From an uncultured Syntrophaceae bacterium (GTDB taxonomy: Bacteria; Desulfobacterota; BSN033; UBA1163): a stretch of DNA of 38,735 bases. The translations under genes were made by a program, and so were the position numbers. Numbering within the stretch: the stretch's first letter is position 1; each line of letters starts with the position of its first letter. Below the pieces are notes generated by a model. It ran no database searches. It was given only the letters and a program-made list of their open reading frames with translations, and had not been told where the DNA came from. The stretch covers positions 1 through 38,735 of the forward strand of contig CAZXMB010000003.1 of assembly GCA_964641715.1 (NCBI GenBank). The letters run 5' to 3'. Shown piece by piece: positions 1-38,735 of this stretch.

Positions 1-93
1 GGTTTGCAGGTGGCCAATCGGCCATGACCAATTAGTTTGCATTGTTAGGCAGATAGGCTTTGTCCATTTTATATTAACTGCGGTTAATTGTTT

Positions 94-546
94 ATGAAAA
101 TTACCAAAAAGGGGGAATATGCGATGCGGGCCCTGGTGGACCTTGCATTAAACTACAGGAAAGGGATGAGGCAAATTCAAGAGATTGTAAGGGAAGAAGA
201 TATCCCGGAGAAATTTTTAGAACAGATATTAATCATACTTAAAAATGCAGGTTTTATACAGAGCAAAAGGGGCATAGGCGGTGGATATTTTTTAAGTAAG
301 TCTCCTGATGAGATTTCGCTAGGTGATGTCATTCGATTGATTGATGGGCCATTGTCTCCTTTAGGATGTGTGGACACCAATCATGCGAACTGTCCAAAAG
401 AAATAACTTGTGGGATTCGTAGCGTCATGCTTGATGTAGCAAATGCGACAGCAGAAATTTTAGATCGTGTTACATTGGCAGATGTCTGTAAAAGGACAAG
501 AGGCATGAGGGAACGAAGGGCTCAAACCTTGATGTATTATATTTAA
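94..546 (+). CDS. Rrf2-family transcriptional regulator (IscR/CymR-like, probable Fe-S ligand Cys triad)
   Basis: ORF 88..546; the ATG at 94 is preferred over the TTG at 88. N-terminal wHTH MKITKKGEYAMRALVDLA and the GIGGGYFL motif are typical of Rrf2. The Cys triad CVDTNHANCPKEITC has C-x7-C-x5-C spacing. Confidence 0.85.
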   Translation: MKITKKGEYAMRALVDLALNYRKGMRQIQEIVREEDIPEKFLEQILIILKNAGFIQSKRGIGGGYFLSKSPDEISLGDVIRLIDGPLSPLGCVDTNHANCPKEITCGIRSVMLDVANATAEILDRVTLADVCKRTRGMRERRAQTLMYYI

Positions 547-583
547 TTTTTTAATCCGAAAGCCTGTTAGAAAGAACACCTCG

Positions 584-796
584 GTGGATCAAGGAGAAAT
601 TAAAGGGGTGCAAGAAATAATTGATTTTAAAGAAAACGAAAAAAGACTTCTTTCGCAAATTTTAAAAGCGTTAAAGAGTATCCGATACGGTTGCGTCCAG
701 ATTTACATCCAGGATTCCAAAGTGGTTCAGATAGATAAGACCGAAAAGATCAGGTTCGATAGGGAAGGATATTTAAAACTATTAGGTGGAGGGTGA
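584..796 (+). CDS. YezD/DUF2292-family small protein
   Basis: 70-aa ORF. The segment YGCVQIYIQDSKVVQIDKTEKIRF resembles the DUF2292 signature. An alternative GTG start at 608 lies 9 nt after AAGGAG. Confidence 0.6.
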   Translation: MDQGEIKGVQEIIDFKENEKRLLSQILKALKSIRYGCVQIYIQDSKVVQIDKTEKIRFDREGYLKLLGGG

Positions 797-850
797 AAGT
801 TATTTTCTGTAGGTAATTTTTAAAACCATTACGCTGACCAGACAACTGGA

Positions 851-886
851 GGCTAAAAAGACTGAAGTCTTTTTAGCCTTTTTTTT
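851..886 (+). terminator. Rho-independent terminator after yezD-like gene
   Basis: GGCTAAAAAGAC-TGAA-GTCTTTTTAGCC forms a perfect 12-bp stem, followed by a run of 8 T. Confidence 0.75.
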
Positions 887-937
887 ACAGAGTGTAACTT
901 AATCATTCCCTTTCATAATTTTTAGGAGGTGACGAAA

Positions 938-1957
938 ATGGGAGAGTTGATAAAGAAAGGATTTAAGACAGAGGATTGGTTGGCGGTCTGGTTAGGTTTC
1001 CTCATTATTGCCCTGGTCTTAATTGGGGTGAGACCTCAGATGCCGACCTTTAAATGGACAACCGCAGGGGAATTCAGTACTACGGTTGCGGAATCGAAGC
1101 CCAAGCTCCAAACCTTTATTAAGGACGCCGAGACAAAAGGAGAGAGGAGCCTTGCGGTGGCTGCAACTAACTTGAAGAATGCCATTGACGGAGGTAATCG
1201 AGTCGCCATTCAAAGCGCTGCCAAGAAACTTGGAGAAATTGCAAAGACGGTCGAGGACCCTGGCCTCAGGAAAAAAGGGGGGGATCTCAGCAAAAAGCTG
1301 AGCGAGGGGGCCGGGGCCCTCGCCAGTAAGGTATTTTCAACGGGGAATATCCTCAAGTCTGTTTACATTGGAGTCGGATTTCTTGTCATCACCATGATTG
1401 GGATAGTGATGATGGGTGGTAAGGTGAGTACCTTTATCATAGGCTTCCCGATTGTCTATGGCCTCGCCTGGTTCTCTCAGTTCATCGCAGGAAATGCCAC
1501 AATTAACTATTTGGGATTTGAGTATGTCATCTTCGCCCTTCTGATTGGCCTCTTCATCAGTAATATCATCGGTGTGGCTGCGCTTCTCATTTCTATCTGG
1601 TGGGCATTGAAAAAGGGGAAGCAGTCCGGAGAGCGACCAAGTATCAGAGTGATCTGGGAACGGTTCCCCAAGTTTGTTCTCGGATTCTTGGTTTCTTCTT
1701 TCGTCTTTTCATTCCTACTCGATCCGAGACTCGTGAAAGAGACCAAGGGGATACTTAGTGGGGTCAGAACATTTTGGTTTGCTCTTGCCTTCACCTCTAT
1801 CGGGCTGGAAACGCGTTTCACGGAGCTTTTCAAAATGGGTGGAGGCCGGCCAGCTATCGCCTTTATTGGAGCCCAAACCTTTAATGTTATCTGGACGCTC
1901 CTATTGGCATATCTTCTCTTTGGTGGATTCATTTTTCTAGCGCCTGTAATTAAATAA
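938..1957 (+). CDS. YeiH/UPF0324-like membrane protein (putative sulfate/sulfur-anion exporter family), atypical architecture
   Basis: ORF 929..1957; the ATG at 938 lies 9 nt after AGGAGG. The C-terminal block FPKFVLGFLVSSF..FWFALAFTSIGLETRF..AFIGAQTFNV and the LIGLFISNIIG motif resemble the family. The N-terminus has one TM helix followed by about 90 hydrophilic residues. Confidence 0.5.
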   Translation: MGELIKKGFKTEDWLAVWLGFLIIALVLIGVRPQMPTFKWTTAGEFSTTVAESKPKLQTFIKDAETKGERSLAVAATNLKNAIDGGNRVAIQSAAKKLGEIAKTVEDPGLRKKGGDLSKKLSEGAGALASKVFSTGNILKSVYIGVGFLVITMIGIVMMGGKVSTFIIGFPIVYGLAWFSQFIAGNATINYLGFEYVIFALLIGLFISNIIGVAALLISIWWALKKGKQSGERPSIRVIWERFPKFVLGFLVSSFVFSFLLDPRLVKETKGILSGVRTFWFALAFTSIGLETRFTELFKMGGGRPAIAFIGAQTFNVIWTLLLAYLLFGGFIFLAPVIK

Positions 1958-2027
1958 CGTTATTGAAGAGGATGAAATCTTTAAGAAAGAATCAAATGAT
2001 AAATCATTGAAATTTGAAAGGGATCAC

Positions 2028-3359
2028 ATGAAATTACATTATCTACCAATGGGTTTTAACCTGAAGGGGAAAAAGGTAATCGTCATTGGTGGAGGAGATG
2101 TGGCTTCAAGAAAGGTCCATAAATTATTATCGGCAGGTGCGAATATCACCGTCCTATCTCCTGTCCTCTGCCCTGACTTAAAAGAGTTATCCAACTCAGG
2201 GATGATCGAACACAAGAATTTGAGATTCTCTCCAGAGGCCCTGAGAGATGCGGATATGATCATTGCAGCCACCTCCTCTAAGGAGGTCAATGCGAACGTT
2301 TCAACTCTTGCACACGAAAGAAAAGTTCCTGTATGTGTTGTCGATGATCCATCCATTTCAGATTTTATCTTTCCTGCCACCTCCTCCTTTAGAGATTTCG
2401 TCATAGCCATATCAACGGATGGAAATCATCCTGGGATTTCTTCAAGGATTAGAGAATTTGTTGACGATCACAAGGACGAGCTCGAAATCAGGGTGATTTC
2501 TGGGAAACGTCATCAAGAGAAGAGAGAAAAAGGCGCTAAAGTCTATCTTATAGGGGCCGGACCAGGAAATCCAGAGCTTTTAACCATCAGAGCCCTTGCC
2601 TTGATTAAAAGTGCTGATGTGATCCTTAAAGATTACTCGGTCCCAAAGGAAATTATCAGATTTTCAGGTACCTCGGCTAAGGTGATATCGCTACGGCCAT
2701 CCGAAAATAGAGCCACCCATGGATCGAAATTTCGACAGCAATACCTCAACCAATTAATGGTTCGTTTTGCCATCGAGGGGAAGAAAGTAGTACGGCTTAA
2801 GAACGGAGACCCCTTTGTGTTTGGCAGAGGAGGAGAAGAAGTCGAATACCTTGTATCTCAAGGCATTCCCATTGAGGTTGTTCCGGGAATTACTACTGCT
2901 TTGGGGGCGGCAGCCTCCATATTTCTTCCGTTGACTCATAGAAAATTTGCCTCCACATTGACTCTGATTACAGGGCAAGAGGACATGGATAAAGATAGAG
3001 AAACAACCGATTGGAAGAAGCTTCCTAAGAATGGGACGATTGTCGCCTATATGCCGGTTAAAAATGTACAGGAGCTCCAAAGCCATTTAACCGAAGCGGG
3101 TTTCCCTGACGAGACACCTGTGGCCATTGTTGAAAAGGCTACCTATCCCTCTCAGCGGGCATTCCATTCTGTTCTCTCAAAACTGTCACAAACTGTGAAA
3201 GAAAACAGGATAGGTTCCCCTGCCATTATGTTCATAGGTGAAACGGCGAAAATTTCTTATATTGCTTTGGAATCTAACTCTATCACCCCTGTCTACCGGC
3301 TGGCAGGCTTCGCCTCTCCCAACAGGGAAAGGGAGGGAGTGAGGGGAAAATACATTTAA
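2028..3359 (+). CDS. cysG: Siroheme synthase: precorrin-2 dehydrogenase/sirohydrochlorin ferrochelatase fused to uroporphyrinogen-III C-methyltransferase
   Basis: N-terminal Rossmann motif GKKVIVIGGGDVASRKV. The C-terminal half has VYLIGAGPGNPELLTIRAL..DVIL and RLKNGDPFVFGRGGEE (SUMT motifs). ATG at 2028 is preferred over the TTG at 2007. Confidence 0.85.
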   Translation: MKLHYLPMGFNLKGKKVIVIGGGDVASRKVHKLLSAGANITVLSPVLCPDLKELSNSGMIEHKNLRFSPEALRDADMIIAATSSKEVNANVSTLAHERKVPVCVVDDPSISDFIFPATSSFRDFVIAISTDGNHPGISSRIREFVDDHKDELEIRVISGKRHQEKREKGAKVYLIGAGPGNPELLTIRALALIKSADVILKDYSVPKEIIRFSGTSAKVISLRPSENRATHGSKFRQQYLNQLMVRFAIEGKKVVRLKNGDPFVFGRGGEEVEYLVSQGIPIEVVPGITTALGAAASIFLPLTHRKFASTLTLITGQEDMDKDRETTDWKKLPKNGTIVAYMPVKNVQELQSHLTEAGFPDETPVAIVEKATYPSQRAFHSVLSKLSQTVKENRIGSPAIMFIGETAKISYIALESNSITPVYRLAGFASPNREREGVRGKYI

Positions 3360-3373
3360 GGTAAAGGATAGGA

Positions 3374-5701
3374 ATGTTTGAACTGCCAGAAAAAGTAAGA
3401 AGAGATATCGAAGACTACAGGAAATATCTGAATGATTTTTTGGCCTCAAGAATGAGTTCAGACCGCTTCAAAGGAATACGTGTCCCTTGGGGAATTTACA
3501 GTCACCGGGGCGGAAAGATATTCATGAACCGGATCAGGATTCCAGGAGGATGGGTTGGACCAACTCAGCTCAGGGCGATTGCCCACGTTGCCCAAAAATA
3601 TGGTAACGGTGTTGCGCATCTTACAACCCGTCAGGACATTCAAGTCCATGAGGTGAAGATCGAAGATACCATAGAGGTGATTGATTATTTAAAAGAGGTT
3701 CAGCTTTCTCCCAGGGGAGGAGGAGGAAATACAGTCAGAAATATCACCTCTTGTCCTCTCTCCGGAATCTGTCCGGAAGAGATTTTCGATGTCAAGAATG
3801 ATGCGATCTCTCTCAGTGAATATCTTCTGTGCCAGGATACGTCATATAATCTCCCCCGTAAATTTAAGATAGCCTTTTCCGGTTGTGCAAAGGATTGCGC
3901 AGGTTGCTTAGCCAATGATTTGGGATTTTTGGCTCAATATCAAAACCATCAAAGGGGGTTTAAGGTATATGTGGGCGGAGGCATGGGGGCAGAGCCCCAA
4001 ATAGGTCAGTTGCTGGAGGAGTTTATCCCGGAAGAGGAGTTAGGCTACTGTGTCGAGGCGACAAAGAATGTATTTCATTGGAATGGTGATCGAAAAAATA
4101 AACATCGTAACCGCTTAAGATTCCTGATTGAGAAGATTGGCATTGCAGAATTTAAAGGCCTTTATGAAAAAGAACTTCAGAGGTTAAAAGAAAATGAAAA
4201 GATCGTTTTAAAAAAGGTAACCTCTGATAGAAAATTCTTCGGAGCCGATGGAGAATTCCATAAAATAGACGATGAGGAATTCAAAACCTTTCTTCAATAC
4301 AATGTCCGTCACCAGAAACAGAAAGGGTTTTCAAGTATCGAGCTACGTATCCCACAGGGAGATATCACGGCCAAAGAATTATCCGAGCTCGCAGATCTTG
4401 AAAAACACTTTGAAGGAATTGAATTTCGGACTTCTTTCAAACAGAATATCTTTATCTGCTGGGTACGTCACCAAGACCTATACCAGTTATTCTTAAAATT
4501 AAAGGGAATTCTTAAGGACTTTCTTTATCCCAATACCCTTTTGGATGTGGTCGCTTGTAAAGGAGCGTCGACTTGTAACTTAGGCCTATGCAATTCTCCC
4601 GGGTTAGCAAAAGAAATAGAGGGAATGATTAAATCGGAATTCATAGGCACAGACATATTTAAGGATCTTGAGATAAACATAAATGGTTGTCCGAATGCCT
4701 GTGGCCAACACCCCTTGGGGAAACTTTCATTTTACGGAATAGTGAAGAGGGGGGATCATCGCCCGGTTCCGTTCTATAAATTTCTATTGGGTGGAAAAAG
4801 AGAGGCGGAACACACTCGGTTGGCTCAGGAGATAGGGGCTCTTCCTGCAAGGAATGTCCCGAATTTCTTAAGGCTGTTCCTTAAAAGGGTCGATGAGATG
4901 ATCCATGAAAAAAAGGGGGCCCAAGGAATCGATGATCTCTTAAGAAACCAGGCAAGAGAGATTGCCATGCCCATCTTAAAAGATTTTTCCCAGGTCCCAA
5001 CTTATTCCAAAAATCGAGATTTTTACATTGACTGGGGTAAGACAAAAGAATTTTCTTTGGAAGGGTTAGGCCCTGGAGAATGTGGAGCAGGAGTGGTTAA
5101 TATGATCGAATCTGATTTGAAGGAGGCCGATGTGGCTTTGGAAGAAGCAGAGAGAGAAAGTTATTCTGCTAAGAAAATCAGGGAGGTTATATTTTTCTCA
5201 AGCCGGTCCCTTTTGGTCGTAAAGGGCCAAGATCCTAAAAACGAGGAAGAGGCCCTTTCCCTGTTCAAAACAAAGTTCATAGAAGAAGGGATCGCCTCAG
5301 ACCTCTATTCAAACATAGAGGATATATTCAAAAGCATTCATGGCGAATTGAGCATGGAAGAGAAAAGGGAAAAATTTCTTTATGCAAAGGGATTTCTATC
5401 ACATATCCATCAGCTCTATCATGAGATGGACCCTTCCTTCAATTTTCCCAGGAGAAGAGAGAGGACAGAAGGACCTATCGCTCATCATCTGGACTTAAAA
5501 GGGGCAGGTTGTCCGATCAATTATGTGAAGGCGAAACTATTCCTGGAGAATCTGAACCCCGGGGATGTCCTGGAGATCTTCCTTGACGAAGGCGAATCCA
5601 TCAATAATGTCCCTCAAAGTTTGAAGAACGATGGGCATGAAATCCTTGGTATCGAGAAGCAAGATAGTTTTTACCGGGTTGTAGTGAAGAGGTCTGATTG
5701 A
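3374..5701 (+). CDS. Ferredoxin-type (assimilatory) sulfite/nitrite reductase fused to a C-terminal TusA/SirA-like sulfur-carrier domain
   Basis: NiR/SiR ferredoxin-like repeats (IRIPGG..LTTRQDIQ). Siroheme-[4Fe-4S] Cys motifs CKGASTCNLGLC and NGCPNACGQHP. The last 74 aa (5477-5698) are LDLKGAGCPINYVKAK..GDVLEIFLDEG, a TusA fold. Confidence 0.8.
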   Translation: MFELPEKVRRDIEDYRKYLNDFLASRMSSDRFKGIRVPWGIYSHRGGKIFMNRIRIPGGWVGPTQLRAIAHVAQKYGNGVAHLTTRQDIQVHEVKIEDTIEVIDYLKEVQLSPRGGGGNTVRNITSCPLSGICPEEIFDVKNDAISLSEYLLCQDTSYNLPRKFKIAFSGCAKDCAGCLANDLGFLAQYQNHQRGFKVYVGGGMGAEPQIGQLLEEFIPEEELGYCVEATKNVFHWNGDRKNKHRNRLRFLIEKIGIAEFKGLYEKELQRLKENEKIVLKKVTSDRKFFGADGEFHKIDDEEFKTFLQYNVRHQKQKGFSSIELRIPQGDITAKELSELADLEKHFEGIEFRTSFKQNIFICWVRHQDLYQLFLKLKGILKDFLYPNTLLDVVACKGASTCNLGLCNSPGLAKEIEGMIKSEFIGTDIFKDLEININGCPNACGQHPLGKLSFYGIVKRGDHRPVPFYKFLLGGKREAEHTRLAQEIGALPARNVPNFLRLFLKRVDEMIHEKKGAQGIDDLLRNQAREIAMPILKDFSQVPTYSKNRDFYIDWGKTKEFSLEGLGPGECGAGVVNMIESDLKEADVALEEAERESYSAKKIREVIFFSSRSLLVVKGQDPKNEEEALSLFKTKFIEEGIASDLYSNIEDIFKSIHGELSMEEKREKFLYAKGFLSHIHQLYHEMDPSFNFPRRRERTEGPIAHHLDLKGAGCPINYVKAKLFLENLNPGDVLEIFLDEGESINNVPQSLKNDGHEILGIEKQDSFYRVVVKRSD

Positions 5702-5783
5702 CATAACGTTTACCCCGTAAGACCTCTGGTCTCTTACGGAGTTTGCCGATGGAGGAAAAGGGGATAAATGCCGGGGGTTTAAT

Positions 5784-6620
5784 ATGAATCTAAACGAAGA
5801 AAAAATTGAAAGATATAGCCGTCAGATCCTTCTGCCTCAGATTGGAGGTAAAGGCCAGGAGAAGCTTCTGGCATCCAGAGTACTTATTGTTGGAGTCGGA
5901 GGTCTGGGATCCCCAGTGGCTGCTTATCTTACCGGCGCAGGGGTGGGGACACTGGGGATTGTAGATTCAGACGAAGTGGAATTGAGCAATCTTCATCGAC
6001 AGATGATCTATTCTTCTGATGATATTGGAAAGAAGAAGGCGATGGCCGCCCAGCATCGTCTTCAAAGGATGAATCCCGACGTAAAAGTGGTTCCATATGT
6101 TTCGCGGTTGTCTTCAAAAAATATTATGGAAATTATTAAAGAGTACGATATCGTGGTGGACGGAAGTGATAATTTCCCCACCCGATACCTGGTTAATGAT
6201 GCATGTGTGATTGCCAAAAAGGACTTAGTTTTTGGTGCTTTTTTCAGATATGAAGGACAGGCCATGGTGATCAAGCCTGGAGAAGGCCCATGTCTTCGGT
6301 GCATATTCCCTTCACCCCCTCCGCCTGGATTGGTCCCTTCATGTCAAGAAGCAGGTGTGCTCGGAGCGTTAGCAGGTGTCATAGGATTGATCCAGGCGAC
6401 CGAGACCTTAAAGCTTATTCTTGGAATTGGTGAACCCCTTATTGGGAAATTCCTTCTATTCGATACCTTAGAGATGAGTTTAACGAAATTGAATACGAGG
6501 AAGGATGAAAATTGTCCTATCTGCAGCAAGAACCCATCGATTCGGGAATTGGTCAATTATGAAGAATTTTGTAAATCAAGTGCCTCACCCCGCCTTTCTG
6601 TCCATGAAGTGGACTTTTAA
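5784..6620 (+). CDS. ThiF/MoeB/HesA-family E1-like adenylyltransferase (sulfur-carrier protein activating enzyme)
   Basis: YSRQILLPQIGGKGQEKL, the nucleotide loop VGVGGLGSP, and D..ELSNLHRQ. Two CxxC pairs (CLRC, CPIC). No rhodanese domain. Confidence 0.85.
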   Translation: MNLNEEKIERYSRQILLPQIGGKGQEKLLASRVLIVGVGGLGSPVAAYLTGAGVGTLGIVDSDEVELSNLHRQMIYSSDDIGKKKAMAAQHRLQRMNPDVKVVPYVSRLSSKNIMEIIKEYDIVVDGSDNFPTRYLVNDACVIAKKDLVFGAFFRYEGQAMVIKPGEGPCLRCIFPSPPPPGLVPSCQEAGVLGALAGVIGLIQATETLKLILGIGEPLIGKFLLFDTLEMSLTKLNTRKDENCPICSKNPSIRELVNYEEFCKSSASPRLSVHEVDF

Positions 6621-7669
6621 AGAACACATACATGAGGCTCGTTGCTGGCAACCACTTCTCCAACCTGAACAGCAGTTTTAACGCCTGCCCTTTTCAATTC
6701 AGTGACCAGCCGGTCGGCCTCGGCAGAAGGAACAGAAAGCAGGAGTCCTCCGGATGTCTGAGGATCGAAGAGAAGTTCTTCTTCCTCTCTTGAAAGCTCT
6801 CTGATTTTCCTAAAGAACCCTTCGGCCAATTTTCTGTTGGCCTTGTTGCTCCCTGTTGTTTCGCCCTTACGATACATTTGGAGGGCATTTGGGTAGAAAG
6901 GAAGTTTATCGTAAAAAAGATTGATCTGGACTCCACTTCCCTTTGCCATCCCTAAGGAATGGCCGACGATACCAAATCCCGTTATATCGGTGCAAGCATG
7001 AATATCAAAGTTCAAGGCAATTTCTATCGCTTTTTTATTGAGAAACGCCACCTCGTGAAGAATAACCTCGAGGTCACGCCACGGCAGTTTCTTGGAACGG
7101 CATGCATTAAACAAAACACCTGTCCCAAGAGGTTTGGTCAAGATCAAAACATCCCCTTCTTTGGCACCACAATTGGTAAGGATGCGATCAGGATGAACCA
7201 CTCCTGTAACGGCCAGGCCATACTTGGGTTCATTGTCATCGACTGAGTGGCCGCCTGCAATGGAGGCGCCTGCCTCAGAAACCTTGTCACATCCTCCACG
7301 GAGTATCTCTCTTAAAATACTCGCATCGAGTTTTTTAGTCGGATACATGACAAGATTTAGGGCAGTCAGAGGTTTACCTCCCATGGCGTATACGTCCGAT
7401 AACGCATTGGCACCAGCTATCTGCCCAAACCAATAGGGGTCATCAACCGGAGGCGTAATAAAGTCCACTGTACTGATTAAAGCCAGATTATCTGACAGAC
7501 GATAAACAGCCGCATCATCACTGGTCTCAAAACCTACCAGGAGATTTGGATCCTGAGAAGGCTTCAATGCTTTCAGCGCTTCCGACAGATCTGTCGGACC
7601 GATTTTAGCCGCTCAGCCGCAGGTGCGGGAGAGCCCCGTTAAAGTCTTCTTTTTTCTGAAAAACGCCAT
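6617..7669 (-). CDS. selD: Selenide, water dikinase (selenophosphate synthetase), selenocysteine-containing form
   Basis: The ORF track gives 6617..7567 from an internal TTG. The same frame extends upstream as ATG(7669)-AFFRKKKTLTGLSRTCG-TGA(7615..7613)-AAKIGPTDLSEALKAL. The TGA aligns with the catalytic Cys of E. coli SelD (GAGCGCKISP). GAGGTG lies 4 nt upstream of the ATG. The body has DAAVY, TVDFITPPVDDPY and GANALSDVYAMGG. Confidence 0.9.
7577..7615 (-). promoter_or_regulatory. Sec-recoding site: UGA plus SECIS-like hairpin
   Basis: On the minus strand the sequence is UGA GCGGCUAAAAUCGG U-CCGACA-GAUC-UGUCGG-A. The 7-bp stem starts 15 nt after the UGA (palindrome at 7582-7597). Confidence 0.6.
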
Positions 7670-7741
7670 AATTCACCTCGATCTTTACCCCCCTTATCCC
7701 TCTTTATAAACCTGCAGAAAAAGTAGGTACTGCTATTCTCA

Positions 7742-8758
7742 TTAGAGTTCCTTAAAAGTGATAGTATACCCTAAATTAAATCCAAATAGATCATCTAATG
7801 CCTTCCCGTCAGCCTCTGCATAGGGGTACATGAAATAGTTTAACCTTCCGCCTTTCTGAGGGGGATCAAGGATGAGGTCTCTACCAATTCCGTAGGATAT
7901 TCTACTTGCATCTACAGCGCCAAAATAATATTCCCTGTATTCTTTCTCCTCTCCCAAATTCAGTTTCTTCTCAAGCATGATCTTTCTTACATCAGACGGG
8001 TCAATCGGCACCCAGCCGTATCCGGGAAGATAGAACTCCGCCCAGCAGTGCTGGGTTTTTGTCATATCCCCCTCTTTTCCATTTGGGATTCGAATACCGA
8101 AGATCTCTCGTGAAGGGACGCCAACGCTCCTTGCAAGTGCCACATAGACAGAATGAATATCTCCACATTTACCACCCAAACTTTTTAGAAGCTTTTCCAC
8201 TTCTCCCATTCCGCAACCTTTAATCTGGGGATCACGATACATATTATCCACAATCCAATCATAAATCGCTCGTGCTTTGGCAAGGGTTGTCCTTTTACCC
8301 TTCGTAATATTTTCGGCTACTTCTCTAACCTTCCCGCCAATCGGGCTAAGACTTGTTGCCATCAGATATTTTTCAAATTCCTTTTGGTTAAATGGTAGTT
8401 CGTCCTTGGAAAAGCCCTTTTTTACTACCTCCTTTCTCTTTATCTTAAAAGTATAGGTGAGAATTCTTTCCTTTACAGGGCTTTTCCATTCTGCATAGAG
8501 AATCGAATTTCCGAATCCCTTTTCTCTGTAAATACCTTGTTTGGAATAATTCCCACTAATCCTCACATCCTCTATTGCCTGGTTTTCATCGGATACCGGA
8601 TATGGAATCCAGAGCCTCACATCTTTTGAATTCTCTGGTGCTTTAAGATTGATCTTAAAGATCACCTCTACGCTTCTCACTTTTGCCTCAGAGGAAGTAA
8701 AAAGGAAACATATGACAACCAAAATCAGAATAAAGCGTATAACCTTTTTCTTTGGCAT
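7742..8758 (-). CDS. Transglutaminase-like (Cys-His-Asp cysteine protease fold) exported or membrane-anchored protein
   Basis: ORF 7742..8788; the likely start is MPKKKVIRFILILVV (ATG 8758) after GGAGGT. Hydrophobic signal/anchor sequence. Catalytic motifs GGKCGDIHSVYVALARSVGVPSR, HCWAEFYLPGYGWVPIDPSD. Confidence 0.8.
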   Translation of the reverse strand: MPKKKVIRFILILVVICFLFTSSEAKVRSVEVIFKINLKAPENSKDVRLWIPYPVSDENQAIEDVRISGNYSKQGIYREKGFGNSILYAEWKSPVKERILTYTFKIKRKEVVKKGFSKDELPFNQKEFEKYLMATSLSPIGGKVREVAENITKGKRTTLAKARAIYDWIVDNMYRDPQIKGCGMGEVEKLLKSLGGKCGDIHSVYVALARSVGVPSREIFGIRIPNGKEGDMTKTQHCWAEFYLPGYGWVPIDPSDVRKIMLEKKLNLGEEKEYREYYFGAVDASRISYGIGRDLILDPPQKGGRLNYFMYPYAEADGKALDDLFGFNLGYTITFKEL

Positions 8759-8789
8759 AAAATTACCTCCTATGAACTCACAGTGCATC

Positions 8790-9380
8790 TTACGGTCGGA
8801 TCAAACGATCAGCCTCCAGCATGGACTGGAGAATATCATACATGTTGGAAATCGTGCCTACACTCAGTTTTTCTCTTAACTTATAGAAATCGAGACATGT
8901 TCCGCAGGAGACAATCTCCACTCCCGCTTTAGATAACTCTACAAGATTCTCAAGAACCTTGGAACCTTCGGCAGCCAATTGAACTCCGCTATTGATTAGA
9001 ATCAAACGATCAGGCTTCTTCTCCAGATCCAGTAGGGTCTTAAGGAAGGCCTTCATTAAGAAGGATCCCAATGCTTCATCCCCCATCCCGAGAAGATCGG
9101 AGTTGATGTAGACTACTACCTTTCTTACTTTCTCCTCCTGTTTGACTGCTCTTTCTTCATCTCTGGCCTTGATCTTCTGGATATGGATATAAAAATCCTC
9201 TCCTTTCTTCTCCACTCCGACTGAACATCCCTGACTTTGAGCGAATCTCTCCACATTGCCACATGAAGAAGGATTGTCCACAATAACGATCAACTCACCC
9301 TCTTTTAGTTGATCCAATGCTTGCTTTGTCGTAATTACAGGTTGAGGGCAGCCCATGCCCCTGCAATCGATCTCTTTCAT
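8790..9380 (-). CDS. yedF: YedF-type selenium metabolism protein (TusA-like plus DsrE-like domains)
   Basis: ORF 8790..9404; the likely start is MKEIDCRGMGCPQPV (ATG 9380), 8 nt after AAGGAGG. It has a CPxP TusA motif and a C-terminal DsrE-like half (VVVYINSD..ILINSGV..VSCGTCLD). Confidence 0.8.
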   Translation of the reverse strand: MKEIDCRGMGCPQPVITTKQALDQLKEGELIVIVDNPSSCGNVERFAQSQGCSVGVEKKGEDFYIHIQKIKARDEERAVKQEEKVRKVVVYINSDLLGMGDEALGSFLMKAFLKTLLDLEKKPDRLILINSGVQLAAEGSKVLENLVELSKAGVEIVSCGTCLDFYKLREKLSVGTISNMYDILQSMLEADRLIRP

Positions 9381-9853
9381 CTGTTGGTCCCTCCTTTTAA
9401 TCATTTAATTTATTATTCAGATTGGATGGAAAGCGGATTTAAGATGGTGATTAATGTGGCTTCAGAAGAAGTTCTCGGCGAGATGAGAGCCCTCTATCCA
9501 ACCAGTCCAATCTTTCTCCTCACACCCTGCCCATTTGAAATTAGCCCAAACCTATGGGCAATTTGAGGCCTCTTTCATGGACGGCATAGAGAATTCCAAA
9601 TACGGTTCATTGGCTCTCACCTCTTTCCTATCCATAGCTGAATTCCCCCGCCCTTCACCCTTTTTCCAGGCGCGAGAGGATTCCAACAATCAACACAACT
9701 TCAGATTAGAAAAAGAATTTCTATATGTCAAATCGGAAATTTCGATAATAATTTCCTTAAATATTGAGATTTCAGATGATCTCTAAATAGGATTTAGATA
9801 GAAATTTTTTAAAACAGAAATGAAATTTGCAGTCCTTTTGCTTTAATCTTAAG

Positions 9854-10900
9854 ATGATTAAAATAAAAGCTCTCTTCGAGATATTTATGGAAGATCATTT
9901 TTATATTCAATGGCATATCACTAACCTTTGCAATCTGCGATGCAAGCATTGCTACCAGGATGATTTCTCTAAAGGGAATGATCTGAATTGGGAAGGTCTT
10001 AAAAAGGTCTCTGAAAATCTCCTCACCACGATCGAAAAATGGGATCAGAAAGCCTGCATCCATCTTACCGGTGGTGAACCTCTTTTAAAACCCGAGCTAT
10101 TTCTCCTCCTGGATCGTCTTGATCAATCCCCTGTCATTGAAGAATTGGGTCTCATCACTAATGGCCTTTTTTTGGATAGGGAGGGGATCGAAAAGCTCAT
10201 CCCCTTTTCTAAATTAAAGAAGATCAAAGTCTCTCTGGACGGAGCGAGTGCGGAGACGAATGATTCGATTCGTGGAAAGGGGAATTTTTCTAAGGTGATC
10301 CGGAATCTCTCCCGGCTTAAGGATGAAAACCGCTTTGAGACCATTCTCATGCTCACCCTCATGAGAAGAAATTTCAGGGATCTTCCGGCTTTTCTTAAAC
10401 TCTCTCAGGATCTGGGGGTCAATGGGTTCATCATTGAAAGGTTCATTCCTTTGGGAAGGGGAAGGGAGAGGATGGATGAGGTATTGAAAAAAGAGCAGTG
10501 GAAAGAATTGACCACCCTTCTTTCAGACCTATTTTTAATCGAGGAAAGGGATAACCTTCTTTCCTTTCAGGCCTTCCAGGTCAACCTCAATGGAGATGAA
10601 CCGGAACTCTTAGGCGCTCCATGTGTCATCGGGAGAGATGGGATCTGTGTGATGCCGGATAGAGATGTTTTTCCCTGCCGGAGGTTTCCCGTCTCCATAG
10701 GAAATCTTTCGGAAGATTCATTGAAGACGATCTGGGAGAAATCAGAGATTCTTGAGAAATTAAGAGGAAAAGACAATCTCAAAGGCAAATGCGGAGCATG
10801 TGATATAGAGGACTGCCGCGGTTGCCGTAGTTTAGCCTTCTCTTTAACTGGAGACTACCTCGCTGAAGATCCTCATTGCTGGTATTCCGGTCAATCCTGA
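9854..10900 (+). CDS. Radical SAM enzyme with C-terminal SPASM domain
   Basis: CNLRCKHC (CxxxCxxC), GGEPLL, and SPASM Cys-rich tail PCVIGRDGICVMPDRDVFPC..GKCGACDIEDCRGC. ATG at 9854 is preferred over the TTG at 9827. Confidence 0.8.
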   Translation: MIKIKALFEIFMEDHFYIQWHITNLCNLRCKHCYQDDFSKGNDLNWEGLKKVSENLLTTIEKWDQKACIHLTGGEPLLKPELFLLLDRLDQSPVIEELGLITNGLFLDREGIEKLIPFSKLKKIKVSLDGASAETNDSIRGKGNFSKVIRNLSRLKDENRFETILMLTLMRRNFRDLPAFLKLSQDLGVNGFIIERFIPLGRGRERMDEVLKKEQWKELTTLLSDLFLIEERDNLLSFQAFQVNLNGDEPELLGAPCVIGRDGICVMPDRDVFPCRRFPVSIGNLSEDSLKTIWEKSEILEKLRGKDNLKGKCGACDIEDCRGCRSLAFSLTGDYLAEDPHCWYSGQS

Positions 10901-10977
10901 AATTTTCATGCCGAACTTGTTTCAGCATCTCTTCAGGATGATACAGACAAGGAGTTTCCAGTTCCCGCAAAAATCCA

Positions 10978-11006
10978 TTGACAACATAAAGCTTTTAATC
11001 AAGAAT
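10978..11006 (+). promoter_or_regulatory. Sigma70-like promoter (TTGACA-N17-AAGAAT), left copy of the flanking repeat
   Basis: Exact TTGACA, a 17-nt spacer, then AAGAAT; 44 nt upstream of ORF 11050. Confidence 0.35.
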
Positions 11007-11049
11007 TGGCATATCTGGAAGCTATGAAAACCTTTCATAAAATAATCAA

Positions 11050-11340
11050 ATGAAACAAGGCTTAAGCTTTCTTAAAAAATTCCCAAAAGATCGCAATGGA
11101 TTGTATATTGTGTATGACCTTTACACCTTTGATAATTTTTTTCAATTGTTTTTGAAGAGCTGGCATGACCATGAAGAAGCTCTATTGTTTATCCTTGGTC
11201 ATTGCTCATTAAGTGCCTTAGTGTTCCAGGAGAGGATTCACAATAAAAAATATAAAAGACTCTTAGGAAAGGATGCATTACCGCCAGATTTGGCCGCTCA
11301 CAAGGCGAGACTTATCTACGATTTCATGAGCCTTAAATAG
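11050..11340 (+). CDS. Hypothetical protein (AT-rich islet)
   Basis: 96-aa ORF with no recognisable motif. Its stop codon directly abuts the stop codon of the convergent gene at 11341. Confidence 0.3.
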   Translation: MKQGLSFLKKFPKDRNGLYIVYDLYTFDNFFQLFLKSWHDHEEALLFILGHCSLSALVFQERIHNKKYKRLLGKDALPPDLAAHKARLIYDFMSLK

Positions 11341-12357
11341 TTAGCAAACTTCCTCAAGAATTAGTTGGTTATCTTTGAAGTGATATTCTACAAGGGTAAT
11401 GGTATTCTCTCTCAGGGCTTGTATTTTCTTGCATAGCTGATTATATTTTTCAAAAATTACGGACTTGAATCGTTCATTATCGGTATTCCTGAGATAGATC
11501 AAATAGAAATTGAGTCTTTCTATATTATTTGATTTTATTCTTTCAGAAAAAAGAGAATAATATAGATGCTTTCTAATTTCTTTTTGAATTTGTGGGATGA
11601 TGTTAGCTGTCAACTTACCTTTTTTAAGTTCAAAGATATTGATATTGTTTTCGTTTAAAACTACTATATCTGAAGGGTAAGCGTTTCCGAAAATAAATTG
11701 GTTATAGATTTCTGAAAAACCTAAATCATTGCTCTCGTATTTGTTTAGAAGGGTGTTAAAACTTTTGCATTCCTCACCCTTTTCGTTTTTTAGAGAAAGA
11801 ATAATATAAGATTCGAGATCACTCTCCGAGGAGAAATAGTTCTTCTTGTTAAGTCTGTTTTTTCGATAGATATATTCGCAATCGACGTGATTCATATCGT
11901 TAATCAATGCACTTTCTCGAACAGGGCTATAATTAGAGCCAAAATCATCGAATGTGGCTAAGATTGCGTCTCCCTCATCATTAGTTAAAGAAACGCAATG
12001 CAAGTGTTTATTCTGTTGAATTAAATTGATTATCCTAAAATACAATGCTATTTTTTCCAATTGTATTCCATTTAAGTACAGGTCTGTTTCTTCAATGATT
12101 CTTATTGTTCCTATGGGCTTAAATTTAATGCGATAGAAATATCTTTGCTGAGGATATATGATATCGTTGTTATGGAAGAGAGTCTCGGTAACCTGAAGTG
12201 GACCAAAAAGATTTTGAGATTTGGGGTTAAATTGAGAGAGAAAAATGATATCACCAACATTTATATTGGCTAACCAATTTGATTGACTTGCCCCGTAGGT
12301 CAAATACTCCAAGCATGGATCAGCAAATTTAGTTGTTGTTACTATGTAATATCTCAT
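11341..12357 (-). CDS. Hypothetical two-domain protein: N-terminal PUA/EVE-like beta-barrel candidate plus C-terminal NucS/Shedu-like PD-(D/E)xK nuclease
   Basis: 338-aa ORF in strongly AT-rich DNA. The C-terminal pattern is ESDLESYII..(40 aa)..YPSD(230)IVVLNENNINIFE(243)LK(245)KGK..IPQ(256)IQKE, i.e. E..LE / D-x12-ExK / Q, as in NucS/DUF4263-type nucleases. The N-terminal YG..NW..INVGDIIFL..FGPLQV pattern resembles EVE/ASCH. Confidence 0.55.
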   Translation of the reverse strand: MRYYIVTTTKFADPCLEYLTYGASQSNWLANINVGDIIFLSQFNPKSQNLFGPLQVTETLFHNNDIIYPQQRYFYRIKFKPIGTIRIIEETDLYLNGIQLEKIALYFRIINLIQQNKHLHCVSLTNDEGDAILATFDDFGSNYSPVRESALINDMNHVDCEYIYRKNRLNKKNYFSSESDLESYIILSLKNEKGEECKSFNTLLNKYESNDLGFSEIYNQFIFGNAYPSDIVVLNENNINIFELKKGKLTANIIPQIQKEIRKHLYYSLFSERIKSNNIERLNFYLIYLRNTDNERFKSVIFEKYNQLCKKIQALRENTITLVEYHFKDNQLILEEVC

Positions 12358-12562
12358 ATTTTAAGGCTAGCAAAAGCAAAACTATTTGTCTAGTAGATTC
12401 AGATAAAATTGAATAATTAACAATTTGGGATCCGAATGGGGTGAGAAAAGGGCCTCTTTTGTAGGGTCAGTGACATGAAAGGACGCCAGGAAATACTGAC
12501 GGGTTATTCAGGATGAATGAGAGAATTACTGGTGAATCGGTCTACCCTATTTTCACTTTCCC

Positions 12563-12982
12563 TTGATTAATTTAGCAAATCAATATGCTCAAGGAACTAG
12601 ACCAAAAGTGGTTGGTCAAAGGATATTGCAGAAATTGAAAGACCTTAAAAATTCCCTAAATAAAATTGATCGAACGATGGTTGAACAGTGGGTAAGAGAT
12701 TTAGTGGTTGTCAAAACATTTGCCGGATTAAGGTTCCAAGAAGCCATCCTTAAGAAAGGTGCAGACATAAAGAGAATAAACTCTCGCCTCTCTGAGCCGC
12801 ATGAAGAGCGGAGAGGGGTTGACGGGTTTATCGGCGATATTCCTGTTTCTATAAAGCCTGATACCTACAAAGTAAAGGCAGCATTACCAGAACAAATAGA
12901 TATTAAGATTGTCTATTACAAAAAGGTTGATGATACCATACTACCATTTTCTTTGACCTCCTCCATCGAAACAAAATCGTGA
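12563..12982 (+). CDS. Restriction-endonuclease-like protein (MjaI-family-like PD..SxK core), possibly N-terminally truncated
   Basis: INLANQYAQGTRPKVVGQ, VRDLVVVKTFAGLRFQEAIL and RGVDGFIGDIPVSIKPDTY recall the MjaI-type REase layout. It has a TTG start, and an in-frame stop lies only 10 codons upstream (12533). Confidence 0.4.
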   Translation: MINLANQYAQGTRPKVVGQRILQKLKDLKNSLNKIDRTMVEQWVRDLVVVKTFAGLRFQEAILKKGADIKRINSRLSEPHEERRGVDGFIGDIPVSIKPDTYKVKAALPEQIDIKIVYYKKVDDTILPFSLTSSIETKS

Positions 12983-12992
12983 TAAAAATTGA

Positions 12993-13021
12993 TTGACAAT
13001 TATAAGGGTTTACTCAAGAAT
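12993..13021 (+). promoter_or_regulatory. Sigma70-like promoter (TTGACA-N17-AAGAAT), right copy of the flanking repeat, upstream of rmuC
   Basis: Same geometry as 10978-11006; 75 nt upstream of the rmuC ATG. Confidence 0.4.
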
Positions 13022-13096
13022 AAATGAAATAGTTCGTTCCCCTAAAAGGGGTAGGATTTCGAGGAAGATGATGATCGGGTCCTCAAGGAGGAAGTG

Positions 13097-14344
13097 ATGA
13101 GTTGGACGCCTGTTTTGGTCGCCCTGCTGGCAGGGTTCATTTTAGGTTTAGTGGTCGCATTTGTCTTGAGGGTCATCCACGGGAAGACGGCCAAGGAGCT
13201 TGCCAGTGAAATTTTTCAGGAGAGTGAGTCTCAACGAAAAGCCAATATCGAAGCCCTGATGGAGAATGTAAAGGCTAACTTTGGAAGCCTGTCGCTTGAG
13301 GCCCTGTCCACCTCTACAGAGGAATTTTTAAAATTGGCCAAGGCAAAGTTGGAATCAGAAAGGGAGGTCGGGTCCCGGGAATTGGAAGCGAAGAAGGGCC
13401 TCATTGACCAGGAGCTGAAACGGATGACCGTCGAATTGGAAAAGGTTTCAGGGCTGATGAAGGAACTTGAGAAAGACAGAGCGGAAAAATTCGGGGAGCT
13501 TTCCAGTCAATTGAAGACGGCAAGTGAGCAGACCAAAGCCCTCATGCAAACCACCCAGACCCTTCGGGAGGCTCTCGGTAGCACGAAGGCGAGGGGGCAG
13601 TGGGGGGAACGCATGGCAGAGGATGTCCTTCGCCTTGCCGGTTTTATCGAGAATGTTAATTATTTAAAGCAGAAAGCGATCGAAGAGTCTGGATCGCGAC
13701 CAGATTTTACCTTCCTCCTGCCCCGTAACCTCAAACTCAATATGGATGTGAAGTTCCCTCTGGACAACTATATCCGGTTCCTGGAGGCCAAAGCAGAGGC
13801 CGAGAAGACAAAGTTCCGGAATGACTTCCTTCGGGATGTCAAGGCGAGAATCAAGGAAGTGACCACCCGTGAATATATCGATCCCGGGCAGAATACGGTG
13901 GATTATGTGCTTCTCTTTATTCCCAACGAACAGATTTATGCCTTCATCCATGAGCAGGACAGCTCCATCCTTGATGACGGGATCAAGAACCGGGTGGTTT
14001 TTTGTTCACCGATCACCCTCTTTGCCGTGCTGGCAGTCATCCGGCAGGCGGTTGATAATTTTTCATTGGAGCAGACCTCCAACGAAATACTGTCCCTTTT
14101 GGGTTCCTTCAAGAAGCAGTGGGGGGAGTTCCTTAAAAAGCTCGAAAACGTGGGCAGGCGAATCGGGGATGCGCAGAAGGAGTACGATGCCCTCATGACG
14201 ACCAGACGGACGCAGCTTGAAAAACCTCTTAAAAAGATGGAGTGGATCAGGACCCAGCGGGGATTGCCCGTCGCTCTGAATGAGAATGAAAAATCTCTGA
14301 CAGCCGGCGAAGGGGCTGAAAAAGAGGGCGAGAACGAATCCTGA
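13097..14344 (+). CDS. rmuC: DNA recombination protein RmuC
   Basis: N-terminal TM helix, long coiled-coil, then GQWGERMAEDVLRLAG..RPDFTFLLP..LNMDVKFPL..YVLLFIPNE, typical of RmuC. AAGGAGG precedes the start. Confidence 0.9.
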   Translation: MSWTPVLVALLAGFILGLVVAFVLRVIHGKTAKELASEIFQESESQRKANIEALMENVKANFGSLSLEALSTSTEEFLKLAKAKLESEREVGSRELEAKKGLIDQELKRMTVELEKVSGLMKELEKDRAEKFGELSSQLKTASEQTKALMQTTQTLREALGSTKARGQWGERMAEDVLRLAGFIENVNYLKQKAIEESGSRPDFTFLLPRNLKLNMDVKFPLDNYIRFLEAKAEAEKTKFRNDFLRDVKARIKEVTTREYIDPGQNTVDYVLLFIPNEQIYAFIHEQDSSILDDGIKNRVVFCSPITLFAVLAVIRQAVDNFSLEQTSNEILSLLGSFKKQWGEFLKKLENVGRRIGDAQKEYDALMTTRRTQLEKPLKKMEWIRTQRGLPVALNENEKSLTAGEGAEKEGENES

Positions 14345-14357
14345 TCCTCTCCTTCCT

Positions 14358-16481
14358 TCAGAAAATTTTCTTTCCTCCTGAGAGGGTCCTTTCCTCAACC
14401 TCCTTCTTCCTTGATTTGAGATAGAGAGTAAAGGAGCCGTAGGCATCGCACAGGACAGAGAATTCAGGGCTGACGAAGGTGGTTGTGTTAACCTGCTCAA
14501 TGATCGTAGGTCCATCGATTTGGTTTCCATACCGAAGCCAGTCCCCCTCGAAGACCGGAACCAGTTGAAATCTCCTCTGAGTAGGGAGATAGACCCTCCG
14601 CTTCTTTTTGAAGGCCTTGGAGGGATCCAGTCCCTTATATTTCATCTTGAGAAATTTTGGTTTCTCTGTATGACCAATGCAGGTGAGTCTCAGATTAATC
14701 ACTTCGATCGGTGTCCCAATCTCTTCCAGGGAATACCCGTAGAGGCGATTGTGTTCTGAATGAAATTTTTTTATGACCGATTCAAGTTTCCCCCGATGGA
14801 TCTCTTCCTGGATTACGGTGACATTGACCTCGTGATACTGCTTCACGTATCGCATGTCCATGGAATAGACGAATTGGATTCGATTTTTTGAGACATGTTC
14901 ATTTTTCAGAAGAGTTGTGCCTTCTTTTTCCATCTCTTCGAAGAGTTGACGAAACTTTTTAAGATCCAATTTCTGAAGAGGGCTCACACAAGTCCTAACG
15001 AAGTCATGTTGAAGATTGCTCATCAACATCCCGGCAGCGCAAAAAATGGAGGACTCCTTGGGGATGATCATCACGGGGATCTCCAATTCAAGGGCGATCA
15101 TGCAGGCGTGATTGGGGCCTGCTCCTCCTGCTACAACCAGTGGAAATTCACGCGGGTCTTCTCCTCTCTTTACTGAGACTTCTCGAATCCCAGCAGCCAT
15201 GTTCACATTGATCACATGGTACATTCCGGCGGCAGCCTCGATGACATCCATCTTCATCTTATCAGCGATGTGTTCTTTTATGGCCCTGGTCGCTTTTTCT
15301 TCATTCAGGGGGATCTTTCCTCCTGCGAAATAGTCTTTGTCGAGATAACCTAACAACAGGTCAGCATCCGTGCAGGTAGGCAGCGTTCCTCCCAGGTCGT
15401 AACAGGCAGGCCCTGGTTTTGCTCCCGCGCTCTGCGGTCCCATTCTCAAAAGTCCCCCTTCATCGATCCAACCGATCGATCCGCCTCCTGCGCCAATGGT
15501 GACAATGTTCAGCATAGGCAAGGCCAGCCGTAGACGGTTGATCTCACCTTCCGTGGTCACCAGCGGACTTCGGTTCTTGATCAGGGCGGCATCAAAACTT
15601 GTTCCTCCCATATCAACAGTGATGCAGTCCCTATATCCCTGGACAGCTGTATAGGCAATGCCAGCCACAGGTCCTCCTGCTGGTCCTGAGAGAAGGGTGA
15701 CTACTGCTTTCTCAATCGCATTCTCAGGAGAGATTACTCCACCATTGGACTGCATGATGAGAAGCACACCCTTAAACCCAATCCCTTTGAGCCTGCGAAG
15801 AAGGCTCGTCAAATAGCTTCTCAGGATTGGACCCACATAGGAGTTGAGCACAGTGGTCGAGATGCGATCATAGAAACGTATGGAAGGGAGGACGGTGCTT
15901 GAGAGGGTGAGATAGAGATCGGGCATCCTCTCCCGGATGATTTTGGCGGCCGCTTCTTCATGATCAGGGTTGGCAAAGGAGTTCATGAAACAGATGGCAA
16001 TGGCCTCGATCCCTTCTTCTGTGAACAGTTTCATCGAATCTTCCACATCTGATGAATGGAATGGAGTGATCACCTCTCCTTTATAATCCAGACGTTCCTC
16101 AATGGAGTGGCGAAGATATCGTGGAACCAATGGCATGACATTGGTGAAACGATTATTATATTGCTCCTCACGAATCCCCCTCCTCATCTCAAGGGTATCC
16201 CTGAGCCCTTTGGTGGTGAGAAGTCCTGTCTTGGCTCCCCGATAGGTGAGCACCGCATTGGTCGTGACCGTTGTCCCATGGACAATCGTATCGACCTCTT
16301 TGATAAATTGTTGAATAGAGATCTTTCGACCTTTCGCCATCTCCTCCAGACCATTCATCAGACCAATGGAGGGGTCATCCGGTGTAGAAAGAACTTTGTA
16401 GATCTCTGTATTCCCGTCTTCTTGAGCCAGAATGAAGTCCGTAAAGGTTCCACCCACATCAATCCCGATCTTATATTTCAT
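14358..16481 (-). CDS. Hydantoinase/oxoprolinase family A subunit (ATP-dependent, HyuA/OplA/AcxA-like)
   Basis: MKYKIGIDVGGTFTDFIL, VVHGTTVTTNA, DMGGTSFD; 707 aa. Confidence 0.9.
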   Translation of the reverse strand: MKYKIGIDVGGTFTDFILAQEDGNTEIYKVLSTPDDPSIGLMNGLEEMAKGRKISIQQFIKEVDTIVHGTTVTTNAVLTYRGAKTGLLTTKGLRDTLEMRRGIREEQYNNRFTNVMPLVPRYLRHSIEERLDYKGEVITPFHSSDVEDSMKLFTEEGIEAIAICFMNSFANPDHEEAAAKIIRERMPDLYLTLSSTVLPSIRFYDRISTTVLNSYVGPILRSYLTSLLRRLKGIGFKGVLLIMQSNGGVISPENAIEKAVVTLLSGPAGGPVAGIAYTAVQGYRDCITVDMGGTSFDAALIKNRSPLVTTEGEINRLRLALPMLNIVTIGAGGGSIGWIDEGGLLRMGPQSAGAKPGPACYDLGGTLPTCTDADLLLGYLDKDYFAGGKIPLNEEKATRAIKEHIADKMKMDVIEAAAGMYHVINVNMAAGIREVSVKRGEDPREFPLVVAGGAGPNHACMIALELEIPVMIIPKESSIFCAAGMLMSNLQHDFVRTCVSPLQKLDLKKFRQLFEEMEKEGTTLLKNEHVSKNRIQFVYSMDMRYVKQYHEVNVTVIQEEIHRGKLESVIKKFHSEHNRLYGYSLEEIGTPIEVINLRLTCIGHTEKPKFLKMKYKGLDPSKAFKKKRRVYLPTQRRFQLVPVFEGDWLRYGNQIDGPTIIEQVNTTTFVSPEFSVLCDAYGSFTLYLKSRKKEVEERTLSGGKKIF

Positions 16482-16497
16482 TGTCGGTTGACCTCTT

Positions 16498-18297
16498 TCA
16501 TCGCTTCTTCGCTATGGGGCCTCTCCGTTTTGCTGTCTCTTCTTCATCCACAACAAGTGTCTGGGGATCAATTACCACCCCATAATCCTCTTTCGCCTTC
16601 TCAATGGAAACGAAGCCATTGCGGACATCTTTCAGAACCTTTTCTATGGGTCTTTTCAATGGGTCGCCGTATCCTCCGCCACCTCCTGCAATCTCATGGA
16701 AGACGGCTCCCTTTGGGATACCTCTGATCACATCCTTCGATTTAGGAGAATGGATGCGACCATCTGGATAGATCAAATCGAGTTTATTCAATGCTCCCTC
16801 TTTCCCCCCAAATAAACCAAAAGCCCTTGCCTCCTCATCCACTCCATCTCCAAAGACAATTCCGGTCACCTCTTCACCGTAGATTTTGAAGATCGTCTCC
16901 ACACCGAGCCCACCCCGCCACTGACCTGCCCCTGCGGAGTCGGTTACATATTCGTGTTTCAGAAGGAGATGAGGGGTGGTGAGTTCGAACATCTCCGGAT
17001 CCTGGGCGAGGATGCCTCCAGCACAATTGATCAGGCCGATATGGTCATACCCATCCACTCCATAGGTTGCTCCAGAACCTCCTTTCAGGGCATTGAAGAG
17101 GATATCCACATAGGGCGCATTCTTTCTCGGATCTTTCCCGGAAATGGCAAAGGCGAGCATCCGATTCCATCCAGCGGTCACCCTTTCAGGCAGTGCCTTT
17201 GAGAGAGCCTTGAGGATGGCATCGGCATGGGGACCGGTGATACTGTTTCCAAAGGTGGAGGCTCCTGGGAATTTCACATTAAGGAAAGTCCCTTCAGGAA
17301 TGTGGATATGAATCGGCCGCATCATCCCATCATTATGTGGCATATCCGGGTTGACCAACATGAGAAAGGTTAATGTGATGGCTGAGACGCTTGCTGCATA
17401 AGGGGCATTGACAAATCCTTCTGTTTGTGGGTCCGTTCCAGTGTAGTCGAAATAGATATTGCTTCCCTTGATCTTAATCGTTAGAGAGATTTTGAATTTT
17501 GAACCTTCATGGAAACCATCGTAGTAAACGTAACTCTCTGCCTGATAGATCCCATCAGGAATCGCCTCGATCTCTTTCTTCATCATCTTCTCTGTGGAAT
17601 TGAAGAGATACTCGATATGAGATTCAAAAACCTCCCTTCCATAGCGATCCAGTAAGGAGAGGATGCCCCTCTCCCCCACCACACATCCTCCCATCTCTGC
17701 CCGAATGTCCTCCTCCACAATGGTGTATCGAATATTTGAGAAGATGAGATTCCAGACATCCTTTCTAAATTGGCCCTTCTCATAAATCTTTACAGGAGGT
17801 ATTCTTAATCCTTCTTGCCAGACCTCTCTTGCCTGGGGATTGTATCCCCCTGAGACAGCCCCTCCTACATCTGCCTGATGGCCCTTACAAGCTGCCCAAG
17901 CGACCAGATTGCCTTTATAAAAGATGGGTTTAAAGACGGCGATGTCCGAGAGCTGATTTCCACGTGTAAAGACATCATTATGGAGGATTACATCTCCGGG
18001 AGAAATCTCCTCTCCAAAGTATTCCACGATGTACTGGCAGACAGGCTGAAGGGCGAAGGCGAGGACAGGGATATATTCTGTTTGTTCAAGCATCCGGCCT
18101 CTGGCATCATAGAGGCCCGTGACAAAATCCCTGGCCTCATTCAGGATGGGTGAGCGGGTTGTTCTCAGGAGCGTCAACCCCATCTCCTCGGTGATCGATT
18201 TAAACCTCCGCTGCAGAACCGATACAAGAATCTTATCTATCTTTTGTCCCTTTGACGGATGCTTCTTTTTTTTCACTTTCACCTTTTCACCTTTCAC
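16498..18297 (-). CDS. Hydantoinase B/oxoprolinase family subunit (HyuB/OplB-like)
   Basis: ITEEMGLTLLRTTRSPILNEARDF, NDVFTRGNQLSDI, GGGGYGDPLKRP; 599 aa. The GTG start overlaps the upstream stop by 11 nt, so the exact start is uncertain. Confidence 0.88.
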   Translation of the reverse strand: MKGEKVKVKKKKHPSKGQKIDKILVSVLQRRFKSITEEMGLTLLRTTRSPILNEARDFVTGLYDARGRMLEQTEYIPVLAFALQPVCQYIVEYFGEEISPGDVILHNDVFTRGNQLSDIAVFKPIFYKGNLVAWAACKGHQADVGGAVSGGYNPQAREVWQEGLRIPPVKIYEKGQFRKDVWNLIFSNIRYTIVEEDIRAEMGGCVVGERGILSLLDRYGREVFESHIEYLFNSTEKMMKKEIEAIPDGIYQAESYVYYDGFHEGSKFKISLTIKIKGSNIYFDYTGTDPQTEGFVNAPYAASVSAITLTFLMLVNPDMPHNDGMMRPIHIHIPEGTFLNVKFPGASTFGNSITGPHADAILKALSKALPERVTAGWNRMLAFAISGKDPRKNAPYVDILFNALKGGSGATYGVDGYDHIGLINCAGGILAQDPEMFELTTPHLLLKHEYVTDSAGAGQWRGGLGVETIFKIYGEEVTGIVFGDGVDEEARAFGLFGGKEGALNKLDLIYPDGRIHSPKSKDVIRGIPKGAVFHEIAGGGGGYGDPLKRPIEKVLKDVRNGFVSIEKAKEDYGVVIDPQTLVVDEEETAKRRGPIAKKR

Positions 18298-19666
18298 CTT
18301 TTACTATTTCTATTAGCTTCACTTTTCCGGTAGCCCCTGTTTCGATGGAGATCGAATCAGGTGGAACGAGTTCGATCTCTGGGTTGACCCTGAGGTTGTC
18401 TTTCATATACTTTTTTATCTCTTCCTTCAGGGCCTCTTTCTCCTCCTGTTTTACACTCCATCCATATTCCAGGAGCAATTTTAAGGGGGGCTTCACCAGT
18501 GGTCCGGGTTGGTCGAGCAGAATCTTGAAGACGCCGGTGGTCTTCGGGTGAAATCGGGCAATGGCATCCTTAATCGCAGAGGGATAGATATTCACCCCTT
18601 TGACAATAAGCATATCATCTCCACGGCCCAGAATTTGGAATCGAATTCCAGGGAAACCGCATTCACAGGGCTTAGTAAAGATCTGGAGGATATCGCCAAG
18701 GAGATATCGAAGAAAAGGTCCTCCTTCCCAATCGATGAACGTGAAGACCATCTCGCCAATGGCGCCATCGACCATCTCCATTGGTTTTTTTGTCTCAGGG
18801 TCGATCAATTCAAGGATGCAGTGATCCGGAGAGATGAAGTGCATTCCCCGATATTCTTCATCTCCACAACATATTCCGTGAAAGGCATGACCTCCTCCGG
18901 TATGGTCGAAGATCCTCGCACGAAACCCTTTACGAAGCCTCTCCCGAATGGCTGGAATCCCGCCTCCAGGCTCTGCCGCACAGAGAAACCATTGTATCCC
19001 AAGTTCACTCGCCTCTTTTCCTATGAGGGAGGGAGCTTTCTCAATCAGGTATTCTCCGAATGAGGGTGTGGCAATGAGGGCTTGAGGTCGGGTCAGAAGG
19101 AGAAAGTCAATGATTCTCTTGGTCCCCCCTTCCACGCCGACGGGTACACAGCAGAGGCCCATGGCCTGAATCCCATCGGAGAGGGGGAGACCACCGGTGA
19201 ACATGCTGAGGGAGAGGGCCTGAAGAATGATGTGGCCCGGTCTCAGACCTACCCTCCAGTATTTCCGTGCATGCATCTCATTGACGACCTCCACATCATG
19301 TTTCGTCAAGGTATAGAGAGTTGGAACACCTGTTGTGCCTGAGGTCGAACTGATTCGTACGATTTTTTCAATGGGAGCGCAGGTGATAAGCCCATAGGGA
19401 TGACCGAAACGTTCAATGGATTCCTGCTGGATTCTCCGGTGTTCATCCTTGGTCATCAGGGGGAGTCTTTGAAAATCCTCAAAGGAGCGGATATCCTGAG
19501 GGGTGAGGCCTTCTTCCTTAAATTTTTTGCGATAAAAGATAGAATTTTCATAATCGTATTTGAGTTGCTTCTTAAGTCTCCTCCATTGGAGCCTTCTCAT
19601 CTCCTCCTCGGACATCGCCTCTATCTTCCCGTTCCAGAGTTTCCGCTCAACAAAATATTCATTCAT
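18287..19666 (-). CDS. PaaK-family adenylate-forming ligase (phenylacetate-CoA ligase / F390 synthetase-like)
   Basis: LRRLQW..LK.QL.Y.YENS.FYRKKF and SSTSGTTGVPT (AMP-binding P-loop). 459 aa, the size of the PaaK family. Confidence 0.85.
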   Translation of the reverse strand: MNEYFVERKLWNGKIEAMSEEEMRRLQWRRLKKQLKYDYENSIFYRKKFKEEGLTPQDIRSFEDFQRLPLMTKDEHRRIQQESIERFGHPYGLITCAPIEKIVRISSTSGTTGVPTLYTLTKHDVEVVNEMHARKYWRVGLRPGHIILQALSLSMFTGGLPLSDGIQAMGLCCVPVGVEGGTKRIIDFLLLTRPQALIATPSFGEYLIEKAPSLIGKEASELGIQWFLCAAEPGGGIPAIRERLRKGFRARIFDHTGGGHAFHGICCGDEEYRGMHFISPDHCILELIDPETKKPMEMVDGAIGEMVFTFIDWEGGPFLRYLLGDILQIFTKPCECGFPGIRFQILGRGDDMLIVKGVNIYPSAIKDAIARFHPKTTGVFKILLDQPGPLVKPPLKLLLEYGWSVKQEEKEALKEEIKKYMKDNLRVNPEIELVPPDSISIETGATGKVKLIEIVKGER

Positions 19667-20069
19667 CTTTTGCTTCGACCTCTAAGATCTCGATTCTCTC
19701 TTCTGAGGAATGGGGAGGGATGAAGAAGGCGATCCTTCCATGGGCCCCTTTTCGAGGGAAACCTTCGATCAGTTTAAAACCGTTCTCCAAGAGCCTTTTC
19801 ATAACATCGTCCAATCCTTCCACCTCATAACAGATATGATTTACTCCTAACCGATCCCCTCGAAGAGCCTTCACCATAGGAAGTTCAGGATTTTCATAAT
19901 GAAGGAGCTCGATCTCGATCTGGCCTATTTTGAAGATGCCGATCTTCAACTGGACATCCGGGATCTCAACAGTTTTATCAAGTTCCATCCCAAGGACTCT
20001 GGAATAGAGGGTCAATGCCTCTTTAAAATCTCTGACCACAATTCCAATGTGGTTTATTTTTTCAAACAT
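19659..20069 (-). CDS. VOC-superfamily protein, methylmalonyl-CoA epimerase-like
   Basis: INHIGIVVRDFKEAL..LG, IELLHYENP, GVNHICYEVEGLDD. 136 aa. Overlaps the ligase start by 8 nt. Confidence 0.8.
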   Translation of the reverse strand: MFEKINHIGIVVRDFKEALTLYSRVLGMELDKTVEIPDVQLKIGIFKIGQIEIELLHYENPELPMVKALRGDRLGVNHICYEVEGLDDVMKRLLENGFKLIEGFPRKGAHGRIAFFIPPHSSEERIEILEVEAKDE

Positions 20070-20073
20070 CTCT

Positions 20074-21390
20074 TCATCCTTTTCGCATCAAACCGGGTAG
20101 ATAGAGGGCGATCTCTGGAAAGATCATGATGGTGATCAATGTCAATGCCTCGCATAGAACAAATGGAAGCGTGGAGCGGATGATGATCGCCATCGGAGTC
20201 GTGGGTTGCATCCCTTTCATCACAAAGAGTTGTAGACCAAAGGGAGGAGTGAGATTCCCCATGTCCATATTGATAAGAGTCATGGCAGCCACCCATAAGG
20301 GGTTGAAGCCCAGGGCCTTGATCACCGGCATATAGATGGGAACCGCAATGACCGCTATGGAGAGATTGTCCATAAAAAAGCCGAGAAAGAGGAGGGTCAC
20401 CTGCATACAGATCAGAACCAATATGGGAGGCAGTTCCAGTTTGACCACAGCCTGGATGAGACCGCTGCTTGCACCCGAGAAGGCAAGTATCTGGCTGAAG
20501 ACCATCGATGCCATGATGATGATGAACATGAAAGTGGTCATCTTGACCGTTCCGAATAGACACCTTCTAAATACTTCCCAATTCATCCCTCCATAAAAGG
20601 CGGATAGAAGAATTGAGCCGATGGCGCCCATGGCCGCTGCCTCGGAGGGTGTCGCCATCCCCAAGAAGATGATTCCTACCACTAAAAAGATGATGAGCCC
20701 AAGAGGAAGCACATAAATTGTTGTCTCTTTTAATTTCCTGGTTAAGTGGATTGGAGGAATATCATAGGGAGGAGCGATCTCTGGCTGGATCCAGCATCGG
20801 GTCACGATATAGATAGCATAAAAGGAGGCAAGCAGAAGGCCTGGGAGAATCCCAGCGATCAGCATTCCGCCTACGGAGACTTCAATCAATGTGGCCAAAA
20901 TGACAGCTAAAATACTGGGAGGGATCAACATGGCAAGGGCACCGCTTCCCATGATGGGACCAATGCTCATGACCTTTTGATAGCCCCGGCGCTCCATTTC
21001 TGGAATTAATAAAGAACCCAGCATGGAAGTATTAGCAATGGTAGAACCACTTGTGGCAGCGAAGACCGTTCCGGAGGCGACCGCAAGAAGTCCCAATCTG
21101 CCGGGAACCCGGCCGATCCAATAATCCAGGGCATCAATGGCACGAAGGGCCATCTTAGAGTGGAACATCACCTCACCCATCAGGATAAACATGGGGACCG
21201 TAAGGAGACTAAAGGAGGTAAGGCTTTCTTCAAGATTAAGAATCAATAGCTTACATCCGGAGACTCCTCCCATAAATGCCAGGGTTCCGATGAGGTTGGC
21301 AAAGAGAAAAGAGATCCCCACAGGTAAACCCATAAACATGAGGAAAACAGTCCCGCCGATGAGCGATAATAAGGCTATCCACCATTCCAT
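20074..21390 (-). CDS. dctM: TRAP transporter large permease subunit
   Basis: 438-aa polytopic membrane protein with typical DctM blocks (FMGLPVGISF, ATSGSTIANT, PPFGLQLFV). Confidence 0.9.
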   Translation of the reverse strand: MEWWIALLSLIGGTVFLMFMGLPVGISFLFANLIGTLAFMGGVSGCKLLILNLEESLTSFSLLTVPMFILMGEVMFHSKMALRAIDALDYWIGRVPGRLGLLAVASGTVFAATSGSTIANTSMLGSLLIPEMERRGYQKVMSIGPIMGSGALAMLIPPSILAVILATLIEVSVGGMLIAGILPGLLLASFYAIYIVTRCWIQPEIAPPYDIPPIHLTRKLKETTIYVLPLGLIIFLVVGIIFLGMATPSEAAAMGAIGSILLSAFYGGMNWEVFRRCLFGTVKMTTFMFIIIMASMVFSQILAFSGASSGLIQAVVKLELPPILVLICMQVTLLFLGFFMDNLSIAVIAVPIYMPVIKALGFNPLWVAAMTLINMDMGNLTPPFGLQLFVMKGMQPTTPMAIIIRSTLPFVLCEALTLITIMIFPEIALYLPGLMRKG

Positions 21391-21407
21391 CTATCTGTTC
21401 TCCAGGA

Positions 21408-21887
21408 TTAACTCTTCAATTTTTGGTAGTAACCGATCATCTGTTTAAAAAATTGAATCGTAAAAAAGAACCCTCCAATCGGGATGATCATTAAGATGAG
21501 GAACATGGGTGTTTTTAAGGACTCTAAGGCGGGGACTCCCCTTTTAAAGTAATCCCATGTGACCTGCCCCCCAAACCAGGTGTAGGTGAGCATCACCATC
21601 CCACCCACAAAGGAAGTAATAACATTGAGCCTCTTTCTGGTTCGTTCACTGAAATGGTTGATCAATATATCGACACGGATATGACCTTCTTCCTTCAATA
21701 CAAGGGCAGCCCCTAAGAAAGGGATGTAGAGCATGATATATTCTGTAATTTCCAACATCCAGTGGATGGGTCGGTTAAAACAGTATCGCAGGATAACGTC
21801 TATACAGGTTCCGACCGTCGAAAATACCAGAAGGCCTCCTGCTACCCAGAAGAGAATGACCAGAATTTGATCAAATATCTTTCCCAT
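21408..21887 (-). CDS. dctQ: TRAP transporter small permease subunit
   Basis: Four-TM protein between dctP and dctM. ATG at 21887 is preferred over the GTG at 21926, because the GTG lies inside the intercistronic hairpin. Confidence 0.8.
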   Translation of the reverse strand: MGKIFDQILVILFWVAGGLLVFSTVGTCIDVILRYCFNRPIHWMLEITEYIMLYIPFLGAALVLKEEGHIRVDILINHFSERTRKRLNVITSFVGGMVMLTYTWFGGQVTWDYFKRGVPALESLKTPMFLILMIIPIGGFFFTIQFFKQMIGYYQKLKS

Positions 21888-21918
21888 CCTTTTCCTCGTC
21901 TGCCCCAGCTCCTCCTTA

Positions 21919-21955
21919 CCCCTCACCCCTTCTGCAATAAAGAAGGAGTGAGGGG
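21919..21955 (-). promoter_or_regulatory. Intercistronic stem-loop between dctP and dctQ
   Basis: CCCCTCACCCCTTCT-GCAATAA-AGAAGGAGTGAGGGG: 14 bp with one mismatch and a 7-nt loop. Confidence 0.6.
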
Positions 21956-21968
21956 GTGAAGTTCAAAA

Positions 21969-22940
21969 TTATGGGCTTAAAAGTTTCTTCAATTTTGGAC
22001 CGAGTTCCGGAGCTTTTTTGAAGACTTCATCCCAACCTGCTTTATAGGCAAGGTCAACATACCATTTCGTATCCTCAGAGCTGAATTTGATAAATTTCAT
22101 TCCTTTTGCCTGCATCCCTTTTAATTCTTTTTCTCCAAGTTCTTCATAAACCTTTGTAAATTTCGCTTCATTCTCAATCATGAGGTCGGACATCAACTTC
22201 TGCATTGGTTTTGGAAGTTTATTCCAGGTATCCAGGTTAATCAGGGTCTCGAGGTTCATCGAATAGAGTTTTGGTTCAACGATAAATTTACATACCTCTG
22301 GCCATCCCATCGAGATATTACCCAAAACTGACCAGGCATAACCATCCACCACTCCGCGCTCAAGAGCAGTATAGACTTCTGATCCAGGCAGTGTGATGGG
22401 AACAGCCCCCAAAGCCCTCACAAAGGGTTCGTAGGTGGCTGAGGTACGAATCTTCTGGCCGGCCATTTCTTGAGGTCGTTTAACAGATTTATTGGTAAAG
22501 ATATGGAACCAGACACCATGTTCTGGTCTGCCCAGATAAAAGAGATTTTGTTTCTTTAGGAGATCGGATCTTAAATCGTAATATCCGCTCTTCCGCTCTT
22601 TTGGTGGAGTCAAGCGACTCAGGTGGGTATAGGCGGCTCCGGTAACCGCGCCCCCGTAGTAGGCCTCGCATCCGAAAATAATATCCACCACCCCTGTTCG
22701 GGCCGCCTCAAATTGCTTAAAGGCAGGGATAGCCTCAGGTCCTCCCACAAACTTGATCACCACTTCGCCCTTAGATTTTTTATTGACTTCTTCCACAAAG
22801 GCCCACCAGGCGGTGAGATTGATATCATCCTTTGGAAGAAAGGTGGCCATTTTAAGTTCCACTGCCTCAAGGGGAGCGTTAAAAACACCAATGGTAAAGA
22901 TCATCATGATAATCAATAGGCTTATTATTATCTTCTTCAT
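21969..22940 (-). CDS. dctP: TRAP transporter substrate-binding protein (DctP family)
   Basis: Signal peptide and DctP-like fold blocks (LKMATFLPKD, WFHIFTNK, TSATYEPF). GGAGGAGG RBS. Confidence 0.9.
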   Translation of the reverse strand: MKKIIISLLIIMMIFTIGVFNAPLEAVELKMATFLPKDDINLTAWWAFVEEVNKKSKGEVVIKFVGGPEAIPAFKQFEAARTGVVDIIFGCEAYYGGAVTGAAYTHLSRLTPPKERKSGYYDLRSDLLKKQNLFYLGRPEHGVWFHIFTNKSVKRPQEMAGQKIRTSATYEPFVRALGAVPITLPGSEVYTALERGVVDGYAWSVLGNISMGWPEVCKFIVEPKLYSMNLETLINLDTWNKLPKPMQKLMSDLMIENEAKFTKVYEELGEKELKGMQAKGMKFIKFSSEDTKWYVDLAYKAGWDEVFKKAPELGPKLKKLLSP

Positions 22941-23048
22941 GATCCTCCTCCTTTCGAATTGATCAGAAATGATTTTTATATTTATTAATTAATCCTCTTG
23001 CCATCCTTTTAAAACGAATTAAATCTCACCTCCTTTTCTATTAAAATC

Positions 23049-23267
23049 TCATTCTCCCTTAGCTAAAAGGGCAGTGATGAAAGAAACACCCCTCTGGGCC
23101 CAACCTTTCACCGCATCCGTCAGGGGTTCCAACATTGGGCTGGTCTTCACCCCAAAAGGGATATGGGAAGATTTCGCCACTGCCTCAATAATCTTAAAAC
23201 TGGAGCTTAAACTTTTTTCGAGATCGCCTTTCATGGTGGGTGAAGAGAATGGGTATAGATTCACCAT
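23049..23267 (-). pseudogene. Possible remnant of a dihydroorotate/dihydropyrimidine dehydrogenase-like TIM-barrel gene
   Basis: 72-aa ORF whose ATG overlaps the gntR stop (TAATG). NLYPFSSPTMKG..IIEAVAKSSHIPFGVKTSPML..AVKGWAQRGVSFIT resembles the N(L)SCPN...PV.VKLSP...aGadgi block of DHOD/DPD-type enzymes, but covers only about a quarter of such a protein. Confidence 0.25.
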
Positions 23268-23953
23268 TACAACTTGATGTTTCCCTTTTCTATTTCAGAG
23301 AGGATGACCTCTTTACCCACTCGGATATGTTCCTGGACCAGTTTTTTAAGCAGATCGATATCCTTCCTTTTGATGGCATTGATCATCCTCATATGGTGTT
23401 CAATGGAAATCCTTGCCTTTTCCGGAACCCTGAGGATAGCTGACCGATATTGGAAGATTTGATCCCTCAGCCCTTTAATGATGAAAAGGAGCCTATCGTT
23501 TTTTGAAAGTTGGTTCAGGTAGTCATGAAACTCAGTATTCAAAGTACTCACTTTATTCAATTTATTCTTCAGGATATATTGTTCCGATTCCTTAATGTTT
23601 TTTTCTAACCAATGGATATCTTCTTTCTGGACATGACTCATGGCCAGGCCTACAGCATAACTTTCTAAAAGACCTCTAATATCGAAGATCTCTTCTATAT
23701 CCTTTTTTGTAAATCGACTGACGATGAAACCTCCCTTCAGCAAACGACTGACGAAGCCCTCCTGTTCCAGTTTTAAAAGGGCCTCTCGAATGGGGGTGGG
23801 ACTGGCTCCGATCTCCTGAAGAAGACGCCCAATGGAGAGCCTTTCCCCGGGAGACATTTCACCAGTGAGGATTGCCTCTTTAATGGAGAGATAGACTTCA
23901 TCCCTGAGAACAGGTTTGGCGAAGACCTTTAGCTTTTGAAGAGAATTCAGCAT
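23267..23953 (-). CDS. GntR-family transcriptional regulator with FCD ligand domain
   Basis: N-terminal wHTH (GERLSIGRLLQEIGASPTPIREALLKLEQEGFV) plus a helical FCD-type C-terminal domain. First gene of the minus-strand operon. Confidence 0.9.
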   Translation of the reverse strand: MLNSLQKLKVFAKPVLRDEVYLSIKEAILTGEMSPGERLSIGRLLQEIGASPTPIREALLKLEQEGFVSRLLKGGFIVSRFTKKDIEEIFDIRGLLESYAVGLAMSHVQKEDIHWLEKNIKESEQYILKNKLNKVSTLNTEFHDYLNQLSKNDRLLFIIKGLRDQIFQYRSAILRVPEKARISIEHHMRMINAIKRKDIDLLKKLVQEHIRVGKEVILSEIEKGNIKL

Positions 23954-23981
23954 ATGGTATACTAAATATCATATACCATAT
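23952..23981. promoter_or_regulatory. Putative GntR operator (10-bp inverted repeat)
   Basis: ATATGGTATA-N10-TATACCATAT, a perfect inverted repeat. It overlaps the gntR start codon and contains a GT..AC core of the type bound by FadR/GntR regulators. Confidence 0.45.
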
Positions 23982-24132
23982 TTTGTCAAGGATTTTTTGG
24001 AAGCCTCAAATACTTCAGTTACGAAGGGCAAGATTCGCACGGAAGATTGATTCATCCTATCAAGTGTCTTTCCTCTTGTATGGAGAGCAACTTTCTCATA
24101 TAATAAATATTAAAAAGGAGGGATGTCGTTTG

Positions 24133-24585
24133 ATGGAAGGGAGGGCGAAACCGGCGACTCCCATTCAAAATCTTGTGGTGGCCAAATACCGCGATGGAAG
24201 AATGGTCAAAGGGATCACCTATAATTTTGGTGTGGACAAGAAGGCTTTTCATGTCCTTCCGTTAGATATGCTGGAGGAAAGCGGGAGAAAGGGGATTGAG
24301 ATCATTATCTCTGAGCTCAAGGCTATTTTCTTTGTAAAATCCCTGGAGGGGAGGAAAGGACCTCCGAGTCTGGAAGGATTATTGAAGGAGGAGGAAGAGG
24401 ATCAAGCCGGTTTGACCAAGATGAAGATCACTTTTTTCGATGGTGAGGTGTTAACGGGGACGACCCTTGGGTATTCCCGAACAAGGGAGGGGTTCTTTAT
24501 TGTGCCCCTGGAGAAGGAAAGCAATAATTTGAGGATATATGTGGTTTTCAATGCGGTCAAGGAGATTGAGACCCTGAAGGGATAA
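24133..24585 (+). CDS. Hypothetical protein with two tandem beta-rich (Sm-like?) modules
   Basis: ORF 23983..24585; the real start is probably ATG 24133, 11 nt after AAGGAGG. Internal duplication: VVAKYRDGRMVKGITYNFGVDKKAFHVLPLD versus MKITFFDGEVLTGTTLGYSRTREGFFIVPLE. Confidence 0.6.
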   Translation: MEGRAKPATPIQNLVVAKYRDGRMVKGITYNFGVDKKAFHVLPLDMLEESGRKGIEIIISELKAIFFVKSLEGRKGPPSLEGLLKEEEEDQAGLTKMKITFFDGEVLTGTTLGYSRTREGFFIVPLEKESNNLRIYVVFNAVKEIETLKG

Positions 24586-24611
24586 GGAGGAAGTCTGGAG
24601 GTTTCCTATCT

Positions 24612-24851
24612 ATGGAGATTGAGGTAAAACTCTTTGCCACATTGAGAGATTATCTCCCGAAGGGAAGTGGCCGGTTTTCATGCAAGATGAAGATCGATGA
24701 CCATACCCGGATTCAGGATATATTGACGAAACTCAAAATCCCCAGAGAGATACCGAAGATTATTCTGGTCAATGGCGTCCATGGAAAAGAAGATCAGATT
24801 CTGAAGGAAGGAGATGTCCTCTCCATCTTCCCCCCGGTCGCAGGGGGTTGA
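24612..24851 (+). CDS. MoaD/ThiS-family ubiquitin-like sulfur-carrier protein (C-terminal GG)
   Basis: 79 aa. VKLFATLRDYLP..VNGV..LKEGDVLSIFPPVAGG ends in Gly-Gly. Confidence 0.8.
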   Translation: MEIEVKLFATLRDYLPKGSGRFSCKMKIDDHTRIQDILTKLKIPREIPKIILVNGVHGKEDQILKEGDVLSIFPPVAGG

Positions 24852-24860
24852 TCAAAAATA

Positions 24861-24913
24861 CCAAATTCCAAGAACCAATCACCAAATAAGCACCAATTTT
24901 CCAATAACCAAAC
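24861..24913. repeat. Solo arm of the CAAATTC(C/G)AAGCAC(C/G)AA repeat family
   Basis: About 40 of 52 positions are identical to 37218-37269 by manual alignment. It lies between convergent genes. Confidence 0.5.
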
Positions 24914-24990
24914 TTTATCCTTAAATATTTTGAACCCCAATTGAGTCAAATTGTTAAAGGAGGGAAATTGTTATCATCCCCCTTTCATAA

Positions 24991-26745
24991 TCAGTTCTTT
25001 TTACCCTTCAGTTCATCAATCTTCTTCTTCAGCCTCTCTACCTGATCGGGTTTCGGATCCAACTTCAAGGCCTTTTCATAAAGCTCCTTCGCCTTTTCCA
25101 TCCGGCTCAATCTGTAGTACCCATCGGCAAGATGTTCGGTGATGACCGGATCGTCCGGGGTCAATTGATTTGCCTTTTCAAGCTCGATAACCGCCTTTTC
25201 ATAATCTCCGAGCTTAAAGTAGACCCAACCCAGGCTATCCATGATATACCCCATATTGGGCTTTAAGGCCATTGCCTTTTGGATCAACTGCAAAGCGTCC
25301 TCCAGCTGGACGCCTCGATCCGCATAGGAGTAGCCTAAATAGTTAAGGGCATCGGCATGGTTGGGATTTATTCTTAAGACTTCCTTCATCTGAGAGACCA
25401 TTTTTTCGAAATCCCCTATTTTGTCATAGACCGCCCCTAATTGATAAAGGAGATCCACATGGTCCCTATTCTCAACCAACCCCTTCTTAAGGGTGTCCAG
25501 GGCCTTTTGGAATTGATCCTCTTTGTCAAAGATGGAGGCAAGGATGAGATAGAGGTCTGCATCCTTCGGCTTGGCCTGAATCGATTCCTCCATGAGCTGG
25601 ATTGCCTCTTTCACTTTGTTCTGTTTTCTGAAAATGAGAACCATACTCCTTCTCGAATCTGAAAAGAGGTCTGATTCGGTCGGGATCTTCTTAAATTCGA
25701 TGAGTGCCTGATCCAGAGCCTCCTTTTCCACATAGGCGGCTCCTAAATAGTACCTTACCCGATCGTCTTTGGGATGGGCCGCCAGGACAAAATTGAATTC
25801 TAAAATCGCCTGGTCAAGCTTTCCCTGTTCCATATAGATCAGACCGATCTTTGTACGGAGGTTGAGGTCTTCGGAGCCGGATTTCTGAAGTTCCCGGAAT
25901 TGATTGAGTGCCTCATCAAACTTCTTCTCCTTGATATAGATCTGTCCCAGCCGATTTCTCGCCTGTTTGTGATCCGGGTTGAGGGAGAGGATCTTTTGAT
26001 AAACTCCTGAGGCCTTTTCGATTTCGTTTTGAATCTCATAGACGATGCCCAGATCCATCAGGACGGAGATCATGTTGGGTTCGATGTCCAGGGTTTTCAA
26101 GAAGTATTCCTTTGCCTTTTCAAAGGATTTCGTCTCGGCATAAATTCTTCCAAGGTAGTAAAGGCCCATGGCGGAATCGGGTTCGATCTTAAGAAACTGC
26201 TGGAGGACCTCGATCGCCTTTTCATACTCCCTTCCATCCGCATAGAGGGAGCTCAGGTAGAGATAACTTTCCCGGTGGTCTGGAGCGATCGCCATGGCCT
26301 TTTTATAAGATTCGATGGCCAACGGATTTTTTCGAAGGGAGGAATAGATACCGCCCAACAGGAGGTGAGCATGGAGGTGATCCGGGTCCTGGAGCAGGGC
26401 GGTTTTGCACTCTTCGATAGCCTCATTGAGGAGTCCTTTATAGATATAGAGGGAAGCCAATTCCACATGGAGGGAGGGTTCTTTTTCGTCGCTGAGGATC
26501 GCCTCTTTGAGCTCTTGAATGGCCTCGTCGAGTTTTCCTTCCCTTAATTTGAGCTGAGAGAGGAGGAAATGGTAATAAGCAAGCGGCTTTGGAGAAGTCC
26601 CCTTCGAAGGGGCCTGGATCTTCGCCTGAGCAGGTTGAGGGGAAGGGGTCCCTCCTTCCGAGAAGATTTGTTTTCCCGTGCAGGCCCCGGAGAAAAATAA
26701 GAGAGACAGAAAAACAACAGGGACTTTTGTCAGGCAGGGGTTCAT
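24991..26745 (-). CDS. TPR-repeat protein, probable exported protein or lipoprotein
   Basis: Signal sequence ending FFSGAC, then more than 12 tandem 34-aa TPR units (recurrent A..Y.KAL..DP pattern). Confidence 0.85.
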   Translation of the reverse strand: MNPCLTKVPVVFLSLLFFSGACTGKQIFSEGGTPSPQPAQAKIQAPSKGTSPKPLAYYHFLLSQLKLREGKLDEAIQELKEAILSDEKEPSLHVELASLYIYKGLLNEAIEECKTALLQDPDHLHAHLLLGGIYSSLRKNPLAIESYKKAMAIAPDHRESYLYLSSLYADGREYEKAIEVLQQFLKIEPDSAMGLYYLGRIYAETKSFEKAKEYFLKTLDIEPNMISVLMDLGIVYEIQNEIEKASGVYQKILSLNPDHKQARNRLGQIYIKEKKFDEALNQFRELQKSGSEDLNLRTKIGLIYMEQGKLDQAILEFNFVLAAHPKDDRVRYYLGAAYVEKEALDQALIEFKKIPTESDLFSDSRRSMVLIFRKQNKVKEAIQLMEESIQAKPKDADLYLILASIFDKEDQFQKALDTLKKGLVENRDHVDLLYQLGAVYDKIGDFEKMVSQMKEVLRINPNHADALNYLGYSYADRGVQLEDALQLIQKAMALKPNMGYIMDSLGWVYFKLGDYEKAVIELEKANQLTPDDPVITEHLADGYYRLSRMEKAKELYEKALKLDPKPDQVERLKKKIDELKGKKN

Positions 26746-26776
26746 TATTTTTAGATAACAGACTTTCCCGTTAAAG

Positions 26777-27502
26777 TCAAAGCACAGAATTTTCCTTTAA
26801 GAGGCTCTCTAAGATATCGGGTTTGATATTTCCCTCGATGACCTTTCCGTTCTGGAAGATGATCGTGGGTGTGGAATCGATCATCAGAATTTTTGCCAGT
26901 TCCATGTTTTTATCAATGACCGCTGTATTGCAGTCAGGGGATTTTGTCTCCATTCCCTGATAGGCTTCCTCGAGGGCCCTGAGTTTATCTTTCGAGCACC
27001 AGATGGCTTTTGACTTTCTGTAGGAATTGAGATTGAACGGATAGAGGAATAGAAATGCCTGAATATCTTTTGTCGCTTTAAGTTCCTCATGGAGCTGAAA
27101 GCAGAAATGGCAATCCGGATTGGTAAAAATATAGAGCTTCCGTTTTCCATTTCCCATGGAAATGGCATTCTCGAGGGGAAGACGGGGGATCTCCACCCGT
27201 CTCAGCTCTTTCAGCCTCTCTCGGGTGAGATTTCTTTTGATCTGGCGGTCCAATAACTGGCCATGGATGATGTACCTTGAATTTTTATGGATATAAACGA
27301 TCAATCTTTCAGGGCCTGTCTCATAGGCTACCTCCCAGAAGTCATCGATCGGGGATTGCCGTATTTCGAGGATTTTAAAATCCTCCCGGATCAGCTCCTT
27401 CAATATACCTGTAGCCTCCTCTTTTGTAAGTCCAAAGGAGAAGGCGGAGAAAGAGAGGGTCAGAAACAAGGATAGGCAGGCGATCAGGGTTAATCTTTTC
27501 AT
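26777..27502 (-). CDS. DsbC/DsbG-like periplasmic thiol:disulfide isomerase
   Basis: ORF 26777..27556; the likely start is MKRLTLIACLSL (27502). Thioredoxin-fold motif FTNPDCHFCFQLHEEL and the cis-Pro region DSTPTIIF. Confidence 0.75.
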   Translation of the reverse strand: MKRLTLIACLSLFLTLSFSAFSFGLTKEEATGILKELIREDFKILEIRQSPIDDFWEVAYETGPERLIVYIHKNSRYIIHGQLLDRQIKRNLTRERLKELRRVEIPRLPLENAISMGNGKRKLYIFTNPDCHFCFQLHEELKATKDIQAFLFLYPFNLNSYRKSKAIWCSKDKLRALEEAYQGMETKSPDCNTAVIDKNMELAKILMIDSTPTIIFQNGKVIEGNIKPDILESLLKENSVL

Positions 27503-27739
27503 TTCAGCTCTCTTAAAAATATAGAAAAATCTTAACATATTGAGGCCGAAATTCAAACCCGCAATCGGGATGATTTCGAGGTCTGGTTTTAGAAGTGGGC
27601 ATAGGTTACAGGTTAGGGCATGGCAAATTTAATCAGCGAATCACAGGGGGTTACAGGGGAGGAGAAATTAAACTTGAAAACTTAAATTTGAATCGATTAA
27701 TATTTGTATATTTCCGATTTTTGAAGGGTAAATTTTAGA

Positions 27740-30700
27740 ATGATGAAGAAACTCTACCTGGGAATGGACATTGGTTCGGTCAGTGCCAATACCGTGATCA
27801 TGAACGATCAGGGAGAAGTGCTGGAAGAGCATTACACGCGGATCAAAGGTCAGCCTCTTCAGACGGTCCAGAGGATCCTGGAAGAAATCCTCAGCAGGAT
27901 TCCACCTGATCAATTTCACTCCCTCTCTTTTACAGGGGTAGGAGGAAAACTGATCTCCGATCTTTTGGACGGAAATTTTATCAATGAGATCATTGCCCAG
28001 GCAAAGGCGGTCCAATCTCTTTATCCCAAGATCCGAACGATCATCGATATCGGAGGAGAGGATTCCAAACTGATCTTCCTCGAAGAGGAGAATGGTCATC
28101 TTAAGATCAGCGATTTCTCGATGAATACCCTCTGTGCAGCCGGCACCGGCTCCTTTTTGGATCAGCAAGCCAGCCGATTGGGTCTGACCATTGAGGAGTT
28201 TGGCCAGCTTGCCCTCCGGTCCAAGAACCCGCCCCGTATTGCAGGGCGATGCAGTGTCTTTGCGAAATCGGACATGATTCACCTTCAACAGATCGCCACA
28301 CCGGATTACGATATCGTTGCCGGTCTTTGTTTCGCCCTTGCCAGAAATTTTAAGAGCAATATCGGGAAGGGGAAAGTCTTTGTCAAACCCATTTCCTTTC
28401 AAGGGGGAGTGGCAGCGAATGTGGGGATGAGAAAGGCATTCCAGGAGGTCCTGGAGCTTTCAGATGGTGAGCTTACCATTCCGGAACATTTTGCCTCTAT
28501 GGGAGCCATCGGTGCCGTGATGGTGTCCAGGGAGAGCAAAGAGATCAAGACCATCCGGAGATTGGATCTCACCCCGCTGAAGGATTACCTTCAACATCAT
28601 CAGGAGAGAGAAAGGCCGCTCAAACAACTCTGTCTCTCTTCAAATCACTTATCACCCTCACCCCTACCCTCTCTCATAAAGGAAGAGGGGGTAAGAAGTG
28701 ATTTTCCCATCAAAGGAGAGGTGGGAGAAAGGGTCTCTTCCAATAAGGGAGGGGGTGAAAAATCGGGAAAGATCGAGGCCTACCTTGGCCTGGATGTCGG
28801 TTCCATTAGCACCAACCTCGTGGTGATTGGTAAGGATAAAAAAGTCCTTTCAAAACGTTATCTCATGACGGCCGGTAGACCCATCGAAGCCGTTCGCACA
28901 GGTCTCCAGGAAATCGGTGAGGAAATCGGAAACCGTGTGGAGATCAAAGGGGTGGGGACCACGGGTTCCGGCCGCTACCTCACTGCCGATTTTGTAGGTG
29001 CGGATTTGGTCCGAAATGAGATCACGGCACAGGCAACCGCCGCAGTCGAGATTGATCCCGGTGTGGATACGATCTTTGAGATCGGTGGCCAGGATTCCAA
29101 GTATATCAGCCTCGACAGCGGTGTGGTCATCGATTTTGAAATGAACAAGGTCTGTGCCGCCGGGACAGGCTCTTTTTTAGAGGAGCAGGCGGAGAAACTC
29201 GATATCTCCATCAAAGAGGAATTCGGATCCCTTGCCCTCTCTTCGGAGAAACCGGTCAGGATGGGTGAACGATGTACGGTCTTCATCGAATCTGATCTGG
29301 TCCATCACCAGCAGAGAGGTGCGAGAAAGGACGATCTGGTTGCGGGCCTGAGTTATTCCATCGTCCAAAATTATCTCAACCGGGTGGTGGGAGACCGCCG
29401 TATCGGGAACCGGATCTTTTTCCAGGGGGGAACAGCCTTCAATAAAGGGGTGGTGGCGGCCTTCGAAAGCGTTCTCGGAAAAGAGGTGGTCGTCCCTGAA
29501 AATCATGATGTGACAGGAGCGATTGGCGTCGCCATCCTGGCCATGGAAGAACGGACCTGGGAACGATCGAGTTTCAAGGGATTTGATCTCAGCCACCGCC
29601 GCTATGAACATTCCTCCTTTGAATGCAAGGGTTGTCCCAATCTCTGCCTCATCCGAAAGGTGAGCGTTGAAGGGGAGAAACCTCTCTTTTATGGAAGCCG
29701 ATGCGAGAAGTATGATGTCATTAAAAGGACAAAAGGCTCGGACCTACCCGACCTTTTCGGGGAGAGAGAGAAGATGCTCTTCGCCCCTTATGGCGGAGAG
29801 GAGCATCTTTCTGTCCATGCTCCGGAGATTGGTATTCCCGGAATTCTTTTTTTCCACGAGATGTTTCCTTTCTGGAAGGCCTTCTTTACCGAATTGGGGT
29901 ATCGGGTGGTTCTTTCCGATCCCACCCATAAGGAGCTGATTCGAAAAGGAGTGGAGAATGTCGTTGCAGAGACCTGTTTTCCGATCAAGGTGAGTCATGG
30001 ACATGTCCTGAACCTGCTGGAGAAGGGGGTCAAGAAAATTTTTCTGCCGAGTATCGTGAACCTCAAATCCTCCCATCCGGAGATCCCCACGAATACCGCT
30101 TGCCCTTATGCCCAGGCCTTTCCTTATGCGGTCCATTCCTCCATCGATTTTAAAAAGGACGGAGCGGAGATCCTGCAACCCATCCTCCATTTTGGTTTTG
30201 GAAGAAATACCCTGGAGAAGGAACTGATCGATTTTGGAGGATCCCTCCGCAGGGGATCGAAGCGTGTAAGGATGGCCCTTGAAAAGGCTGAAAAATTTCA
30301 GGCTCTATTCTACCAATCCCTCCTCAACCGGGGAAAGGAGATTCTGGATCGGATCGGACGAAACGAGAAGGCCATGGTCATTGTGGGAAGACCTTACAAT
30401 TCCTGCGATTCAGGAGTCAACCTCGAGATTCCAAAGAAACTGAGGGACCTGGGAGTTCTTGCCATTCCCATGGATTTTCTGCCCCTGGAATCGGTCAAAC
30501 CTACTTCCGAGATCCGGGAGATGTACTGGAGGTACGGTCAGAGGATACTCTCGGCAGGGAAGATTATCAATGAGGACCCCAGGCTTTATGCAGTCTATAT
30601 CACCAATTTCGGGTGCGGTCCGGATTCCTTCATCAGCCACTTCTTCAGGGATCTCTCCAAGGAGAAACCCTACCTTCAGCTGGAGATTGACGAACATAGC

Positions 30701-32005
30701 GCAGATGCAGGAGCCATTACGCGATGCGAGGCCTTTTTGGATAGCCTGAAGAATGTCAAGGCCACAACAGTTCCTTTTTTTGAAAAAGAGAAGCCGAAGA
30801 CCGACCGGACCAAGAAAATCTACATCCCCTATATGTGTGACCATTCCTTTGCAGTGGCTTCTGCGTTTCAGGCCTGCGGGGTGGAGGCGGACGTCTTTCC
30901 TGAATCGGATGAGGAGACGCTCTACTGGGGAAGAAAGCTCACCTCCGGAAAAGAGTGTTATCCCTGCATCCTGACCACAGGGGATATGGTGAAGCTTCTC
31001 AAGGACCCCAATTTCGATCACCAAAGAGCCGCCTTCTTCATGCCCTCTGGAAACGGTCCCTGTCGTTTCGGACAGTATCATCGCTTTCACCGTCTCGTTC
31101 TGGATGATCTGGGTTTTAAACATGTCCCCATCTATTCACCCAATCAGGACGAGACCCTTTATAGCGATTTGGGGATCATAGGTTCACAATTTACCCGGCT
31201 GGGATGGCAGGGGATTGTGGCGGTCGATCTTTTAATGAAGAAACTTCTCGAGACCCGCCCCTATGAGAAGAGAAAAGGAGAGGCCGACCGGGTTTATCAA
31301 AGGGCATTGAAAGGGATTTGCGAGACGATCCGGCATGGAGGGGAGCTTGATAAGGCTCTTGAGGAGGGCCTGAAGGAGTTTAACCGGATCGAGGTGGAGG
31401 GGCTCAGGAGCAAGCCCCTGATCGGAATTGTGGGAGAGATCTTTGTCCGGCTCAATCGATTTGCCAATGAGGATGTCATCCGGAAGATTGAACGGTTTGG
31501 GGGGGAGGCATGGATTGCACCCCTTACCGAGTGGATTCTTTATGTCAATACCATCTCCAAGGAAAGAAGTCTCAGGAAGAAGTCCTTTTCGAACCTCCTG
31601 AAGGTGTTTCTCACAGACTACTATCAGAAAAAGGATGAGCACCGTCTGGAAAGGATCTTTAAGGGCTCTCTCAGGAACCCCGGAGAACCCGGAACAAAAA
31701 CGATCTTTAAGAAAGCCAGACCCTATCTCGATTCATCCTTTGAGGGGGAAGCCATCCTTTCAGTTGGGAAGACGATCGACTTTGCCGGAAGAGGGGCAAG
31801 CGGGATCGTCAATATCATGCCCTTTACCTGTATGCCCGGTACGGTTGTCAGCGCCCTTCTAAAGAGATACCGGGAAGAACATAATAACATTCCCATCCTC
31901 AACATGGCCTACGATGGACAGGAACAGACTAACACACTGACCCGCCTTGAGGCCTTCATGCATCAGGCCAAAGAGTTTCATAATAGAAACTCAAAAAGAC
32001 CCTAA
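27740..32005 (+). CDS. Fusion protein: two BcrAD/BadFG (HgdC-type) activase ATPase modules plus a 2-hydroxyacyl-CoA dehydratase-like (DUF2229/HgdAB-like) region
   Basis: Module 1: LGMDIGSVSAN, LCAAGTGSFLDQQA, CSVFAKSD. Module 2: LGLDVGSISTN, VCAAGTGSFLEEQA, CTVFIESD. Then the Cys motif CKGCPNLC..C, then about 750 aa with ETCFPIK, NFGCGPD and MPFTCMPG blocks. Confidence 0.85.
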   Translation: MMKKLYLGMDIGSVSANTVIMNDQGEVLEEHYTRIKGQPLQTVQRILEEILSRIPPDQFHSLSFTGVGGKLISDLLDGNFINEIIAQAKAVQSLYPKIRTIIDIGGEDSKLIFLEEENGHLKISDFSMNTLCAAGTGSFLDQQASRLGLTIEEFGQLALRSKNPPRIAGRCSVFAKSDMIHLQQIATPDYDIVAGLCFALARNFKSNIGKGKVFVKPISFQGGVAANVGMRKAFQEVLELSDGELTIPEHFASMGAIGAVMVSRESKEIKTIRRLDLTPLKDYLQHHQERERPLKQLCLSSNHLSPSPLPSLIKEEGVRSDFPIKGEVGERVSSNKGGGEKSGKIEAYLGLDVGSISTNLVVIGKDKKVLSKRYLMTAGRPIEAVRTGLQEIGEEIGNRVEIKGVGTTGSGRYLTADFVGADLVRNEITAQATAAVEIDPGVDTIFEIGGQDSKYISLDSGVVIDFEMNKVCAAGTGSFLEEQAEKLDISIKEEFGSLALSSEKPVRMGERCTVFIESDLVHHQQRGARKDDLVAGLSYSIVQNYLNRVVGDRRIGNRIFFQGGTAFNKGVVAAFESVLGKEVVVPENHDVTGAIGVAILAMEERTWERSSFKGFDLSHRRYEHSSFECKGCPNLCLIRKVSVEGEKPLFYGSRCEKYDVIKRTKGSDLPDLFGEREKMLFAPYGGEEHLSVHAPEIGIPGILFFHEMFPFWKAFFTELGYRVVLSDPTHKELIRKGVENVVAETCFPIKVSHGHVLNLLEKGVKKIFLPSIVNLKSSHPEIPTNTACPYAQAFPYAVHSSIDFKKDGAEILQPILHFGFGRNTLEKELIDFGGSLRRGSKRVRMALEKAEKFQALFYQSLLNRGKEILDRIGRNEKAMVIVGRPYNSCDSGVNLEIPKKLRDLGVLAIPMDFLPLESVKPTSEIREMYWRYGQRILSAGKIINEDPRLYAVYITNFGCGPDSFISHFFRDLSKEKPYLQLEIDEHSADAGAITRCEAFLDSLKNVKATTVPFFEKEKPKTDRTKKIYIPYMCDHSFAVASAFQACGVEADVFPESDEETLYWGRKLTSGKECYPCILTTGDMVKLLKDPNFDHQRAAFFMPSGNGPCRFGQYHRFHRLVLDDLGFKHVPIYSPNQDETLYSDLGIIGSQFTRLGWQGIVAVDLLMKKLLETRPYEKRKGEADRVYQRALKGICETIRHGGELDKALEEGLKEFNRIEVEGLRSKPLIGIVGEIFVRLNRFANEDVIRKIERFGGEAWIAPLTEWILYVNTISKERSLRKKSFSNLLKVFLTDYYQKKDEHRLERIFKGSLRNPGEPGTKTIFKKARPYLDSSFEGEAILSVGKTIDFAGRGASGIVNIMPFTCMPGTVVSALLKRYREEHNNIPILNMAYDGQEQTNTLTRLEAFMHQAKEFHNRNSKRP
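28642..28704. repeat. 63-nt palindromic element lying in frame in the inter-ATPase linker
   Basis: The outer 9-bp arms AAATCACTT/AAGTGATTT pair (28642-50 with 28696-704). The inner 10-bp stem is TACCCTCTCT/AGAGGGGGTA (one G-U pair). Length is 21 codons. It encodes the low-complexity stretch NHLSPSPLPSLIKEEGVRSDF. Confidence 0.55.
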
Positions 32006-32065
32006 CAGGTTAAATTAAAAGAAAAATTTTTTTCATAAGACTTTGTTAAAAAAATCACCTTTCTA

Positions 32066-32094
32066 TTGAAATTCCTATTTTCAAGTGATATAAG
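32066..32094 (+). promoter_or_regulatory. Sigma70-like promoter upstream of oadG (TTGAAA-N17-TATAAG)
   Basis: Hexamers and 17-nt spacing read directly; 37 nt upstream of ATG 32131. Confidence 0.4.
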
Positions 32095-32130
32095 AAAAAG
32101 GTTTTTATTTCGATTGAGGAGGATTTCTGT

Positions 32131-32265
32131 ATGGACAATTGGACATTCGGGGTCACCATGGTTGTCGTTGGAATGGGAGGAACCCTCTTAACCCTTTGGA
32201 TATTGAGTCTTATCATGAGCGCTCTCGAGAAGCTCTTCCCTTTTAAAAAGGAAGAGGGTAAATAG
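32131..32265 (+). CDS. oadG: Na+-translocating decarboxylase gamma subunit (OadG-like), 44 aa; below the ORF-track size cut-off
   Basis: MDNWTFGVTMVVVGMGGTLLTLWILSLIMSALEKLFPFKKEEGK: a single TM helix with the GMG.. pattern of OadG. GAGGAGG RBS. Sits directly upstream of the beta subunit. Confidence 0.65.
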   Translation: MDNWTFGVTMVVVGMGGTLLTLWILSLIMSALEKLFPFKKEEGK

Positions 32266-32289
32266 GTTTATTGAAGGAGGAATGGAGAC

Positions 32290-33429
32290 ATGTTAGATGC
32301 GATTCAAGGCGGGTTGACCGGACTGATTGCAGGATTTTTACATCTCCACTGGTCTAATCCGGTCATGATTGTCGTTGGTTTGATTCTTCTCTACCTTGGG
32401 ATTAAGAAGGATGTTGAACCTGTCCTCCTTATCCCTATTGGATTTGGATGCATCCTGGTGAATATTCCTTTGGCCGGGCTTATGGAGAAAGAGGGCTTCC
32501 TGAGGATCATCTATGAGGCAGGGATCGTGACAGAGCTTTTCCCGCTTCTCATCTTCGTGGGAATCGGAGCGATGACCGATTTCGGTCCCCTGCTTGAGAA
32601 CCCGAAGATCTTTCTTCTCGGGGCTGCAGGACAGTTCGGGATCTTCTTAACCCTGGCCTTGGCTTTAGTCCTGGGTTTTTCTAAATTGGAGGCCGTCTCC
32701 ATCGGGATCATCGGTGCCTGTGATGGTCCTACCGCCATTTACGTCACTTCTCAATATGCCCCTCAGCTCCTGGGAGCTGTTTCTGTGGCTGCCTATTGTT
32801 ATATGTCCCTTGTCCCGTTGATTCAACCTCCTATCATGAGGGCGTTGACGACCAAAGAAGAAAAGGTGATCAATATGGGAACGGCGAAGAAACCCGTTTC
32901 AAAGACAACCAAACTTCTTTTTCCTCTGGTGGTTACCGTATTCGGGGGTCTCATCGCACCCAAGGGGTTACCCCTGCTGGGAACGATCATGCTCGGGAAT
33001 CTGATGAAGGAATGCGGAGTGGTAAGCCGGCTTACCCGGGCATCCGAAAATGAGATTGCCAATATCGTGACCCTACTTCTGGGAATCTCCATCGGAGCAA
33101 CGATGGATGGAAGGGTCTTCTTGACGCCTCAGACTCTCATCATCCTGGTCCTCGGTTTTGTGGCCATCTGTCTGGATACTGCCTGTGGCATCCTTTTCGG
33201 GAAGGTACTGAAGGTGGTGACCGGCGGGAAGGTCAACCCCCTTATCGGTGCCGCGGGTATCTCCGCCTATCCCATGTCCGCACGGGTGGTTCAGAAGGAG
33301 GGACAGAAATACAATAAAAAGAATTACCTCCTCATGCATGCCATGGGAGCCAACACCGGTGGACAGGTCGGCTCGGTCATGGCCGCCGCTGTCATGCTTT
33401 CAATCCTGAAAGGGATGGGAGTAATTTAA
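32290..33429 (+). CDS. oadB: Na+-translocating oxaloacetate/methylmalonyl-CoA/glutaconyl-CoA decarboxylase beta subunit
   Basis: 379-aa polytopic protein. EPVLLIPIGFG, IGACDGPTAIY, AAGISAYPMSARV and GANTGGQ are typical OadB/GcdB/MmdB blocks. Confidence 0.9.
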   Translation: MLDAIQGGLTGLIAGFLHLHWSNPVMIVVGLILLYLGIKKDVEPVLLIPIGFGCILVNIPLAGLMEKEGFLRIIYEAGIVTELFPLLIFVGIGAMTDFGPLLENPKIFLLGAAGQFGIFLTLALALVLGFSKLEAVSIGIIGACDGPTAIYVTSQYAPQLLGAVSVAAYCYMSLVPLIQPPIMRALTTKEEKVINMGTAKKPVSKTTKLLFPLVVTVFGGLIAPKGLPLLGTIMLGNLMKECGVVSRLTRASENEIANIVTLLLGISIGATMDGRVFLTPQTLIILVLGFVAICLDTACGILFGKVLKVVTGGKVNPLIGAAGISAYPMSARVVQKEGQKYNKKNYLLMHAMGANTGGQVGSVMAAAVMLSILKGMGVI

Positions 33430-33549
33430 TCCAATCGTTCTTCAGGGGCGGCACCAGAATCGCCCCCCGCTTCCTCAATCGCCGCCTGAAATGCCTCATT
33501 GATCCAGTTGAATGAGGCGACCATTTTCGATTTCTTTCACCAATTTGAA

Positions 33550-33688
33550 CCCAAATTCCGATTTAGAAATTGTCATTGCGAGGGAACCGAAGCAATCACG
33601 CCATTTCCAATGAGATTGCCACGCACCTTGCAGGTGCTCGCAATGACCGGATGGGAAAAGGGTTTCGGTTTCTAAATCGGAATTTGGG
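33550..33688. repeat. 139-nt compound palindromic element (GTCATTGCGAG family)
   Basis: Perfect 20-bp terminal inverted repeat CCCAAATTCCGATTTAGAAA / TTTCTAAATCGGAATTTGGG, plus an inner inverted repeat GTCATTGCGAG / CTCGCAATGAC. Confidence 0.7.
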
Positions 33689-33701
33689 CGAGTACATTTG
33701 C

Positions 33702-33730
33702 TTGAAATTTCTTCTTGTATAGGATAATAT
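33702..33730 (+). promoter_or_regulatory. Sigma70-like promoter upstream of terC (TTGAAA-N17-TAATAT)
   Basis: Hexamers and spacing read directly; 71 nt upstream of ATG 33801. Confidence 0.4.
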
Positions 33731-33800
33731 AAGTTTGTTTTTACAATATTTACTTAACAACCTAAGACAACAATGGGAAGATCCATAAGCGGGGGACCGA

Positions 33801-34763
33801 ATGCACTTTGACCTGGGTTTTGTTTATATCATTGTGCAAGTCATCTTTTTAGAAGGCATCCTCTCCATTGATAATGCTGCCGTGCTGGGCGCCATGGTCT
33901 CTATTCTTCCGAAAGACAAGATGGTCCCTTGGCCAGGACCTCTTAAATTCCTTGGACATCCAGTTCATCGCCTTCTGGGCGGCCAAAGGCCAGCCGCCCT
34001 TAAAGTTGGCCTCCTGGGCGCTTATCTTGGCCGTGGTATCATGCTTGTTGTTGCCAACTTTGTCATCCACAACCCCTTCCTTAAAATCCTGGGCGCTGCC
34101 TATCTAATCAAACTGGCCTTCGAAAATCTCGGAGAGCCAGAAGCTGGAGAAGAGACTCAGACCAAGGCAAGAAGTGTAGAGGGCAAAGGTTTCTGGGGCG
34201 TCGTCTTAGCCGTGGAGTTAGCTGATCTTGCCTTTTCTCTTGACAATGTAGTAGCCGTAGTCGCCCTCTCAGATAAGCTTTACATTGTGATGTTTGGTGT
34301 GGCTATCGGTATTATCACCATGCGTTTTGCGGCAGGAATATTCACGTTGATGATTATGAAGGAGCCCGTCCTCAAGCCGGCTGCGTATATTGTAGTATTT
34401 AATATTGGCACAGAATTGTTGTTGAGTGAGTTTGCTCATATTGAGTTTAGTAGTGCCTTAAAGTTCATGATTTCTGCTGGAACCTTGATTCTGGCTGTGG
34501 TTTATGCCCACATCAAACTGCTCCACATAATCCAACCTGTTTTCACTTGGTTAGGGCAGGGGATGGACAACATTAATGAGCTTCTCGATTGGTTGTTAAA
34601 GCCAGTATGGCTGGCCTTCAAGATACTCTTCCGGCTTATTGGTTCTGTTCTCCGTCCTATCGTTGCTCTTTTAGGGCATAAGTCAGAAACTGTATCACAT
34701 GAAGATCGAGTGGTTTTCGATGGCGATTGTGACAAAGGAAAGGAGGCAGGAGGCAAACGATAG
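33801..34763 (+). CDS. TerC/Alx-family integral membrane protein
   Basis: Duplicated signature ILSIDNAAVLGA and LAFSLDNVVAVVAL, with multiple TM helices. Confidence 0.85.
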   Translation: MHFDLGFVYIIVQVIFLEGILSIDNAAVLGAMVSILPKDKMVPWPGPLKFLGHPVHRLLGGQRPAALKVGLLGAYLGRGIMLVVANFVIHNPFLKILGAAYLIKLAFENLGEPEAGEETQTKARSVEGKGFWGVVLAVELADLAFSLDNVVAVVALSDKLYIVMFGVAIGIITMRFAAGIFTLMIMKEPVLKPAAYIVVFNIGTELLLSEFAHIEFSSALKFMISAGTLILAVVYAHIKLLHIIQPVFTWLGQGMDNINELLDWLLKPVWLAFKILFRLIGSVLRPIVALLGHKSETVSHEDRVVFDGDCDKGKEAGGKR

Positions 34764-34808
34764 GTTACTTGTCTAATATTTGCTTTTCGCCCAAGTGATC
34801 TTTAAATG

Positions 34809-34843
34809 AGCCTTCTCAGATCCTTCTTGAGAGGGCTTTTTAT
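34809..34843 (+). terminator. Rho-independent terminator after terC
   Basis: AGCCTTCTCA-N9-TGAGAGGGCT (one mismatch) followed by TTTTATT. Confidence 0.6.
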
Positions 34844-34889
34844 TCTCTTGTGGAATTGCCGGTAATTTCTTAAGATAATGGTCAAATAG

Positions 34890-35024
34890 CAAATTCGAAG
34901 CACGAAATCCTAAATTCGAAACAATCTCAAATGTTCAAAATTCAAATGTTCCAAACCAAAATTTTAAATTTTGATATTTGAATTTTGAATTTGTTTCGAA
35001 TTTCGATATTCGGATTTAGGATTT
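34890..35024. repeat. 135-nt AT-rich imperfect inverted repeat, CAAATTC(C/G)AAGCAC(C/G)AA family
   Basis: The arms share AAATCCTAAAT, TTCGAAACAA, TTCAAAATTCAAAT and CAAAATT in mirrored order around about 34965. The left end, CAAATTCGAAGCACGAAAT, matches 37219 and 24862. Confidence 0.7.
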
Positions 35025-35041
35025 TAATTTAGGGAGGAGGG

Positions 35042-35566
35042 ATGATGAAAAAGCCTCTGGTTGGAATTCTGATGGGAAGTGAGAGTGATTTGACGGTCAT
35101 GGAGAAGGCAACGGAGGTTTTAAAAGAGATGGGTGTCCCCCATGAGATGGATGTGAGATCAGCCCATCGGCTCCCTGAAAAAACCGCCCGCTATGCTAAG
35201 ACAGCGAGAAGGCGCGGCATTGAAGTATTGATCGCAGGAGCCGGAATGGCGGCTCACCTTGCAGGAGTTTTAGCCAGCCATACGACCCTTCCTGTCATCG
35301 GTGTTCCGATCAAATCAGGGGCACTCAATGGTGCGGATGCCCTCTATTCCACCGTCCAAATGCCTCCCGGAGTTCCAGTGGCTACAGTGGGAATTGATGG
35401 TGCAAAAAACGCGGCTTATCTGGCCTGTGAGATCCTCTCGATCAAATACCCGGAAATTGCAAAGAGGTTGGAGGACTTTAGAAGAAGGATGGGAGAATCT
35501 TTGGAAAAGAAATCGAAGGCCCTCAAAAAGGCCCCTCTCACCCTTACCCCGAACCGTTCGGCCTGA
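35042..35566 (+). CDS. purE: 5-(carboxyamino)imidazole ribonucleotide mutase (class I PurE)
   Basis: [39 protein letters not shown]. Confidence 0.9.
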
Positions 35567-35587
35567 GGCTCTCGAAGGGCGAACGGT
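35553..35587. repeat. Short palindromic element overlapping the purE stop
   Basis: ACCGTTCG-N19-CGAACGGT (8-bp stem). Its left arm encodes the last residues of PurE (..TPNRSA). Confidence 0.5.
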
Positions 35588-35605
35588 GAATTACGGCAAG
35601 ACGAG

Positions 35606-36589
35606 ATGAAGCAGGATAAGCTGATCCATCAAGCCGCAGAGATCATCAAAAAAGGAGGTATCGTTGCCTTTCCGACGGAGACGGTTTACGGTTTGGGAGG
35701 GGATGCCTTCAATCCTATGGCTGTGGCTCGGGTCTTTGAGGTGAAGGGGAGGCCCTCCTTTGACCCGTTAATCGTTCATGTGGCAGAGAATTATGATCTC
35801 GTCCAGTTGGTCAGTAAGGTTCCACCCGATGCTCAAAAATTGATCGAACGATTCTGGCCCGGCCCTCTGACGGTGGTTCTCTTAAAAAGAGATAATGTTC
35901 CCGATATTGTCACAGCCGGCCTTCCCACCGTTGCCGTTCGAATGCCAAGGCATCCGATGACACTGAAGTTCATCGAACTCTCAGGATCTCCCATTGTTGG
36001 GCCGAGCGCCAATCCCTTTGGTTATCTAAGCCCAACCACAGCAGAGCATGTTCGAGACCAATTGGGCGATCAAATCGACTTTATTCTGGATGGGGGACAC
36101 TGTGAAGTGGGGGTGGAATCGACGATCGTCTCTTTCTTTGAAAAGAGGCCCAAATTGTTGAGGCCGGGCGGAGTCCCTCTTGAAGAGATTGAATCCATCA
36201 TCGGAAAGGTCGAAATCGGGCCTTTCCATGAAGAAGGCCCCCCTGCCGCCGGCATGCTTCCAAGACATTATGCTCTAAGGACACCTGTCCTGCTCGATTG
36301 GTCTGAAAAGAATATCGATAATCTCAGGGATAAAAGAATCGGGTTTCTCGCTTTTCAGGAGCCGAAATCCTTTCTAAAATTCACTCATATCGAAGTGCTT
36401 TCAAAAAAGGGGGATTTAAGAGAGGCAGCGGCAAACCTCTTCTTTGCTATACGGCAACTGGATGCCCTTAATTTAGACCTGATCCTGGCGGAAGGAGTTC
36501 CCGAAGCGGGGTTAGGACGGGCGATCATGGACCGTCTCCGTCGCGCCAGCAGAAACCGATTTGCAGACTCTTCGCTTCGCTCAGAGTGA
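35606..36589 (+). CDS. tsaC: L-threonylcarbamoyladenylate synthase (Sua5/YwlC long form)
   Basis: GGIVAFPTETVYGLGGDAFN, KGRPSFDPLIVHV, GPSANPFG, plus the C-terminal Sua5 domain. Confidence 0.9.
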   Translation: MKQDKLIHQAAEIIKKGGIVAFPTETVYGLGGDAFNPMAVARVFEVKGRPSFDPLIVHVAENYDLVQLVSKVPPDAQKLIERFWPGPLTVVLLKRDNVPDIVTAGLPTVAVRMPRHPMTLKFIELSGSPIVGPSANPFGYLSPTTAEHVRDQLGDQIDFILDGGHCEVGVESTIVSFFEKRPKLLRPGGVPLEEIESIIGKVEIGPFHEEGPPAAGMLPRHYALRTPVLLDWSEKNIDNLRDKRIGFLAFQEPKSFLKFTHIEVLSKKGDLREAAANLFFAIRQLDALNLDLILAEGVPEAGLGRAIMDRLRRASRNRFADSSLRSE

Positions 36590-36600
36590 CAGATCAGATT

Positions 36601-36650
36601 GTCATTCTGAGGAGTCCCGCCTTGACGGGACGACGAAGAATCTCAGAATC
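36601..36650. repeat. Nested hairpin element (GTCATTCTGAGG..GAAGAATC family), probable terminator of tsaC
   Basis: Outer stem ATTCTGAG/CTCAGAAT and inner stem GTCCCG-CCTTGA-CGGGAC. A related inverted half-copy (CTCAGAGTGAC) forms the tsaC 3' end at 36581-36591. Confidence 0.55.
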
Positions 36651-36661
36651 AATATAAAACA

Positions 36662-37246
36662 ATGAAAAAAATCGTCTTAAGTATTTTATTCTTTTTTTTA
36701 CTTTCCACTTTCTCCGTTTCAAAATCTATCGGTTTACCGGCAGAGGATATCCAGCTTGTGACGGATTCCCAGTACTTTCAAGTGGCAAAAAAGATGATCC
36801 AGGAGGCGAAGTCTTCGATTCAAATTATGATGTTTGAGATGGGATATTATGAGAAATATCCTCAGACCCCTTCCAATCTTCTCGTCAGGGAATTGATCGA
36901 TGCGAAGAGGAGGGGCGTAAAGGTAGAGGTAATTTTAGAGGTGAAGGAAGGAAAGGATCGGACAACTGAAAGAAATATACAGACCGGAAAGGTCCTATCA
37001 TCTGGAGGCGTGGATGTGATTTATGATCCCCTCTTTAAAACCACCCATGCTAAATTTATAGTTGCCGATGAATATCTTGTCCTCTTAGGAAGCACAAACT
37101 GGACCTACTATGCCCTGACGAATAATCATGAAGTCTCTGTCCTCATTCGATCGAAAGAGTTGGCGAGAGAATTGACGGACTATTTTAATCGGGTGAAGGC
37201 CACCGGCACTAAAAATTCCAAATTCCAAGCACCAATATCCAAATAA
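36662..37246 (+). CDS. Secreted phospholipase D-family protein (single HKD motif, Nuc-like nuclease/phosphodiesterase)
   Basis: Signal peptide MKKIVLSILFFFLLSTFS and the HKD motif HAKFIVADEYLVLLGSTNWT. Confidence 0.8.
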   Translation: MKKIVLSILFFFLLSTFSVSKSIGLPAEDIQLVTDSQYFQVAKKMIQEAKSSIQIMMFEMGYYEKYPQTPSNLLVRELIDAKRRGVKVEVILEVKEGKDRTTERNIQTGKVLSSGGVDVIYDPLFKTTHAKFIVADEYLVLLGSTNWTYYALTNNHEVSVLIRSKELARELTDYFNRVKATGTKNSKFQAPISK

Positions 37247-37338
37247 TTTCCAATCACCAATAATCAAAGTTTTGACAATTGGAATTTGGTTATTGGATAT
37301 TATTTGGGGTTTGGAGTTTGTGATTTGGTGCTTGAGGT
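37211..37338. repeat. 128-nt imperfect inverted repeat, CAAATTC(C/G)AAGCAC(C/G)AA family
   Basis: Left arm: CCAAATTCCAAGCACCAAT..CCAAATAAT..CCAATCACCAA. Right arm, reverse-complemented: CAAGCACCAAA..CCAAATAAT..CCAATAACCAAA. The left arm encodes the last 12 codons of the PLD-like ORF. Confidence 0.65.
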
Positions 37339-37344
37339 TTAAGG

Positions 37345-38112
37345 ATGCTGATTGATTCTCACGCTCACTTAGAAATGCCTGAGTTTAGAAAGGATCTGGA
37401 GGCAGTGATCCAGAGGGCCAAGGCTTCGGGCGTGGAATATATCTTTACCGTAGGAACGGAGAAGAGGGACTGGAAAAGGGCCCTTGAGATTGCCCATGCT
37501 CATTCCCTGATCTACGCTATTTTAGGTGTCCATCCCCAGAATGCAAAGGAGATTGATGGCGAGACCTATTCGACCTTGAGAGATCTCTGTCAGGATGAAA
37601 AAGTAAAGGCGCTCGGAGAGATCGGATTGGATTTTTACAGGAACCTTTCGCCGAAAGAAGTCCAATTAAAGAGGTTCCGTGAACAGGTCGAACTCGCACG
37701 GGAGTTAAAACTTCCCATCGTGGTTCATGACCGGGAGGCCCATGTGGAGACGATCCGGATACTGAGATCTGAGAAGGCATTGGAGTGTGGAGGGATCATC
37801 CACTGTTTTTCCGGAGATGATGAGATGGCGAAGGCCTGTATCGACATGGGATTCTACATCTCGATTCCCGGAAGCATCACCTTTAAAAACGCATCAGGAT
37901 TGAGAGAAACAGTCAAGAAACTCCCATTGGATTCTCTTCTGGTTGAGACCGATGCCCCTTTCTTAACTCCTGAGCCCTTTCGGGGGAAGAGAAACGAGCC
38001 GGGTTTCGTTCGATATACGGCACAGAAGATCGCAGAGATTAAAAAGGTCCCTTTTGAAAAGGTGGCTGAAGCGAGCTCGGAAAATGCCCTGCGGGTTTAT
38101 CGTTTGAAATAG
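37345..38112 (+). CDS. tatD: TatD-family metal-dependent hydrolase/DNase
   Basis: MLIDSHAHLE, GEIGLDFY, VVHDREAH, HCFSG, ETDAPFLTP. Confidence 0.9.
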   Translation: MLIDSHAHLEMPEFRKDLEAVIQRAKASGVEYIFTVGTEKRDWKRALEIAHAHSLIYAILGVHPQNAKEIDGETYSTLRDLCQDEKVKALGEIGLDFYRNLSPKEVQLKRFREQVELARELKLPIVVHDREAHVETIRILRSEKALECGGIIHCFSGDDEMAKACIDMGFYISIPGSITFKNASGLRETVKKLPLDSLLVETDAPFLTPEPFRGKRNEPGFVRYTAQKIAEIKKVPFEKVAEASSENALRVYRLK

Positions 38113-38139
38113 TCCCTGCCTTTTAGAGGGTTAGGGAGG

Positions 38140-38735
38140 ATGATTGATATGAGGCGCCGCGAAAAGAATTTCGTTGAAGAAATACGGAGAATCCTCTCCG
38201 AGAGGGAGAGGAGGACCATTGAACAACCTTCTTATTCTCATGCGGCAGTTCTGGTCCCTCTCTTTAGGAAGGAAGGAAACTGTCACCTCCTTTTTACCAA
38301 GAGGACCGATCAGGTCAAATACCATAAGGGAGAAATCTCTTTTCCCGGGGGAATGGCGGACAGAGGAGATTTGAACCTGGAGAAGACAGCGCTCCGGGAG
38401 GCGAACGAGGAGATCGGGCTTAACGAGAGGGATGTGGAGATCGTCGGTGTATTGGATGATATTGTGACCAGCACTGAATTCATCGTTACGCCATTTGTAG
38501 GCCTTTTCCCTTACCCCTATCCGTTTAAACCGAGTCCCGTTGAGATTGCAGAGCTGATCGAAATCCCTCTTTCCTTCTTACTGGACGAAGAGTCTTTCGG
38601 CGAAAGGGAGATCAACAGGTTGGGTCGAAAAGAGGTGATCTATGCCTATCAGTATGGAGACCATCTCATCTGGGGGGCGACGGCGAGAATCCTGAAACAG
38701 TTTTTGGATTTGATTTCCCCTCATGAGAGTTTTTA
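38140..38735 (+). CDS. Nudix hydrolase, CoA pyrophosphatase-like (3' partial, runs off the window)
   Basis: Not in the ORF track because there is no stop. The ATG at 38140 follows AGGGAGG. Nudix box: GEISFPGGMADRGDLNLEKTALREANEEIGL. Upstream: AAVLVPL..LLFTKR. Confidence 0.8.
   Translation, partial: MIDMRRREKNFVEEIRRILSERERRTIEQPSYSHAAVLVPLFRKEGNCHLLFTKRTDQVKYHKGEISFPGGMADRGDLNLEKTALREANEEIGLNERDVEIVGVLDDIVTSTEFIVTPFVGLFPYPYPFKPSPVEIAELIEIPLSFLLDEESFGEREINRLGRKEVIYAYQYGDHLIWGATARILKQFLDLISPHESF

Follow-up and report, generated by a model that had tools for sequence, protein, structure and literature searches.

A conserved, exported transglutaminase-like protein encoded within a putative yedF–selD selenium operon

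Gene content of the yedF–selD locus

We analyzed a 38,735-nucleotide stretch of a contig from an uncultured Syntrophaceae bacterium (CAZXMB010000003.1; the whole stretch is hereafter called the window). On its minus strand, yedF, a gene for a transglutaminase (TGase)-like protein and selD follow one another in this order, and a radical SAM (rSAM)/SPASM gene is transcribed divergently (Table 1). The first-pass annotation had placed the three minus-strand genes 31 and 72 nt apart, and the coordinates agree (gaps 8759–8789 and 7670–7741). No terminator-like site was found on the minus strand in either gap, and the TGase gene contains a weak promoter-like match. We infer that the three genes are co-transcribed.

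The selD frame runs from an ATG at 7669 to a stop at 6617–6619 (350 codons), and its translation matched the SelD model TIGR00476 over its full length (380.3 bits; curated cutoff 125). An in-frame TGA at 7615–7613, in the motif TCG-U-AAK, aligns with the active-site Cys/Sec of the N-terminal glycine-rich loop and is retained in 67 distinct relatives. A 7-bp hairpin begins 14 nt past this UGA and shows wobble (G-U) and compensatory variants across relatives; the gene thus has both the UGA in the glycine-rich loop and the downstream SECIS hairpin of a Sec-form SelD. The neighboring yedF, annotated earlier as a fusion of TusA-like and DsrE-like domains, was recognized by TIGR03527 (237.6 bits; cutoff 110) and contains both the CPxP (CPQP) and the CGxC (CGTC) motifs. 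Across the 38.7-kb window, we found no tRNA (selC included) and, as stated in the first-pass annotation for most of these genes, no marker of Sec insertion (selA, selB, selC), selenouridine synthesis (selU/mnmH), the Se-Mo cofactor (yqeB, yqeC) or selenoneine synthesis (senABC). Because selD itself requires Sec, the Sec trait must be encoded elsewhere in the genome. A cluster encoding CysG, sulfite-reductase-TusA and MoeB adjoins the operon.

The TGase-like protein starts with MPKKK, has the same length (338 aa) as its homologues and scored 91.6 bits against PF01841 (gathering score 23). The segments GGKCGD, QHCWAEFY and IDPSD are all present and conserved across 80 homologues, among which the triad C198/H237/D253 is invariant or nearly so. 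Two more cysteines, C182 (in KGCG) and C238 (the C of QHCW), are invariant in the family, and no Sec-for-Cys variant was seen among the 80 sequences. An N-terminal hydrophobic helix and an AxA-type cleavage motif indicate export, in keeping with the original description of an exported or membrane-anchored TGase-fold protein with an intact Cys-His-Asp triad. The AF2 model (pLDDT 90.4) has a two-domain TGase fold, for which the best Foldseek matches were 3isr and the periplasmic domain of TgpA. Relatives of this protein occur in at least 587 species-level genomes.

Table 1. Features of the locus (window positions) and the evidence for each
Feature	Position	Strand	Evidence or detail
selD, selenide water dikinase, selenoprotein	6617..7669	-	Translation; TIGR00476; UGA conserved in relatives
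selD SECIS-type hairpin, UCCGACA-GAUC-UGUCGGA	7581..7598	-	Fold; conservation in relatives
Exported TGase-like (papain-like Cys-His-Asp) protein, 338 aa	7742..8758	-	PF01841, invariant columns, AF2, Foldseek; export predicted
Domains of the TGase-like protein			Signal peptide ~1-25, beta-sandwich 27-109, TGase core ~140-338 (residues)
yedF, selenium-metabolism protein, TusA-like (CPQP) + DsrE-like (CGTC)	8790..9404	-	TIGR03527
3' strand (GGCUCUCAUCUC) of long-range helix P1	9480..9491	-	Folds; pairs with mini-ORF Shine-Dalgarno region 9612-9623
Leader hairpin, GCCCA-UAGGUU-UGGGC	9544..9559	-	Exactly 15 nt past mini-ORF UGA; SECIS-like geometry
Leader mini-ORF, 11 codons, MNRIWNSLCRP	9575..9610	-	UGA stop 9577-9575; Shine-Dalgarno GGAGGUGAGAGCC ahead; conserved in 7 loci
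Putative sigma-70 promoter of yedF-TGase-selD operon	9703..9731	-	-35 TTGACA 9731-9726, 17 nt, -10 TAATCT 9708-9703
Conserved inter-promoter block, near-palindromic CGAAAnTTTCGA-type motif	9732..9826	.	Alignment of 17 upstream regions
Putative rSAM promoter	9827..9855	+	-35 TTGCAG 9827-9832, 17 nt, -10 TAAGAT 9850-9855; conserved block
rSAM/SPASM enzyme, unclassified family, 337 aa	9887..10900	+	PF04055 + PF13186; start from orthologue alignment

The operon leader and the divergent rSAM gene

The leader of the operon is conserved at seven loci, where it always precedes a double-cubane reductase (DCCP), yedF or TGase gene. Its mini-ORF follows the pattern M-x3-W/S-x2-R-Y-R-P/S-UGA, and the RYR codons show synonymous differences between loci L003 and L087. 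The spacer between the mini-ORF and the hairpin has a constant length (15 nt in 7/7 loci) despite its variable sequence. With its fixed distance past an in-frame UGA and G/U in the apical loop, the hairpin has the geometry of a SECIS; it is identical in the seven loci save for one loop base (UAGGGU in L094), and there is no covariation in the stem because the stem is invariant. No Rfam model matches it, nor is the true selD SECIS matched. Helix P1 consists of 12 pairs, of which 97.6% are paired over the seven sequences, compared with 36–55% in slid controls; eight pairs change on one side only yet remain paired. In predicted folds, P1 masks the ribosome-binding site of the mini-ORF. The UGA mini-ORF, the SECIS-like hairpin and P1 may together constitute a unit that senses selenium.

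The rSAM protein matched PF04055 (78.6 bits) and PF13186 (32.8 bits) and contains the motif CNLRCKHC, which places it among radical SAM/SPASM enzymes. We moved its start to the ATG at 9887, since the listed TTG at 9827 falls on the gene's own -35 box, so that the divergent control region, earlier put at about 470 nt, measures 482 nt. The operon-promoter block is conserved in at least 13 related loci, and in the alignment of 17 upstream regions the inter-promoter block occurs only where an rSAM gene faces the selD operon; this block is a candidate shared operator, and the rSAM gene is probably co-regulated with the operon through the common region.

Every NCBIfam cutoff lies above the score of the rSAM protein. 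It gave 163.9 bits as AhbD (TIGR04545; cutoff 500), for which its orthologues at L099 and L088 scored 182–186 bits, and as a member of the NirJ family 139 bits for NirJ2 (cutoff 500), 117 for NirJ (515) and 97 for NirJ1 (650). As SbtM (TIGR04082), it scored 138 bits against a cutoff of 350, with matches to profile positions 194–515 alone. The first-pass annotation had included the rSAM gene in a selenium module that a clear AhbD/NirJ assignment would refute. No such assignment emerged, and the gene is a recurrent divergent neighbor of selD within one clade; its supposed linkage to yedF and the TGase gene did not hold up.

Whether the rSAM enzyme has anything to do with selenium is, in our estimation, about evenly balanced. 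It could instead be, for example, a divergent AhbD-like tetrapyrrole enzyme or a cofactor or protein maturase whose position reflects inherited gene order in one clade. Its best NCBIfam similarities, all sub-threshold, are AhbD, TIGR04053, the ACGX system rSAM (TIGR04340) and NirJ2, and cytochrome c and heme-biogenesis genes are frequently close by. Orthologues at L081 and L084/85 sit elsewhere, without selD; in the clade with at most 77% identity, no rSAM gene adjoins selD, apart from two loci whose rSAM is 33% identical; outside the clade of the window, the gene is absent next to selD and never linked to the TGase family. However, of the 13 SelD-centered loci of this clade that extend 3 kb or more upstream, 9 have the rSAM gene facing away from selD in divergent orientation, as do 4 of 6 rSAM-centered loci, although the intervening genes differ (none, a DsrE gene with a TAT signal, DUF3617, DCCP-activase or yedF-TGase). 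In addition, a conserved double-promoter block of ~130 nt is found in the rSAM–selD loci, except for two with DUF3617 (L095 and L114), and is missing from both loci where the rSAM gene lies elsewhere.

Selenium genes around the TGase family

We surveyed the neighborhoods of 80 species-level TGase loci, using the LysR family NF040786, YedF, the double-cubane reductase and SelD as core selenium markers. At least one core marker was present within 4 kb at 35 of the 80 loci. Neighbors within this distance were LysR_Se-type regulators (21), YedF (13), double-cubane reductase (7), SelD (3), TusA (5) and rhodanese (4). The density of core markers per 100 kb fell with distance from the TGase gene: 24.8 at up to 1 kb, 2.1–2.4 at 1–4 kb, 1.1 at 4–7 kb and 0 at 7–10 kb. 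More than half of the loci had no selenium marker within 4 kb, which counts against a selenium role, although many of these loci have short flanks.

These neighbors were checked against curated models. All LysR neighbors tested (18/18) matched NF040786 alone with E <= 1e-60, two of them scored singly at 272 and 317 bits (cutoff 250); the YedF neighbors in Nitrospirota reached 189–207 bits (cutoff 110), and a DCCP neighbor reached 473 bits on NF040772 (cutoff 350). LysR_Se and YedF are selenium-correlated families (PMC5322559), and 955 of 970 DCCP proteins occur in SelD genomes (bioRxiv 10.1101/2022.07.06.499078).

The order of genes differs between phyla: yedF-TGase-selD; TGase followed directly by yedF in Nitrospirota, with gaps of 6–17 nt; LysR divergent from TGase; TGase-DCCP-activase; and, at L001, an array of yedF, a YeeE/YedE-like permease gene, tusA, the TGase gene and selD. 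These differences argue against mere inherited synteny as the source of the link between the TGase family and selenium. A lack of conserved linkage in other genomes had been named in the first-pass annotation as evidence against its module; for the TGase gene, the linkage proved to be conserved across phyla. The yedF-TGase-selD triad itself recurs in close relatives only (L001 and L003), and a TGase-selD pair occurs at four loci (L002, L106, L107 and L119). In this clade, however, most yedF-selD pairs occur without the TGase gene (L091, L097, L111, L112 and L121), which is thus accessory; at L099, the closest syntenic relative, a DsrE-like gene with a TAT signal takes its place. In the searchable literature, we found nothing on a link between this family and selenium beyond one uncommented row of a STRING table, in which a 'transglutaminase-like enzyme', possibly of this subfamily, has rank 6 among the partners of Slackia YedF.

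Proposed role and comparison with known systems

We hypothesize that yedF, the TGase gene and selD form an operon for selenium acquisition, trafficking and activation in which a periplasmic thiol enzyme would take the first step, and we assign this reading a probability of about 0.5. A single promoter (~9731–9703, minus strand) would drive the structured leader and, after it, yedF, the gene for the exported TGase-fold thiol enzyme and the selenoprotein-type selD. After secretion to the periplasm, an activated Cys198 thiolate, aided by His237/Asp253 and the invariant C182 and C238, would capture or release selenium from extracellular or periplasmic selenium-thiol species, for which a selenotrisulfide or gamma-glutamyl-type conjugate, polyselenide and Se(0) are candidates. 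Imported selenium would be held on cytoplasmic YedF as a perselenide and passed to SelD to yield selenophosphate. No permease is encoded in the window operon, and one would have to be encoded outside it; in the L001 array, genes for a YeeE/YedE-type permease and TusA separate yedF from the TGase gene. The operon is probably expressed according to selenium status: elsewhere, members of this TGase family adjoin, often divergently, the selenium-associated LysR regulator, in whose place this clade would use the leader with the UGA-ended mini-ORF and SECIS-like hairpin. The direction of selenium flow, the chemistry of the TGase-like protein and the regulatory logic are all inferred. Several points count against this reading: no selenium-specific sequence signature lies behind it, more than half of the TGase loci have no selenium marker nearby, some neighbors are of sulfur type, the gene is accessory in its clade and has a DsrE-like gene in its place at L099, the window operon has no permease gene, the 80 homologues include no Sec-for-Cys variant, and Cys-His-Asp triads are usual in amidases and proteases, not in sulfur or selenium carriers.

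It is less likely that the module handles sulfur, or chalcogens generally, and not selenium in particular, with the TGase-like protein acting in periplasmic sulfur or polysulfide trafficking, in the manner of rhodanese/Sud, TusA and DsrE relays or the YedE-TusA-DsrE 'YTD' cluster, and lying near selD only because sulfur and selenium genes cluster. YTD relays have literature support (PMC8780430), the window operon borders the CysG cluster, and some TGase loci have exported rhodanese, TusA, TtrAB-like molybdoenzymes, CysDN, NifS or sulfite reductase as neighbors. However, such neighbors are fewer (2–5 loci each); the most frequent neighbors by a wide margin belong to families with a curated or demonstrated selenium correlation, NF040786 (18/18), TIGR03527 and NF040772, and in this clade the TGase gene comes after the UGA/SECIS-like leader. 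Somewhat less probable still is a periplasmic hydrolase or protease that moves no selenium and of which only the expression is under selenium control, for envelope remodeling or as a selenium-independent back-up. The intact triad and the two-domain fold shared with TgpA and the putative cysteine protease 3isr would suit such an enzyme, and archaeal LysR_Se (HrsM) controls Se-free isoenzymes, not trafficking genes (PMC5322559). Nevertheless, the TGase gene is flanked within operons by yedF or tusA on one side and selD on the other (the window, L001 and L003), and is not just found beside a regulator, and directly adjoins yedF in Nitrospirota. That the clustering arose by chance and the three genes are expressed independently is very improbable: the promoter-like match within the TGase gene and the indirect case for co-transcription leave some room for it, but the gaps are short and terminator-free, the order recurs at L003 and the pair at L001 and L002, and the enrichment of selenium markers exceeds 20-fold and depends on distance. 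The acquisition reading is preferred, and the occurrence of TGase relatives beside selenium-regulatory genes in many bacteria points to an unrecognized step in bacterial selenium handling.

Comparative genomics has predicted YedE/YedF (FdhT/FdhU), LysR_Se and DUF3343 as a selD-linked accessory set (Lin et al. 2015, PMC5322559). The window resembles this set in having a bona fide YedF beside SelD, and the TGase family shares the partners LysR_Se, YedF, DCCP with its activase, and TusA with it and with the SelD-correlated double-cubane reductases (Haft 2022 preprint); the described members of the set, however, include no exported TGase-fold protein. The YeeE/YeeD (TsuA/TsuB) thiosulfate uptake system and the YTD cluster of sulfur disproportionators likewise combine a membrane channel with cytoplasmic TusA/DsrE-type carriers, as in the L001 array, but lack a periplasmic TGase-like component and SelD, and the L001 permease falls below the cutoffs of the YedE (137 against 350) and TsuA models.

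In size and rSAM + SPASM architecture, the window rSAM is similar to AhbD/NirJ and the thio(seleno)oxazole maturase SbtM, its best-scoring curated families; unlike SbtM, it lacks the N-terminal ~190 residues, and no precursor peptide gene is evident. The TgpA periplasmic domain of Pseudomonas aeruginosa (6g49; Foldseek E = 3.7e-17) and 3isr of Cytophaga hutchinsonii (E = 2e-8) share with the TGase-like protein the two-domain fold, the Cys-His-Asp triad and an extracytoplasmic location. The identity is 12–13%, neither has a known substrate or selenium link, and the window family carries the two extra invariant cysteines.

Finally, TnaC, a stop-codon-sensing leader peptide, ends in ...RP-UGA, and the window leader peptide also ends in Arg-Pro-UGA. 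For E. coli selAB, Thanbichler and Bock reportedly described in 2002 a SECIS-like element that lies in the 5' leader and is bound by SelB; the window hairpin likewise has a GGU-containing loop and belongs to the leader of an operon for selenium metabolism. Unlike either leader, the window hairpin stands at SECIS distance past the in-frame UGA of a presumably translated mini-ORF, and a predicted long-range anti-Shine-Dalgarno helix encloses the whole unit.

Genes of the operon and their surroundings

The ORF list and the translations bore out the description of yedF, a transglutaminase-like (TGase-like) gene and selD in the first-pass annotation as three closely packed minus-strand genes, with intergenic gaps of 31 and 72 nt, and neither gap contained a terminator-like site on the minus strand. 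The operon would accordingly be read as a single transcript. The gene identities are firm (see the table of features), and no NCBIfam model matched the TGase-like protein. selD was complete only when an in-frame TGA was read through (MAFFRKKKTLTGLSRTCG-U-AAKIG), which gave a 350-residue SelD with 380 bits on TIGR00476 (cutoff 125). This UGA occupied the identical codon in 67 distinct relatives and was followed, 14 nt downstream, by a conserved 7-bp hairpin that tolerated only pairing-compatible changes. Because both the UGA and the hairpin are conserved among relatives, the label selD(Sec) is sound. The rest of the window contained no selA, selB, selU, yqeB/C or sen genes, as had been stated before, and no tRNA.

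Coordinates and properties of the features in the window and in related loci (L numbers denote loci retrieved from other genomes or metagenomes)
Feature	Locus	Position	Strand	Properties
yedF	window	8790-9404	-	TIGR03527 237.6 bits (cutoff 110); CPQP and CGTC motifs
TGase-like gene	window	7742-8758	-	338 aa; PF01841 91.6 bits
selD in-frame TGA	window	7615-7613	-	read through in complete SelD
Radical SAM/SPASM gene	window	9887-10900	+	start ATG 9887, set by orthologue alignment; PF04055, PF13186
Putative operon promoter	window	9731-9703	-	-35 TTGACA 9731-9726, 17-nt spacer, -10 TAATCT 9708-9703
Leader mini-ORF	window	9610-9578	-	11 codons, UGA 9577-9575; strong SD GGAGGUGAGAGCC ahead
Leader hairpin	window	9559-9544	-	GCCCA-UAGGUU-UGGGC; exactly 15 nt past mini-ORF UGA
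Leader copy	window	9480-9731	-	
Leader copy	L003	1573-1957		
Leader copy	L087	5506-5900		
Leader copy	L094	5832-6182		
Leader copy	L106	181-517		
Leader copy	L107	366-700		
Leader copy	L108	6321-6680		
Gene array	L001	7831-12179		yedF, YeeE/YedE-like permease, tusA, TGase-like, selD
Gene array	L002			TGase-selD
Gene array	L003			DCCP-activase-yedF-TGase-selD (DCCP, double-cubane-cluster reductase)

The genes upstream of selD (88-6620, plus strand) converge with it and form a cluster of the sulfur-assimilation type, which encodes an Rrf2 regulator (CymR-like, sub-threshold), an unknown 342-aa membrane protein, a CysG siroheme synthase, a 775-aa NirA/sulfite reductase with a C-terminal TusA domain, and a MoeB/ThiF protein whose gene overlaps the end of selD by 4 nt. 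The same arrangement was seen in the metagenomic locus L099. L001 and L003 differ in that their Rrf2 gene, an orthologue of the one in the window (79% identical to window 88-546 in L001), is transcribed divergently from the yedF operon, and the regulator may control both the sulfur cluster and this operon. A low-GC island at 11000-13000 (0.33-0.36, vs about 0.45-0.50 elsewhere), possibly acquired horizontally, contains ORFs of 338 aa (11341-12357, minus strand) and 139 aa (12563-12982), neither of which had a Pfam or NCBIfam match. Further along, at 27740-32005 and not adjacent to the selD operon, is the gene for a 1421-aa protein with two acyl-CoA dehydratase activase (BcrAD/BadFG) modules, the activase class to which the partners of selenium-correlated double-cubane reductases belong.

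The TGase-like family and its selenium-related neighbours

Homologues of the TGase-like protein formed 4437 clusters at E ≤ 0.001, and the family was present in at least 587 species-level genomes, including those of Thermodesulfobacteriota, Nitrospirota, Geobacter relatives and others. All homologues in the alignment had a hydrophobic N-terminal segment and an AxA-type site; because the Cys preceding this site was not conserved, the export signal is of the signal-peptidase-I type, and a lipobox reading was rejected. The intact Cys-His-Asp triad reported for the exported protein was found to be conserved in the family (C198 in GGKC, H237 and D253), together with two further cysteines, C182 (KGCG) and C238 (QHCW). 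The AlphaFold model based on an 80-sequence alignment (pLDDT 90.4, pTM 0.86; a 12-sequence run with pLDDT 57.9 was set aside in its favour) consisted of an N-terminal helix, a beta-sandwich (27-109) and a TGase core. The best PDB matches of this model in Foldseek were 3isr, an uncharacterised Cytophaga "putative cysteine protease" that was its top structural relative (E 3.7e-17, TM 0.59/0.68, full length), and the periplasmic domain of P. aeruginosa TgpA, followed by eukaryotic transglutaminases and PNGase, and a PDB sequence search with the profile returned only a marginal TgpA match. Sec-for-Cys variants were sought because they would be a strong redox or selenium clue, and none occurred in the 80 loci described below. 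The protein is thus a genuine exported papain-like thiol enzyme, is probably active, and has no characterised close relative.

We mapped the neighbours of 80 TGase-like loci in species-representative genomes (81-46% identity). The exact yedF-TGase-selD triad was found again only in the closest relatives. The L001 array, in which the permease (400 aa, PF04143) scored under the YedE and TsuA cutoffs and TusA has 90 aa, is the most complete version of a putative selenium relay. In Nitrospirota, yedF begins 6-17 nt after the TGase-like gene, and its product passes TIGR03527 with 189-207 bits. In Geobacter/Desulfuromonas relatives and others, a LysR regulator gene precedes the TGase-like gene, often divergently, at a distance of 130-260 nt; all 18 LysR neighbours tested matched only NF040786, the selenium-associated LysR regulator (LysR_Se), with E ≤ 1e-60, and two that were scored individually reached 272 and 317 bits (cutoff 250). 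A cultured example of the divergent LysR_Se arrangement is Geomesophilobacter sediminis (L052). Seven loci harbored DCCP, six of them with its partner activase, and a DCCP neighbour scored 473 bits on NF040772 (cutoff 350). Exported rhodanese, TusA, TtrAB-like molybdoenzymes and split-Soret-like cytochromes were further neighbours.

At least one of LysR_Se, YedF, DCCP and SelD was encoded within 4 kb in 35 of the 80 loci. The distance-decay of these four markers served as an internal control for the linkage: their density was 24.8 per 100 kb within 1 kb of the TGase-like gene, 2.1-2.4 at 1-4 kb, 1.1 at 4-7 kb and 0 at 7-10 kb. LysR_Se and YedF are confined almost entirely to SelD-positive organisms (PMC5322559), and 955 of 970 NF040772 proteins come from SelD-positive assemblies (bioRxiv 10.1101/2022.07.06.499078). 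From the neighbourhoods, the distance decay and the selenium-correlated partner families, we therefore conclude that the linkage of the TGase-like gene to selenium genes, which had been noticed in the window, is conserved beyond it, and that its association with LysR_Se, YedF, DCCP and SelD is real and cross-phylum. In the part of the literature that was searchable, the only trace of this link was an uncommented STRING row in PMC5322559, where an unlinked "transglutaminase-like enzyme" holds rank 6 among the partners of YedF in Slackia.

At L094:6301-7320, a frameshifted TGase-like gene (pieces of 212, 74 and 57 aa) lies between the leader described below and genes for a DsrE-like protein with a twin-arginine signal, DsrE(TAT), and SelD; it looks like a decaying copy, which is consistent with the TGase-like gene being an exchangeable accessory. 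At L014:10958-12931, 3 nt after the TGase-like gene, is a 658-aa fusion of ArsS, an arsenosugar radical SAM (seleno)protein (TIGR04167, 363 bits), with an ArsM-type methyltransferase, which hints at a wider link to metalloid metabolism.

The divergent radical SAM/SPASM gene and the leader

An alternative start of the radical SAM/SPASM (rSAM) gene, TTG 9827, was rejected, as this TTG is the gene's own -35 box. The product scored below every curated cutoff: AhbD 164 vs 500, TIGR04053 157 vs 395, TIGR04340 (ACGX system rSAM) 148 vs 400, NirJ2 139 vs 500, and SbtM 138 vs 350, the last a match confined to the C-terminal two thirds of the model. Its orthologues scored similarly, and a PDB search gave generic PqqE/MoaA-type matches only. 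The family assignment that had been proposed as a check thus shows that the enzyme is not a clear AhbD/NirJ orthologue.

Among six distinct rSAM-centred loci, selD or a selD remnant lay opposite the rSAM gene in four (the window, L086, L087 and L082/83), the exceptions being L081 and L084/85. In an eroded version of the locus (L082:6515-7792 and L083:1336-2613), all that the rSAM orthologue faces is a DUF302 gene, an 84-aa piece of an activase and the C-terminal part of SelD (residues 197-345, 76% identical). We also scanned metagenomes for distinct loci in which SelD was at least 79% identical and the upstream sequence extended over 3 kb or more. The rSAM gene was present in 9 of 13 such loci (L088, L092, L094, L095, L098, L099, L103, L110 and L115) and missing from L108, L111, L119 and L120; the gene was also present on two shorter contigs, L090 and L114, and L104 duplicated L103. 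With SelD at most 77% identical, outside the clade, no pairing was seen except at L137:279-1313 and L145:3482-4537, which belong to a more distant SelD clade (73-75% identical) and encode an unclassified, 33%-identical rSAM/SPASM protein upstream and divergent of selD; in L145, a partial LysR_Se gene and a gene for a YdjY-domain protein lie in between. These two of about 21 loci were too few, and the proteins too divergent, to be counted as the same association.

What lies between rSAM and selD varied by locus: nothing, a DsrE-like gene, a DUF3617 gene, DCCP-activase-DsrE, or yedF-TGase as in the window. In most relatives (L099:7365-7874; also L087, L088, L092, L094, L098, L103 and L110), the slot is occupied by the 170-aa DsrE(TAT) protein with a twin-arginine-type signal (NKRDFLKVLGAG) and CPPCADYFG, which contains a CPPC motif; in L095 and L114 it is occupied by an exported DUF3617 protein. 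L099, the closest syntenic relative, shares the MoeB/SiR/Rrf2 side with the window and has DsrE(TAT) in place of yedF-TGase. Exported proteins whose genes would be co-transcribed with selD therefore appear to be a recurring theme. The pairing of rSAM with selD in this clade is accompanied by a common block of about 130 nt, with two back-to-back sigma-70-type promoters and a near-palindromic motif, which is conserved in rSAM-selD loci other than the two with a DUF3617 gene and is missing from L081 and L084, where rSAM sits elsewhere.

These observations indicate that rSAM and selD are probably co-regulated within one clade. The inclusion of the rSAM gene in a selenium module stood in part: the gene is a recurrent divergent partner of selD, but it was never found near the TGase-like family outside the clade. 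A functional link to selenium is possible; an equally good explanation is that the enzyme is an unrelated maturase, for a cofactor or a tetrapyrrole, that holds its position by inherited synteny.

A conserved leader came to light in passing and was counted as part of the module. It spans the 290 nt that separate yedF from the operon promoter, shares 77% nucleotide identity with its counterparts in L003 and L087, and also occurs in L094, L106, L107 and L108, each copy standing ahead of a DCCP, yedF or TGase-like gene. Over the seven copies, its mini-ORF encodes M-x3-W/S-x2-R-Y-R-P-UGA (L107 ends in S, and the window has L-C for R-Y), with synonymous RYR codons in L003 (CGA UAU CGU) and L087 (CGG UAC CGC). 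The 15-nt spacer between UGA and hairpin varied in sequence and was constant in length, and the hairpin was the same in every copy except for a single loop base in L094. On the 3΄ side of the hairpin, 2- and 8-nt indels abolished any common reading frame. The conserved elements are therefore a short peptide, the UGA, the spacing and the hairpin, and not a longer selenoprotein. The geometry of the hairpin matches that of the operon's own selD SECIS (spacer 15 vs 14 nt; loop G at +23 vs +22).

Folding predicted a long-range helix of 12 bp between the mini-ORF SD (9623-9612) and GGCUCUCAUCUC (9491-9480), which would sequester the SD. Its 12 pairs were 97.6% paired in the seven sequences, compared with 36-55% for slid controls, and 8 pairs varied one-sidedly yet stayed paired, with no double compensatory changes; this evidence is suggestive only, as the helix was deduced from these same, mutually related copies. 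A second hairpin (UGCCCAU/AUGGGCA) was discarded, not being conserved in all seven copies, and so was the idea that GGAGGTGAGAGCCAATG is what remains of the start of a lost double-cubane gene, since tblastn detected no such remnant and the alignment identified it as the conserved mini-ORF start. In Rfam, nothing in the whole window reached the gathering threshold, and the leader and selD SECIS region gave only chance-level matches at E ≤ 10, a negative that is uninformative for SECIS. No other family of SD, short ORF, UGA and hairpin was found in 1.8 Mb of loci beyond the seven related copies. We regard the leader as a candidate selenium-sensing element.

A possible route for selenium from the periplasm to SelD

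We hypothesize that the TGase-like protein forms the periplasmic entry to a selenium-acquisition relay that would continue through a YedE-type channel and YedF/TusA to SelD. Its thiolate might attack Se-S or Se-Se species, or hydrolyse a Se-carrying conjugate, in the periplasm; import would proceed via a YedE/YeeE-type channel, the gene for which is in the L001 operon and not in the window; and selenium would then be handed to YedF and subsequently to SelD. LysR_Se might control the relay in many lineages. In this clade, the UGA mini-ORF and SECIS-like hairpin would gauge Sec-decoding capacity and thereby set operon expression: at the Pro-UGA, RF2 termination would compete with SelB-mediated Sec decoding, coupled to the anti-SD switch. 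The probably co-regulated rSAM/SPASM enzyme could carry out a further selenium-dependent step. To the reading of the operon as one for selenium acquisition and trafficking we assign, as a whole, a probability of about 0.5. The specific chemistry of the relay is tentative, and it seems rather unlikely that TGase-like entry, selenium-sensing control and the rSAM enzyme as a selenium-dependent step all hold jointly.

Two independent controls of the selenium type accompany the TGase-like gene, the leader in this clade and LysR_Se in other lineages, which agrees with a selenium-related role. The main rivals are that the TGase-like protein, or the operon, serves sulfur or general chalcogen handling, and that the protein is a selenium-regulated hydrolase whose mechanism is unrelated to selenium.

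Little is known about how bacteria acquire selenium at trace levels and pass it safely to SelD. If the relay operates as proposed, the exported TGase-like family would give the selenium pathway a concrete, testable periplasmic component and would supply a candidate target gene for LysR_Se, of which it is a likely target. Comparative genomics had already revealed the yedF-selD pair, LysR_Se and the correlation of DCCP with SelD. What appears new, from gene neighbourhoods and alignments, is the consistent presence of a large family of exported transglutaminase-fold proteins in the selD/LysR_Se/YedF/DCCP neighbourhood, the TAT-signal DsrE-like and other predicted exported proteins in the same operon slot of relatives, and, in one clade, a putative rSAM/SPASM partner of selD and the UGA/SECIS-like leader. 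Should this leader function in the proposed way, the Sec-decoding machinery itself would serve as a selenium sensor, and for this kind of regulation selAB is the only precedent, a loosely related one. As read from sequence, the module belongs with selD-centred accessory gene clusters and is not categorically new.

Follow-up and report, generated by a model that had tools for sequence, protein, structure and literature searches.

We found an operon of eight genes, in a 38,735-nucleotide stretch of DNA from an uncultured Syntrophaceae bacterium (the window), that is a candidate for the catabolism of cyclic amides. In our reading, to which we assign a probability of roughly 55%, the operon is repressed by a GntR/FCD regulator, and its products would import an organic acid carrying or acquiring a cyclic amide, activate it to a CoA thioester, invert it, and open the ring with ATP. 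The sequence-only reading of this DNA had suggested that the operon serves to catabolize a cyclic amide or an oxo-carboxylic acid by a pathway that has no name, one similar in logic to the anaerobic indoleacetate (iaa) pathway, and the evidence detailed below supports that suggestion. To our knowledge, very few organisms have been found to degrade N-heterocyclic acids (vitamin B3-type pyridines or auxin-type indoles, for example) in the absence of oxygen, and no enzymes have been described for this in sulfate reducers or syntrophs. The cassette is a concrete and widespread candidate for this process.

Organization and regulation of the operon

The list of open reading frames bears out the earlier description of eight genes on the minus strand plus the remnant of another, and the Pfam and NCBIfam domain content agrees with the labels that had been given to them. 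In order of transcription, the features are:

Positions 23952..23981, no strand: candidate GntR operator, a 10-bp inverted repeat overlapping the gntR ATG
Positions 23267-23953, minus strand: gntR, first gene of the operon, 228 aa, with GntR (PF00392) and FCD (PF07729) domains
Positions 23049-23267, minus strand: ORF of the PreA-like gene remnant, between gntR and dctP
Positions 21969-22940, minus strand: dctP, 323 aa, PF03480, signal peptide, TRAP solute-binding protein
Positions 21408-21926, minus strand: dctQ, PF04290, small membrane subunit of the TRAP importer
Positions 20074-21390, minus strand: dctM, PF06808, large membrane subunit of the TRAP importer
Positions 19659-20069, minus strand: VOC gene, 136 aa, single-domain Glyoxalase_4 metalloprotein resembling methylmalonyl-CoA epimerase
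Positions 18287-19666, minus strand: ligase gene, 459 aa, PaaK-family adenylate-forming CoA ligase with AMP-binding_C_2 of the PaaK type
Positions 16498-18297, minus strand: hyuB, 599 aa, GTG start, PF02538 (Hydantoinase_B), metal-binding/hydrolytic subunit
Positions 14358-16481, minus strand: hyuA, 707 aa, Hydant_A_N/Hydantoinase_A/Hydant_A_C, ATP-binding (kinase) subunit

By these coordinates, the VOC and ligase genes overlap by 8 nt, and 4 nt separate dctM from the VOC gene. The ligase gene and hyuB overlap by 11 nt provided that the GTG at 18297 is the start of hyuB; both this start and the overlap are uncertain because HyuB aligns to CapB only from its residue 20 onward. All eight genes have dN/dS values of 0.05-0.18 against sister genera, consistent with purifying selection.

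A perfect 10-bp inverted repeat (ATATGGTATA / TATACCATAT, 10-nt spacer) overlaps the ATG of gntR, just downstream of a TTGACA hexamer. Neither arm has a further match anywhere in the window, and the same layout of TTGACA, inverted repeat, and ATG is found upstream of gntR in four other loci (L038, L039, L045, and L036). The repeat at 23952..23981 is likely the operator of this regulator. Orthologues of gntR that are 82-87% identical stand first in the same operon in L038, L039, and L045, and the dN/dS of gntR against sister genera is 0.05-0.06. A general scan of the window for promoters and terminators gave counts not above those in shuffled sequence.

Conservation and linkage of the cassette

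The same genes occur together in at least 80 species-level genomes and on many metagenome contigs. This recurrence, together with the purifying selection on all eight genes, shows that the arrangement is not a product of chance. Among the species-level loci with enough flanking sequence, 45 of 45 have hyuA and hyuB no farther than 9 kb from the ligase orthologue, and in 43 of 45 the VOC gene is likewise within that distance and adjacent to the ligase. These linked loci belong to Syntrophaceae, Desulfobacterales, Desulfomonile, Gaiellales, and Burkholderiales, and the cassette as a whole spans at least four phyla, Thermodesulfobacteriota, Actinomycetota, and Pseudomonadota among them. Had HyuAB grouped with housekeeping oxoprolinases, and had the ligase and VOC genes not traveled with them, the reading of a dedicated pathway would have failed; the linkage counts and the family placement described below show neither.

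Seven loci in relatives of the window's class contain hyuA and hyuB of the same clades and no PaaK-type ligase. In at least three of these seven, an unrelated AMP-binding ligase adjoins hyuA; this substitution suggests that the CoA-activation step is integral to the pathway. Further, a malonyl-CoA decarboxylase gene adjoins the ligase gene in L063, and MCM-like mutases are found nearby in L062, L077, and the AMP-ligase-type loci, and also in a second HyuAB cluster of this genome (contig C26). Among the 80 loci, an MCM-like mutase is present in only two, and gene clustering of these loci revealed no recurrent ACAD or CoA-transferase.

HyuAB is of the two-subunit hydrolase type and has an altered metal site

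The best family matches of HyuA and HyuB are the caprolactamase subunits CapA (NF050156) and CapB (NF050157), with 707.6 and 451.2 bits, respectively, against an equivalog cut-off of 1000 for each. The models for the acetophenone carboxylase proteins ApcC, ApcA, and ApcD score far lower, at 388, 232, and 139 bits against cut-offs of 1250-1500. The DxGGTxTD, DxGGT, and GxxPGP motifs of HyuA are intact in the alignment to CapA. We took as the marks of the hydrolase branch two subunits only, a beta subunit of ~560-600 aa, and ASKHA ATP motifs in alpha, and HyuAB has all of them: subunits of 707 and 599 aa, the ATP motifs, and no gene for a third subunit in the core. The hallmarks of acetone and acetophenone carboxylases (a small Cys4 gamma subunit, an enlarged beta subunit of ~684-776 aa, and the second alpha' of Apc) are absent from the window and from the core of the 80 loci. 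The earlier assignment of HyuAB to the two-subunit lactamase/hydantoinase type rather than to the carboxylases is thus upheld.

It could nonetheless be argued that HyuAB is an ATP-dependent carboxylase that acts on a ketone or an acyl-CoA; the product, a beta-keto acid or a 2-substituted malonyl-CoA, would then pass to the VOC epimerase and a B12 mutase. Acetone and acetophenone carboxylases do belong to this family, and a CoA ligase is part of the apc operon (PMC5214803). The VOC protein resembles methylmalonyl-CoA epimerase, the HyuB metal site is altered, and MCM-like mutases occur in some extended clusters and in the C26 cluster. However, HyuB has 599 aa, compared with 684 aa for Apc-beta and 776 aa for the acetone carboxylase subunit (PMC8453981, PMC5214803), and no locus has a Cys4 gamma-subunit gene in its contiguous core. 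The Apc models reach 139-388 bits versus 708 and 451 bits for CapA and CapB, and importers for carboxylates are conserved in the cluster. We give this explanation little credence.

HyuB is distinguished from its characterized relatives by its metal site. In CapB, this site comprises D41, H99, D102, and H124, and the alanine mutant of each is inactive; the His is reported as conserved in all homologues compared in that study (PMC8453981). The corresponding residues of HyuB are D57, Q115, D118, and H140, i.e., Asp-Gln-Asp-His in place of Asp-His-Asp-His. Gln occupies the position of CapB His99 in 81 of 81 members of the clade, whereas CapB, N-methylhydantoinase, and nine paralogues have His. As judged by these alignments, HyuB belongs to a distinct, uncharacterized subfamily in which Gln replaces the metal-ligand His. 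This replacement is relevant to the mechanism by which lactams are hydrolyzed with ATP. We considered the Gln as a marker of CoA-ester substrates and rejected the notion: distant Gln-type HyuB proteins (42-44% identity) are encoded apart from any ligase gene, beside a gene for a creatinase-like protein or a bis-MGD molybdoenzyme, and the Gln site is therefore no evidence for a CoA-ester substrate.

These results also bear on another explanation, in which HyuAB would be nothing more than a 5-oxoprolinase, caprolactamase, or hydantoinase of the usual kind, acting on a free lactam, and the ligase, VOC, and TRAP genes would be unrelated passengers. Caprolactamase is the best family match, and the matching PDB entries are annotated as 5-oxoprolinase or hydantoinase. 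But the scores fall under the equivalog cut-offs, identity to CapAB is only ~36%, one of the four mutationally essential metal ligands of CapB is replaced (PMC8453981), the linkage to the ligase and VOC genes holds across phyla, and the junctions overlap or leave 4 nt. This explanation is hardly credible.

The CoA ligase, the VOC protein, and the importer

The ligase scores 216 bits with TIGR02155 (cut-off 646) and 231 bits with NF041878 (cut-off 700), too low for assignment as a PaaK equivalog. In the PDB it best matches phenylacetate-CoA ligases and 2-hydroxyisobutyryl-CoA synthetase; arylacetates and 2-hydroxyisobutyrate are the main substrates described for the PaaK family. All 16 orthologues compared retain the SSTSGTTGxPT, YxxGD, and GRxDD motifs and the C-terminal Lys unchanged. 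A plasmid search with the ligase returned only paralogues of 37-40% identity, which belong to Roseobacteraceae and Variovorax and lie in clusters of the terpenoid or acyl-CoA type.

The best NCBIfam match of the VOC protein is methylmalonyl-CoA epimerase (TIGR03081), at 79 bits, below the cut-off of 115. Taking the metal ligands of that enzyme as His/Glu(Gln)/His/Glu, we find H7, E54, H78, and E127 invariant in 45 VOC orthologues, and we propose that the protein is an epimerase or racemase. In the Gaiellales locus, a gene of the Asp/Glu/hydantoin-racemase family takes the place of the VOC gene, a replacement that points to a stereo-inversion step.

The importer has the three components of a TRAP system and the carboxylate-binding Arg of the P subunit. 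DctM scores 301 bits with TIGR00786 (cut-off 268) and DctP 109 bits with NF037995 (cut-off 50); the KIR motif of DctP is conserved, and all 19 orthologues compared have its Arg (R165). The model of DctP shows the fold of a TRAP solute-binding protein, and a fold search found 4MNC/4MNI (Polaromonas Bpro_4736) as the closest solved structure (34% identity, TM 0.84). The ligand in 4MNC is, we presume, benzoylformate. Across the loci, a TRAP importer occurs in 22, a Liv-type ABC importer in 14, and TctC (TTT) is also found; two of these three importer types are carboxylate-specific families.

Candidate redox partners and the PreA-like remnant

The remnant retains ~60 codons, corresponding to residues ~152-211 of a PreA/dihydroorotate-dehydrogenase-like Fe-S flavoprotein of ~420 aa. 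With an intact 429-aa gene (from L079; DHO_dh and two 4Fe-4S motifs) as the tblastn query, this piece is the sole match in the operon region, and no intact PreA-like copy was found elsewhere in the genome. By tblastn, L038 and L039 have the full-length gene at the same position between gntR and dctP; the gene has an internal deletion in G008 and is missing in G004. The remnant is, on sequence grounds, a decayed PreA-like reductase gene of the ancestral operon that is intact in sister genera.

This decay raises the question of whether the whole operon is a relic, i.e., whether loss of the reductase broke the pathway in this genome and the other genes are on their way out. The lesions in three genomes, the intact gene in L038 and L039, and the lack of a second copy in this genome would fit such a history. 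The eight other genes are nevertheless intact, with dN/dS of 0.05-0.18, and the same arrangement is found on six contigs from different metagenomes (98-100% protein identity). The repeated loss of the PreA-like gene within one family suggests that the reductase is dispensable there. Among the loci, PreA-like genes recur in 11; in 26 proteobacterial loci an SDR gene, which follows the ligase gene, is instead the sole recurrent reductase adjacent to the core. We regard a relic as improbable.

The large subunit of an XDH-type Mo-hydroxylase is encoded in nine loci, directly upstream of hyuA in those of Desulfobacterales. This genome has an unlinked orthologue (67-72% identical) on contig C32, with XdhB/XdhC-like partners. 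Since the operon in the window contains neither the hydroxylase nor the reductase, the pathway may be shortened or altered in this organism.

Comparison with known systems

The closest precedent is the upper iaa pathway of Aromatoleum aromaticum and Azoarcus evansii, which, as far as the summaries cited here describe it, employs the IaaB ligase, a Mo-hydroxylase, and the hydantoinase-like gamma-lactamase IaaCE (Ebenau-Jehle 2012 via PMC8360864; PMC5214803; PMC8453981). In that description, the two systems have in common a CoA ligase of the PaaK family and an ATP-dependent lactamase of the HyuAB type with two subunits. A Mo-hydroxylase of the XDH family is likewise shared, as is a binding-protein-dependent uptake system for an aromatic N-heterocyclic acid. 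This genome encodes the PaaK-type ligase, HyuAB, and the Mo-hydroxylase, the last unlinked on C32. IaaC, at 707 aa, has the length of HyuA, and IaaCE (compared by description) and HyuAB are equally far from CapAB, at 36-37% identity. On the other hand, neither the window nor any of the 80 loci has the set of IaaGH mutase, IaaF decarboxylating acyl-CoA dehydrogenase, and IaaL family III CoA-transferase, the core here includes a VOC epimerase-like gene, and HyuB has Gln where IaaE reportedly keeps His (PMC8453981, statement on Figure 3). The iaa-like logic had been thought to lack both the Mo-hydroxylase and the mutase; the absence of the mutase stands, but that of the hydroxylase does not, given the orthologue on C32 and the linked genes in Desulfobacterales.

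CapAB of Pseudomonas jessenii (PDB 6YRA) and OplBA, the valerolactam/caprolactam lactamase of P. putida, resemble HyuAB in having two subunits, full-length alignment, the ATP motifs, and the best score. HyuA is 36.5% identical to CapA and HyuB 36.7% to CapB, and HyuAB is likewise ~36% identical to N-methylhydantoinase. The differences are this low identity, with scores below the equivalog cut-offs, the Gln at the position of CapB His99 (H99A is inactive), the neutral lactam substrate of CapAB, and the lack of linkage of CapAB to a CoA ligase, a VOC gene, or a carboxylate importer.

Nicotinate fermentation in Eubacterium barkeri and isonicotinate catabolism via citrazyl-CoA in Mycobacterium INA1 follow the same logic, in which a Mo-enzyme hydroxylates the position next to the ring nitrogen, the pyridone is reduced, and hydrolysis opens the ring; the isonicotinate route also uses the CoA thioester of the hydroxylated ring acid. 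Both open the ring by ATP-independent amidohydrolases (enamidase, imidase), and we know of no HyuAB, PaaK-family ligase, or VOC protein in either. Literature searches for a catabolic nicotinoyl-CoA route and for HyuAB in nicotinate breakdown found none.

In Pseudomonas sp. NS671 (hyuA, hyuB, hyuC, and hyuE), an ATP-dependent HyuAB likewise works alongside a racemase that acts on the ring carbon adjoining the carbonyl; the counterpart of this racemase here would be the VOC protein or, in Gaiellales, the racemase-family protein. The N-carbamoyl-amino-acid amidohydrolase of NS671 is encoded in none of the cassette loci, all of which have a CoA ligase.

Proposed pathway

From the observed gene content, conservation, linkage, motifs, and altered metal site, we infer the following substrate class, step order, and role for each enzyme. 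DctPQM would import a carboxylate, probably with a small aromatic or N-heterocyclic ring, and the PaaK-family ligase would form its CoA thioester. If the ring is still heteroaromatic, the XDH-type Mo-hydroxylase could add the 2-oxo (lactam) group; in other lineages, the PreA-like Fe-S flavoprotein or the SDR may contribute a redox step. The VOC protein would interconvert the two configurations at the carbon adjoining the carbonyl. HyuA would then use ATP to phosphorylate the lactam oxygen, and HyuB, with its Asp-Gln-Asp-His site, would open the ring by hydrolysis, leaving an amino-dicarboxylyl-CoA to be degraded further. Acids of the pyridine or indole type are candidate substrates.

The order of these steps could be reversed: HyuAB would open a free lactam acid, the ligase would activate the resulting amino-dicarboxylate, and the VOC protein would epimerize the acyl-CoA as methylmalonyl-CoA epimerase does. 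All characterized hydrolases of the HyuAB type (caprolactamase, N-methylhydantoinase, and 5-oxoprolinase) use free substrates (PMC8453981), the more distant HyuB proteins with Gln occur apart from ligases, and the VOC protein is nearest to methylmalonyl-CoA epimerases. The malonyl-CoA decarboxylase gene in L063 and the MCM-like mutases would also fit this order. However, a later interpretation has the iaa precedent use the CoA ester (PMC5214803), the Gaiellales substitute for VOC is of a racemase family for cyclic or free substrates, and gene order is not decisive. We consider the reversed order unlikely, albeit a serious contender.

A more specific version of our preferred reading, in which activation precedes ring opening, is an undescribed oxygen-independent, CoA-dependent, ATP-driven route for an abundant N-heteroaromatic acid. 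Nicotinate/6-hydroxynicotinate or a related pyridine carboxylate would be the most attractive substrate, and indole-3-acetate/2-oxindole-3-acetate the alternative. Thioesterification would be followed by hydroxylation next to the nitrogen (XDH-type enzyme), reduction (PreA-like protein or SDR), epimerization alpha to the thioester, and opening by the new Asp-Gln-Asp-His HyuAB lactamase. We advance this version tentatively and think it rather doubtful as it stands; a literature search for this gene combination found nothing relevant. If it is true, it represents a third way to break such rings, besides oxygenases and ATP-independent amidohydrolases, and one common to sulfate reducers, syntrophs, and aerobic Burkholderiales.

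Separately, we note that three Comamonadaceae loci have kynB, kynU, and kynA after the cassette. We set aside a link to the kynurenine pathway, as these loci are ~95% identical to one another and represent one lineage; they hint only weakly at a substrate related to tryptophan or anthranilate.

The cassette and its operon

The eight minus-strand genes studied here, together with their interrupting short ORF, are a real, conserved and uncharacterized catabolic module. ORF calling reproduced the positions and strand given for all nine reading frames in the sequence-only reading, and Pfam and NCBIfam bear out every gene label that it had assigned:

14358-23953, minus strand: the whole cassette, with its products listed below in gene order
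Regulator: GntR and FCD domains
Short ORF between gntR and dctP: 72 codons
DctP, DctQ and DctM: together a TRAP system
VOC: small single-domain protein, best match methylmalonyl-CoA epimerase
Ligase: PaaK type, with an AMP-binding_C_2 domain
HyuB: Hydantoinase_B domain
HyuA: Hydant_A_N, Hydantoinase_A and Hydant_A_C domains

Two tight junctions, the 8-nt VOC/ligase overlap and the 4-nt dctM/VOC gap, are as had been described. The 11-nt ligase/hyuB overlap is also correct as read from the ORFs, but it holds only if the GTG at 18297 is the hyuB start; this dependence arises because the alignment with CapB, the HyuB-type subunit of the Pseudomonas jessenii caprolactamase CapAB, begins only at residue 20 of the 599-aa hyuB ORF. 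At the other end, rmuC is convergent with hyuA, the two stop codons being 13 nt apart, and the operon therefore ends at hyuA. A perfect 10-bp inverted repeat, unique in the window, overlaps the gntR start just 3' of a TTGACA hexamer; relatives share this arrangement, each with repeats of its own. Repeat and hexamer are compatible with an autoregulated, possibly leaderless, operon promoter.

Co-conservation of the core

The sequence-only reading was to be given up if HyuAB grouped firmly with housekeeping 5-oxoprolinase and the ligase and VOC genes were not co-conserved with it. It survives, since the linkage holds both in genome loci and in metagenome contigs, whose pattern agrees with that of the genomes. 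A scan with the ligase alignment, using one genome per GTDB species, yielded 80 loci with ligase orthologs 58-90% identical. The host lineages are uncultured Syntrophaceae/'Deltaproteobacteria', to which the window is kin, along with Desulfobacterales, Desulfomonilaceae, Desulfatiglandaceae, Gaiellales, Rhodospirillales and numerous Burkholderiales. The window's proteins were mapped onto these loci, and linkage was counted in the 45 having at least 6 kb upstream and at least 2.5 kb downstream. In 45/45, the ligase has orthologs of both HyuA and HyuB within 9 kb; in 43/45 it has VOC within this distance. In each of the six loci from which hyuAB is missing, the available DNA upstream of the ligase is shorter than 1.4 kb. 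The common gene order is hyuA-hyuB-VOC-ligase; in the window's family it is VOC-ligase-hyuB-hyuA, and the closest of 41 related genomes (G016, G004 and G008) retain these genes together. In one Desulfomonilaceae locus (L086:8138-9502), a DDE transposase gene between VOC and ligase splits an otherwise contiguous core.

Enzyme type and the altered metal site of HyuB

HyuA and HyuB find their best matches in the caprolactamase equivalogs (708 and 451 bits, both far under the 1000-bit cut-offs), and the acetophenone carboxylase subunit models score much lower. Among solved structures, CapAB (6YRA) and a fused N-methylhydantoinase (7HK5) come nearest, followed by acetophenone and acetone carboxylases. 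Identity is 36.5% to CapA and 36.7% to CapB; the Aromatoleum IaaCE pair, the HyuAB-like lactamase of the anaerobic indoleacetate (iaa) pathway, stands at the same distance from CapAB (37% and 36%; PMC8453981). The ATP motifs of HyuA are intact. The two-subunit, hydrolase-type reading put forward earlier thus stands, with subunits of 707 and 599 aa and no third subunit, features that by published criteria (PMC5214803) place HyuAB in the hydrolase branch. The ligase scores 216-231 bits against PaaK models with cut-offs of 646-700, and VOC scores 79 bits against the methylmalonyl-CoA epimerase model (cut-off 115). Since all of these scores are under their cut-offs, HyuAB, the ligase and VOC belong to known superfamilies but lie outside any curated functional family. 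Characteristic residues are retained: VOC keeps H7, E54, H78 and E127, a typical VOC metal tetrad, and the ligase keeps its adenylation motifs and C-terminal Lys.

The metal site of HyuB is unconventional. In CapB the metal is bound by Asp41, His99, Asp102 and His124, each of which yields an inactive protein when mutated to Ala, and the site was reported to be conserved across all homologs compared there, IaaE included (PMC8453981). A gap-free alignment places D57, Q115, D118 and H140 of the window's HyuB at these positions. Gln is present in 81/81 members of the clade, a long-stemmed group with 100% local support that includes the HyuB of loci with an unrelated AMP-binding ligase. CapB falls outside it; His is retained by CapB, by N-methylhydantoinase and by 9/9 paralogous HyuB proteins of the same loci and genome. 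Among the best 150 matches from a HyuB search of 1.84 billion cluster representatives, 26, concentrated among the top-scoring, have Gln and 115 have His; nearly all of those at or above about 40% identity have Gln.

Two distant Gln-type HyuB proteins (42-44% identity; L123:6833-13654 and L125:217-6381) occur without the ligase, so the Asp-Gln-Asp-His site marks a broader uncharacterized HyuB subfamily. One is accompanied, under an IclR regulator, by a creatinase/M24-like gene, an acyl-CoA-dehydrogenase-like flavoprotein and a flavin reductase, and the other directly follows a bis-MGD molybdopterin oxidoreductase. These ligase-free contexts rule out the Gln site as evidence for CoA-ester substrates.

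Loss of a reductase

The 72-codon ORF aligns with residues ~152-211 of a PreA-like protein (a DHO_dh domain plus two 4Fe-4S motifs, ~420 aa) that is encoded in 11 Desulfobacterota loci. Two sister genera (L038, L039) carry the full-length gene at exactly this position, G008 has an internally deleted copy, and in G004/L045 the gene is gone; we found no other PreA-like copy in the window's 93%-complete genome. Because the full gene is in place in sister genera and occurs elsewhere as remnant, deletion or loss, the ancestral operon of the family was gntR-preA-like-dctPQM-VOC-ligase-hyuB-hyuA. The reductase has been lost repeatedly within the family. Comparison with three sister genomes shows purifying selection on the remaining eight genes (dN/dS 0.05-0.18), and contigs from six different metagenomes, 98-100% identical at the protein level, share this operon layout. 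In the window, the cassette has been trimmed by the loss of its reductase.

Importers and accessory enzymes

To describe the periphery of the core, neighboring ORFs were clustered and representatives scanned. Orthologous DctPQM, with DctP at 60-88% identity, is present in 22 loci, a Liv-type ABC importer with a Peripla_BP_6 binding protein in 14, and TctC-type receptors in Burkholderiales loci. DctP keeps the Arg of the KIR motif (R165); the structures nearest to its model (pLDDT 84.5) are 4MNC/4MNI, from Polaromonas Bpro_4736 (34% identity, TM 0.84), which we take to be benzoylformate complexes.

Directly upstream of hyuA in Desulfobacterales is the large subunit of an XDH-family molybdenum hydroxylase, and the hydroxylase-linked loci (n=9) have the FAD subunit and the MocA, XdhC and YqeC maturation genes close by. 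The window's genome has an unlinked ortholog on another contig, C32, accompanied by XdhB- and XdhC-like partners. Its identity to every cluster-linked copy is 67-72%, on a par with that of the core proteins. At C32:16465-21314, two small helical ORFs, 120 and 136 aa long, are interspersed among the hydroxylase genes (FAD, 2Fe-2S and Mo subunits), and the contig terminates straight after the FAD subunit gene. By their sequence, these ORFs may resemble the four-helix-bundle proteins that 23S rRNA intervening sequences often encode.

An SDR gene lies directly 3' of the ligase in 26 proteobacterial loci, a second ligase of AMP-binding type is present in 13, and the Gaiellales locus has an Asp/Glu/hydantoin-racemase-family gene in place of VOC. 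A malonyl-CoA decarboxylase gene convergent on the ligase occurs once (L063:11431-12816, Desulfobacteraceae). In one Comamonadaceae lineage (L085:8236-10988, likewise L082 and L087), arylformamidase and kynureninase genes, both above NCBIfam cut-offs, follow the cassette and SDR; in L085 a tryptophan 2,3-dioxygenase gene is also present after kynureninase.

Proposed pathway

We propose that an N-heterocyclic or lactam carboxylate would be imported and then thioesterified, hydroxylated next to the ring nitrogen where needed, reduced or oxidized in some lineages, and epimerized at the carbonyl-adjacent carbon, with ATP-dependent lactam hydrolysis opening the ring last. All parts of the cassette are compatible with this one scheme; we infer both which acid it handles and that ligation comes before ring opening. 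Two candidate classes fit all of the accessory enzymes. For pyridine carboxylates, such as nicotinate/6-hydroxynicotinate, PreA-like reduction of a pyridone-CoA would give a delta-lactam with a stereocenter alpha to the thioester. The other candidates are indole-type acids, such as 2-oxindole-3-acetate. The bona fide kynB, kynU and kynA genes after the cassette in the one Comamonadaceae lineage hint faintly at tryptophan- or anthranilate-related chemistry.

Judged by gene content and the published description of IaaE, the cassette lies outside the iaa operon. The set of IaaGH mutase, IaaF acyl-CoA dehydrogenase and IaaL CoA-transferase was found in 0/80 cassette loci, the cassette has an extra VOC gene, and IaaE is reported with His (PMC8453981), whereas the cassette HyuB has Gln. 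In our literature searches, no description turned up of this set of genes or of a nicotinate route that depends on CoA. Precedent exists for the enzyme families and for the general scheme; it does not extend to their combination, to the HyuB subfamily or to the substrate.

Loci with a replaced ligase and related clusters

The PaaK-type ligase is missing from seven loci in relatives of the window's class (f2, f3), whose HyuA and HyuB nevertheless belong to the same clades. In at least three (L017-L019), hyuA adjoins an AMP-binding ligase gene, and five have an MCM-like mutase. The HyuA and HyuB trees conflict for the AMP-ligase-type loci (L017-L023 versus the window): their HyuA nests among PaaK-linked ones (71-76% identical to the window's), whereas their HyuB proteins (59-64% identical) make up a single clade on a long stem, basal to every PaaK-linked HyuB. 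This conflict suggests either subunit exchange or unequal evolutionary rates.

A 225-aa ORF in G013 (L014:11894-12571) begins as an N-terminal fragment of HyuA, continues as the C-terminal portion of an AMP-binding ligase and looks like a rearrangement scar; the HyuA downstream of it is 83% identical to the window's, with no Gln-type HyuB nearby. The window's own genome holds a second GntR-headed cluster (C26:5477-22428) with a canonical-His HyuA2/HyuB2 pair, two TRAP systems, a B12-binding small subunit, an MCM-like mutase, a 3-hydroxyacyl-CoA dehydrogenase/enoyl-CoA hydratase fusion and an AMP-binding ligase. Clusters of this type directly adjoin the studied cassette in G008 (L015/L040), L042 and G013 (L014).

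Follow-up and report, generated by a model that had tools for sequence, protein, structure and literature searches.

A putative PlsA/Ger-type ether-lipid synthase gene beside an oadG-oadB membrane pair in an uncultured Syntrophaceae bacterium

The window analysed here (the whole 38,735-nt stretch, contig CAZXMB010000003.1 of assembly GCA_964641715.1, hereafter contig C3) comes from an uncultured Syntrophaceae bacterium and contains, together with genes for TPR, DsbC-like, TerC, PurE, and Sua5 proteins, a very long fusion gene that is followed on the same strand by a small oadG-like gene and by oadB. These three genes had been described in a first-pass annotation of the DNA, and all three are real and sit where that annotation placed them, with ORFs and strong HMM matches far beyond chance. 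The features of the locus, with the basis for each, are as follows.

27740..32005, + strand: gene for a predicted single-chain PlsA/Ger-type anaerobic ether-lipid synthase, 1421 aa (ORF and translation, Pfam, architecture and length)
27752..28525, + strand: first activase module (ASKHA ATPase); C132 and C171 are its cluster cysteines (first PF01869/TIGR00241 stretch; borders approximate, estimated)
28526..28783, + strand: variable low-complexity linker joining the ATPase modules (alignment with nine close homologues)
28784..29542, + strand: second activase module; C472 and C512 are its cluster cysteines (best PF01869 stretch, residues 349-601)
29624..29704, + strand: CxxCxxxC...C motif, C629, C632, C636, and C655 (cysteines invariant in homologues)
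29828..30478, + strand: DUF2229 "reduction" domain forming the first BCR/HAD-like half; C746 and C788 invariant (PF09989)
30479..32002, + strand: remaining C-terminal part, which contains the second BCR/HAD/DCCP-like half; C959, C1073, C1108, and C1364 invariant (AlphaFold2 model, Foldseek)
32066..32094, + strand: promoter-like site upstream of oadG, TTGAAA (32066-32071), 17-nt spacer, TG-n-TATAAG (32086-32094) (sequence reading)
32131..32265, + strand: oadG-related small subunit, 44 aa (NF040909; conserved in relatives)
32290..33429, + strand: oadB/gcdB-type carboxybiotin decarboxylase/Na+ pump beta subunit, 379 aa (PF03977, TIGR01109)

Two stretches of the fusion match PF01869 (BcrAD_BadFG; Pfam, E 5.5e-78) and, at 316 bits, the NCBIfam model TIGR00241 ("acyl-CoA dehydratase activase"), and residues 697-913 match PF09989 (DUF2229; Pfam, E 3.9e-66); the domain parse that had been proposed as a check thus returned both families, PF01869 twice. 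The motifs LCAAGTGSF, CSVFAKSD, VCAAGTGSF, CTVFIESD, and CKGCPNLC are readable in the translation. As originally described, each activase module carries both of its cluster cysteines (C132/C171 and C472/C512), with a spacing of 39-40 residues within a pair, as for Cys127/Cys166 in HgdC. The two cysteines per protomer that characterize HgdC/HadI/BcrAD-type activases are present twice over, with the "dimer" contained inside one chain, and by sequence the modules match 4EHT, 1HUX, 9GAI_D, and 7YYL_E. The linker between them is ~20-25 residues longer in this fusion than in most of the nine close homologues aligned.

The description of a Cys-rich motif followed by a dehydratase-like scaffold likewise stands, the scaffold consisting of PF09989 within an ~800-aa BCR/HAD-like fold. 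An AlphaFold2 model of residues 620-1421 (pLDDT 90.4, pTM 0.88) was searched with Foldseek, and its best 11 PDB matches, all at probability 1.00, were exclusively catalytic subunits of DCCP, BzdNO, MbdONPQ, and HadBC; at the sequence level, no PDB entry matched this catalytic half. PF06050 gave no Pfam match in the fusion at E<=0.01, and some homologues of 81-84% identity carry a precomputed PF06050 match. C132, C171, C472, and C512 are unchanged in 14 of 14 diverse homologues, and C629, C632, C636, and C655 show no variation either in those 14 or in a set of 67; overall, 14 cysteines of the fusion are invariant across phyla, i.e., the four activase cluster residues and ten others. The CxxCxxxC...C motif is probably an extra metal or Fe-S site, judging from this conservation.

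The fusion is >80% identical to hundreds of proteins of ~1400 aa encoded in MAGs of Syntrophaceae and Thermodesulfobacteriota. The C-terminal half alone retrieved 1118 clusters (50% identity, E<1e-30), in which full-length matches are nearly all ~1400 aa and many others are shorter, at ~450-1100 aa; homologues of ~800 aa are read as split forms. A homologue search seeded with a Thermotogaceae MAG protein did not return T. maritima.

The substrate of this family had been regarded as unknown, which is out of date: in 2021-2022, proteins of ~1400 aa with two PF01869 domains and PF09989 were assigned a role in the anaerobic synthesis of ether lipids and plasmalogens. Ger and PlsA are defined by a "BBD" architecture, i.e., two PF01869 domains followed by PF09989 (PMC13159169), and this core is present in the fusion. 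Heterologous expression has shown that PlsA/PlsR and the Ger family convert sn-1 lipid esters to ethers (PMC13159169 and PMC12838417). Activity in E. coli is documented for Ger of Thermotoga maritima (Tmari_0479) and Desulfatibacillum alkenivorans (SHJ90043) (Sahonero-Canavesi et al. 2022, Sci Adv, PMC13159169) and, in Irimajiri et al. 2025 (PMC12838417), for PlsA of Lactococcus cremoris and Bifidobacterium longum subsp. suis. The latter paper also cites the two-gene PlsA/PlsR of Clostridium perfringens (Jackson et al. 2021) and lists single-gene PlsA from Enterococcus faecalis, L. cremoris, and B. longum subsp. suis, with gene lengths of 4248-4920 bp compared to 4266 bp for the fusion gene. 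Ger homologues have been delimited in the literature by E<=1e-50 and >=30% coverage to T. maritima Ger, and PlsA and Ger are described there as not distinguishable from sequence.

By its domain composition and its length, set against the published descriptions, the fusion is probably an ordinary member of this already characterized PlsA/Ger family, whose verified proteins include AGL49404, SHJ90043, Q835P9, and Q8XL47/48. Like Ger, it is one chain that begins with two PF01869 domains and continues with PF09989 and BCR/HAD-like segments, and it occurs in an anaerobe, with D. alkenivorans belonging to the same phylum, Thermodesulfobacteriota; unlike in Ger, PF06050 (HGD-D) segments are not picked up by Pfam. 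With PlsA/PlsR it would share the make-up of the BCR/HAD family, in which activase modules are combined with modules for reduction/dehydration, and ~800-aa homologues are seen as well; the verified PlsA enzymes, however, come from Bacillota and Actinomycetota. With HgdAB/HgdC, HadBC/HadI, BzdNOPQ, MbdONPQ, and DCCP/DCCP-R it shares activases that are alike by sequence, a C-terminal 800 aa that is alike by fold, and presumably the logic of ATP-driven injection of low-potential electrons. In contrast to Hgd/Had, class I benzoyl-CoA reductases, and DCCP, all of its parts lie in a single chain, and the PlsA/Ger substrate is a membrane lipid ester instead of the acyl-CoA or small molecule of the Hgd/Had/Bzd/DCCP systems. 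Hgd and Had come with genes for a CoA-transferase or a 2-hydroxyacid pathway, none of which was found within the window. We also considered the fusion as a 2-hydroxyacyl-CoA dehydratase proper (HgdAB/HadBC), an enzyme of separate alpha and beta subunits with PF06050 that acts on an acyl-CoA, and rejected this identification, as the fusion has no PF06050 match, no PDB sequence match for the catalytic half, and no pathway neighbours.

Downstream, oadB encodes a full-length beta subunit that scores 498.6 bits against PF03977 (OAD_beta, Pfam) and 441 bits against TIGR01109 (NCBIfam), and that matches Salmonella OadB (6IVA) at 339 bits. Identical in both are D203, Y229, N373, G377, S382, and R389 (Klebsiella/Salmonella numbering), the functionally essential residues of OadB; the list reportedly stems from mutagenesis in the Dimroth laboratory. 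In its length and conserved functional residues, the protein resembles the beta subunits of OadABG (Klebsiella, Salmonella, and Vibrio), GcdABCD (known from Acidaminococcus and Clostridium symbiosum), and MmdABCDE (from Veillonella). A genome-wide search found no other beta-subunit copy. The 44-aa gene that ends 24 nt upstream of oadB was correctly recognized as OadG-like: preceded by a GAGGAGG Shine-Dalgarno site, it scores 52.8 bits against NF040909 ("OadG-related small transporter subunit"; cut-off 25) over model positions 1-36 of 37, and stays below the cut-offs of TIGR01195 (19 bits; cut-off 36) and PF04277 (24.1; cut-off 27). Proteins of the NF040909 kind measure about 37-45 aa and are encoded immediately in front of an OadB homologue, as is this one. 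It is 64-83% identical in relatives and has one hydrophobic stretch, consistent with a single TM helix. Canonical OadG/GcdD, in contrast, spans ~80-106 aa, with an N-terminal TM helix, an Ala/Pro-rich linker, and a C-terminal alpha-binding region (PMC7145394), of which the small subunit has neither the linker nor the alpha-binding domain.

The oadGB pair had been called an orphan, which holds by position but not genome-wide. As first noted, the window carries no alpha or biotin-carrier gene: a profile search of contig C3 detected no carboxyltransferase, PYC_OADA, or biotinyl domain. Elsewhere in the genome there are a true GcdA (contig C200; 754 bits to 3GF3), a 12S/MmdA-like carboxyltransferase (C135), an OadA/5S-like carboxyltransferase (C1), and a free 71-aa biotin carrier (BCCP; C236). 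A true GcdA and a biotin carrier are thus present, as in Gcd/Oad/Mmd systems, but the subunits are spread over at least four contigs as opposed to a single Oad/Gcd/Mmd operon, and the carrier is a bare domain without an N-terminal anchor. The proposed search for alpha and carrier genes accordingly located them away from the pair, with neither a canonical operon nor a second beta subunit. The OadA-like gene is missing from 4 relatives.

We consider it likely that the locus comprises two unrelated and separately transcribed units, a PlsA/Ger-type ether-lipid synthase and the membrane module of an Na+ decarboxylase, whose adjacency is inherited family gene order and not a pathway. Starting from the architecture, invariant cysteines, and fold observed here, we infer the substrate and chemistry of the fusion from the PlsA/Ger literature. 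Its two N-terminal ATPase modules would form an intramolecular "activase" pseudo-dimer holding one [4Fe-4S] cluster on C132, C171, C472, and C512. Driven by ATP hydrolysis, low-potential electrons would then pass to Fe-S centres in the C-terminal BCR/HAD/DCCP-like pair, which is fused to these modules and would turn the ester at sn-1 of a membrane glycerolipid into an ether by reduction and dehydration. Either a vinyl ether, as in plasmalogens (PlsA-type), or a saturated alkyl ether (Ger-type) would result; we lean towards the latter, given that the enzyme verified in this phylum is a Ger. The small OadG and OadB would constitute the membrane part of a Na+-translocating, biotin-dependent decarboxylase with soluble partners dispersed in the lineage (GcdA, OadA/5S-like and 12S/MmdA-like carboxyltransferases, and the free 71-aa carrier), and the lone beta subunit probably works with any carboxyltransferase that the genome provides.

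The first-pass annotation had instead linked all three genes: the fusion would dehydrate an acyl-CoA of unknown identity by radical (ketyl-type) chemistry, and a non-canonical OadGB Na+ pump would decarboxylate the product. We regard this single module as very improbable. The genes do adjoin on the same strand, no terminator was called in the 125 nt that separate the stop codon of the fusion from the start of oadG, and read-through transcription from the fusion into oadG may occur; however, oadG lies, as annotated, behind its own promoter-like site, which is conserved in three genera (the window, L012, and G007) and which the consensus scanner left uncalled because the last base of its second hexamer is G. 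The fold falls within the BCR/HAD superfamily, but the characterized PlsA/Ger substrates are membrane glycerolipids and not acyl-CoAs, the PlsA/Ger fusion alone suffices in E. coli (PMC13159169 and PMC12838417), and OadB requires carboxybiotin, which a dehydratase does not supply. In genomic comparisons, the proposed co-occurrence held in one family only. Of 20 genomes in family f1, 18 have oadB next to the fusion; they cover 15 genera, among them genus g3 (G002 and G021), in which the OadB at the same position scores like those of other clades (~50-52% identical in G002), and a more distant locus (L025) has OadB 1.9 kb downstream of the fusion. Against this stand the other relatives holding both genes (0/10 adjacent, across sister families and a phylum-level relative) and other lineages with at least 2.5 kb of downstream sequence (adjacent at 2 of 52 loci, plus one truncated locus). 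Across 80 loci from >12 phyla, the fusion gene has no conserved neighbour. In the family itself, terC and purE are syntenic with the pair too, in a fusion-oadG-oadB-terC-purE block, and the stretch between the end of DUF2229 and the beginning of oadB ranges in length between 1799 and 2362 nt. The fusion also occurs without any OadB (near-complete G029 and G039; less complete G040), and in G038 the small oadG-oadB pair is located away from it. The analogy drawn with glutamate fermenters fares no better: GcdA is present in this genome, yet at least 11 relatives with the fusion-oadGB arrangement lack it. The outcome that the first-pass annotation had named as refuting its module was seen only by half: alpha and carrier genes do lie elsewhere, though outside a canonical operon and with no second beta subunit, and linkage is conserved, though within the family alone. 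As a separate observation, adjacency over 15 genera is slightly more persistent than neutral synteny predicts.

Two further alternatives were weighed. A member of the PlsA/Ger superfamily could act on a different ester or carbonyl substrate in the Syntrophaceae-like clade, i.e., have a paralogous function; this would fit the mere 35-60% identity to homologues in other phyla and the split DUF2229 systems on contigs C13 and C63 of the same genome, which point to reuse of the scaffold. It nevertheless appears unlikely, given that 35 of 41 relatives have one full-length ~1400-aa copy per genome (a pattern typical of a housekeeping orthologue), that the 14 cysteines and overall length are retained from Syntrophaceae to Bacteroidales, Planctomycetota, and Armatimonadota, and that a verified Ger comes from D. 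alkenivorans in the same phylum (PMC13159169). In the other alternative, the small OadG and OadB would need no biotin partners and could act, for example, as an Na+ transporter on their own. The NCBI name "small transporter subunit" hints at this, as do the missing linker and alpha-binding tail, the lack of an alpha or carrier gene adjoining the pair in family f1 or G038, G004 (in which no full-length carboxyltransferase was found), and the P-type ATPase genes that lie nearby in G002 and G038. Yet all of the residues that OadB needs to decarboxylate carboxybiotin and to couple this to Na+ are conserved, the free carrier is kept in 35 of 41 relatives, sister families cluster the small G gene and oadB beside an OadA-like gene, and the gaps in G004 are probably due to assembly since its congener G022 has carboxyltransferases. 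We hold this transporter role to be improbable. A more speculative reading, itself unlikely, is that the single OadB and the 44-aa gamma form a shared membrane "socket", interchangeable (and perhaps reversible) among carboxyltransferases whose soluble subunits are encoded separately, and that the conserved place of oadGB beside the synthase might stem from co-adjustment of membrane ion-tightness and Na+ bioenergetics and not from synteny alone.

Ultimately, the main value of the finding is one of correction, as databases still label these ~1400-aa fusions "CoA-substrate-specific enzyme activase" and the proteins continue to be singled out as having an unknown substrate. For Na+ bioenergetics in syntrophs, the dispersed decarboxylase genes and shortened gamma subunit are of modest interest. 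With the synthase gene present, uncultured Syntrophaceae-like bacteria are predicted to be able to make ether lipids, which would bear on how biomarkers of the alkyl-glycerol ether and brGDGT type are read in anoxic settings.

In our metagenome-assembled genome (2.86 Mb in 238 contigs, 93% complete, with the window as contig C3), ORF calling, translation and HMM searches bore out the genes, motifs and coordinates of the first-pass annotation as written. The features concerned are:

27740-32005, + strand: fusion ORF, 1421 aa, gene of 4266 bp
32131-32265: oadG-small, 44 aa, with a GAGGAGG ribosome-binding site
starting 24 nt past oadG-small: oadB (OAD_beta), 379 aa; PF03977 at 498.6 bits, TIGR01109 at 441 bits

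The 125-nt gap between the fusion stop and oadG-small contains a promoter-like element (TTGAAA-17-TGnTATAAG) before oadG that is conserved in three genera; since no terminator was called in this gap, transcription may nevertheless read through from the fusion into oadG. In this promoter-like region (window 32044-32094), an inverted repeat (ATCAC...GTGAT), likewise conserved in three genera, flanks the -35 hexamer and could be a candidate regulator-binding site. NF040909 ("OadG-related small transporter subunit") recognizes the 44-aa product with 52.8 bits (cut-off 25), whereas the canonical OadG models of Pfam and NCBIfam scored it below their cut-offs. Neighbours on the other strand encode a TPR and a DsbC-like protein; the genes downstream are those for TerC, PurE, Sua5/TsaC, a PLD-like protein, TatD and a NUDIX protein, with a long palindromic element (33550-33688) separating oadB from terC.

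Every motif originally quoted for the fusion is present in its translation. Pfam detected PF01869 (BcrAD_BadFG) in two stretches (E 5.5e-78) and PF09989 (DUF2229) at residues 697-913 (E 3.9e-66), and NCBIfam detected two copies of the acyl-CoA dehydratase activase domain. Hundreds of ~1400-aa proteins encoded in MAGs of Syntrophaceae, "Deltaproteobacteria" and Thermodesulfobacteriota share 80-85% identity with the fusion, and the databases label them only as "CoA activase". With its C-terminal 782 residues as query, 1118 clusters at 50% identity were recovered at E<1e-30; nearly all full-length matches are ~1400 aa with the same layout, and many others are shorter (~450-1100 aa), of which we read those of ~800 aa as forms without the ATPases. 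Across 14 diverse full-length homologues and 67 C-terminal halves from >12 phyla, two cysteines per ATPase module (C132 and C171; C472 and C512) are invariant, with the same spacing as the cluster ligands in HgdC-type activators. Also invariant are the CxxCxxxC...C motif cysteines (C629, C632, C636 and C655) and C746, C788, C959, C1073, C1108 and C1364.

Sequence matches in the PDB were confined to the ATPase modules (HadI 4EHT, HgdC 1HUX, MbdQ/MbdP 9GAI and DCCP-R 7YYL_E); the catalytic half had none there and was matched by fold search alone. Residues 620-1421 were modelled with AlphaFold2 on the basis of the 67-sequence alignment; the model was confident (pLDDT 90.4, pTM 0.88), and its best 11 PDB fold matches, all at probability 1.00, were DCCP, BzdNO, the MbdONPQ catalytic subunits and HadB, each spanning about half of the model. 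Together with the HMM domains and cysteines, the ATPase sequence matches and the confident fold matches of the catalytic half show that the anatomy first proposed, i.e., two ATPase modules followed by a dehydratase-like scaffold in one chain, was right. As judged from sequence and model, the fusion is thus a predicted intramolecular activase pseudo-dimer joined to a BCR/HAD/DCCP-type catalytic pair. The linker between the ATPase modules (window 28526-28783, especially 28642-28704) varies in length among close homologues and is ~20-25 residues longer in the window; its extra low-complexity stretch coincides with a palindromic 63-nt segment. Further DUF2229 matches in the same genome (G000:C13:5250-7392 and G000:C63:14019-15897) fall in tandem ORFs of 230-384 aa; these represent split paralogue systems of the BCR/HAD-like type, separate from the fusion, and similar clusters recur among relatives.

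The first-pass annotation had considered the substrate of this fusion family unknown, a view that the literature and the match in architecture do not support, as the architecture is that published for the PlsA/Ger ether-lipid/plasmalogen synthases. In Clostridium perfringens, the anaerobic plasmalogen synthase PlsA/PlsR is described as acting on the sn-1 ester through two one-electron reductions, which are followed by protonation and dehydration. According to PMC12838417, a single gene of 4248-4920 bp encodes PlsA in E. faecalis, L. cremoris and B. longum subsp. suis, and E. coli transformed with the L. cremoris or B. longum gene formed plasmalogens. Glycerol ester reductase (Ger) is built from two PF01869 domains and PF09989, followed by small HGD-D/DUF2229 segments (PMC13159169). 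Because the fusion resembles single-gene PlsA/Ger in its 4266-bp length and in its "BBD" core of two PF01869 domains plus PF09989, we assign it as a predicted member of this family; the assignment draws on architecture and length, on the conserved residues and the fold, and on the continuity of the family, and not on a measured identity. A 2026 paper states that sequence at present cannot separate PlsA from Ger, and that verified alkyl-ether producers, including D. alkenivorans (Thermodesulfobacteriota), have the two-activation-domain form; by analogy with the latter, we lean mildly towards an alkyl ether (Ger-type) as the predicted product. A protein search seeded with a homologue from a Thermotogaceae MAG (locus L072) returned Spirochaetota, Bacteroidota and Thermotogota MAGs and no T. 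maritima. In the literature, no relevant report on Syntrophus ether lipids came up, and presumed Gcd locus tags of S. aciditrophicus gave no match.

The proximity of the fusion to the oadG-oadB pair (oadGB) had been taken as a hint of a joint radical dehydration and decarboxylation/Na+ module. Comparison of DUF2229 and OAD_beta matches in 40 relatives showed that the linkage is real within the window's own family, where 18 of 20 genomes (15 genera) carry both genes on one contig in the same orientation, with 1.8-2.4 kb from the end of DUF2229 to the start of oadB, and the remaining two are interrupted by contig ends. Throughout this family the block fusion-oadG-oadB-terC-purE is syntenic, with a fusion-to-oadG spacing of tens to ~600 nt. 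Outside it, in the class or phylum, 10 genomes of other families carry both genes, and in none of them are the two adjacent. One relative (G038) has an oadG-small/oadB pair of the window's clade (77% identity) on a contig other than that of the fusion, and the fusion also occurs in genomes lacking any OadB, two of them near-complete (G029 and G039) and one less complete (G040). Among 80 loci retrieved from named genomes of >12 phyla, 52 had >=2.5 kb downstream, and OadB followed the fusion in only two of these (L015 and L025), as well as in the truncated L012; L012 and L015 come from the same Syntrophaceae-like group, and in L025 an RNase G gene intervenes. A functional module is therefore not supported, and lineage-specific synteny is the best explanation of the adjacency.

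Nor did the 80 loci reveal a general conserved neighbour of the fusion; the largest cluster, a radical-SAM-like gene, occurred in only seven and was rejected as a conserved operon partner. This gene (~310-335 aa) lies directly upstream on the same strand in the Desulfobacterota loci L016, L017, L018, L021, L046 and L062, and an RNase G/E-like gene lies directly downstream in L016, L025 and L046, with gaps of 10-56 nt at these neighbours.

OadB is encoded once in the genome and, aligned to Salmonella OadB (6IVA), retains D203, Y229, N373, G377, S382 and R389, the residues reported to be essential in mutagenesis by the Dimroth laboratory. In the 44-aa oadG-small, one hydrophobic stretch is compatible with a single TM helix; the Ala/Pro linker and the alpha-binding region, by which OadG/GcdD tether the soluble head (PMC7145394), are missing. 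The pair had been described as an orphan, which holds by position but not genome-wide, since candidate partners are dispersed over other contigs: (i) a true GcdA, encoded on C200 and matching C. symbiosum GcdA (3GF3) at full length with 754 bits; (ii) a 12S/MmdA-like carboxyltransferase on C135, beside methylmalonyl-CoA mutase and MeaB; (iii) an OadA/transcarboxylase-5S-like protein on C1 that has no biotinyl domain, beside malate dehydrogenase and fumarase; and (iv) a free 71-aa biotinyl domain with an AMKM motif on C236. The gene for the last diverges from 3-hydroxyacyl-CoA dehydrogenase and thiolase-like genes (G000:C236:3-2619), an arrangement kept in relatives; the carrier itself is kept in 35 of the 41 relatives, with housekeeping genes following it. 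Many relatives have two copies of the carrier. Sister families f2 and f3 carry another OadB clade (~52% identical) in a cluster of small-G, oadB and oadA-like genes. One such f3 locus (L092 8286-11160, G031) comprises a 64-aa small OadG-like ORF, OadB of this clade and an OadA/5S-like gene without a biotinyl domain, 75% identical to our C1:31003-32490; the compact cluster recurs in L093, L094, L099, L100 and L101 of the sister families.

No single carboxyltransferase tracks oadGB among the family genomes. GcdA was rejected as an obligatory partner, as at least 11 of them have oadGB without it, and the OadA-like protein as a universal one, being absent at the threshold used from G004, G005, G006 and G012. 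That G004 seemingly has no carboxyltransferase might signal a biotin-independent OadB; we discount this, given that carboxyltransferases are present in its congener G022 and that the G004 assembly is fragmented, so that the absence probably reflects an assembly gap. Read most economically, the data point to one beta module serving dispersed carboxyltransferases.

OadB copies adjoining the fusion in genus g3 (G002 and G021) score like other clades, that of G002 being ~50-52% identical to the window's, and genus g5 (G004 and G022) has a second, divergent OadB in tandem after the window-type copy; together, these suggest an old tandem oadB array at the fusion site with differential loss since. 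Downstream of the G002 fusion (L096 5718-9024) lie a 44-aa OadG-like ORF, two divergent tandem OadB paralogues, a 204-aa protein whose C-terminal hydrophobic stretch is probably a TM helix and whose tail is rich in Ala/Pro, and then a P-type ATPase gene; in G038, a probable P-type ATPase, recognized by eye from N-terminal residues, adjoins the oadG-oadB pair.

Ultimately, the fusion and oadGB are both ordinary members of known families. What retains interest in the pair is a fully dispersed decarboxylase with a truncated gamma subunit, while the fusion predicts ether-lipid capacity in uncultured Syntrophaceae-like bacteria.
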